Positions 1-41,736 of a stretch of DNA of 41,736 nt are shown piece by piece. The stretch is from a candidate division TA06 bacterium SM23_40 (GTDB lineage: Bacteria > LJUI01 > SM1-40), in the NCBI GenBank assembly GCA_001303705.1, contig LJUI01000006.1:1-41736 (forward strand). Direction: 5' to 3'. How positions within the stretch are numbered: position 1 is the stretch's first letter; each line of letters starts with the position of its first letter. Under the pieces are notes generated by a model. That model had not been told where the DNA came from and searched no databases. It was given only the letters and a program-made list of their open reading frames with translations. The position numbers and the translations under genes were made by a program.

Positions 1-177
1 GTTCTCTGGGGCGATGACCGGAGGTGCCTTATACCGTCGCCAATCGCCTGCCGCAGGAGCGCGAGCACCACGGCGCACAAAGGCACAGCGGCATCTGAGG
101 TCCTGCTAAAGACAGGCTGCCTCGACGCCCGGAGCCGCCCAGATCTATCCGGCGGCCATGTCGAGCGCCCCCGTCGA

Positions 178-1488
178 TCAATAAGGGTAGAAGATGAAGA
201 AGAGGAGGGAGAGGAGGGAGAGAGGCCAGAGGCCGGGGTTGATGTCGGCTCGCCGACCGGCGGCCAGCTTGAAGATCGGATAGACGACGAATCCGGCGGC
301 GATGCCGATGCCGATGTTGTAGGTGAAGCTCATGAGGACGATGACGATGAACCCAGGCATCAGCTCGGTGAAGTCTTCAAATTTGATCTTGGTGACGGCG
401 GAGAGCATCAGCATCCCCACGATGATCAATGCCGGGCCGGTCGCCTGTCCCGGGATGGCGGTGAAGAGCGGGGCGAAGAAGAGACAGACGAGGAAGAGGA
501 GGGCAACGACCACGGCAGTCAGCCCCGTGCGGCCGCCCGCCTCCACTCCCGCGGCCGATTCTATGTAGGTGCCTGAGGTCGTCGTACCGACGAGCGCCCC
601 GAAGACGGTCGCCAGGGCATCGGCCAGCATCGGCTTCTCGATATCTGGAAGATTCCCGTCCTCATCGAGGAATCCGGCCCGCGCCGACACTCCGATGAGA
701 GTGCCCATGGTATCGACGAAGTCCATGATGAAGATCGTGAGAACGACGGCGAGGAATCCCCACGTGAGCGCTCCCAGGATGTCGATCTTGAAGAAGATGG
801 GCGCCAGTGAGGGGGGCGCGCTCACCCATCCCTCGGGAGCCTTTGTCACCCCTAGGGGAATCGACAGGAAGGTGATGGCCAGGATACCGATGAGTATCGC
901 AGCTCTCACCCGCTTCGTCATCAAGATCCCCATGAGGAAGAGCCCCAGGATCGCCAACAGTACTTCGGTAGATCTGATATCGCCCACGTGGACCGGAGCC
1001 CCGGGGATGCCGAGCGTCACGATCCCCGACTCGTTCAGGCCGACGAATGTGAGGAATAGACCGATCCCCGCCGCGAAACTGTACTTGAGCCCCATCGGTA
1101 TCGCCTTGGCCAGCCACGCGCGCAGACCTGCCACCGTCATCACTACGAAGATGATCCCGCTGAGAAAAATCGCCCCCAGGGCCTGCTGCCACGAGTATCC
1201 CAGCAGCTTGACGACCGTGAAGGCAACGAATGCATTCTCCCCCATGTAGGGGGCAATGGCGAACGGCCGCCTGGCATACACTCCCATGAGCAGGGTACCG
1301 AAGACAGCGGAGAGTATCGTCGCCACCATGGAGGGCCCGCGGGGGATGCCGGCAGCCATGAGAATGGCCGGGTTGACAATGACGATATAGACCATTGTCA
1401 TGAACGTCACCAGGCCGGCCATCGCTTCTGTCCGGATATTTGTGCCCTGACGACTCAGGCCGAAATATCTGTCCAGGGCGGCGCGCAT
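178..1488 (-). CDS. NCS2/AzgA-family nucleobase (guanine/hypoxanthine/adenine) permease
   Basis: 436 aa, many TM segments; motifs TE..AG..TF.TM.YI..VNP, APYMGENAF, DFVDTMGT, YIESAAGVEAGGRTG; RBS GGAGGAG upstream of ATG. Confidence 0.93.
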   Translation of the reverse strand: MRAALDRYFGLSRQGTNIRTEAMAGLVTFMTMVYIVIVNPAILMAAGIPRGPSMVATILSAVFGTLLMGVYARRPFAIAPYMGENAFVAFTVVKLLGYSWQQALGAIFLSGIIFVVMTVAGLRAWLAKAIPMGLKYSFAAGIGLFLTFVGLNESGIVTLGIPGAPVHVGDIRSTEVLLAILGLFLMGILMTKRVRAAILIGILAITFLSIPLGVTKAPEGWVSAPPSLAPIFFKIDILGALTWGFLAVVLTIFIMDFVDTMGTLIGVSARAGFLDEDGNLPDIEKPMLADALATVFGALVGTTTSGTYIESAAGVEAGGRTGLTAVVVALLFLVCLFFAPLFTAIPGQATGPALIIVGMLMLSAVTKIKFEDFTELMPGFIVIVLMSFTYNIGIGIAAGFVVYPIFKLAAGRRADINPGLWPLSLLSLLFFIFYPY

Positions 1489-1579
1489 TCACTCCTCCCC
1501 GATTATGGTCTATCGATCGGCATTCACTCGATCTGAACCCGGCTACTCCGCACGTCAATCCTCGACCGGAACGCGCAAG

Positions 1580-1608
1580 ACTATAGGGACCGTCTGCCCA
1601 TCTGTCAA
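1580..1608 (-). promoter_or_regulatory. sigma70-type promoter for NCS2 permease
   Basis: Minus strand TTGACA-N17-TATAGT. Confidence 0.75.
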
Positions 1609-1737
1609 GTGCCAATTGGGGTCGCGGTTCCGGCCCCCACTCATTCCCCCCTGGCGGGGGCACAGACCAGCAATCCGGACCCATGCAACCGGGCCGCGCC
1701 ATTGCAGATAGAGGGACGGTCAGCGCATAGATTTTCC

Positions 1738-1766
1738 TTGACACAGGGGAACTCATGTGCTATTAC
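1738..1766 (+). promoter_or_regulatory. sigma70-type promoter for ABC operon
   Basis: TTGACA-N17-TATTAC with TG at the extended -10 position. Confidence 0.6.
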
Positions 1767-1860
1767 TACGTCTCCAGTTGTGCGGAGAGGCGTCGCCAGC
1801 AGATTTCCCAGCGCCAGCAAGTTCCGGCGCTGGCTCAGTTTGTAAGCTCGAGGATATATC

Positions 1861-2841
1861 ATGATCGAAGCAACAAATCTCGTGAAGCGGTTCGGTCCTA
1901 CCGTCGCCGTCAATGATATCTCCTTCACGGTCGCCAAAGGAGAAGTCCTGGGCTTTCTCGGCCCGAATGGTGCGGGAAAGACAACAACGATGCGTATCTT
2001 GACCTGCTTTCTCGTCGCCGATTCCGGCACAGCCACCGTCGCGGGGTATGACATCCACGAGGATCCGATCGAAGTCCGAAGGAGGATCGGATATCTCCCG
2101 GAGACTGCACCCCTGTACAACGACATGACCGTTGTCGACTATCTCAACTTCATCGCCGAGGCCCGCGGTATCCGCAACGGCGGGCGCAAGGCCGCTGTCG
2201 ATCGTATGATCGAGGTGACGAGCCTGAAAGGTGTCACCAAGCAGTCGATCGGGTCACTCTCTCGAGGGTACCGACAGCGCGTGGGATTGGCCCAGACACT
2301 CATACACGATCCCGAGATCCTTATCCTCGACGAGCCGACGAGCGGCCTCGACCCCAATCAGATCATCGAGATCCGCGAGCTCATCAAGAGACTGGGCGAG
2401 GAGAAGACGGTCCTGTTGAGCACCCACATCCTCCCCGAGGTCTCAGCCACATGCAGTCGCATGATCATCATCGACCAGGGAGAGCTGGTTGCAAGCGGCA
2501 CTCCTGAGGAGCTGTCGAACCAGGCGAGCCGGGAGGGCACCACGGTAGTCTCGATCCGCGGCCCCCTTCCCGAGATCACCTCCACCCTCGCCGCCGCGCC
2601 GTGGGTCGCCGACTGGCACCAGGTGGGCGAGAGCATCGGCGACCTCCATCGCCTGAGGCTGCGAGGCAGTGAGGGCAGGGATATCGCGGAGGACCTGTTC
2701 CGGACCGTCGTGACCAAAGGGTGGAGTCTCGCTGAACTGTACCGGGAACAGGTGAGCCTCGAGGAGGTCTTCCTCCGTCTCACCATGAGCGAACGTGGAG
2801 ATGCAGCGAAGGAGGAGCGAAGCGAGGTGAATCCGGAATGA
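1861..2841 (+). CDS. ABC transporter ATP-binding protein (GldA-like)
   Basis: Walker A GPNGAGKTT, signature LSRGYRQR, Walker B ILDEPT, STH switch. Confidence 0.93.
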   Translation: MIEATNLVKRFGPTVAVNDISFTVAKGEVLGFLGPNGAGKTTTMRILTCFLVADSGTATVAGYDIHEDPIEVRRRIGYLPETAPLYNDMTVVDYLNFIAEARGIRNGGRKAAVDRMIEVTSLKGVTKQSIGSLSRGYRQRVGLAQTLIHDPEILILDEPTSGLDPNQIIEIRELIKRLGEEKTVLLSTHILPEVSATCSRMIIIDQGELVASGTPEELSNQASREGTTVVSIRGPLPEITSTLAAAPWVADWHQVGESIGDLHRLRLRGSEGRDIAEDLFRTVVTKGWSLAELYREQVSLEEVFLRLTMSERGDAAKEERSEVNPE

Positions 2842-3548
2842 CGAACACACTAACCGTCTTCAAGAAGGAGTTCCGCACGTACTTCGCTTCCCCCATGGGA
2901 TATATCTACATCACTGTCTTTCTCGTGGCTACGAACTGGCTGTTTCTTCGGGGATTCTTCCTGATCAACCAGGCCTCATTGAGGGGGTTCTTCGGCGTTC
3001 TCCCCTGGATATTCCTGCTATTCGTGCCGGCCGTCACGATGCGGCTCTGGGCCGAGGAACGGAAGGTAGGCACGGCAGAAGTGCTGATGACGTTGCCACT
3101 CCGGGATCACGAGATAGTCCTCGGGAAGTTCCTCGCGAGCCTGGCATTTGTCGCCATCTCCCTTGCCCTCACCCTGGTGCTTCCCATCACCACAGCCATC
3201 ATCGGCAGCCCTGACACAGGATCGATCATCGGCGGGTATATCGGAGCCCTGCTGTTGGGCGCCGCATACCTCGCTATCGGCATCTTTGCCTCCGGCCTCA
3301 CAGAGAACCAGATCGTCGCATTCATAGTCGGCATCGCGATCTGCTTTGTGCTGCTCGTTCTGGGCGAGAACATCGTCCTCTTCACTCTGCCGACGCCACT
3401 CGTGCCGGTCTTCGAATTTCTCGGACTGGGAGCTCACTTCCGGAGTATCTCAAGAGGAGTGCTCGACTCCCGCGATATCGTATACTACCTGTCTGTGGTG
3501 GTGCTCTTTCTCTATCTCAATCTGAGAACACTCGAAAACCAGAGGTAG
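2838..3548 (+). CDS. ABC-2 type permease (GldF-like)
   Basis: About 6 TM; motifs KE.R.YF.SP, P..TMRLWAEE.K.GT.E.L.TLP, GKFLA; ATGA overlap with upstream gene. Confidence 0.9.
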   Translation: MTNTLTVFKKEFRTYFASPMGYIYITVFLVATNWLFLRGFFLINQASLRGFFGVLPWIFLLFVPAVTMRLWAEERKVGTAEVLMTLPLRDHEIVLGKFLASLAFVAISLALTLVLPITTAIIGSPDTGSIIGGYIGALLLGAAYLAIGIFASGLTENQIVAFIVGIAICFVLLVLGENIVLFTLPTPLVPVFEFLGLGAHFRSISRGVLDSRDIVYYLSVVVLFLYLNLRTLENQR

Positions 3549-3605
3549 CACAACAGACAGGACTATTCTGTCACAACTTCATTCATCAACGGGAGATCTC
3601 TGGTC

Positions 3606-5189
3606 ATGACCTCTCGCAGGGCCACTCAGCGGACAACCTCCATCACTCTCGTCGTGATACTGGTGGTCATCCTCATCGTCGCCAACATACTTGCTGCCAG
3701 ACGATTCGTCAGAGTCGATCTCACAGATGGGAAGATCCACACGCTCTCAGCCGCAAGCCGCCGCATCGCTTCCAGGCTCGATGACTTGCTGACGATCGAA
3801 GTCTACATCTCCGATAAACTCCCCCCACACCTCATCGGGCTGCGCAACGATATCGAAGACCTACTTACCGAATACCGTGCGTACTCGGGCGGCAATATCA
3901 ACGTACGGGTCCTCGATCCGGCAGATGATCCCGAGATGCAGCGCAAACTTCAACACCTCGGTGTCCCCCGCGTTCAGATGAACATCATCGAGCGAGATCA
4001 GGCACGAGTCATCAGCGGCTATCTCGGAATGGCACTCTTCTACGAAGACCGGGCTGAGGTGATACCGGTGATCGAGGCCACGTCGATGCTCGAGTACGAT
4101 CTCTCCGTCGGCATCATCAAGGTAACCGGTGAGCGGAGGCCGAAGATCGGTTTCCTCCTCACGGGGAGCGAGTACGATTTCGTGGAGGATTTCGAGTCAC
4201 TTCGCTCTGAATTGACACGACAGTATGACGTGCGGGAGGTGACGCTCGACCGCGCAAGGGGAATACCCGAGGATATCAACACGCTCCTCATCATGGGCGT
4301 ACGCGATCTCGATGAGTGGCAGCAGTACCAGATCGATCAGTTCATAATGCGCGGCGGGAAGAGCTTGTTCATGATCGATGCAGTGGAGATCGGCGAAGGA
4401 CTCATGGCGGTTGCGCAGGAGGCCGTCCCGTATGATCAGCTCCATCACTACGGGATCGACGTCCAGAAGAATCTCGTGCTCGATGCATCCAATGAGATGG
4501 CATCATTCAGCTCGGGCTTCTTCAGCTTCTTCGTCCCCTATCCGTTCTGGGTCAAGGTACGGCAAGAGGGATTCTCACAGGACAATCCCATCGTCAGCCG
4601 GCTCGAATCGCTCTCTCTCCCCTGGACGAGCTCCCTCGAGACCGTCCCCGATATGGGGCCCGAGGTCGAGGTCATCCCCCTGGCGAGATCGAGCCCGCGG
4701 AGCTGGCGGCAGGCAGAACGTTTCGATCTCAACCCGCAACAGGATTTCGGGGCCTGGATGATCGGCGACCCACAGCCGGAGATGGTTGTCGCCCTACTCT
4801 CCGGGAGTTTCACCAGCTATTTCGCCGAACGCGATGTGCCGGCCCCGGAACAGGGGCCCCCGCCCCCTCCCGAGGAACCGATCGCCGAGAGTCCGTCCAA
4901 TCAGATGATCGTCATCGGGAATTCGCGTCTGGCGACCGATGACTTCATGTCTCGCTTCCCGGCCAACATGGTCTTCCTCCTCAATACCGTCGACTGGTTC
5001 AGTCTGAGCGAGGATCTGATCTCCATACGGTCCCGGGGCGTCACAGACCGGCCGCTCTCCCAGCTCACACAGCCCCAGAAAGCCGCATTCAAGATAGTCA
5101 ACACCTATGCGATGGCTCTCGCCATCGTGATATTCGGTCTGGCACGGCTCGTTCTGCGACGACGAGACAGGCTGGCTGGCGGAGGATAG
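3606..5189 (+). CDS. GldG-like ABC accessory membrane protein
   Basis: N-terminal TM, R.DLT....TLS, IDQFIMRGGK, N..F..N.VDW, IRSR, C-terminal TM. Confidence 0.85.
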   Translation: MTSRRATQRTTSITLVVILVVILIVANILAARRFVRVDLTDGKIHTLSAASRRIASRLDDLLTIEVYISDKLPPHLIGLRNDIEDLLTEYRAYSGGNINVRVLDPADDPEMQRKLQHLGVPRVQMNIIERDQARVISGYLGMALFYEDRAEVIPVIEATSMLEYDLSVGIIKVTGERRPKIGFLLTGSEYDFVEDFESLRSELTRQYDVREVTLDRARGIPEDINTLLIMGVRDLDEWQQYQIDQFIMRGGKSLFMIDAVEIGEGLMAVAQEAVPYDQLHHYGIDVQKNLVLDASNEMASFSSGFFSFFVPYPFWVKVRQEGFSQDNPIVSRLESLSLPWTSSLETVPDMGPEVEVIPLARSSPRSWRQAERFDLNPQQDFGAWMIGDPQPEMVVALLSGSFTSYFAERDVPAPEQGPPPPPEEPIAESPSNQMIVIGNSRLATDDFMSRFPANMVFLLNTVDWFSLSEDLISIRSRGVTDRPLSQLTQPQKAAFKIVNTYAMALAIVIFGLARLVLRRRDRLAGGG

Positions 5190-5199
5190 GGCACCCACG

Positions 5200-6177
5200 A
5201 TGAAGCGCAGACAATTCCGGCCCCTCCTGTTCGCCCTGGCGGCACTCATCCTCCTGTTCCTTGTCTCGGAGGGGGTCCTGAGGCTCGGGAGACGCGAACC
5301 GCGCTCCACGACGCTCTTCCCCGACTTCGATGGCTCGAGAGTGGAGGCGATCAGCATTGCGCGGCGAGCGACCTCGGTCCGTCTGACTCGTGCGGCGACA
5401 GGGTGGAGGGTCCACTCGGACACCATGTCCTATGGCGCAGATCCCGATATCGTCGATCGGCTCATCACTGCCCTGGCAGATATGGAGGGCAGTCTGGTAT
5501 CGCATAATCCCGCCAACCACGCCGTCTTCGAGGTGGATAGTGTGAACGGTACCAGTGCCGCAGTGCTGGATGCGGCCGGCCTGCCGCTCGCGTCTCTTGT
5601 CATAGGGAAGACCGCCCCCAGTATGGCGGGGACATATTTGCGGCGCGCGGATGAGCCAGAGGTATACCTCACCGATAGCTTTCTGCGGTCGATCTTCTCC
5701 CCCAATCTCAGGACGTGGCGGAACAGAAAGATACTCTCTTTCGAGCCGTCCGAACTGCGCAGCATAGAACTAGAGTCTCCGACCGAATCGATCCGGTTGG
5801 AGCGGACTGACGCTGACACGCCCTGGCAGATGACGCATCCCGAGGAGTGCCTCGCCGATGCCGCAACCGTCGACGGAATGACCCGGATCTTATCCCATCT
5901 CACCGCATCTGATTTCGCACCAGACACCCTGAGCCCCGAGAATGCGGGCTTGACACCGCCGCAATATCGGATCATGATCGAACTGGCGAGCGGTGAGAGC
6001 AGGGAAGTCCTCGCCGGCGGGGACCCGGAGGCGGTACGGCTCAATGTACAGATCTCCGGGGAGAAGACGACCTATATCCTGCCGAGAGTATCGATCGAAA
6101 TGGTGATGAAAGGGCCGGAGGAGCTCAAAGCGGAAATTGAGGATCCGGTCGCCCCGGAAAGCGTAGAGACGAAATAG
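5200..6177 (+). CDS. DUF4340-like membrane-anchored protein
   Basis: N-terminal anchor and two repeated units (I.....L.R....W....AD...VD); WRNR.IL; typical position after GldG-like gene. Confidence 0.75.
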   Translation: MKRRQFRPLLFALAALILLFLVSEGVLRLGRREPRSTTLFPDFDGSRVEAISIARRATSVRLTRAATGWRVHSDTMSYGADPDIVDRLITALADMEGSLVSHNPANHAVFEVDSVNGTSAAVLDAAGLPLASLVIGKTAPSMAGTYLRRADEPEVYLTDSFLRSIFSPNLRTWRNRKILSFEPSELRSIELESPTESIRLERTDADTPWQMTHPEECLADAATVDGMTRILSHLTASDFAPDTLSPENAGLTPPQYRIMIELASGESREVLAGGDPEAVRLNVQISGEKTTYILPRVSIEMVMKGPEELKAEIEDPVAPESVETK

Positions 6178-6344
6178 ACGAACGAAGAGACCGAACGCGG
6201 GCATCGGTCGTTCAACAGCGAGGCCGAGGCGGTCTCGCTTGAATTCTTGTTGCTGCCGCAGTAGATTGGCCGGTCACCGTCGGGTCCTGACGGGGCTATT
6301 GCACCGGAAGTGTCACGTGTGGGCCCGCGGGAGAGGAGATTGCC

Positions 6345-8738
6345 GTGCCCCCCTCCACATTGCCGTCTCAGGTGATAGATCTTCTCACACAGATGATCGA
6401 CGACGCCGTCACTACGGTAGACGCCGACGGGGGGAGAATCCTGCTTCTGGAGAGAGAAAGCGGGACGTTCACGAGACAGATCGAACGCGATTTCGATAGC
6501 ACCGCGCTCGAGGCGCCCCCCGACGTCAAGGCCACTCTCCATGCCTGGCGTCGCAGGATCATCGAGCGCGAGGAGGTTCTGACGATTCATGATCTACCGG
6601 CCGCCCGACGGATCACATCTCCAGCTCAGGGGCAGCCTGTCCCACCTGTCTATCGCTCCCTGCTCGGCATCCCGATCTGTGCACGGGGGAAGGTGCTCGG
6701 CCTGCTCGAGCTCGCGGGACGGCGGCCGGGCAAGTTCACCGGCCGGGAGACCACATCGCTCAAGCTCGTGGGAAGAGAGATGGGGCTCATATTCGAACTG
6801 GCAAAGCAGGGGTGGGAATCGCGCATTACCGCAGATCGTTTTCGTCTGCTGAACGATACGACGCAATCGCTCAGTTCGTGTACGCTCGCCGAGGACATCT
6901 TCGGCACTCTGTCCCAGGGCGTGCGCAGTATCTACGCTGATGGCCTCTGCCTCGTAATCATCGTTGACCGATCGAGAGGTATTCTCAGAACCGTCCTGCG
7001 TGCATCGCCCGAGGGCAGTGAGCAGACTGACGGACCGGCATTCGACATCACACCGGCGTACGACCCCATCCTTACCAGGCAGGAGCTGATGGTCGCGCGT
7101 GACCTGGCTACTGCGGCGCGATGTCCCCACGAGAAAGTGTTGTCGGGAGAGGGCTGCCGAACGTCGATATCGATCCCCATCGCCGCCGGCGATCACGTGC
7201 TCGGCATCCTCGCCATCGGAAACCCCCAGCCCGTAGTCCACGAGACGGGCGACATCGACCTGCTTCTGACGATGGCGCACCACGCTGCCGTCGCCCTCAT
7301 GAACGCAAGAGTCCACGCCACCTTACAGCAGAAGGCCAAGAAGTATCGAGCTCTGATAGAAGACGCCCCTGAGGCCATACTGCTTATCGACGTGACATCA
7401 GGAGCGATAGTAGAGTCGAACTCGGAGAGTCGCTCGCTTACCGGATACGACAGACATGAACTGATCGGGCAACCGATCGTATCCCTGGTGCCGTCAGATA
7501 GCCAATCTGCGCTCCGCGACGCTTTGAGGTCGACCGAGCGGGGCACGGAGGTTACTACTGTTGAGATCGGGTTCGTGCTGAAGGATGGAACTCTCATCGA
7601 TGCGGAGATCAGGCTGAGGGCTGTGTCCCTTGAAGGAGGAGGTCTGGCTGAAGCCGCCGTCCGCGATGTGAGTCGGCAACGCCGCGCCGCGAGAGACATG
7701 CGCCGACGCCTCGAGGATCTCACCGTCCTGAATACGATCTCCGAAACTCTCGCTCGCTCCGGCAGTCTCGACCATATGCTACGCTCCGTGCTCGATAATG
7801 CTCTCCAGCTCGCCGGCTTCGACGCAGGGGGCATCTTCCTCCTGGACGAAGCAACATCTCAGGAGAGGCTGATGTGCTGGGCCGGCGTAGCTTCCGCCCT
7901 AGCAGAGGGCCCGGATTTCCGCGACTGGGGACACGCGATCGGGCGCTATCTAGGTGAGACTGCGGGCGCCCTCATCGTGGAAGAGCTCGCGAAGGATCAG
8001 CGATTCGCCCACTCCCCCATCGCCAAGCAGGGATATCGCAGCTTTCTTGCCCTCCCCCTCAGGATATCGCAACGGAATCTCGGCTCGCTATGGATGGCCT
8101 CGCGAAGCCTGCGGGAAGTGAAGGGTCGGACCGTATCGCTTCTCTCCCATGTCGTCCGCCACCTGGCGTTGGCGATCGACGAGTTCCACGCCATAGAGAA
8201 TCTGCGCCGGTCCGAGGCGGACAGCAGACTTCTCTTCGAATCGGGGATCCAGGCGGTGGCAATCGTGAACGCTGATGGGTCTATTGTCCGTGTCAACAGT
8301 CGATTCGAGCAGTTGACAGGGCAGCGTGCAGGCGAGATCGTAGGCCGCGTCAACCTGCGAGGCATCCTCGGCTGCCAGTTGCTGCCCAAGACGCCAGTCC
8401 CCGAGGGAGCCGGGAACGCCCGAGCAGCACCGATGCACTACGACATCAGTGTGCCTGACAACGATGGTGAGGAACGCTGGCTTGACGTCGCCATCTCCGG
8501 GCTGCCGGAGGGCGATCAATACCTCGTCTCCATTCTGGACGTAACGGATCGCAAGCGCGCTCAGATCGCCCTCGCCAGAGAGAACGAGGAACTCCGCCAG
8601 CAGGTCCAGGACCTCGAGCGGTTCAATCGGTTCAGTATCGGCCGGGAGCGAAGGATTCACGAACTGAAGGCTCGCATCGATGAGCTCGAGGGAAGACTTC
8701 CCCAGCAGGAAAGACAGAGGCGGAAAGAAAGTCGATAG
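6345..8738 (+). CDS. GAF-GAF-PAS-GAF-PAS sensory protein with C-terminal coiled coil and no catalytic output domain
   Basis: GAF motifs (SLLGIPI...GKVLGLL; SISIPI....VLG; SFLALPL), PAS S-box motifs (YRALIEDAPEAI...LTGY...LIG; RDVS; DVTDRK); GTG start after GAGGAG. Confidence 0.8.
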   Translation: MPPSTLPSQVIDLLTQMIDDAVTTVDADGGRILLLERESGTFTRQIERDFDSTALEAPPDVKATLHAWRRRIIEREEVLTIHDLPAARRITSPAQGQPVPPVYRSLLGIPICARGKVLGLLELAGRRPGKFTGRETTSLKLVGREMGLIFELAKQGWESRITADRFRLLNDTTQSLSSCTLAEDIFGTLSQGVRSIYADGLCLVIIVDRSRGILRTVLRASPEGSEQTDGPAFDITPAYDPILTRQELMVARDLATAARCPHEKVLSGEGCRTSISIPIAAGDHVLGILAIGNPQPVVHETGDIDLLLTMAHHAAVALMNARVHATLQQKAKKYRALIEDAPEAILLIDVTSGAIVESNSESRSLTGYDRHELIGQPIVSLVPSDSQSALRDALRSTERGTEVTTVEIGFVLKDGTLIDAEIRLRAVSLEGGGLAEAAVRDVSRQRRAARDMRRRLEDLTVLNTISETLARSGSLDHMLRSVLDNALQLAGFDAGGIFLLDEATSQERLMCWAGVASALAEGPDFRDWGHAIGRYLGETAGALIVEELAKDQRFAHSPIAKQGYRSFLALPLRISQRNLGSLWMASRSLREVKGRTVSLLSHVVRHLALAIDEFHAIENLRRSEADSRLLFESGIQAVAIVNADGSIVRVNSRFEQLTGQRAGEIVGRVNLRGILGCQLLPKTPVPEGAGNARAAPMHYDISVPDNDGEERWLDVAISGLPEGDQYLVSILDVTDRKRAQIALARENEELRQQVQDLERFNRFSIGRERRIHELKARIDELEGRLPQQERQRRKESR

Positions 8739-8801
8739 GGACCACCGACACGCTCTACCGCCGCAACCCCAACTCTCCGCAGGCGTGGCCCGATGCGAAG
8801 A

Positions 8802-9566
8802 TCATCGCTCCTGCGATGGGCCGCGCAGCGGCGGCTCGCCCTTCACAGACCCGATGATTTCGACGGCCTGAGCCATCAGCGACCGCTCCCCTGTGATCGC
8901 CAGGACTACCGCTCCTTCGGAACCGAACACACCCCCTGAGGCGAAGTGGACGGCATCGACGTCCGCGAGAATCCCGAGCGCCTCTATCTCAGTCACCACA
9001 TTGGCGTTGACGACCGGCATGAGCGCACAGGGTCGACCGTCTACGCAGTCGAATTCCTGTTGTCCCCCCACAAGAGAGGCATTGATCACCGACGGAATGA
9101 GCTTTTCCAGGCCGACGGGAACGATGAAGTGTGCGCCGCGGGCCAGAACGATCCCCATCGCCTGGGCAACGGTGCCCCCTGTCGGGCTCCCCATCAGAAT
9201 GCCCACATTCCCCTCCGGATCGACGGCATTGGCACCCTTGATGAAAACGTCGTCGGAGCTGAACTCCTGGAGCGCCTCCGGGGGGCTCATCTCCACGCGA
9301 CTGCCGTCCTTGAGAACGATGGGCCTCTGCCTCTCCTCCTTACCGAGAACCGCGAGTTCACCGTGCCCGATGTACCCGGCGACATGGCGCTCCTTTTCCA
9401 ACGGCTGTTTGAGCAATTCCTCCGCGACGTACGCATTAGTCGTCCCCCTCCCGATCACGATCCATCCGCGCTCCAGTGCCTGTCTCACTTCAGGCATGCC
9501 GGCTACCGCCATCGCGATCAATCGTTTCGACTCGGAAGGGAGAAGCACGCAGAGTGCGTTCGCCAT
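8802..9566 (-). CDS. conserved hypothetical protein, possible NagB/RpiA/CoA-transferase-like fold
   Basis: ESKRLIA, GTTNAYVAEE, FIKGANAVD, PVGLEKLIP motifs; AGGAGG best spaced to ATG at 9566 (ORF track starts 9572). Confidence 0.7.
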   Translation of the reverse strand: MANALCVLLPSESKRLIAMAVAGMPEVRQALERGWIVIGRGTTNAYVAEELLKQPLEKERHVAGYIGHGELAVLGKEERQRPIVLKDGSRVEMSPPEALQEFSSDDVFIKGANAVDPEGNVGILMGSPTGGTVAQAMGIVLARGAHFIVPVGLEKLIPSVINASLVGGQQEFDCVDGRPCALMPVVNANVVTEIEALGILADVDAVHFASGGVFGSEGAVVLAITGERSLMAQAVEIIGSVKGEPPLRGPSQER

Positions 9567-9776
9567 AAGCATTACCTCCTCCGGGTTGTCCCCCCATCGC
9601 TGCGTCAGGACGTGCGCGCGCCGAGGCGCCTCCTGTACCTGCTGGCACCAGCCTATACCGTCACCGCTACCAGATCAACACCAATCGTACCTACACCCGA
9701 TACCCGAGGGGACAACCCGAAACTTCCCCGTGGGACACCTGCTCGGGATATATTCCGAAGAATCGGCAGAAAAGTG

Positions 9777-9806
9777 TTGACACCGATATCGGCCTCTGCA
9801 TATACT
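9777..9806 (+). promoter_or_regulatory. sigma70-type promoter for citrate synthase with palindrome in spacer
   Basis: TTGACA-N18-TATACT; spacer contains CCGATATCGG. Confidence 0.6.
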
Positions 9807-10032
9807 GACCCACGCTCGGCGCTCGATCTCGACTCCGGGAGACGGAAGAAGCTCGTCATCAGTACGTTGCAACCTCATGTCACTCCGTCGGATCCGCCGT
9901 TAGCATTCTTACCTCCCGTCGGCACCTATCCCAATGGTGTCACATTTCATGCTGGAGCAGCCCTCGTCCGAAGAGGTGGGCACGCCCGGCATGGCGCAGC
10001 GTTCAAATCTAACCACAGGAGGTTGTGTGTCT

Positions 10033-11340
10033 ATGGCCACCCTGAAGGAAACGTTGGCAGCGAAGATTGAACCGATGAGAAAGGAGGTTCAGGCAGTCCT
10101 CAAGAACCACGGGGACAACGTCGTCTCCGAGGTGACAGTCACCCAGGCCTACGGCGGCATGAGAGGGGTCAAGTGCATGGTGACCGAAACCTCGGCCCTC
10201 GACCCGATGGAGGGAATCCGCTTCCGCGGATACAATATCCCCCAGCTGCGAGAGAAGTTGCCGAAGGCTCCGGGCGGCGAAGAGCCACTCCCCGAGGGCA
10301 TCTTCTATCTGCTCCTCACCGGCGATCTCCCTACAGAGAAGAACGTCAAGGAAGTGACGGAGGAGTGGAAGAAGCGGAGCACGTTGCCAGACCATCTCGT
10401 CAAAACGATGGACGCAGTGCCGAAGGATACGCACCCGATGACCCAGTTCTCCCTCGGGATTCTCGCCCTCCAGCGCGATTCGGTCTTCGTCCAGAAATAC
10501 CGTGAGGGGATGAGCAAGCTCGAGTACTGGGATCCGACGTACGAAGACGTCATGAATCTGCTGGCTAAGCTCCCCGGGATCGCGTCCTATATCTATCGGC
10601 GCAGCTACAAAGACGGGAAGCGGATTCCGGCAGATCCCAAGCTCGACTGGGGTGGCAACTTCGCGCACATGATGGGCGTCGAGAATGAAGAGTACAAGGA
10701 ACTGATGAGGCTGTACCTCGTGCTCCACAGCGACCACGAGGGAGGCAATGTCAGCGCCCACACAACTCATCTCGTCGGCTCAGCACTCTCCGATCCTTAC
10801 TACGCGCTCAGCGCTGGCATCAATGGGCTCGCCGGACCGTTGCACGGGCTCGCCAACCAGGAAGTGCTGCGGTGGATCATGGAGGTGAAGGAAGAACTGG
10901 GAGGGGGAGTCCCGACAAAGAAGCAGCTGGTCGACTTTCTCTGGGATACGCTGAAGAGCGGAAAGGTGATTCCCGGGTATGGCCACGCCGTTCTGAGACA
11001 GACCGACCCCCGGTACACTGCCCAGCGGGAGTTCGCTCTCAAGCATTGCCCGGAGGACGAAACCTTCAAGATCGTCAGCATGATCTTCGAGGTCGCTCCC
11101 GGAATCCTTCAGGAGCACGGCAAGGCAAAGAATCCGTGGCCGAACGTGGATGCCCACTCCGGCTGTCTCCAGGTGTACTACGGCGTCGTCGAGTACGACT
11201 TCTACACCGTCCTCTTCGGCGTATCTCGTGCCATGGGCGTGCTCTGCTCGCTGATCTGGGACCGAGCGCTCGGACTGCCGATCGAAAGACCCAAGTCGAT
11301 CACAACCGGGTGGGTCAAGGAGCATGTAAAGGCGAAGTAG
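10033..11340 (+). CDS. gltA: citrate (Si)-synthase, eukaryotic type
   Basis: YGGMRG, GIRFRG, HSDHEGGNVSAH, GLAGPLHGLANQEV, PGYGHAVLR.TDPR, NPWPNVDAHSG; AGGAGG before ATG 10033. Confidence 0.95.
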   Translation: MATLKETLAAKIEPMRKEVQAVLKNHGDNVVSEVTVTQAYGGMRGVKCMVTETSALDPMEGIRFRGYNIPQLREKLPKAPGGEEPLPEGIFYLLLTGDLPTEKNVKEVTEEWKKRSTLPDHLVKTMDAVPKDTHPMTQFSLGILALQRDSVFVQKYREGMSKLEYWDPTYEDVMNLLAKLPGIASYIYRRSYKDGKRIPADPKLDWGGNFAHMMGVENEEYKELMRLYLVLHSDHEGGNVSAHTTHLVGSALSDPYYALSAGINGLAGPLHGLANQEVLRWIMEVKEELGGGVPTKKQLVDFLWDTLKSGKVIPGYGHAVLRQTDPRYTAQREFALKHCPEDETFKIVSMIFEVAPGILQEHGKAKNPWPNVDAHSGCLQVYYGVVEYDFYTVLFGVSRAMGVLCSLIWDRALGLPIERPKSITTGWVKEHVKAK

Positions 11341-11407
11341 CGCGACGACCACTCAGAAACGACCCCGGAGCATCCCGCCGACCAGGCGGAGATGCTGCAC
11401 ATCAGCT

Positions 11408-11441
11408 AAGGGGGATGGCTATTGCCGTCCCCCTTCTCTTT
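11408..11441 (+). terminator. intrinsic terminator after citrate synthase
   Basis: AAGGGGGATGGC-TATT-GCCGTCCCCCTT followed by CTCTTT. Confidence 0.75.
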
Positions 11442-11549
11442 GTCCGTCGCAGTCCCCTCTGCCCGTTCCCGGCTTACGCGACGTCCCGACGCGACGTCCT
11501 GAAAAGAAGACGTAACTATCTTCCCCCTCGCACCCGAGCAAATGTCCCA

Positions 11550-11578
11550 TTGCCAATGCAGCTCATCTATGATAGTAT
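11550..11578 (+). promoter_or_regulatory. sigma70-type promoter for glycosyltransferase cluster
   Basis: TTGCCA-N17-TAGTAT with TG extension. Confidence 0.5.
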
Positions 11579-11674
11579 GCCCCGCCAGGGCATTCTGCGC
11601 CCGAAACTCGGCTTCCCTGCGACTCGTACGGAGCGGCCTCTACACAGCCATCGACCGAGGGAGAGGAAGCGCAT

Positions 11675-12919
11675 ATGCAAGGGGTCAGGCGCGTCACGAT
11701 GGTCATCCCCTCCTACTGGAGGCCAGAGTCTCAGCCCGATACGGAAGGAATCGAGCCGTCACTCTCTGGAGAAGAAGAGAGTCTATTCGACCACCCCACA
11801 CCACTGAATGAACAGGGTACTCTTCCCAGACTCCTCAGTAGCCTGGAGACCCTGCATGATCTCCCACCGCGCAATGCCGGCATCTTCACGCTTGTCATCA
11901 TCGCCGTCCCAACTCTCTCCCGCATCGCCGATCAGGTACTGGCCAAGTTGGAAGAGCTGATCCATCCATATCGCCGACGATATGACATCCGGATACTACA
12001 CGCCCACAACCTCGAACATCTGAAGAACGAGCTGATCGCCGAAGGCGTATCTGGTGGTGCCTGCGAGCTGATAGGGCTCAATAACTATGCTGCCGTCCGC
12101 AACATGTGCTCGTTGGCGAGCATCCTCAACGGCAGCCAACTCGCTCTGTTCATCGACGACGACGAGGTGTTTATCGATCCCGACTTCTTACGGGAGGCGC
12201 AGGAGTTTACCGGTGGCGAATGGGACGGACGACCGGTGCGAGCGGTGGCAGGGTACTACCTCCAGCCTGATACCTACCGGCTCGACGTCAGCAAAACCCC
12301 GGCATGGCGCAGGCCCTACTGGGATAACGCGAGCGCGATGAACGAGGCATTCGATCTCATCATCGGGAGAGCGCCCCGGTTGAAGCCCACCCCATTCGTC
12401 TTCGGCGGGAACATGGTTGTCGAATGCGACCTTCTCAGCCGGATCCCGTTCGATCCCCTCATCACGCGGGGCGAAGACATCGACTTCCTCATCAACCTGA
12501 GGGCCAACGGCGTCACATTCTGGCTCGACCGTGAGCTGTCGATCAAGCACCTGCCCCCCCGGTCCTCCTCGCCCGACTGGAAGAAGTTGCGAGAAGACGC
12601 CAGGCGATTCCTCTACGAACGCAAGAAGCTCGCCGACCACAGCGATCTGGACGGCCTCGACCGGCAGGCGCTCATGCCGTACCCGGGCCTGTTCTTGGGG
12701 CCGGATCTCGAAGAGCGTATCATCAAGACGAGCCTTCTCCTCAAACAGGAATACGAATCCGCCTCCCGGCACCAGGAAGCGCCGGAATGCGACGCCATCG
12801 CAGCACTGGCGGAAGAGAATCCATATGCCCGGATCGACACGAAGAGGTGGCTCGTGGACCTGACGGAACGATGGCAGGAACTGACCGCGGCGGCAGCAGC
12901 ACGGGGAATCCCCCCGTGA
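11675..12919 (+). CDS. GT-A fold (family 2-like) glycosyltransferase-related protein
   Basis: YAAVRN, FIDDDE (DXD), FGGNM, RGEDIDF motifs; GGAGAGG RBS. Confidence 0.65.
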   Translation: MQGVRRVTMVIPSYWRPESQPDTEGIEPSLSGEEESLFDHPTPLNEQGTLPRLLSSLETLHDLPPRNAGIFTLVIIAVPTLSRIADQVLAKLEELIHPYRRRYDIRILHAHNLEHLKNELIAEGVSGGACELIGLNNYAAVRNMCSLASILNGSQLALFIDDDEVFIDPDFLREAQEFTGGEWDGRPVRAVAGYYLQPDTYRLDVSKTPAWRRPYWDNASAMNEAFDLIIGRAPRLKPTPFVFGGNMVVECDLLSRIPFDPLITRGEDIDFLINLRANGVTFWLDRELSIKHLPPRSSSPDWKKLREDARRFLYERKKLADHSDLDGLDRQALMPYPGLFLGPDLEERIIKTSLLLKQEYESASRHQEAPECDAIAALAEENPYARIDTKRWLVDLTERWQELTAAAAARGIPP

Positions 12920-13014
12920 GTTCGAGATAGCCCGCGAGTCCCTCGCCGCAAGGCGCGGGAGAGCATGATGAAGCGAGTCACCATTTGTGCCCTTCCCAGG
13001 AGGGTAGACCGGAA

Positions 13015-14241
13015 TTGAGGATCCTGTTTGTGCCGAAGGAGCTCCCGCACGGCAAAGTCATCGGTGGGCCTATCATAATCTACAATCGCATCAAGTACCT
13101 GTCCCGCAATCACGAAGTAGGTCTCGCTTCCTTCATGCGTGAGCAGGATCGCCAGTATCTCGACACACTCACGCCCTACCTGTTCGAAATGGAGCTGGTG
13201 GCGTATCCCCCTCCGCGCGGCATCTGGCGGAAGATCGGCGACTATCTCTTCTCCCACGTACCTCCTTACATGTGCAACACCAGATCAGCGGCGATGCGTG
13301 AGGCAGTAGGCGAGATGACCAGACGCTCTTGCTATGATGCGGTGATAGCCGAGTACTCCGTGATGGGGCAGTATCTGTACCAGAACGAAAAGATCAGTCC
13401 GTCTACCAAGAGAGTCATCTCTGTACACGAGTGCTACACGATCGCACGCAAGAAGGTGCTGGCACTGTACGGACCGTTTTCTCGACGCGGACTCGCGGCG
13501 CTGATCGACCTCCGTCGCCTGGAAACCTATGAGTTCGCTATGTACCGCGATGCTGATAGGATCATCACTCTCACGCCGCAAGAGCGAGATGGCCTGCTGA
13601 GCTATGCACCCGACCTGACGATCGATGTAGTACCCCATGGGACGGATACTGAGCTGTTCATCCCGGCCCCGCCCGAAGAACGCGAGACGAGCGTCGCGTT
13701 CCTCGGTAACTACCCACACGACCCCAACCGGGACGCAGTCATCCACTTCATCGACAAGATCTGGCCGCGACTCAAGCAGAAGATCCCGGGTATCGTCTTC
13801 TACGTGATCGGACGGGGCCCGACTTCGGATATTCTGGCTGCTGCCGAACGAGACCCTTACATCCGCGTCACCGGGCAGGTAGAAGATGTGCGCACCTATC
13901 TCCGGCGGACACGTATCTTCGTGGCACCGATACGATTGGGAAGGGGGTTCCGAGGCAAGATCCTCGAGGCGATGGCGATGGGAATACCAGTCGTCACGAC
14001 CTCCCTCGGCGCGGAGGGCATCCCCGCAAAGGACCTCGAGAACATTGCAATCGCCGATGATAGCGATGCATTTGTCGAACGAACGGTCAGGCTGTTTGAG
14101 GACGCGGAGCTGTACGAGAAGATCTCCCGGGCGGCCCGCACACTTGTCGAGGACAATTTCTCCTGGGAAAGAGGGGTCGCCATACTCGAGCGTGTTCTAC
14201 TGGATGTCGTGACAGGAGAGCGGAGACGAAATGGAGACTAG
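13015..14241 (+). CDS. glycosyltransferase family 4 (GT-B)
   Basis: RILF start, VVPHG.D, FLGNY...PN.DA, KILEAMAMGIPVVTT..GAEG, FSWE; probable TTG start 13015 after AGGAGG. Confidence 0.9.
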   Translation: MRILFVPKELPHGKVIGGPIIIYNRIKYLSRNHEVGLASFMREQDRQYLDTLTPYLFEMELVAYPPPRGIWRKIGDYLFSHVPPYMCNTRSAAMREAVGEMTRRSCYDAVIAEYSVMGQYLYQNEKISPSTKRVISVHECYTIARKKVLALYGPFSRRGLAALIDLRRLETYEFAMYRDADRIITLTPQERDGLLSYAPDLTIDVVPHGTDTELFIPAPPEERETSVAFLGNYPHDPNRDAVIHFIDKIWPRLKQKIPGIVFYVIGRGPTSDILAAAERDPYIRVTGQVEDVRTYLRRTRIFVAPIRLGRGFRGKILEAMAMGIPVVTTSLGAEGIPAKDLENIAIADDSDAFVERTVRLFEDAELYEKISRAARTLVEDNFSWERGVAILERVLLDVVTGERRRNGD

Positions 14242-15241
14242 CGTGAAACGGTGCAGAAAGTGCATTCTCCCGGCGAATGCCCCTAATATCAGGTTCGATC
14301 GCCACGGTATCTGCAACTATTGTGACACGTATCGCCGCATCGAATACCAGGGCGAGGATGCCCTACTCGAGCTCATCGACCATCACCGCGGCTCGTCCCG
14401 ATGCTACGACTGCATCGTGAATATCAGCGGAGGGAGGGACAGCTCGTACGCGATATTGAAGATATCAAAGAATTATGGCATGAAGGTGCTCGCCGTCAAC
14501 TACAAGAACCCGTATACCCATCCTCTCGCCGCAGAGAACATTGCCAGGATCAGAGATGTATTGAAGGTCGATCTCGTCCAGTTCCAACTCCGGGGGAATC
14601 TACACCGGACACTATTACAGAGCAACCTGCGCGCATGGTATGCGAATCCATCGGCCGCAATGGTTCCCATGGTATGCCTTGGATGCAAGCTCATCTGGGC
14701 AGAGATCATGAGACTGGCCCGACAACATGGCATCAGTATGATCATATCCGGAGGGAACCTGTTGGAGCAGGTCGGGTTCTGGCGCGAACTACTCGGAGTC
14801 AGCCGTGACGCCCGCATCCATCAGTTCTATTCGCTTTATGCCGTGGGGCTGCTGCGAGAGGCTGCCAGAAACTTCAAGTATCTCAACCGGAAAACGCTCA
14901 TCCACACTATTCGCGGCTACTGCTATGCCAACCCTAACGCACCTTTCGTTCGTCTGTCGGGACGGGGCCTGGCCAGAGTCGATCTCTTCCACTTCGTACC
15001 GTGGGACGAAACAGAAGTAGTATCCCGCATCGAAGAGGAGCTGGAGTGGCGATCTCCGCCACCACCTTCCGGTACCTGGCGTTTCGACTGCAAGATCGGG
15101 CAACTGAAGGAGTACATGTATTCGCTCACCCTCGGCATGAGCGAGAAGGAAGGGTTCTACAGCAGGATGATACGGGAAGGACTTATCTCGCGGGAAGTCG
15201 CCCTCCGGAGGGTGGCGAGAGAGAGCAGACTGGATTGGTAA
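14231..15241 (+). CDS. N-acetyl sugar amidotransferase (WbuX-like PP-loop ATPase), possibly C-terminally truncated
   Basis: CRKC...GICNYC N-terminal Cys cluster, YDCIVNISGGRDSS PP-loop, WRFDC, IREGLISRE.AL. Confidence 0.8.
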   Translation: METSVKRCRKCILPANAPNIRFDRHGICNYCDTYRRIEYQGEDALLELIDHHRGSSRCYDCIVNISGGRDSSYAILKISKNYGMKVLAVNYKNPYTHPLAAENIARIRDVLKVDLVQFQLRGNLHRTLLQSNLRAWYANPSAAMVPMVCLGCKLIWAEIMRLARQHGISMIISGGNLLEQVGFWRELLGVSRDARIHQFYSLYAVGLLREAARNFKYLNRKTLIHTIRGYCYANPNAPFVRLSGRGLARVDLFHFVPWDETEVVSRIEEELEWRSPPPPSGTWRFDCKIGQLKEYMYSLTLGMSEKEGFYSRMIREGLISREVALRRVARESRLDW

Positions 15242-15434
15242 GTGGTCGATGACCTCCTTTGCCAGATCGGCATCGACAGAGAACAGTTCGAGAAGCATGT
15301 TATCGGGAGGATACAACATCGAGGAACGATGCATCTTCAACCAGCACCCTCCTGGGTGCACCCGAGCCAACTCGAGGAGCGGTCGGCAGACTTCGGGGAA
15401 CCGATTCCCCACGAGCCGCGCCGAGATTCGGTTC

Positions 15435-16808
15435 ATGGAATATCCGAGTAGGGGGAGGCACCGCATCAAGCGATGGCGGGCGCCGTGCGCTGCCGCGGCG
15501 GTGGCTCTTCTACTTGCCATGTCGCTCGGCTGCGCCGAGTATGAGAGCCGGCATCTGGAATCCCTGTCAGAACTCCGCCTGGCGCAGGGGCAGAATGCAC
15601 TCAATGATGGCCGGTTCGTAGAGGCCGAGGATCTGGTGCACCTTGCACTCCTCCTCGACGACACAAACCACGACGCCCACCTGTGGATGGGGCGGATCCA
15701 GCTCACCAGGTACCGTCTCGAGCGAGCAGAGAGTCGCCTCAGACGCGCGATCGAGCTCGCCCCGCAAGCCCCCGATTCCTACTACCTCCTCGGCTATCTA
15801 TTCGAACTGGAGGGAGCGTTTCCGCGGGCCGCCGCCTACTACCGGAAACACCTGGCTCTGCTCCCTCCTGACTCGGACTCAGTTCTGCAGGCGGAGATAG
15901 AGACTCTCGCCCACTTCCTCGCCGCGTTCGGAACCGCCGAACCGTATGACCATGATAAGGCCACGCCACCCGCGAGCGTTGCGTTCGCAGGGGAAAGAGA
16001 TCGTGAAGACGCACTGCCCCTCGTGCCGGTCTCCATCAATGGCCTCCCGGAACGGGCGTTCTACCTCGACACCAAGCAGACGGGCTACCTCCGCATCTGC
16101 CGAGAGACGGCTGAGGCCACAGGACTGATCACGCCCGCGCCGAACGACCTCCGAGGTCTCCGGCCCGGGGCGGGAGATGATAGCTACCTGATGCTGATCG
16201 ACTCACTCTCGCTGGGTCCGCTCACCATCCGCAATGTGCCGGCATCGGTCGAGATCGCGGGTTGCGGCCAGCAGGTGGGGTCCGTGGGAGGAAAAATCGG
16301 GAGCCTCGACTTGCGTCTGTTCCTCATCACCTTCGACTTCCCGCGAGACAGCCTCACTCTCATCCCCTACCCTGATTCTCTCGATGAGTACACCCGGTTC
16401 ATCGACGCGGTGACGTCGCGGGGACTCATAATCAGGCCCCGATTCCTCAACGGACGAGTCTATGTCGAGGGCGAGATCGAAGAGAGAAGAGGGCTGCTTC
16501 TGCTCGACACCGGGGCCCTCCGGTCCACAGTAGTATCTTCGAACGCCTCTCTGTCCGGTGGCCCCGGCCATGCGATGAAGGGCGGGATGCCGCCCGACCC
16601 GGCGGCGCAGCAGCCCGAGGGCAGTCTATACCCTGAAACAGCCCGCGATGTCTGGTTCTCCTTCGGAGGCCTCGTGGAGCGAACAGATGTGGTGCAACTG
16701 GTCTACGAACGCACTCACCCCCTCGAGATCGGCCGTCTGGGGCTCGACATACTCGGGCGGTATCGAGTAACGCTCTCCTACCGGGGCAGCTTCGTGATGT
16801 TCGAGTAG
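15435..16808 (+). CDS. lipoprotein with TPR repeats and two retropepsin-like aspartyl protease domains
   Basis: Basic N-region, hydrophobic stretch and SLGC lipobox; TPR-like helices; FYLDTK and LLLDTGA motifs, G.IG and G.LG.D.L; start uncertain (ORF open from 15249). Confidence 0.7.
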   Translation: MEYPSRGRHRIKRWRAPCAAAAVALLLAMSLGCAEYESRHLESLSELRLAQGQNALNDGRFVEAEDLVHLALLLDDTNHDAHLWMGRIQLTRYRLERAESRLRRAIELAPQAPDSYYLLGYLFELEGAFPRAAAYYRKHLALLPPDSDSVLQAEIETLAHFLAAFGTAEPYDHDKATPPASVAFAGERDREDALPLVPVSINGLPERAFYLDTKQTGYLRICRETAEATGLITPAPNDLRGLRPGAGDDSYLMLIDSLSLGPLTIRNVPASVEIAGCGQQVGSVGGKIGSLDLRLFLITFDFPRDSLTLIPYPDSLDEYTRFIDAVTSRGLIIRPRFLNGRVYVEGEIEERRGLLLLDTGALRSTVVSSNASLSGGPGHAMKGGMPPDPAAQQPEGSLYPETARDVWFSFGGLVERTDVVQLVYERTHPLEIGRLGLDILGRYRVTLSYRGSFVMFE

Positions 16809-16938
16809 ACCCCTCTGCCGCTCTTCCCAAGCCCCAGGATTCCCTCCAGCACGTCCCAGACGCAGGCCTCCCGTCCACGCCTGTCAGCTTTCCGCCCCGA
16901 GACCAGCCCCGCAGCCGGAATAAGGTCTCCACACCACA

Positions 16939-17082
16939 CTACCTGACCACCCCTGGAGAAGGCGTTACAAGCCGCCTTCGTGGCGAGAGCGGAAGGACGA
17001 GGCCCAGAGGGCTGCCTGTGCCAGGGCAACACAGAACATTTTTACCTGGCTAAGAATAGAACATTTCTATTTGGCATTGACA
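16939..17082 (+). mobile_element. remnant right end of IS1202/ISNCY-like insertion sequence
   Basis: Fragment encoding PDHPWRR, then imperfect direct repeats AGAACATTTTTACCTGGC (17033-17050) and AGAACATTTCTATTTGGC (17058-17075) ending in TTGACA (TGT terminus on the other strand). Confidence 0.65.
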
Positions 17083-17637
17083 CCCACGCCCGGACGCGTG
17101 GTGTGAAAAGGATGGACCTGAGAAAAAAGACGCTCCTGCTCCCTGCGCCGAATCCAATCCCCGGCCCTCCTGAGTTGTGTAACTATCCCTAGTATAGCCG
17201 GATAGAGGATGACTATAGAGCATGGCAGACGCGCCGCGGGTCCGGACCGAGGCACGATGACTGAGTTGAGTCGTCTGGGGAGGATCCACTGGCTCAAAGA
17301 CACCCCGGGTAAAGGAATTACGGCTGCCCGCCTTCAGCCCGTCGGCCACGCCTGCGTCCCCATCCGCACCTGGTGCGAATCTATCCACATCATCCTGCCC
17401 GGAGCGTCAATGCCTTCACCGGCACATCCGACAGCGGGGCGAAGACCCCGGGCTCTATCTCGCGGGAACCCAATATCTTCCGCCAGAACCCGGCACCCCT
17501 CCCCGGCAGCGGGCCACCGCGGCCAGTCGATGGCACCGTTCTTGCTACCCGTTGGCCAACGGAGGGCCCTCGGACGTATCCCGGACCTCCCGGGTGACGA
17601 CAACTGCAACCGTACACTGAACAACGAGCGATTTCTC

Positions 17638-18906
17638 ATGTTTCTTCTGTACCCGGTCGGCCACGATAAAGAGGTGTGGCGCACACCCTACGTCACACTC
17701 GGGTTGATTGCCGTCAATGCCATCATCTGGCTCCTCACCCTACCGCTCGTCCTCAGCTCGCCCGAGACCTTCTTGTCCCGCTTCGGACTCATACCGGCGG
17801 ATTTCAACTGGCTCTCGATCTTCACGTCGATGTTCCTTCACGCCGGACTGTTCCATCTCGTGGGGAACCTGTGGTTCCTCTATCTGGTCGGCTGCAATAT
17901 GGAGGATGTTTGGGGCCGCCTGCCGTTCCTTGGCTTCTTTCTCCTCGGGGGGGTGGCCGGCGCTCTGGCCCACATGGCCATGAACCTCGAATCGACAATC
18001 CCGTGCATCGGTGCGTCTGGCGCGATATCCGGTGTGATGGGCGCATTCATGGTCCGCAACTATCGGACGAAAATCAAGATAGGGTGGCTATTCATATTCA
18101 TTCCTTTTGTGCGCGCGGGCACATTCAAGGCGCAGGCGTACATCGTGTTCGGCTGGTGGTTCCTCGACCAGCTCCTGCTCGCCTCACTCGGCGGCGAAAG
18201 CGGCGTCGCCGTCTGGGCCCACATCGGGGGGTTCACGTTTGGGCTCGTCGTTGCTCTGTTGATGAAGGGAATGAGGATCGAGGAGCAGTATCTCACGCCG
18301 CGCTTAGAGCAGACAACAGAGCTGGTGGAACAGGACCCGAGGTTACTGCAGGCGATCGAGGCTCGTGCAAACGGCAGCCCGGAGCACTCTCTCGATCTGC
18401 TGCGCGAGATTATTGCCGATGCCCCCGACAATATCGACGCCCGCCTCGAGGCAGCCCAGCAACAGCTCTCCCTCGGCCAGACCGAGGATGCTCTCGTCAA
18501 CTACGACAACGCCATAGAGCAGCTCCTCAAGATCGGGGATGAGAATTCCGCATTGAATGTTCTCGCAGAGCTGTCCGCAGCCGAGCTCGACGGCAAGCTT
18601 GGCCCGAATTCGCTTTTCCGTCTGGCGAATCTCCACGCCGAACGCGAGCGGTACGATGAAGCCGCGCGCCTGTTTGGGCTCATCCCCCACCTCCATGCAT
18701 CCCACCCGCTCGCGCCTGTTGCGCTATACCGCTGTGGATCTATTTTGCGCGAGAAACTGGGCGATCTGAGATTGGCCGCTGGCGCCTACCGATATCTCAT
18801 CGAACACTACCCCGACACCGAATGGATCGCGAGCGTCCAGGACGCGCTCGCTGAAATGTCGGGAACTGATCTGTCTGCCTCGACCATATCGAGTTGTCCC
18901 ACCTGA
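17638..18906 (+). CDS. rhomboid family intramembrane serine protease with C-terminal TPR region
   Basis: SMFLHAG..HL.GN, VG.NMED.WG, GASGAISG (Ser), WAHIGG (His); helical TPR-like tail; probable start MFLLYP (ORF open from 17209). Confidence 0.9.
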   Translation: MFLLYPVGHDKEVWRTPYVTLGLIAVNAIIWLLTLPLVLSSPETFLSRFGLIPADFNWLSIFTSMFLHAGLFHLVGNLWFLYLVGCNMEDVWGRLPFLGFFLLGGVAGALAHMAMNLESTIPCIGASGAISGVMGAFMVRNYRTKIKIGWLFIFIPFVRAGTFKAQAYIVFGWWFLDQLLLASLGGESGVAVWAHIGGFTFGLVVALLMKGMRIEEQYLTPRLEQTTELVEQDPRLLQAIEARANGSPEHSLDLLREIIADAPDNIDARLEAAQQQLSLGQTEDALVNYDNAIEQLLKIGDENSALNVLAELSAAELDGKLGPNSLFRLANLHAERERYDEAARLFGLIPHLHASHPLAPVALYRCGSILREKLGDLRLAAGAYRYLIEHYPDTEWIASVQDALAEMSGTDLSASTISSCPT

Positions 18907-18930
18907 TCCCTTACTCCAGCTCCCGTAGAC

Positions 18931-18957
18931 AGAAAAGGGCCTCGGATATCCGAGGCC
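18931..18957 (-). terminator. hairpin terminator between convergent rhomboid and MBL genes
   Basis: Perfect palindrome GGCCTCGGATATCCGAGGCC (18938-18957) followed by CTTTTCT on minus strand. Confidence 0.65.
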
Positions 18958-19055
18958 ACAATACGTTGCAGAATCCATTTGGCCCTTCGAAGTGAGGGCC
19001 GCCATATGAGCCGTTGGTAGATTCAAGGCTCAACGGCGGGCGGAGCAGAAACCCA

Positions 19056-19919
19056 TCAGAGCTTAATCACACTCTCCTCGTCCGCGGCAAAACACTTCAT
19101 CTTTATCTTTCTCTTCTTCCTCCTCCTGTTCCTGGCCCTTATCTCTTTGCGACACTGTTCGACGAGGGAGTCTATCATATCGTCGCTGTGTGCTGGATCA
19201 TGGTGATAGAGCGCAAACCGAGAGACTCCAGCCTTGATTGCCAGCTCGAGTGCGGTCATCCACGTTGAATGGCCCCATCCCACCGTCTTCTCGTACTCCT
19301 CATCCGTATACATTGCGTCATGAATAAGAAGATCCGCTCCTCTACAGAATCGGACGTGCTCTTCGAACGGTACCTTCTTGATCGCGGACGAGCGGAGCTC
19401 GTTATCCGTCATGAAGACGAAGGATTTCCCGTTCTCCTCAACGCGAAACGCGAATGTATCGCCTGGATGATTCGTCTCTATCGACGTCATCCGCGCGCCG
19501 CCCAGATCGATATCTCCCGATCCGAGCTCGCGTAACCGGAAATCGGCACCCAGGGCATCGAACCCAATCGGGAAATAGGGCTCGACCATCAGATCCTCGA
19601 ATATCTGTCTGACACCGCTCCCCGCCAGGGGACGGGCGATGATTTCGAACTGATTTCCCTCCACATAAGCGGGGACAAAGAAGGGAAATCCCTGGATGTG
19701 ATCCCAATGAATATGCGTCAATATTATCTGCGCACGGATCGGCTGGCCGCTCTTCATCAGCTCCAGCCCCAACTCGCGGATACCTGTCCCGCTGTCGAAG
19801 ATGATAAGTGTTCCATCATCGAGCCGCACCTCGAGACACGGCGTGTTGCCGCCATAACGAACCGTCTCGGCGCCGGGTGCGGGAATCGACCCCCTCGTCC
19901 CCCAGCATCTGATCTTCAT
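19056..19919 (-). CDS. MBL-fold metallo-hydrolase (phosphodiesterase-like)
   Basis: WGTRGS.P.PG....YGGNT, DSGTG, THIHWDHIQG, HPG, TDNE, HDAMY, GWGHS, HHDP; GGAG before ATG 19919. Confidence 0.9.
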   Translation of the reverse strand: MKIRCWGTRGSIPAPGAETVRYGGNTPCLEVRLDDGTLIIFDSGTGIRELGLELMKSGQPIRAQIILTHIHWDHIQGFPFFVPAYVEGNQFEIIARPLAGSGVRQIFEDLMVEPYFPIGFDALGADFRLRELGSGDIDLGGARMTSIETNHPGDTFAFRVEENGKSFVFMTDNELRSSAIKKVPFEEHVRFCRGADLLIHDAMYTDEEYEKTVGWGHSTWMTALELAIKAGVSRFALYHHDPAHSDDMIDSLVEQCRKEIRARNRRRKKRKIKMKCFAADEESVIKL

Positions 19920-19959
19920 TCTGAGATCTCCATGTTTGAGTGACTGCGAGTCGACAAGA

Positions 19960-21168
19960 CTATGCGCCCGAGGATTCCTGCGCAGCATCCCCTGCGGTCG
20001 TTTCAGGATACTCCGCCTTGATCTCCATGATGCGATCGAATGTGTCAAAGAACGCAGCAACAACATCTGGATCGAAATGCTTTCCTGAGTCTTCCTTGAG
20101 AATGTTGAGAGCGCGATCCATATCGAATGCGGGCTTGTATACACGCTGTGTGGAGAGCGCATCGAAAACGTCGGCGAGTGCAACTATCCGACCGTTCAGT
20201 GGGATACCATCACCTTTCAGGCCACTGGGATAGCCTGAACCATCGAACTTCTCATGGTGAGAGAGTGCCACCTCCTCCGATGCTGCCATGATAGGAGAAT
20301 CGGGAGGAGCCAGTATGTTCGCCCCGATGATCGTATGGGTCTCCATCACCTTGCGTTCGTCTGCCGTCAGCTTCCCCGGCTTCAGGAGTATGGAGTCGGG
20401 GATGCCCAACTTGCCCACATCGTGCATAGGACTTGCGTACAGGAGAAGCTCGACCTCGCTCGGTGGGAGCCCGAGCTGCCTCCCCAGCGTCGCCGAGTAC
20501 TGACTGACGCGGGTGATGTGCATTGCCGTATCTTCGTCACGGTATTCCGCCGCCACCGAAAGACGGAGAATCGTGTCGTAGTGAGCCTTCTTCAGGGCCA
20601 TCGTCAGCTGGGCGTTCTGAATCGCCACCGCTGCCTGGGATGCCAATGACTGGATCAACTCCTCATGCTGCTTGGTGTAGGTAGCAACTCGACCTTCGCT
20701 GTTGAGGGCGTTGATGAGCTGGAGCACCCCTATGATGCTATCCTCTTGATCCTTCATCGGTACGACAAGCATCGACTGCGTGCGGTAATCGTTTCGCTCG
20801 TCGAAATCCCGATTGAAACGGTACACCCTATCCCGAGGGATACGATATACATCGGCCAGGTTAATCACCTCGCCCGTGCTCGCCACGTATCCGGCGAGGC
20901 TGTGGCGCGAGAGCGGTAGTGTAAACGGCTTGAATAGCGCCTTCGCTCCCTCCGCGCCGAGGCGCTCCCTCAATAGATCACTCTGGCTCACGCTAAACCG
21001 AAGGACATCCCCATCTCTGATATACAGACTGCCCGCATCTGAATTCGTGAGCCCGCGGGCCTCCGTTACGATCAGTTCGAGGAGCCCATCCAGATCGTGC
21101 ATGCTCGTGAGGGCGATACCGATCTTGTTGAGCTTGAGTATCTGATCCCGTGCAGTAATGTCCTCCAT
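19960..21168 (-). CDS. GAF + HD-GYP domain protein (putative cyclic dinucleotide phosphodiesterase)
   Basis: GAF (SLAGYVA.TGE.IN..D.Y, YRTQSML.VPM, GVLQLIN); HDVGK.GIPD.IL.KPGKLT, HHEKFDGSGYP, ADVFDAL...RVYK. Confidence 0.92.
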   Translation of the reverse strand: MEDITARDQILKLNKIGIALTSMHDLDGLLELIVTEARGLTNSDAGSLYIRDGDVLRFSVSQSDLLRERLGAEGAKALFKPFTLPLSRHSLAGYVASTGEVINLADVYRIPRDRVYRFNRDFDERNDYRTQSMLVVPMKDQEDSIIGVLQLINALNSEGRVATYTKQHEELIQSLASQAAVAIQNAQLTMALKKAHYDTILRLSVAAEYRDEDTAMHITRVSQYSATLGRQLGLPPSEVELLLYASPMHDVGKLGIPDSILLKPGKLTADERKVMETHTIIGANILAPPDSPIMAASEEVALSHHEKFDGSGYPSGLKGDGIPLNGRIVALADVFDALSTQRVYKPAFDMDRALNILKEDSGKHFDPDVVAAFFDTFDRIMEIKAEYPETTAGDAAQESSGA

Positions 21169-21204
21169 AACCATCCCTCCCGTCTGCATCTATCTCAACT
21201 CTCT

Positions 21205-21233
21205 ATGGTACCCGATCTGGAGATGAATGTCAA
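21205..21233 (-). promoter_or_regulatory. sigma70-type promoter for HD-GYP/MBL operon
   Basis: Minus strand TTGACA-N17-TACCAT. Confidence 0.65.
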
Positions 21234-21295
21234 CCACCAAATGGGGGCCACCGCCTTCTGGAAGCCCGAATCGGATGCAGGGGGCGGTTTTGCGC

Positions 21296-21324
21296 TTGAC
21301 AAAGTCCCAGCCGTCTGGTATTGA
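21296..21324 (+). promoter_or_regulatory. possible distal promoter for HMG-CoA synthase operon
   Basis: TTGACA-N17-TATTGA with TG extension. Confidence 0.45.
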
Positions 21325-21380
21325 AGCAGAAGCAGCTAGCTGTCTCCCCATGTTGCCCCCGGGGCTGGGGACGATACCCC

Positions 21381-21409
21381 TTGCAAGCACCCAGGGGCCG
21401 TGGTATGAT
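21381..21409 (+). promoter_or_regulatory. proximal promoter for HMG-CoA synthase operon
   Basis: TTGCAA-N17-TATGAT with TG extension. Confidence 0.65.
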
Positions 21410-21472
21410 AGGCCCTCTGCCACATTGCCAAGCCGGGGATTCCCGTCACTTCAACAGATGAGGACAAGTACG

Positions 21473-22519
21473 ATGGTTGGAATTGTAGGGTACGGTACGT
21501 ACATTCCGAGACACAGAATCAAAGTGGAAGCAATCGCCAAGGTCTGGGGAGCGGATGCACCGAGCTACGAACGCGGCCTGCTGCTCAAGGAGAAGTCCGT
21601 TCCCACGCCGGACCAGGATACGATCACGATGTCCGTCGAGGCGGCAAAGAACGCCCTGCGACGCGCCCAGATAGATCCATCGGAGATAGGCGCAGTATAT
21701 GTCGGTTCAGAGTCACATCCCTATGCTGTGAAGCCGAGCGGCACGGTCCTCGCCGAGGCAATCGGAGCGACCCCCGAAGTCCACTGCGCTGACTTCGAAT
21801 TCGCCTGCAAGGCCGGCACTGAGGGTATGTTCGTCTGCATCGGCCTCGTCCAGGCCGGCTTGATACGATATGGGCTGGGAGTCGGGGCGGATACCTCACA
21901 GGGGGCACCTGGAGATGCTCTCGAGTATTCGGCTGCCGCCGGAGCGGCCGCATTCATCTTCGGAGACGACAAGGTAGTGGCCGAAGTCGAGGAGACCTAC
22001 GCGTACATGACAGACACGCCGGACTTCTGGAGACGAGAGCATCAGTTCTATCCGGAGCACGGAGGCAGGTTCACCGGCGAGCCCGCATACTTCAAGCACA
22101 TCATGGGCGCGGCAAGAGGGATCATGGCCAAAGCGAACGCCACCGCCGCCGACTTCACCTATGTCATCTTCCACCAGCCGAATGGCAAATTCCCCCAGAG
22201 GGTCGGTAAGATGCTCGGTTTCACCAAGACCCAGATCGAGCCCGGGTGGCTCTCCCCCACCTTAGGCAATACCTATTCTGGATCATCGCCCATGGGACTC
22301 GCGTCCACGCTCGACATTGCCAAAGCAGGTGACCGGATCCTGCTCGTCTCTTATGGGTCGGGAGCGGGGAGCGATGCGTTCATCTTCCGCGTCACCGAGC
22401 GAATTGATGAAGTGCGCGACGTCGCGCCCAGAACGCGCGATCAACTCGATAACAACAAGGTCTACATCGACTACGGAACATACGCAAAGTTCCGTGGGAA
22501 GATACGCAAAGCCACCTAG
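21473..22519 (+). CDS. hydroxymethylglutaryl-CoA synthase, archaeal type
   Basis: [28 protein letters not shown] (catalytic Cys), [50 protein letters not shown] 21473 after GAGGA. Confidence 0.93.
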
Positions 22520-22531
22520 GAGGTTACGCGA

Positions 22532-23689
22532 ATGAGGGACGTTGCAGTAATCGGTGTGGGAATGGCCAAGTGGGGTGAATTGTGGGACAAGGCATTGCGG
22601 GACGTCTTCGTCGAAACCGCCCTCCTGGCAATCGATGATGCCGGGGTGGACCACATCGACTCGATGTACGTCGGGTGCATGTCGAGTGGACTCTTCGTCG
22701 GACAGGAGCATCTGGCATCACTTCTGGCGGACTACCTGGGCATCGCGCCCGTGCCTGCGGCGCGGGTGGAGACTGCCTGTGCCTCTGGCGGCCTTGCCTT
22801 CCGCCAGGGCTGGATGGAGGTGGCACTGGGACAGAGCGATATCGTACTCGTGTCCGGTATCGAGAAGATGACGGACGTCACAGGCGATGGCGCCACGTAT
22901 GCGCTCGGCACCGCGGCTGATCAGGAGTACGAGGGATATCACGGCATCACCTTCCCGGGCCTGTACGCCATGATGGCCAGACGGCACATGCATGACTACG
23001 GGACGACGAGAGAGCAACTGGCCCAGGTCGCAGTGAAGAATCACCGCCACGGAGCCATGAATCCCCTGGCCCAGTTCCCGTTCGAGGTGACGATCGACCA
23101 GGTGAAGAGCTCCGTCATGATCGCCGACCCCCTCAGGATACTCGACTGCTCCCCGATCACCGATGGAGCAGCCGCCGTCGTCATCTGCCCCCTGGACCGG
23201 GCCAAGACGTTGGGCGACAAACCGCCCGTCAAGATGGTCGGCTCCGGACATGCAACGGACACGATCGCACTCCACGCCCGCCCCGACATAACGTGGCTGA
23301 GCGCGACGGAGAGAGCGGCGGAAGCGGCCTATAAGATGGCAGGCGTCAAGCCGGACCAGATCGACCTGGCTGAAGTCCATGACTGCTTCACAATAGCCGA
23401 GATATGCGTTACCGAGGCCCTGGGGTTTGTCGACAGGGGAAAGGGCGGGCAGGCGGTCGAGAGCGGTTTCACCGCACTCGGTGGGACGATACCGGTCAAC
23501 ACGAGTGGGGGATTGAAGTCGAAGGGTCACCCTGTCGGCGCTACGGGGGTGGCTCAGATCGTCGAACTGACGAAGCAACTGCGCGGCGATGCTGGCGACC
23601 GGCAGGTGGAAGGTGCCAGGGTCGGGCTTGCCCAGAACATGGGTGGTAGCGGTGGCAGCACCCTCGTACACATACTGGAGGCAACATAG
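22532..23689 (+). CDS. acetoacetyl-CoA thiolase, archaeal/SCP2-like type
   Basis: VETACASG (Cys), [47 protein letters not shown]. Confidence 0.92.
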
Positions 23690-24079
23690 ATGAGTTCACC
23701 CCGATACTGGAGAGAGATCCCTCAGCGCTATAGACTCGAGGCGGGCAAGTGCACAGACTGTGGGAATATCCACTTCCCGCCCCGGCTCGTCTGTTCTGCA
23801 TGCAGCGGACGCCAGTTCGAGACTGTCAAGCTCTCAGATGAGGGGACGGTCTTCACGTACACGATTATCCGCGTCGCGCCCAGCCAGTTCGTCGATCAGG
23901 CTCCCTACGCCGTCGGGATCGTCGAACTGGACGACGGAGTGAGAATCTCGGCGCAGATCGCGGACGTCGACCTCGACGCACTCGAGATCGGCCAGCGTGT
24001 CCGCATCGAATTTCGCCTGATCCAGAACGAGGGAGAGGCCGGGATCATCTGCTACGGATACAAGTGCGTCCCGGCCTAG
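23690..24079 (+). CDS. DUF35 Zn-ribbon/OB-fold protein (thiolase/HMGCS scaffold)
   Basis: PRYWRE...RYRL...KC..CG...FPPR..C..C, G.V.TYT.I, I.YGYK; abuts thiolase stop. Confidence 0.92.
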   Translation: MSSPRYWREIPQRYRLEAGKCTDCGNIHFPPRLVCSACSGRQFETVKLSDEGTVFTYTIIRVAPSQFVDQAPYAVGIVELDDGVRISAQIADVDLDALEIGQRVRIEFRLIQNEGEAGIICYGYKCVPA

Positions 24080-24211
24080 GACCCGCGAGGAGGACGGGTG
24101 GGAGATCCATGGCCGAATGACCGAATGATCAGTGATCCCGGTCCGGGCGGTCCTCGCCGCTCCACCAGACGTCAGATCTCCTGCCCCAACGGCTGACGAG
24201 AGAGTCGAAGC

Positions 24212-25819
24212 ATGTATCGGATAGAATCGAGGATCGACACGTCGAGTCAGGAATTCAAGGAGAACAAGGAGTACTACCTCGAGAAGATCGAGGAATTCCG
24301 AAGCCGACTCGAACAGGCAAAGGCCGGCGGGCCACCGGCGGCCCATGAAAAACACAAGTCCCGCGGCAAGCTCACCGCGCGGGAGCGCCTCCGGCTTCTC
24401 TTCGACCCCGGCACCCCCTTCCTCGAGTTCAGCTCGCTCGCAGCATATGACATGTACAAGAATGAAGCCCCCTGTTCAGGCATCGTGACAGGTGTCGGTG
24501 TGGTCCACGGCAAAGAGGTGCTCATCGTTGCCAACGACGCTACCGTCAAAGGCGGGACCTATTTCCCCGAAACGATCAAGAAGCACGTCCGGGCCCAGGA
24601 GATCGCACTCGAAAACAGACTCCCCTGTGTCTATCTCGTCGACTCGGGCGGGATCTTTCTTCCACTCCAGGCAGGAGTCTTCCCGGATAAAGGGCATTTC
24701 GGCAGCATCTTCTACAATCAGGCGAGACTGTCGGCGTTCTCCATTCCGCAGATTTCGGTCGTCCTCGGGTTCTGCACCGCCGGCGGCGCATACGTGCCGG
24801 CAATGAGCGACGAGACGGTGATCGTGAAGGGAAGAGGTACCATCTACATCGGCGGCCCTCCGCTCGTGAAGGCCGCCACGGGCGTCGATGTCACCCCGGA
24901 GGAACTCGGGGGAGCGGATGTCCACTGCCGCATCTCCGGTGTCTCCGATCACTACGCGCTCGACGACGAACATGCCCTGGAGATCACCCGGAACATCGTC
25001 GAAAACCTCCCCCGACCAACGAAATTCCAACTGGATGTGGCTCCGCCCGAGGATCCGGCATATGACCCGGAGGAGATCTACGGGATAGTCCCCCGCGATC
25101 TCCGAAAGCAGTTCGACATCCGCGAAGTGATCGCGCGATTGGTCGACGGAAGCCGGTTTCACGAATTCAAGGAACTCTACGGCACTACCCTCGTCTGCGG
25201 CTTTGCCCGCATCATGGGGTACCCCGTCGGAATCCTCGCGAACAATGGGGTCCTCTTCTCGGAGAGCGCGCTGAAAGGAGCCCATTTCGTCTCGATGTGT
25301 TCCGTGCGCAAGATCCCCCTCCTCTTCCTTCAGAATATCACCGGGTTCATCGTTGGCAAGGAGTACGAACACGGGGGCATTGCGAAGGACGGGGCAAAGA
25401 TGGTGCATGCGGTCGCCAATGCGGACGTGCCCAAGTTCACAGTGATCGTCGGGGGATCGCATGGAGCCGGCAACTACGGGATGTGTGGGCGGGCGTACGG
25501 ACCGCGCCTCATGTGGATGTGGCCTGCCGCGAAGATCTCCGTCATGGGCGGCGAGGAAGCAGCGAATGTACTCCTTACTGTCAAGATGGACATACTCCGC
25601 CGCGAAGGAAAGACGATGACCCCGGAGGAACAGGAGGCGTTCAAGGCCCCCACCCTGGAGAAATACGAGCAAGAAGGAAGCGCATATTTTGCCACCGCCC
25701 GGTTGTGGGACGATGGTGTGATCGAGCCGCTCGACACCAGGACGGCCCTCGCCCTGGCGATCTCCATGTCCCTCAATGCACCGATCCCGGATCACCGCTT
25801 CGGCGTATTCAGGATGTAG
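24212..25819 (+). CDS. methylcrotonyl-CoA carboxylase-like carboxyltransferase (beta) subunit
   Basis: [101 protein letters not shown]. Confidence 0.9.
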
Positions 25820-25850
25820 AAGATCCATAGCCCGAGTGAGCAGACCGAGA

Positions 25851-26654
25851 ATGCAGGACTACACGACCATCAGATGTGATGTCGGCGACAGGGTGGGACG
25901 CATCCTGCTCAATCGTCCCGAGATCCACAATGCGTTCAACGACGTCATGATTACCGAGCTGCTTGAGGTCCTCTCCCGCCTGGCGTCTGACGAGGACGTC
26001 CGCGTCGTCGTCCTGACCGGCAGCGGCAAGTCATTCTGCGCCGGCGCTGACCTCCACTGGATGAAGGCGGTCAAGGACTACTCGTACGACGAAAATGTCG
26101 CCGACGCTCTCGAGCTGTCGAAGCTCCTCTACGCCATCTACTCGCTCCCCAAGCCGACGATCGCCAGAGTGAATGGCGCAGCCATCGGGGGGGGCACCGG
26201 CTTCGTGTCGACCTGCGATATGGCCATCGCTGCCGAGACAGCGAAGTTCAGTTTCAGCGAGGTCAAGATCGGAGTTGTGCCTGCATGTATCTCTCCCTAC
26301 GTAGTCCGAAAGGTGGGTGAGGGAACATGCCGTGAGTTCTTCCTTACCGGCAAGCGTCTCACAGCTGCCGAAGTGGAGCAAGCGGGACTCGTCAACCGGG
26401 TCGTTCCTGTTGAACAGCTCGACGCCGCTGTCGACGATCTGATCAAGGAGCTTCTCTCGAGCGGGCCACATGCACTCGGGGTATGCAAAGACTTACTGGA
26501 GAACGTCCCGTCGATGTCGCTCGAAGACGCTCAGCTATACACGGCGAAGATCCTCGCCACGCTCCGCATGGGCGACGAGGGTCAAGAAGGCATGTCTGCG
26601 TACTTCGATAAGAGGAAACCGCAGTGGGCTTCGCCCCAGCAGCCAGCGGACTGA
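25851..26654 (+). CDS. enoyl-CoA hydratase family, probable methylglutaconyl-CoA hydratase (LiuC-like)
   Basis: LNRPE.HNAFN, FCAGADL.WM, GAAIGGG.G, FSEVKIG..PA.ISPYV, EGQEG..A...KRKP.W; sits between MCC subunits. Confidence 0.85.
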   Translation: MQDYTTIRCDVGDRVGRILLNRPEIHNAFNDVMITELLEVLSRLASDEDVRVVVLTGSGKSFCAGADLHWMKAVKDYSYDENVADALELSKLLYAIYSLPKPTIARVNGAAIGGGTGFVSTCDMAIAAETAKFSFSEVKIGVVPACISPYVVRKVGEGTCREFFLTGKRLTAAEVEQAGLVNRVVPVEQLDAAVDDLIKELLSSGPHALGVCKDLLENVPSMSLEDAQLYTAKILATLRMGDEGQEGMSAYFDKRKPQWASPQQPAD

Positions 26655-26683
26655 CCAGATCCTGTCTACCGATCGAGATCGAG

Positions 26684-26717
26684 GCGGTGTAGGGGGTAGT
26701 GCGGTGTACGGGGCAGT
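26684..26717 (+). repeat. tandem imperfect 17-bp direct repeat
   Basis: GCGGTGTAGGGGGTAGT / GCGGTGTACGGGGCAGT (15/17 identical). Confidence 0.6.
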
Positions 26718-26771
26718 CCTGAGGCAGGCCCAGGAGGCTCTGGCCCGAAGGAGGGAGACTTTCCGAGCACA

Positions 26772-28292
26772 ATGCTGAAGAAAGTCCTTGTAGCAAACAG
26801 AGGTGAGATCGCCGTACGCATCATCCGGGCCTGTCGGGAGGTCGGTATCCCGACAGTTGCTGTCTATTCCGATGTCGATCACTCCTCCCTTCACGTCCAG
26901 CTCGCCAACGAGGCATACTCGCTCGGGCCCCCACCTCCTCTGGAAAGCTATCTCAATATCGATAAGATCATCGACATCGCAAAGATGAGTGGGGCTGACG
27001 CCATCCATCCCGGATATGGCTTCCTCGCCGAGAATTACCATTTCACCAAGCGATGCGAGGATGAGGGGCTGATTTTCGTGGGCGCCACCTCCGAGGCCAT
27101 CAGGTTGCTCGGGAACAAGCTGGAATCCCGGGAGACGATGATACGGGCTGGAATCCCGGTCATCCCCGGCATGGAGACTGCCGTTCGCGATACGGCCGCC
27201 CTCGTGCAACAGGCATCCCGAATCGGATACCCGGTTCTGATCAAAGCTGCCTCCGGCGGAGGAGGCAAGGGCATGAGGGCCGTCAGTTCTCAGGCAGAGC
27301 TCGAACGCGCACTGGAGGGAGCCCGCCGGGAGTCGAAATCGGCGTTCGGCGACGACACCGTCTACGTAGAGAAGTTCATCGAACGGCCCCGCCACGTGGA
27401 ATTTCAGATACTGGCGGACCATTCGGGCAACACAGTCCACCTATTCGAACGGGAGTGCTCGATCCAGCGGCGGCATCAGAAGATAGTCGAAGAAACTCCC
27501 TGTACCGCTCTCGACGACCAGCTGAGGAGGAAGATGGGAGAGGTGGCGATCGAAGTCGCCAGGGTGGCACACTACACAAATGCGGGGACCGTCGAGTTCC
27601 TGCTCGATCAGGATGGCGACTTCTACTTCCTCGAAGTCAACACCAGGGTCCAGGTGGAACACCCCATAACCGAGATGACGACCGGTATCGACATCGTCAA
27701 GCTACAGCTCGCCCTCGCCTCGGGAGACCCCATTCCGGTGAAACAACAGGATATCGTCCCGAGAGGCCATTCGATCGAAGCGAGGATCTACGCCGAGGAC
27801 GCTGAGAACGATTTCATGCCTTCGTTCGGAACAATACTATTCCTCCAGGAACCGGCCGGCCCTGGAATACGCAACGATACCGGCATCTACGCCGGATGCG
27901 ACGTGACGATGCACTATGACCCCATCCTGGCGAAACTGATCGTCTGGGACGAGAACCGCGAGATGGCGCGAAGTCGCATGCTCACGGCACTCAGGGATTA
28001 CACCATTCTAGGGATCAAGACCACGATTGCCTTCCTTCGAGACGTCATCGCGCACCCGGAGTTTGCCGCCGGCAATACACATACGGACTTCATCCCCGAG
28101 CATTTCGCCCAGTGGCGCGAAGCGGGGGACGAACCGGCGAACCTGGATGTTGCGCTCCTCTCGGCCGCCATCTACAGGCATCTCAATCCGCCGCGGGCAG
28201 CAGGACGAGCAGCCGCATCGGGCCCTGCATTTCCCAATCCATGGAATGCTACCGGAGAGTGGGAGATCGGCCAGGGGAAGGGAGCAGACTGA
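26772..28292 (+). CDS. biotin carboxylase subunit of acyl-CoA carboxylase
   Basis: KVLVANRGEIA, IHPGYGFLAEN, GGGGKGMR, ERECSIQRRHQK, FLEVNTRVQVEHP, ARIYAED, YDPILAKL. Confidence 0.95.
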   Translation: MLKKVLVANRGEIAVRIIRACREVGIPTVAVYSDVDHSSLHVQLANEAYSLGPPPPLESYLNIDKIIDIAKMSGADAIHPGYGFLAENYHFTKRCEDEGLIFVGATSEAIRLLGNKLESRETMIRAGIPVIPGMETAVRDTAALVQQASRIGYPVLIKAASGGGGKGMRAVSSQAELERALEGARRESKSAFGDDTVYVEKFIERPRHVEFQILADHSGNTVHLFERECSIQRRHQKIVEETPCTALDDQLRRKMGEVAIEVARVAHYTNAGTVEFLLDQDGDFYFLEVNTRVQVEHPITEMTTGIDIVKLQLALASGDPIPVKQQDIVPRGHSIEARIYAEDAENDFMPSFGTILFLQEPAGPGIRNDTGIYAGCDVTMHYDPILAKLIVWDENREMARSRMLTALRDYTILGIKTTIAFLRDVIAHPEFAAGNTHTDFIPEHFAQWREAGDEPANLDVALLSAAIYRHLNPPRAAGRAAASGPAFPNPWNATGEWEIGQGKGAD

Positions 28293-28299
28293 GAGAAAA

Positions 28300-28809
28300 G
28301 TGGAACTGAATCTCACGTTCAATAACGAAGAGTACAGACTGGGGGTGGAACGAGCTGAGGACGGATACGAGGTGACGGTGGGAGATCGGATCTACCAGGT
28401 CTCAGTACGCCCCATCTCCTCGAACACGTTCTCTCTCGTAATCCACGGGGCCAACCGGCTCATCCATATCGCGTCGGCCGGGCGAGCCACATACGTGGCC
28501 GTCGATGGGCGGCAGTTCTGCTTCCAGGAAGCCACACCCGGTGGCCGTAAGCACGGCACCAGGGACCTCCCGATCGACAGACGAGAATTGACGGCGATCG
28601 CGCCTATGCCCGGAAGGGTGGTCAAGCTGAACGTCACGGAGGGCGATCGGGTTGAACGCGGCCACACACTGGCAGTGGTAGAGGCCATGAAGATGGAGAA
28701 CGAGGTGCGGGCCCCGATTGACGGCTACGTGGACCGCGTCCTCGTGCGGGAGGACGACATGGTGAACGTGGGACAGGTGATGATCGAGCTCAAGAGTGGG
28801 GAGGATTGA
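28300..28809 (+). CDS. biotin carboxyl carrier protein with N-terminal BT-like domain
   Basis: APMPG.V, VEAMKMENE..AP biotinylation motif; probable GTG start at 28300. Confidence 0.88.
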   Translation: MELNLTFNNEEYRLGVERAEDGYEVTVGDRIYQVSVRPISSNTFSLVIHGANRLIHIASAGRATYVAVDGRQFCFQEATPGGRKHGTRDLPIDRRELTAIAPMPGRVVKLNVTEGDRVERGHTLAVVEAMKMENEVRAPIDGYVDRVLVREDDMVNVGQVMIELKSGED

Positions 28810-28811
28810 GG

Positions 28812-29066
28812 TCATTCGTCCGCCAGCCTGACTTCAAATACGAGGCCAGTGTCGTCGGGACACGAAGCACAGGTTACATTCTTGTTACCTTCCCAGAAGA
28901 ACTTCCCTCCGCACTGCAGAGTCAGAATGAGAGGAAAGAGTGCATCGAAAGCAGAGGTGCACATCCCCTCGGGAGTGAGGTTACCGATCGTCCAGCTATC
29001 CCCCACCTTGTGGAATCCCTGATTGCATTCGCCGCTCTTGACGGTTGCCCTGACAGGCTTCATCAC
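28812..29066 (-). CDS. small Cys-containing protein, TIGR04076-like
   Basis: G.C..G.HKVGD, PEGMC..A...L.P, SCPD...VFE; AAGGAG RBS. Confidence 0.75.
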   Translation of the reverse strand: MMKPVRATVKSGECNQGFHKVGDSWTIGNLTPEGMCTSAFDALFPLILTLQCGGKFFWEGNKNVTCASCPDDTGLVFEVRLADE

Positions 29067-29084
29067 AGTGCTCCTTTCCCGACG

Positions 29085-29738
29085 CTAGACATCCTCGTCC
29101 TTCAGACCGGCTATGGCACGGCGCATATCATCGGCCTGGAAGATCGCCGTCGCCGCCACCAGTATGTCGGCACCTGCCTCGATCAGTTGCCTTGCCAACT
29201 CCGGCTTCACTCCACCGTCGACCTCGAGCTCTATCTCGTACCCCGCGGCCCTGATCTGCCTCTTGGTCTCGGCCATCTTGGCCAACACTCGGCGATCGAA
29301 TTCCTGGCCAGCGCGGCCCGGCTGGACGGACATGATCAATAACAGATCGATCTCGGGGAAGAGTGATGCCAGCTGCTCAGTGGGAGTGTCGGGATTCACC
29401 GCGATACCGGCTCGCGCCCCGCGCCGCCTGATATCCGACAGAACGGTCCGTGGCTCCGGACACGCCTCATAGTGGATCGTGATGTAATCCGCCCCGGCTT
29501 CCACCATCGGCTGTACCCAGTTCCCTGGATCTGCGACCATCAGGTGAACGTCGAGGGGCAGCGAAGTCCAGCTATCCACCTTCGCCACCAAGGTGTGATC
29601 GAACGTCGCGTTGTCAACGAATCGACCGTCCATCACATCGAGGTGAATAAGATCGACACCCGCAGACTCAGCCTTCTCGACTTCCGCCTTCAGCCTGGAG
29701 AAATCCGCCGACAGAATCGATGCTGCGACTTTCGGCAT
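29085..29738 (-). CDS. rpe: ribulose-phosphate 3-epimerase
   Basis: SILSADF, HLDVMDG.FV.N, DVHLMV, MSV.PG..GQ, EVDGG; start could be 29738, 29744 or 29756. Confidence 0.95.
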   Translation of the reverse strand: MPKVAASILSADFSRLKAEVEKAESAGVDLIHLDVMDGRFVDNATFDHTLVAKVDSWTSLPLDVHLMVADPGNWVQPMVEAGADYITIHYEACPEPRTVLSDIRRRGARAGIAVNPDTPTEQLASLFPEIDLLLIMSVQPGRAGQEFDRRVLAKMAETKRQIRAAGYEIELEVDGGVKPELARQLIEAGADILVAATAIFQADDMRRAIAGLKDEDV

Positions 29739-29801
29739 ACCCATTCCCTCGATCATCGTGTGTCGCCGTCACCTTCCACACTCGCTTGCCAAACACATAT
29801 T

Positions 29802-29879
29802 ATGGTAGACAAAGGTAGGGGCAATGTCAAGGGCTTCTCGCTTTTCCTGTTGACGCACGCAGCTTCTCTCTGATAACCT
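29802..29879. promoter_or_regulatory. divergent sigma70 promoters for rpe (-) and dCMP deaminase (+)
   Basis: Minus: TTGACA-N17-TACCAT (29830-29802); plus: TTGACG-N18-TAACCT (29850-29879). Confidence 0.6.
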
Positions 29880-29960
29880 CTAGACCTGATTCCAGAGCTC
29901 CCGCCGGTACGGACCGGGAAGAGCAGCCTGAGACCGATACCTGACTACAGAAGCACTATC

Positions 29961-30473
29961 ATGGGTAGGCCATCCAAAGACAAATACTATCTCAACCTCG
30001 CGCGTGAGGTTGCGAGACGAGGGACCTGCATCAGGAGGAATTTCGGTGCGGTCATCGTAAATCACGATCAGATCGTGAGTACCGGCTACAGCGGAGCACC
30101 CCGCGGAACCGTGAACTGCGTCGATATCGGCTACTGCCCTCGTGAGGAGGCCAAGATCCCGCGCGGCGAGCGATACGAGCTGTGTCGATCGGTGCATGCG
30201 GAGATGAATGCAGCCATCCACGCAGCACGGCGAGACATGGTGGGCGCCACGCTGTACCTCGCCGGCCTCTCTGCGGATGACAGTCGGCCAGTGACAGGAA
30301 CGAGGCCGTGCAAGCTCTGTCGCCGGGTCATCATCAATGCCGGCATTGACAGAGTAGTGGTCGCGGAGGGCGACCGGATCGTATCGTATGCTGTCTCCGA
30401 CTGGGTGGAGGAGGAAGAGGCTGACACATCGATAGATGATATGGTCTGGGAGCCCCTCCATCCCCCGACCTGA
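29961..30473 (+). CDS. dCMP deaminase / ComEB-like Zn deaminase
   Basis: RPS.D.YY, R.TC.RR..GAVIV, TGY.GAP, HAEMNA, PCKLC, IINAGI. Confidence 0.92.
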   Translation: MGRPSKDKYYLNLAREVARRGTCIRRNFGAVIVNHDQIVSTGYSGAPRGTVNCVDIGYCPREEAKIPRGERYELCRSVHAEMNAAIHAARRDMVGATLYLAGLSADDSRPVTGTRPCKLCRRVIINAGIDRVVVAEGDRIVSYAVSDWVEEEEADTSIDDMVWEPLHPPT

Positions 30474-30666
30474 GCGCATTCCCTCCTACGACATCTCCAT
30501 CTCGTCACTCAGAAGACAAAGAGACCGGATTGCGTCGAAGAGTCTCGTACGCAGTCCGGCCTCTCTTGTTTCATGGCCCGCGGCGTTGCACCGCCAGGCT
30601 GCCGCCTGCGATGCATTCAGAGCCACGTAGCGCATGGCATCCCGTACTGGCGAAAGGCCATCGCTA

Positions 30667-30912
30667 CTACTTCCTCTTCTTCCTTCTTCTCGCCTTCTTC
30701 TTCGTCGTAGTCTTCTTTGCCGCCTTCTTCGCCGCAGTCCTGTGCTGAGCGCAGTACGGAGAACGCGGCGCCGCCGGTCGCTTGCACCGCTTACCGGCAC
30801 GGGTCTTCGCGATGCACCTTGCCTTTGGCGCAGCCTTCTTCTTCGTAGCCTTCCTCTTCGTAGTCCTCTTTCTCTTCGCCTTTGCTTTCGTCTTCCTCTT
30901 GGCTCGCATCAT
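30667..30912 (-). CDS. histone H1-like Lys/Arg/Ala-rich protein with central C-x9-C-x10-C-x2-H motif
   Basis: KKAAKK-type repeats flanking CIAKTRAGKRCKRPAAPRSPYCAQH; GAGGAGG RBS; tandem TAG stops. Confidence 0.75.
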   Translation of the reverse strand: MMRAKRKTKAKAKRKRTTKRKATKKKAAPKARCIAKTRAGKRCKRPAAPRSPYCAQHRTAAKKAAKKTTTKKKARRRKKRK

Positions 30913-31193
30913 TCCGACCTTCACCTCCTCTCCCGTGAGAGTGACTGCACCTGACTGAACTGCTCTACAACGACTCTCCTCAACATCTAGTCTTCCTTCA
31001 TCATCCTCCCCACCATGATCTCAAGCATTCGTCTGTTACGCCTCACCCCCTCTCTCTTGGAGTTGATCCATTCGACACATCACTGACCGATTTCCGATCG
31101 GAACAGACTCTTGCGTCGAGACCATCGTGCATGAGGCGATCATCATCTCAGTACGTATCTCATGTTGACACCGTACATACATCATCGTGTAAA

Positions 31194-31222
31194 ACATAAA
31201 GCACTCGCTTACATTCGTCAAT
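31194..31222 (-). promoter_or_regulatory. putative promoter for H1-like gene with AT-rich upstream tract
   Basis: Minus strand TTGACG-N17-TATGTT; A/T tracts at about 31225-31255. Confidence 0.5.
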
Positions 31223-31398
31223 ACTTTTTCTCTCGAAAACAAAATATTTTTTTACCGACTTTCGGCCCGTTCACCGATCGGACCAGGACCTCGTACAGAC
31301 ACGGAGCAACGTCCGACCCATATCGTCTCCGCCTCGTCAGTCTCCGGTCTCAATTCTTCAGGCCACTACTTCCGACAGAACCTATCGAGGCTTTTTCG

Positions 31399-31427
31399 TT
31401 GACGCCAACGAGAAAACCGGCTAATCT
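31399..31427 (+). promoter_or_regulatory. sigma70-type promoter for ftcd
   Basis: TTGACG-N17-TAATCT. Confidence 0.55.
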
Positions 31428-31536
31428 CCCAGCACAGCATCACGCGGAGTCAGGCAACGAAGCTGATCGGAGCGGCATGGCCCGATCCCATAGACGGCTA
31501 TAGGGATGTCACATGCGGATGAGAGGGGGAGAAGGT

Positions 31537-33213
31537 ATGCTAAGGCTTGTTGAGTGCGTCCCCAACTTCAGTGAAGGCAGGGACATGGATATTGTCAACA
31601 ATATCTCAGCCGAGATCTCCAGCACAGCCGAGGTCAAGCTCCTCGACGTAGATCCCGGCCGCGATACCAACCGAACCGTCGTGACGTTCATCGGTTCTCC
31701 GGAAGGTGTCATCGAGGCAGCGTTCAACGCCATCAGGAAGGCAGCCGAGCTCATCGACATGTCGAAACACGAGGGCGCCCATGCTCGCATGGGAGCAACC
31801 GACGTCTGTCCGCTCGTACCCGTGAGTGGAGTCACCATGGACGATTGTGTCGAGCTGGCCAGGCGACTCGGGAAACGGGTGGCCGACGAACTCAAGATTC
31901 CGGTCTACCTCTATGAGAATGCAGCCACCGTACCCGAACGCCGGAAGCTGCCGACGATTCGAAAGGGTGAGTACGAGGGACTGGCGGACAAGCTGAAGGA
32001 TCCCCAATGGAAGCCAGATTTCGGCGAACCGGTCTTCAACCCCAGGTCCGGGGCGACGGTAGTCGGAGCGCGCGAATTCCTCATCGCGTACAACATAAAT
32101 CTCAACACGACCGACGCGAGGCTGGCGAAGGAGATAGCCTTCAATATCCGCGAGACCGGAAAGGCAAAGCGGGACAAGGACGGCAGGATCGTCAGAGACG
32201 AGAATGGCCGCGCCCTGAGACAACCAGGGACCCTCAAAGCATGCAATGCTACAGGGTGGTATCTCGATGATTTCGGCATCGCCCAGGTCACGATGAATCT
32301 CATCAACTACAAGGTGACGCCGCCCCACGTTGCGTTCGAAGAGGTCGTTCGCGAGGCAGATCGCCTCGGGCTTCGCGTCACCGGCAGTGAGCTCGTGGGC
32401 TTGATCCCGAAAGCTGCCGTACTGGAGGCGGGCCGCTACTTTCTACAGAAGCAAGGGAAGTCCGCTGGCGTACCTGAGGAAGTCCTCATCGAAACCGCAA
32501 TACGCTCGATGGGGTTCAGGGAGATCGCCGAATTCGACCCGCGGAAGAAGATCATCGAATATCAATTCGGCCGGAACGAGGATTCCCTCGTATCAAAGGA
32601 TATCCAGAGTTTCATGAACGAGCTGTCTGTCGACTCTCCGGCTCCTGGAGGGGGGAGTGCGGCTGCCCTGTGCGGAGCTCTCGCAGCATCGCTTGCCTCC
32701 ATGGTGGCCAATCTCACCTTCGGCAAGAAGGAATATAGAGACTCGCAGGATGAGATGGAACGTATCGCCGTCAGGGCTCAGGAGCTGAAGGATGGGTTCG
32801 TGGCCGCCATCGACCGCGATACCGCGGCCTTCAACAGAGTCATGGCGGCATTCAGGCTGCGGAAGAAGACGGACGAGGACAAGGCGCGGAGACAGGAGGC
32901 CATCCAGGAGGCAACAAAGCAGGCCACCCTCGTGCCGCTCGAGGTACTCGAAACCTCGGTCGAGGCCCTCAAGCTCGCACTCCGCGTCGCCGAGAAAGGG
33001 TTGCGGACCTCCGTCAGCGATGCGGGCGTGGCCGGCGTCGCCGGGCGGGCGGCGGCCATCGGAGCCTACTACAACGTCCGGATCAACCTCGCATCGATCA
33101 CCGATGAGGCGTTTGTGGGAAAAGTGCGCAATCAGGCAACGACGTACCGCGATGAGGCGCTCAAGCTCGCCGATCGGATCGCAGAGGCCGTCGGGCAAGA
33201 ACTCGAGAAATAG
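31537..33213 (+). CDS. ftcd: bifunctional glutamate formimidoyltransferase / formimidoyltetrahydrofolate cyclodeaminase
   Basis: LVECVPNFSEGR, H.GAH.RMGA.DV.P, GSELVGLIP; C-terminal SPAPGGGS, SMVANLT, SDAGV. Confidence 0.93.
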   Translation: MLRLVECVPNFSEGRDMDIVNNISAEISSTAEVKLLDVDPGRDTNRTVVTFIGSPEGVIEAAFNAIRKAAELIDMSKHEGAHARMGATDVCPLVPVSGVTMDDCVELARRLGKRVADELKIPVYLYENAATVPERRKLPTIRKGEYEGLADKLKDPQWKPDFGEPVFNPRSGATVVGAREFLIAYNINLNTTDARLAKEIAFNIRETGKAKRDKDGRIVRDENGRALRQPGTLKACNATGWYLDDFGIAQVTMNLINYKVTPPHVAFEEVVREADRLGLRVTGSELVGLIPKAAVLEAGRYFLQKQGKSAGVPEEVLIETAIRSMGFREIAEFDPRKKIIEYQFGRNEDSLVSKDIQSFMNELSVDSPAPGGGSAAALCGALAASLASMVANLTFGKKEYRDSQDEMERIAVRAQELKDGFVAAIDRDTAAFNRVMAAFRLRKKTDEDKARRQEAIQEATKQATLVPLEVLETSVEALKLALRVAEKGLRTSVSDAGVAGVAGRAAAIGAYYNVRINLASITDEAFVGKVRNQATTYRDEALKLADRIAEAVGQELEK

Positions 33214-33334
33214 ACGAATCTACGCTCTCAGTCCATATCCCGATCTAGGGAGGACGTGGAGGACCCACCACACGGGGTGATCGGAGGGGGAGCGGACAGA
33301 TAGGGGAGCTCATGGATGAGACGAGCCGGCCCCG

Positions 33335-35449
33335 CTAGCACGGGGCTGGACTCACATTGATGCGAACGTCAACGACCTTGCAGTCCTCGGGCCTGGGAGC
33401 AGCGATGAACGGGTTGACATCGAGCTCACCGATACAGTGGAAGTCAGTAACCAACTGAGAGAGCCGCTGGAGGGATTCGACCAACGTTTCGATATGGACA
33501 CCCTCCTCCCCGCGCATTCCGGTGAGGAGCGGATAGCCGCGAATGGACGTCACCATCTCCTCCGCGTCCACATCAGTGATGGGAACGACACGGAAAATCA
33601 CATCACGTAGCACCTCGACGTACTTCCCTCCCAGTCCGAACATCAGAAGGGGACCATATGTCGGGTCGTAGACCATGCCGAGAATAACCTCCTGGCCCGT
33701 CTTCCCCATCTCCTGCACATAATAGCCTTCGACCCTGTCGATCACACCGTGTTTCGTCAGGGCCTTCTTCATCGTCCTGAAGGCCTCCACGAACTCCTTG
33801 CCATCACGTATGTCGACGATGACGCCGCCGATATCTGATTTGTGAACGATACCCCTTCCGGCGACCTTGAGGACGAGCGGATATCCCAGCTCTTCGGCTG
33901 CCTCGAGGCCATCCTCGATCGTATCGACAAGTTTCAGGCGGCAATACCGGAACCCGTATGCGGCGAGGACTTCGTAGGCCTCCAGCTGCTCGAGATATCC
34001 TCCTCCGCCACGCTGCCGGGATTCGAGTATCTTCGCTGCTCTTTCCCGGTCGACATCCGCGACTGCGACCTCTCCCTTCGGTCTGGACCGCCATGTATGG
34101 TAGTGGTACAGCTCGGCACACGCACGGGCGGCAGATTCGGGAAACCGGTACACCGGCGGACTGTCGGGCACAATCAGTGGAACCTGCTCGAAAAATGTCT
34201 CCTCGGCCATGAAGACCCCCAATACTGGCTTCTCGAACCGCTGCTTCACCTCCGTCACCGCCCTGATGATGTCAACCGGGTTGATCATCATGGGTGGTAC
34301 GAACGTGACAATCACCATATCGTTGTCGGGATCGGCGAGGATGAGTTCGAGCGCTCTGCGATAGTCATCGGCAACCGCGCTCGCTATCATGTCGACTGGA
34401 TTGACGATGCTCGCTTCAGGAGGGAGAAACCGCCGGAGCCCCTCGACTGTCTCGGGCGACAGTGTGGCAATCTTTAAGCCGAGACTGACGCAGGCGTCTG
34501 TGGCCATTATGGCGGGGCCGCCTGCATTCGTGAGGATGGCAACTCGATTGCCGCAGGGCACAGGACATTTGGTGAACGCGAGTATGAGATCGAGCATCTC
34601 TTCGATATCGAACGCTCGAATCACTCCACACTGATGAAGAAGCGCGTCGACGGCCACATCCCGGGCCACCATTGCGCCGGTATGGGAAGATGCGGCGCGG
34701 GCTCCTGCCTCCGTCCTACCCGACTTCACTACGATGATCGGCTTTTTCTTGGAGATACGTCTCGCGAGTGGGGTGAATGAGCGCGGGTCGCCGAAGGATT
34801 CGAGATAGAGAGCTATCACTTCTGTCTGGTCATCATTCTCCCAGTATTCGAGCAGGTCGTTCCCGGAGATGTCCGCCTTATTGCCGACACTGGCGAAATA
34901 GGAGAATCCTATGTGAGCACGCTGAGCGACATTGAGGATCGCCACCCCTAACGCGCCGCTCTGGGACATGAAGCCGATCCTTCCCTGAGACGGCTGCGTA
35001 GGGGCAAAGGTCGCGTTGAGACGAACATCAGGATCGGCGTTGAATACTCCCATGCAGTTGGGCCCGATCATGCGCATACCATGGCGGCGCACAATCTCCA
35101 TCAACTTCTGTTCGCGCTCGATGCCCTGGCCGCCGATCTCCTTGAAGCCAGCGCTTATGACGATAAGGCCTTTGACACCCTTTTCTCCACACTGCTCCAC
35201 GACCTCGAGCACGCTCTCCTTGGGAACGACGATAACCGCCAGATCAACTTCATCCGGGATATCAGTAATTGAATGGTAGCACTTGATACTGTGGGTGAAC
35301 TCGGCCCTCGGGTTGACAGGGAATAGCTTGCCGTTGAACTCGAAATCAATGATATTGCGCACGATCTGGTGGCCGATCGCACCCTTGCGCGTTGAGGCCC
35401 CGATCACGGCAACTGACTTCGGTCTGAAAATGGGGTCGAGCGATGACAT
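33335..35449 (-). CDS. ADP-forming acyl-CoA (acetate--CoA) ligase, fused alpha/beta
   Basis: P.SVAVIGAS, GPNCMG, SQSGA, GNKAD, ASSHTG (His), TNAGG, NPVD; ATP-grasp LKV...IVHKSD.GGV, ELDVNP; no GNAT domain. Confidence 0.9.
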   Translation of the reverse strand: MSSLDPIFRPKSVAVIGASTRKGAIGHQIVRNIIDFEFNGKLFPVNPRAEFTHSIKCYHSITDIPDEVDLAVIVVPKESVLEVVEQCGEKGVKGLIVISAGFKEIGGQGIEREQKLMEIVRRHGMRMIGPNCMGVFNADPDVRLNATFAPTQPSQGRIGFMSQSGALGVAILNVAQRAHIGFSYFASVGNKADISGNDLLEYWENDDQTEVIALYLESFGDPRSFTPLARRISKKKPIIVVKSGRTEAGARAASSHTGAMVARDVAVDALLHQCGVIRAFDIEEMLDLILAFTKCPVPCGNRVAILTNAGGPAIMATDACVSLGLKIATLSPETVEGLRRFLPPEASIVNPVDMIASAVADDYRRALELILADPDNDMVIVTFVPPMMINPVDIIRAVTEVKQRFEKPVLGVFMAEETFFEQVPLIVPDSPPVYRFPESAARACAELYHYHTWRSRPKGEVAVADVDRERAAKILESRQRGGGGYLEQLEAYEVLAAYGFRYCRLKLVDTIEDGLEAAEELGYPLVLKVAGRGIVHKSDIGGVIVDIRDGKEFVEAFRTMKKALTKHGVIDRVEGYYVQEMGKTGQEVILGMVYDPTYGPLLMFGLGGKYVEVLRDVIFRVVPITDVDAEEMVTSIRGYPLLTGMRGEEGVHIETLVESLQRLSQLVTDFHCIGELDVNPFIAAPRPEDCKVVDVRINVSPAPC

Positions 35450-35518
35450 ACACAGGTAGCCCTGGAAGTGAGGCTTTTCATTGAGAAGTGGTGACCCCGG
35501 TCGAGCGCGAGGAGACCC

Positions 35519-35884
35519 CTAGGCGCGAGCAGCGAGGGTCTTCTGTCCCAGCCTATGAAAACGGACCGTTATCGCACTACGACCTTGCCCGGAGGGGCGC
35601 TTGCTCAGGACAACACCAGTGTCATTCCAGGCCTTGTGGAATATGCGGTCGCCTACCGCGAAGGTGTGGGCCGGGCTGTATTCTCGCGCGGGGAGAGAAT
35701 AGACCTGACTGCCTCCTTCCTCCCTCTCCTCCGCACTCTCCCATCGACTGGGAAAGATATGCCCGCACACCAGACACTTCATCCACACTAACCCGTCTCC
35801 ATCGCGCTGACGGACGATCTCGGTAGCAGTGATCTGCGTACACATCTTACAGTAGCTCGATTGCTCCGTACCTGATGGCCTCAT
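35519..35884 (-). CDS. small Zn-ribbon protein with C-terminal Tudor/SH3-like domain
   Basis: CKMC and CLVCGH pairs; YSP..TF.VGD.I.H..W...G.V; ATG 35884 after purine-rich RBS (ORF open from 35917). Confidence 0.65.
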   Translation of the reverse strand: MRPSGTEQSSYCKMCTQITATEIVRQRDGDGLVWMKCLVCGHIFPSRWESAEEREEGGSQVYSLPAREYSPAHTFAVGDRIFHKAWNDTGVVLSKRPSGQGRSAITVRFHRLGQKTLAARA

Positions 35885-36077
35885 TGTCCGCCTCTCCCTC
35901 CTCTCCATGTCGAGCATTCTCCCCTTCTACACCCATTGCGATGCCTGGCAGACACGAACTCTCGATACGCCACTCCTGCCCTCTTCTTGCGATACCCATC
36001 GGGAACCGGCCGTTCACTCCGCCATAGAAGGAGGACGCGGTGTGACGTATGGTATGTTGTGAGGCTGTACTATACCC

Positions 36078-36171
36078 ATGATACCGCATCGGGCCTCACT
36101 TGTCAACTGTCACGCCGCCGACTCGCACATCGCCATTCGCTCTTGACGAACTACACAAACTGTGGTATGCT
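36078..36171. promoter_or_regulatory. divergent sigma70 promoters
   Basis: Minus: TTGACA-N17-TATCAT (36106-36078); plus: TTGACG-N17-TATGCT with TG extension (36143-36171). Confidence 0.7.
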
Positions 36172-36350
36172 CTCATGAGATCGAGTCGAGCAGAACCGAA
36201 GAGATAGTCGTGTCTCGTGCCCGGATCGTGCCTCAGTCCACGGCAGGACTCTGTACGGAGGCGGAGCAGCGTACGATGTGGCGGTGAGGGAGCACGTCCA
36301 CCGGAAAGACGACCACGGGCCACAGTCACAACGATAGGAGGAGATCGATC

Positions 36351-37808
36351 ATGTCCGCGAAGGTGCACCGCGCCATATTGCTGGCTATCCTGGCATTCGC
36401 CGGCACAGCATTAGCTGTTCCGAGGGAGAACAATATCCCCGGAGAGGCTTCATCCGACTTCCTGCCCGCCTATATGACGCCGGAGGAGGAAGGGCTTCGC
36501 CACCTGATCGGAGTGGATCACCGCTGGACGCCTCCTCCCACACAGCCGGTACGTTGTCCGGGAGAATTCGAGCCCCTGGACGGCGTCCTCATCAGATGGT
36601 ACACCTTCTCCGTTACCATCGACCTAATCGACGAGATCCAAGAGGAGACGACCTGCTACATAATAGTCGATAACGCCTCCCAGCAGTCATACGCCGAGTC
36701 GTATCTCACAGGTGTCGGGATCCCGCTCGACAACATTCAATTCATAATCGGGCCAACCAATTCGATCTGGATCCGCGATTACGGTCCGTGGTTTATCTGG
36801 GACGGAGACGGCGGGTACGGCATCGTAGATCTCATCTACAATCGCCCGAGACCTCTGGACGACCTTATTCCCCAGGTGATAGGAGATGCGTGGGATATCC
36901 CTGTGTACGAGCCCACTCTGGTCCATGCGGGCGGGAACTTCATGGTCGACGGGATCGGCACCGGGATGTCGAGCGAGTTGATATATGAAGAGAATCCGGG
37001 CCTCACACCGGCAGAGATCGACTCGGTAATCGAGTACTACCTCGGCTGCGAGCAATTTCTCGTCCTCCCGCGCATGTACGGCGAGTACACCGGGCACATC
37101 GACATCTGGGCCAAGATACTGAACGATCACACCGTGATGGTGGGCGAGTACCCTCCCGGGAACCCGAACTACCAGCGCCTCAATGATAATGCCGCCACCA
37201 TCGCCTCGACCCAGAACCTGAACGGCGAGTATTACGACGTGGTGCGCATCCCCATGCCCCCCGATCCCCCCCCGAATGACTATCCCACATACCTCAACTC
37301 GCTCTTCGTCAATAGCAAAGTGCTCGTCCCCGTCGGGTACGACGTCGCGTACGACGATTCTGCCATGACCATCTATGAGAATGCCCTGCCGGATCGCGAC
37401 ATCATCGGCATCGACTGCGCGGCCATGATCGGCTGGGGCGGGGCAGTCCACTGCATCACCATGCAGGTTCCATCCCGCAGCCCTGTCACCATCGATCTCG
37501 TCCCCGACGCCACTGTCTTCGCGACAGGTGACACCCTCGGCTTCACGGCCCACCTCGTCAATCAGACCCCGGAGGTCCAGACCTTCTACGCGCGGACCGA
37601 GGCGCTAGTGCCGGGGGTGGGCAGCTATCCGCTCATGGGCCCGATGCGGGTAACGCTCTCGCCCGGGCAGGTGGTCGATCGATATATCGCTCACGAGATT
37701 CCGGGCAATGCTCCGCTCGGGGAATACGAGTACATTGCCACCATCGGCGTGCCGCCGGACGAGGTGTGGTGTGAGGATAGCTTCACGTTCGATGTGATTG
37801 CAGAGTAG
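36351..37808 (+). CDS. secreted agmatine/peptidylarginine deiminase family protein with C-terminal Ig-like domain
   Basis: Signal peptide ending ALA; P.EFE, WIRDYGP, GGN.MVDG.G, GHID, Y.N....N, GGAVHCIT (catalytic Cys); AGGAGG RBS. Confidence 0.9.
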   Translation: MSAKVHRAILLAILAFAGTALAVPRENNIPGEASSDFLPAYMTPEEEGLRHLIGVDHRWTPPPTQPVRCPGEFEPLDGVLIRWYTFSVTIDLIDEIQEETTCYIIVDNASQQSYAESYLTGVGIPLDNIQFIIGPTNSIWIRDYGPWFIWDGDGGYGIVDLIYNRPRPLDDLIPQVIGDAWDIPVYEPTLVHAGGNFMVDGIGTGMSSELIYEENPGLTPAEIDSVIEYYLGCEQFLVLPRMYGEYTGHIDIWAKILNDHTVMVGEYPPGNPNYQRLNDNAATIASTQNLNGEYYDVVRIPMPPDPPPNDYPTYLNSLFVNSKVLVPVGYDVAYDDSAMTIYENALPDRDIIGIDCAAMIGWGGAVHCITMQVPSRSPVTIDLVPDATVFATGDTLGFTAHLVNQTPEVQTFYARTEALVPGVGSYPLMGPMRVTLSPGQVVDRYIAHEIPGNAPLGEYEYIATIGVPPDEVWCEDSFTFDVIAE

Positions 37809-37874
37809 GGAGCCCACGCCGCAGACAACCGTCATTCCTCAAGGGGAGTGACCCAACAGACAACTACGATTTCG

Positions 37875-37909
37875 GGAAGGGAGCGACCCTGGTCGGGTCG
37901 CTCCCTTCC
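37875..37909. terminator. 15-bp perfect stem-loop after deiminase gene
   Basis: GGAAGGGAGCGACCC-TGGTC-GGGTCGCTCCCTTCC; weak U tail. Confidence 0.6.
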
Positions 37910-38031
37910 TGTCTGATCATCTCGCCGGACGCGCGGGCCCGAAAAGGACTTGCCCCTCGATAGTACCTGTGATAGAAGGGAACTGTAAAGCCTGACGGTC
38001 GAAATCCACCCTGTAAGGAAAGAGGGAAACG

Positions 38032-40095
38032 ATGTCACCGACGCGGGAGATCTACTGGAATATCCCCGGCCATCTGCTGCTGTACCCGCTCTTCGCCATC
38101 TCTCTTGCCATCTTCGCCTATGGAGTCTGGAGAAGAGTGCGCCTGTGGATGCTCGGCGCACGGCACCTCAGCGCCGCTTCCCCCGGCGTCATCCATGAGA
38201 TCTATCCAACCACCCCGGGCCGGCGCATAGCTCGCGTAGTCTCTCTCGGACTGGGACACGCACGATTTTTCCGGACGCCATTTCCCGGTATCGCTCACTT
38301 CCTGCTGTTCTGGGGATTTGCTGTTCTCCTTGTCGGCACGATAATCGTCTTTCTCGAGGCCGACCTCCCGGGCCGCTTCTACTTCGGTCCGTTCTATTTG
38401 GCTGTCTCATTCGCCCTCGAGCTCGGAGGGATCGCCTTCCTTCTCGGAATTCTGCTCCTAGGGTTGAGACGCTACATCCAACGCCCCGAGCAGCTGGACG
38501 AGCGATTCGACGACAAGATCGCACTCGCCCTTCTTCTCTTCCTGGCCGTAAGCGGCTTCCTCATCGAAGGACTCCGCCTCTATGTTCTACAGCCACCGTG
38601 GGAGAGTTGGTCGTTCGTAGGAGCCGGCATCGCCAGGCTCGCCGGTGCGGCCTCGTTGAGCGATGGCGCAACTACCAGGCTGCACCAGCTCTTCTGGTGG
38701 CTGCACCTTCTGGCCACATTCGGATTCATTGCTTATATTCCGTATTCGAGGCTCCTCCACATCCTCACATCGCCGATCAACATCGCCGTCGCGTCCTCCG
38801 ATCCCCGGGGAACACTCAGGCCCATGGATCTCGAGGCATCGGAGATCTATGGCACCTCGCAGATCGACGAATTCGCGCCGAAGCAGCTTCTCGAGCTCGA
38901 CGCCTGCACCCGGTGTGGCCGGTGTCAGGCTGTCTGCCCCGCCCATCTCAGCGACAAGCCGCTCTCTCCCAAGAAAGTTCTTCAAGATTTGAGACACCAC
39001 CTCTCCGTGTACGGACCGACCATCCTGAGGGCGTCGAGGGCGGGAGAGAAGAATCAGGAAGCCACAGCGGACCCGGAGCTGCCCCTTGTCACCGGCGGGA
39101 CGATCGAGGAGGACGTGCTCTGGGCGTGCACCACCTGCGCCGCCTGCGAGACTGAGTGCCCCGTCCTTATACGGGTGATCGACAAGATCGCCGACATGCG
39201 TCGATACCTCGTCCTCTCGGAGAGCAAGTTTCCGTCCGAGCTCCGCCTCTTCTTCAAGAACATGGAGACGAATTTCAATCCGTGGGGGATCGGGTGGGCG
39301 ACCCGTGCCGACTGGGCCCAGGGACTCGACATCCCCATCCTCTCTGAGGTTGGGTCGAGCAAGTTGCTGTACTGGGTCGGCTGCGCCGCCTCATTCGACG
39401 AACGGAATAAGAAGGTCGCCGTGGCGACCTCCAGGCTCCTCAAGGCTGCCGGCGTCGAATTCGCAATCCTCGGTGCCGAGGAGAAATGCTGTGGAGAGAC
39501 TGCTCGCCGCCTGGGTAACGAATACCTGTTTCAGATGATGGCGATGGAGAATGTCGAACTCTTCAAGCAGTATGGTGTAACACGGATCGTCACCACTTGC
39601 CCTCACTGCTACAATTCCTTCAGGCACGAGTATCGAGAACACGGGACCGGAATCGAGGTGATCCACCATACCGAGCTCCTCGCCACATTGATCGAGGATA
39701 GTCGGCTCCGCCTCCATGGCCCCGCCGCCTCGGGAACAGCGGTCTATCACGACTCATGCTATCTCGGCAGATATAACGACATATTCGAAGCACCGCGTTC
39801 CGTCCTCAGAGCTGCTCTTGACCCGGCGCCGCAGGAGCTGCCCCGTGCGATGGATCGATCCTTCTGCTGTGGCGCGGGCGGCGGCCGGATGTGGATGGAA
39901 GAGACGATCGGCCAGAGGATAAACGAGTTGCGCACGCGCGAGGCGCTCGAGGCGGGTGTGGCGACGATATGCACCGCCTGTCCCTACTGCCTCACCATGT
40001 TCGAAGACGGGTTGAAGGCGGAGAACGCTGACGAACGTGTTCGCGTTCGGGACATCGCGGAGCTGGCCGAGGAGGCGGGAGAGGTATCGGTCTGA
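38032..40095 (+). CDS. membrane Fe-S oxidoreductase, FadF / ETF:quinone oxidoreductase (EMO)-like
   Basis: N-terminal TM domain with His (AHFLLFWG, WWLH, LLHIL); CTRCGRCQAVCP and CTTCAACETECP; CCG domains (WVGC, EKCCG, TCPHC, YHDSC, FCCGAGGG, ACPYC). Confidence 0.88.
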   Translation: MSPTREIYWNIPGHLLLYPLFAISLAIFAYGVWRRVRLWMLGARHLSAASPGVIHEIYPTTPGRRIARVVSLGLGHARFFRTPFPGIAHFLLFWGFAVLLVGTIIVFLEADLPGRFYFGPFYLAVSFALELGGIAFLLGILLLGLRRYIQRPEQLDERFDDKIALALLLFLAVSGFLIEGLRLYVLQPPWESWSFVGAGIARLAGAASLSDGATTRLHQLFWWLHLLATFGFIAYIPYSRLLHILTSPINIAVASSDPRGTLRPMDLEASEIYGTSQIDEFAPKQLLELDACTRCGRCQAVCPAHLSDKPLSPKKVLQDLRHHLSVYGPTILRASRAGEKNQEATADPELPLVTGGTIEEDVLWACTTCAACETECPVLIRVIDKIADMRRYLVLSESKFPSELRLFFKNMETNFNPWGIGWATRADWAQGLDIPILSEVGSSKLLYWVGCAASFDERNKKVAVATSRLLKAAGVEFAILGAEEKCCGETARRLGNEYLFQMMAMENVELFKQYGVTRIVTTCPHCYNSFRHEYREHGTGIEVIHHTELLATLIEDSRLRLHGPAASGTAVYHDSCYLGRYNDIFEAPRSVLRAALDPAPQELPRAMDRSFCCGAGGGRMWMEETIGQRINELRTREALEAGVATICTACPYCLTMFEDGLKAENADERVRVRDIAELAEEAGEVSV

Positions 40096-40160
40096 CCAGC
40101 AAGCCTCAGGTTAGAGATGGCTGACCCCGGCTGCAGTCACCGGCGACACTCGGGTCAACA

Positions 40161-40201
40161 GAGAAAAGGGGGCAGTGAGAAGCCCTTGCTCACTGCCCCC
40201 T
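40161..40201 (-). terminator. intrinsic terminator for etfBA
   Basis: 13-bp stem AGGGGGCAGTGAG / CTCACTGCCCCCT followed by TTTCTC on minus strand. Confidence 0.75.
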
Positions 40202-40217
40202 GGTATGTACACGACCA

Positions 40218-41213
40218 CTACTCCCCCAGGATATGCCTCAGCTCCTGGGTGACTATCGGAACAGCCTCGAACAGATCGGCCACGATCCCGTAGTCCGCAA
40301 TCTTGAAGATGGGCGCCTCCGGATCCTTGTTGATCGCCACGATACATTTCGACGAAGACATTCCCACCAGGTGCTGTATCGCCCCGGAGATACCGCATGC
40401 AATATAGAGATTGGGAGATATCACCTTGCCGGTCTGGCCGACCTGATCGGCGTGATCTCTCCACCCCTCATCGACGGCGGATCGTGAAGCGCCGACGGCA
40501 GCACTGAGCAGATCGGCCAATTCCTCGAGGATTTTGAAATTCTCGGCACCCTTCATTCCCCTACCGCCCGAGACGACAACCTCCGCATCGGCGACATTGA
40601 TCCGCTCACCTACAGTCTCTATCATCTCAACGATGGCGGTGCGGGCAGGCTCGGGCGAGGGAACGAACTCCAGGGTCTCTGTCTCCGCAGTCCGTGCTGC
40701 ATCCGGTTCGCCGAGGGGAAAGATGTTGGGGCGCACAGTTGCCATCTGAATGCCCCCGTGCGGCCAGTCCACCTCGGCGATGACCTTCCCTCCGTACATG
40801 GGTCTGTATGCCTTGAGCGTCTGCCCATCACCCGTCACGTTCAGGTCGGTACAGTCTGTCGCCAGTCCTGCTCCGATGCGCGTTGCAACCCGAGGGGCAA
40901 GATCCTTCCCCAGCACTGTTGCGCCGAAGAGAACGATGGCCGGTTGCTGCCGGCGCAACGCCTCAGTCAGTGCCGACGCATAAGCATCAGTAGTGTAGTG
41001 TTCCAGAGCGTCGTGCTCGACAAGGAGAACGCGATCTGCACCGTACTGCGCCAGCGTACCTGCAGCATCGCGGATCCCCTTCCCGCAGACGATGGCTACA
41101 ACGTCCTTCCCTAACGTATCTGCAAATTCCCTGGCCTGACTGAGGAGTTCGAGCGATACTCTACGCGCCTCACCTTTCCTCATCTCGATGAATACAGCAA
41201 CACCATTCGGCAC
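40218..41213 (-). CDS. etfA: electron transfer flavoprotein alpha subunit
   Basis: [55 protein letters not shown] start after GAGG. Confidence 0.96.
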
Positions 41214-41234
41214 CGATGTCTTCCCTCCTGATCG

Positions 41235-41736
41235 CTATAGCACCTTAGCTTCTTCCCGCAGTATACGCACCAGTTCTTTGACCGCGTCAGCCACTTCACC
41301 CTCGATGATCTGTCCTGGCGGGCGCGTTGGGGGCGGAGAGAGTGAGACTATGCGGGTCTTGGAGCCGCCCGCTCCGACTGCATCCGGGGCGAGCCCAAGG
41401 GAGGCAGAGTCGCGCACTTCGATCTCGACCTTCTTGGCCGCCATCATTCCCCGGAGCGAGGGATACCGCGGCTCGTTGAGCCCCTTCTGTGCGGTGAAGA
41501 CGGCCGGTAATGATACCTCAAGAACCTCGGTTCCTTCATCTACCTCACGGTGTGCCTTCGCCTTCCGCGCGCCCGGATCGAGCTCCAGCTCAGTAATGAC
41601 AGTTGCCTGCGGGAGATCGAGGAGTTCCGCGAGCGCCGTGCCAACCTGGGCACAGTCATCATCAATCGCCTGTTTTCCACACAGGATCAGGTCGAACTCC
41701 ATCCCCTGGAGAGCACGCGCGAGAATAGCGGCACTC
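41235..41736 (-). CDS. etfB: electron transfer flavoprotein beta subunit (5' part outside window)
   Basis: DLILCGKQAIDDD.AQVG, LPAV.T....NEPRYPSL.G.M.AKK; frame open to window edge. Confidence 0.93.
   Translation of the reverse strand, partial: SAAILARALQGMEFDLILCGKQAIDDDCAQVGTALAELLDLPQATVITELELDPGARKAKAHREVDEGTEVLEVSLPAVFTAQKGLNEPRYPSLRGMMAAKKVEIEVRDSASLGLAPDAVGAGGSKTRIVSLSPPPTRPPGQIIEGEVADAVKELVRILREEAKVL

Follow-up and report, generated by a model that had tools for sequence, protein, structure and literature searches.

Leucine and isovalerate are utilised in Pseudomonas through the liuRABCDE cluster, which includes a lyase, and Myxococcus xanthus has an alternative isovaleryl-CoA pathway composed of MvaS, LiuC, AibA/B and AibC. 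PMC9636800 touches on this myxobacterial route from HMG-CoA to isovaleryl-CoA, and passages of PMC5109826 describe an isovalerate cluster of Desulfococcus multivorans in which Mcc, EchA2 and HmgL are induced on 3-methylbutanoate. For the archaeon Calditenuis ramacidaminiphagus, passages of PMC12979851 propose that leucine is channelled to mevalonate; leucine catabolic and HMG-CoA-forming enzymes there converge on HMG-CoA, as they do at the locus described here. The solved relatives closest to the first three proteins of this locus belong to the M. thermolithotrophicus complex of HMG-CoA synthase, thiolase and DUF35 protein (6ESQ).

The stretch of DNA that we analysed (the window, 41,736 nt) comes from an uncultured bacterium of sediment and carries seven co-oriented genes at 21473-28809, all on the + strand. 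The first-pass annotation had named these families at these positions, and profile matches bore it out:

21381-21409, + strand: promoter-like site 5' of the first gene (TTGCAA, 17-nt spacer, TATGAT; 9/12 matches, extended TG)
21473-22519, + strand: archaeal-type HMG-CoA synthase (HMGCS), 348 aa; archaeal equivalog TIGR00748, 560.4 bits (cut-off 353.35)
22532-23689, + strand: SCP2-type acetoacetyl-CoA thiolase, 385 aa; NF004720, 552.5 bits (cut-off 420)
23690-24079, + strand: DUF35 scaffold protein, 129 aa, zinc ribbon and OB fold; PF12172, 48.5 bits, and PF01796, 81.8 bits
24080-24211, no strand: gap between the operon halves, 132 nt, DUF35 to carboxyltransferase
24212-25819, + strand: beta subunit of methylcrotonyl-CoA carboxylase (MCC; carboxyltransferase, CT), 535 aa; PF01039, 511 bits
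25851-26654 (alternative start 25776), + strand: crotonase at the LiuC position, 267 aa; PF00378, 210.9 bits
26772-28292, + strand: biotin carboxylase (BC) part of MCC alpha, 506 aa; PF00289, PF02786 and PF02785 matches
28300-28809, + strand: separate gene for a BT-like region and biotinyl carrier (BCCP), 169 aa, GTG start; PF00364, 66.3 bits

The intergenic gaps measure, in order, 12, 0, 132, 31, 117 and 7 nt. The promoter-like site is a consensus match only, such sites numbering 3 in the region versus 2.7 expected. None of the gaps holds a terminator-like site, as had been noticed earlier; the region has 7 of them versus 5.1 +/- 2.4 in shuffles, all within coding sequence. In the 132-nt gap we found neither a terminator-like nor a promoter-like site, and its counterpart in relatives is short, or filled by unrelated inserted genes.

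Enzymes encoded by the operon

All three proteins of the first half find their best match in the M. thermolithotrophicus complex: HMGCS in chain 6ESQ_I (491 bits, with EFACKAGT and FHQPNGKF retained in the alignment), the thiolase in 6ESQ_A (390 bits, ACASG and HDCF retained) and the DUF35 protein in 6ESQ_E (105.7 bits, all four zinc-ribbon cysteines aligned). On NF053570 the thiolase scores 554.2 bits, slightly below the cut-off of 600. The active-site stretches and ribbon cysteines are kept, and the three genes are adjacent. These proteins would also form a physical complex. Differences from the methanogen lie in the host, which we judge from a BamA-like gene to be a diderm bacterium, and which has the MEP pathway and lacks a true HMG-CoA reductase (HMGR); in the operon, where MCC and a crotonase accompany the trio; and in the net direction, which we propose to be reversed. 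In a quick tree, HMGCS copies linked to MCC did not form a clade separate from copies of the trio alone (well-supported branches force at least 11 label changes, and the total of 22 compares with a shuffled mean of 26.3), and there is therefore no sequence sign of altered function.

As for the second half, CT aligns with solved MCC-type chains at 759 bits (9TPS_A), 737 bits (P. aeruginosa MCC beta, 3U9R_B) and 736 bits (human MCCB), versus 468 bits for geranyl-CoA carboxylase (GCC; 5IKL_B) and at most 297 bits for PCC-type chains, and the closest solved relative of BC is human MCC alpha (8J4Z_E, 540 bits). By these scores, both are closest to MCC, not to GCC or PCC. Since a TGA at 28290-28292 ends BC and the BT-BCCP gene is separate, MCC alpha is split into two genes; the frame and start of the second were taken directly from the sequence, and its match to PF21139 (BT_MCC_alpha) is weak (23.5 bits, under the cut-off of 31). 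The same split is found in relatives, where a BC of ~500 aa is followed by a gene of ~167-185 aa. The crotonase falls below the cut-offs of NF005675 (279 bits, cut-off 350) and NF004227 (263 bits, cut-off 426). Its place between the MCC subunits is conserved, with 47-61% identity over 27 complete blocks, and it is presumed to be a 3-methylglutaconyl-CoA hydratase, a substrate assigned from position only.

MCC beta, crotonase and MCC alpha function thus stand in one string, as in the liu and D. multivorans clusters, with CT and BC nearest to characterised MCCs. Unlike those clusters, however, neither the operon nor the host genome has an HMG-CoA lyase, the window has no acyl-CoA dehydrogenase (ACAD), MCC alpha is split, and the trio occupies the place where the lyase would be expected. 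With the M. xanthus pathway the locus shares an HMG-CoA synthase and a LiuC-like crotonase outside the mevalonate pathway, and a link between acetyl-CoA and a C5 branched acyl-CoA. Here, in contrast, the synthase is of the archaeal type, with thiolase and DUF35, and not of the MvaS type (only 118.5 bits on the bacterial-type model TIGR01835, cut-off 360.35), and instead of an AibAB-type CoA-transferase, of which none was found, there is a complete biotin carboxylase that depends on ATP.

Conservation and routes around HMG-CoA

Among the related loci, 48 had sufficient length for assessment; 27 of these contain the complete seven-gene block in the same order, and in 19 of the 27 it spans 7.6 kb or less. 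This recurrence, in loci from many phyla, is far beyond chance, and the lack of synteny that would have refuted the first-pass interpretation was not seen. The operon is common to many uncultured phyla, and our literature search found no description of it. In a sample of 61 genomes from the class of the relative genome G045, an MCC-type CT was found in 20 of the 23 genomes with HMGCS and in none of the 38 without; in 17 of these 20 the CT and HMGCS matches lie on one contig.

The host genome (G000) is 89.76% complete. A whole-genome family search found no HMGL-like domain in it, nor was a CitE-like lyase found. Family-I CoA-transferases (AtoDA/SCOT/AibAB type) were not found in G000 or in the relatives G046 and G065, so the usual acetoacetate reactivation is also missing. 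ACADs lie only on contigs other than that of the window, and the sole HMGR-like gene, a divergent one (55.5 bits, cut-off 441.8), is on contig C91; the window therefore holds no ACAD, reductase or lyase, in keeping with what had been noted. No other known source or sink of HMG-CoA was found, and HMG-CoA would therefore pass only between the trio and the hydratase and carboxylase.

It is also conceivable, if rather improbable, that the two halves are adjacent for regulatory or historical reasons without direct coupling, and that HMG-CoA exits via an unrecognised enzyme: a hydrolase, or a lyase that either belongs to an unknown family or is encoded in the missing 10% of this incomplete genome. 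The 132-nt gap could hide an unrecognised promoter, 12 of the 48 long loci have the trio with no nearby MCC, and non-HMGL lyases do exist, such as the CitE-like Rv2498c (PMC6689899). HMGL-like lyases are missing from complete chromosomes too, however: neither G045 nor G046 contains an HMGL-like domain, and the HMGL-like matches of G065 are one LeuA-like and one 620-aa frame only, with no lyase over cut-off. Among the 29 genomes with the block, a lyase exceeds the cut-off in 3 and no HMGL-like match at all was found in 18. Only 9 of the 29 carry a CitE-like gene that passes its cut-off; G065 has no match, and the G045 copy sits within a citrate lyase cluster. The absence of MCC from all 38 genomes without HMGCS likewise argues against independent halves.

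The first-pass annotation had also raised the possibility that acetyl-CoA and leucine halves both make HMG-CoA, which HMGR would draw off for isoprenoids. This is highly unlikely as a general explanation, and finds no support in the host genome, where the MEP pathway is represented by dxs (865 bits) and ispH (319 bits), no mevalonate kinases were found, the single GHMP kinase is IspE, and the C91 gene, a feature in its favour, scores far under the HMGR cut-off. The mevalonate pathway that consumes HMG-CoA in C. ramacidaminiphagus according to passages of PMC12979851, and that lends the idea its precedent, is thus absent here. Among the 29 block genomes, HMGR is strong in 7 (325-351 bits) and without a match in 18, including the complete chromosomes G045 and G065, and lineages that have only the MEP pathway keep the block unchanged. 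Mevalonate may nevertheless be fed in the 7 genomes whose HMGR is a true one, and such feeding is plausible for some Zixibacteria with an HMGR-kinase fusion. In G046 and G059, HMGR and a GHMP kinase share one open frame, followed by further GHMP kinases, and IspH was not found in G059 or G067.

Direction of flow through the block

The operon points to a putative link made entirely of CoA esters between leucine or isovalerate and acetyl-CoA, without a lyase. The seven genes would form one metabolic module between 3-methylcrotonyl-CoA and acetyl-CoA, with HMG-CoA as the middle intermediate. We tentatively favour, among the readings considered, degradation of leucine or isovalerate to three acetyl-CoA, the reversed trio standing in for the lyase. 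Isovaleryl-CoA would arise from isovalerate or from peptide-derived leucine by way of a branched-chain aminotransferase and an OFOR (2-oxoacid:ferredoxin oxidoreductase); an ACAD with ETF would oxidise it to 3-methylcrotonyl-CoA; the split MCC (CT, BC and BT-BCCP) would carboxylate this at the expense of ATP; and the crotonase would hydrate 3-methylglutaconyl-CoA to HMG-CoA. The thiolase/HMGCS/DUF35 complex would then convert HMG-CoA and 2 CoA to 3 acetyl-CoA; reversing the synthase is unfavourable, but the thiolysis of channelled acetoacetyl-CoA is favourable and would pull it along. As no free acetoacetate would be formed, we propose that the carboxylation ATP is regained as an extra thioester.

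By standard values, thiolase condensation costs ~+25 to +28 kJ/mol, about as much as the HMGCS reaction releases, so that by this estimate the overall trio reaction should be near equilibrium. Both the reversibility of the trio and the net direction are presumed. We know of no physiological reversal of HMG-CoA synthase, which would require a thioester to be made from a free carboxylate without ATP.

The lifestyle suggested by the host genome fits catabolism: neither IlvC nor a LeuA-type enzyme was found in it, nor a BCKDH E1; six genes encode OFOR alpha, and those for aminotransferase IV, Hbd, thiolase and an ACAD are clustered; and the window also encodes ETF alpha, an ADP-forming acyl-CoA synthetase (ACD) and a membrane oxidoreductase of CCG/FeS/NarI-like type. 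The presence of ACAD genes next to the block in 10 of 80 loci also speaks for catabolism. Counting against catabolism, these ETF, FeS-oxidoreductase and ACD neighbours are each found beside the block in at most 1 of 80 loci, and HMGCS has no separate clade. Furthermore, the ACADs that adjoin the block are closer to butyryl-CoA dehydrogenases (Bcd) of reductive, bifurcating systems (4L1F, 394 bits; 5OL2, 372 bits) than to isovaleryl-CoA dehydrogenases (~212-252 bits).

Such Bcd-like ACADs would suit the opposite direction, in which the trio makes HMG-CoA from acetyl-CoA, the crotonase dehydrates it and a reversed MCC decarboxylates the product, yielding ATP. Reduction of the resulting 3-methylcrotonyl-CoA would give isovaleryl-CoA, which would prime iso-fatty acids or, once an OFOR has carboxylated it reductively and an amino group has been transferred, become leucine. 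The trio would keep its known direction, the myxobacterial MvaS-LiuC-AibAB-AibC route offers a precedent, the six OFORs of G000 are of a reversible type, and LeuA-type enzymes are absent from G000, G045 and G046. As G000 yielded no AibAB-type gene, MCC would be the sole candidate decarboxylase of this route, which the first-pass annotation had proposed. To our knowledge, however, no biotin carboxylase is reversed physiologically to make ATP; the normal ATP/ADP ratio drives MCC towards carboxylation, myxobacteria evolved a separate decarboxylase despite having MCC, and the BC gene is retained in 27 of 27 complete blocks. LeuA-size matches are also absent in 33 of the 38 block-less genomes of G045's class, so the block is not required to fill a leucine gap and looks like an optional catabolic module rather than an essential leucine supply. 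It coexists with a LeuA/LeuC-type set in G065 and G057, and G000, being without IlvC as well, must import branched-chain amino acids anyway. We consider biosynthesis unlikely, and rate it below the catabolic reading.

Of the first-pass interpretation, then, the conserved HMG-CoA hub without a lyase stands, mevalonate feeding is unsupported for the host genome, and biosynthesis takes second place to catabolism; degradation with a reversed trio replacing the lyase was not listed there. The relative G046, which retains IlvC and lacks a LeuA-type enzyme, would fit operation of the block in the leucine-making direction in that organism.

The operon and the identity of its products

The ORF listing and the family scans of the window confirmed seven co-oriented genes at 21473-28809, in agreement with the first-pass annotation, which had seen an archaeal-type trio of HMG-CoA synthase (HMGCS), thiolase and DUF35 protein in one apparent operon with MCC and hydratase genes.

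Genes of the block in the window
21473-22519, +, HMG-CoA synthase, archaeal type; TIGR00748 (archaeal equivalog) 560.4 bits, cut-off 353.35
22532-23689, +, SCP2-type thiolase; NF004720 552.5 bits, cut-off 420
23690-24079, +, DUF35 protein; zinc ribbon PF12172 and OB fold PF01796
24212-25819, +, MCC-type carboxyltransferase (CT, MCC beta); PF01039 511 bits
25776 or 25851 (start) to 26654, +, crotonase; PF00378 210.9 bits
26772-28292, +, biotin carboxylase (BC), 506 aa; PF00289, PF02786, PF02785
28300-28809, +, BT-BCCP, 169 aa; biotinyl domain by PF00364 (66.3 bits), weak BT-domain signal with PF21139 (23.5 bits, cut-off 31)

The successive intergenic gaps measure 12, 0, 132, 31, 117 and 7 nt, a scan of the operon region found no terminator-like site in any of them, and a promoter-like site lies at 21381-21409, upstream of the HMGCS gene. 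Downstream, the block is bounded by a convergent ribulose-phosphate 3-epimerase gene (rpe, 29085-29756, minus strand); a 178-aa ORF at 28806-29342 (+), which has no family match and overlaps rpe on the opposite strand, is probably not a gene.

The HMGCS also passes NF003274 (555.8 bits, cut-off 244) and stays well under the cut-off of the bacterial-type model TIGR01835 (118.5 bits, cut-off 360.35), while the thiolase falls slightly short of the equivalog NF053570 (554.2 bits, cut-off 600). For all three trio proteins, the top solved match is a chain of the Methanothermococcus thermolithotrophicus thiolase/HMGCS/DUF35 complex (6ESQ), namely chain I for HMGCS (491 bits), chain A for the thiolase (390 bits), and chain E for DUF35 (105.7 bits, with the four ribbon cysteines aligned), and the active-site stretches are conserved in these alignments. 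The window thus resembles the archaeal complex in its archaeal-type HMGCS, the SCP2-type thiolase adjoining it after 12 nt, and the zinc ribbon/OB-fold DUF35.

The CT is closest to MCC beta chains (737 bits to Pseudomonas aeruginosa 3U9R_B, 736 to human MCCB, 709 to Mycobacterium tuberculosis AccD1), with PCC-type chains at 297 bits or less; geranyl-CoA carboxylase was rejected as its identity, at 468 versus 737 bits for MCC. The top solved match of the BC is human MCC alpha (540 bits). Because a TGA at 28290-28292 ends the BC and a GTG at 28300, in the next frame, starts BT-BCCP, MCC alpha is made of two genes here, and the same split is present in relatives. The crotonase scores under the cut-off of every equivalog model, with moderate matches to 5JBX (123.6 bits) and 4ZU2 (124.5 bits), and its conserved position between the MCC genes is the ground on which we presume it to be the 3-methylglutaconyl-CoA hydratase.

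Conservation of the block

At least 596 HMGCS relatives were confirmed in species-representative genomes, the best 80 of which, all from MAGs, share 68-81% identity with the window's protein and carry labels including Aminicenantes/Acidobacteriota, Zixibacteria, Eisenbacteria, Coatesbacteria, Glassbacteria, Ignavibacteria, Calditrichota, Planctomycetota and Myxococcota, among others. Gene order was judged in the 48 of these 80 loci that have at least 7.4 kb of sequence past the HMGCS start.

Arrangement in the 48 judged loci
Full set of seven, ordered as in the window: 27 loci, 19 of them spanning at most 7.6 kb
MCC-type CT nearby, rearranged or cut by a contig end: 6 loci
DUF35 followed by a different set, with a crotonase, a BC and a CT just 33-34% identical to the window's CT: 3 loci
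Trio alone: 12 loci

Synteny, a check proposed at first pass, is therefore kept in 27 of the 48 loci, every complete block (27/27) retains its BC, and in half of the 32 shorter loci (16, all under 7.4 kb) a CT match follows DUF35 ahead of the contig end. The block is real and conserved. In the class of the Aminicenantes chromosome G045, HMGCS is present in 23 of 61 sampled genomes and an MCC-type CT in 20, all of them among the 23 with HMGCS (20/23) and none among the 38 without it, the two matches sharing a contig in 17 of those genomes. As the sampled genomes are related to one another and for the most part incomplete, we take these counts for a strong pattern rather than a statistical test. 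In a quick tree of HMGCS, MCC-linked and trio-alone copies are intermixed, so the sequences show no sign of an altered reaction.

The variant operon (trio, crotonase, BC, and the 33-34% identical CT) of loci L082, L090 and L098, and probably L070, may act on a different substrate. Where relatives have genes inserted within the block, these are unrelated ones, coding for an Mrr-like nuclease, a TPR protein, DUF2726, thiamine-phosphate synthase, a T9SS-tail propeller protein and a biotin ligase.

Sources and sinks of HMG-CoA

The window is contig C182 of genome G000, a MAG of 2.88 Mb in 189 contigs (89.76% complete, 1.32% contamination), and all 40 relatives compared with it share only its domain. 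The first-pass statement that the window holds no HMG-CoA lyase, HMGR or isovaleryl-CoA dehydrogenase stands: no HMGL-like domain (PF00682; NF004283) was matched anywhere in this 89.76% complete genome, and hence no HMG-CoA lyase, LeuA, CimA or homocitrate synthase, no CitE-like lyase (PF03328) was matched in it either, and its four acyl-CoA dehydrogenases (ACADs) and sole HMGR-like gene lie on other contigs. The block resembles a liu-type leucine/isovalerate cluster in its MCC beta carboxyltransferase, but differs from it in lacking a lyase at the level of the genome by all three models, an isovaleryl-CoA dehydrogenase within the block, and, in the window and in relatives, a single-chain MCC alpha (BC-BT-BCCP).

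One option raised at first pass was that the block supplies mevalonate. Of the genes proposed there for a search (among them hmgA/mvaA, mevalonate kinase, MEP genes, liuE and aibAB), G000 yielded dxs (865 bits) and ispH (319 bits), with no true HMGR, lyase or AibAB-type gene; the single GHMP kinase is IspE (TIGR00154 247 bits, cut-off 138.7), and the HMGR-like protein (455 aa, G000:C91:3265-4632 (-), or L001:1477-2844 (-)) reaches 40.9 bits with PF00368 and 55.5 bits with TIGR00533, far below the cut-off of 441.8. In this 89.76% complete genome the likeness to the archaeal complex thus ends short of mevalonate, and the option is highly improbable for G000; elsewhere, where HMGR exists (a strong match in 7 of 29 full-block genomes, none in 18), it is possible. 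The HMGR-like protein could be another HMG-CoA user; its gene adjoins a BamA-like gene, and a comparable weak match (54.6 bits) occurs in G056.

Across the 29 full-block genomes, a lyase above the NF004283 cut-off was found in 3 and no HMGL-like match at all in 18, while a CitE-like gene is above cut-off in 9. Three complete chromosomes compare as follows.

HMG-CoA-related genes in complete block-bearing chromosomes
G045 (Aminicenantes): HMGL-like none; HMGR none; ispH present, CitE within a citrate lyase cluster
G065 (Zixibacteria): HMGL-like, just a LeuA-like gene with LeuC-like neighbours and a frame of 620 aa; HMGR none; ispH present, no CitE-like gene, no family-I CoA-transferase
G046 (Zixibacteria): HMGL-like none; strong HMGR and GHMP kinase in one 822-aa frame, further kinase next; ispH and IlvC present

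The block occurs in MVA-only, MVA+MEP and MEP-only backgrounds, with G000 among the last. In MEP-only genomes HMG-CoA is thus left without known partner enzymes except the trio and the crotonase/MCC, which means that the trio and the MCC half must act in series; that HMG-CoA instead has an unrecognised sink, or that the two halves are not coupled, seems to us distinctly improbable.

A few observations concern neighbouring pathways. In the Zixibacteria G046 and G059, a strong HMGR domain and a GHMP-kinase domain share one frame of 822 or 778 aa (G046:C1:888864-891508 and G059:C3:111750-115377) with more GHMP kinases after it, an apparent HMGR-mevalonate kinase fusion heading a mevalonate operon. 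In two block-bearing genomes, genes that pass the cut-off for HMG-CoA lyase (at 280 and 271 bits; G061:C14:7391-10847 and G064:C27:2524-5940) lie about 1.5 kb from same-strand LeuC-like aconitase-family genes. The LeuC/LeuD-like genes of G045 (C1:1208490-1217130, L126) sit with citrate lyase alpha, a CitE-ACP fusion, a 601-aa aconitase-family protein and an isocitrate/isopropylmalate-type dehydrogenase, and seem to belong to citrate metabolism rather than to leucine synthesis; with these copies so placed, and the LeuC-like gene of G000 at a contig end, a leucine pathway without LeuA was discarded. Leucine biosynthesis was likewise set aside as an explanation of the block: HMGL-like domains are absent from 14 of the 23 class genomes with HMGCS and from 17 of the 38 without it, an anticorrelation with LeuA-type enzymes that is too weak, in genomes that are related and MAGs that are incomplete.

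Direction of the pathway

Since complete genomes carry the block without any other known HMG-CoA source or sink, one of its enzymes must run against its textbook direction, either HMG-CoA synthase or the ATP-dependent biotin carboxylase. We tentatively favor the former, at somewhat less than an even chance: in many uncultured bacteria, anaerobic or limited in energy, leucine or isovalerate would be broken down through methylcrotonyl-CoA to HMG-CoA, and a reversible trio, replacing HMG-CoA lyase, would convert HMG-CoA and two CoA to three acetyl-CoA. The ATP spent by MCC would be regained as a thioester, so that breakdown would lose no energy-rich bond, and channelling would let thiolysis draw the synthase backwards. 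By a rough estimate from standard free-energy values, the trio's overall reaction would lie near equilibrium.

Several lines of evidence point to breakdown. The MCC is complete and ATP-dependent, its BC being kept in all full blocks; no means of acetoacetate reactivation was found, as family-I CoA-transferase (PF01144) has no match in G000, G046 or G065; and 10 of the 80 loci have an ACAD next to the block. Furthermore, 33 of the 38 block-less class relatives also lack LeuA-size matches, which makes the block look optional. The gene content of G000, finally, fits a peptide- or amino-acid-using anaerobe unable to make branched-chain amino acids by classical routes: IlvC was not found in G000, which, with no HMGL-like enzyme in a genome 89.76% complete, suggests that it is probably a branched-chain-amino-acid auxotroph; no BCKDH E1 subunit was found in it; it has six 2-oxoacid:ferredoxin oxidoreductase alpha genes, and a cluster on contig C124 holds a class-IV aminotransferase, a 3-hydroxyacyl-CoA dehydrogenase, a thiolase and an ACAD near a methylmalonyl-CoA-mutase-type gene.

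The opposite course, offered as the second option at first pass, would lead from acetyl-CoA to HMG-CoA and on to methylcrotonyl-CoA with ATP gain, and then to isovaleryl-CoA. Myxobacteria, which make isovaleryl-CoA from HMG-CoA, set a precedent, the ACADs beside the block are Bcd-like (Bcd/SCAD-like in both of those tested), and G046 has a leucine-specific gap. However, myxobacteria use a separate decarboxylase, AibA/AibB, whose family-I CoA-transferase fold is the one without a match in the three genomes named, and we know of no biotin carboxylase that makes ATP physiologically; we consider this course unlikely.

In the literature searched, no paper was found describing the seven-gene operon or a lyase-free leucine route, and as far as found the block is undescribed. 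Published work reports that bacterial trio homologues were repurposed as Friedel-Crafts acylases, and that bacteria with the MEP pathway can freely put the thiolase/HMGCS/DUF35 complex to other uses (PMC12960953); that the isovalerate cluster of D. multivorans includes HmgL (PMC5109826); that leucine is proposed to lead to mevalonate in an archaeon (PMC12979851); and that ACADs do not work in the reductive direction and that DUF35-thiolase pairs serve as scaffolds (bioRxiv 2024.07.05.601840).

Judging from gene content, the block would be a new variant of leucine/isovalerate metabolism, with its key step a proposal. Leucine breakdown is a textbook pathway with HMG-CoA lyase taken as its last step; here a widespread lyase-free operon, found for example in Aminicenantes, Zixibacteria, Eisenbacteria, Coatesbacteria, Glassbacteria, Ignavibacteria and Planctomycetota, has an HMG-CoA-forming complex in the lyase's place. 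If the breakdown reading is true, an HMG-CoA synthase would for the first time be known to run backwards physiologically, and the pathway would gain a new ending; one energy-rich bond would be saved per leucine, which matters for slow-growing, peptide-living sediment bacteria, and pathway tools applied to MAGs would have to rate both leucine degradation and the mevalonate pathway differently.

Other genes of the window touch on related metabolism.

Further genes of the window
31513-33213, +, formiminotransferase-cyclodeaminase (three FTCD domains; family scan)
33335-35449, -, ADP-forming acyl-CoA synthetase (ACD)
36351-37808, +, Porphyromonas-type arginine/agmatine deiminase-family gene (family scan)
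38032-40095, +, membrane CCG/4Fe-4S/NarI-like oxidoreductase
40218-41213, -, ETF alpha

The FTCD-domain and deiminase-family genes are more signs of amino-acid catabolism. The ACD, oxidoreductase and ETF alpha genes lie 5-12 kb downstream of the block, in an architecture that resembles the ETF:menaquinone oxidoreductases of syntrophs. When ACD, ETF alpha, the FeS oxidoreductase, FTCD, Rpe, GAF-HD and other neighbours were sought beside the block in the 80 loci, each was found in at most one, so they give context for G000 alone. Elsewhere in this genome, a RuBisCO large-subunit-family gene (G000:C188:8473-9792, L130; PF00016 241.8 bits) lies near genes for an ACAD, a short-chain dehydrogenase and a proline dehydrogenase.
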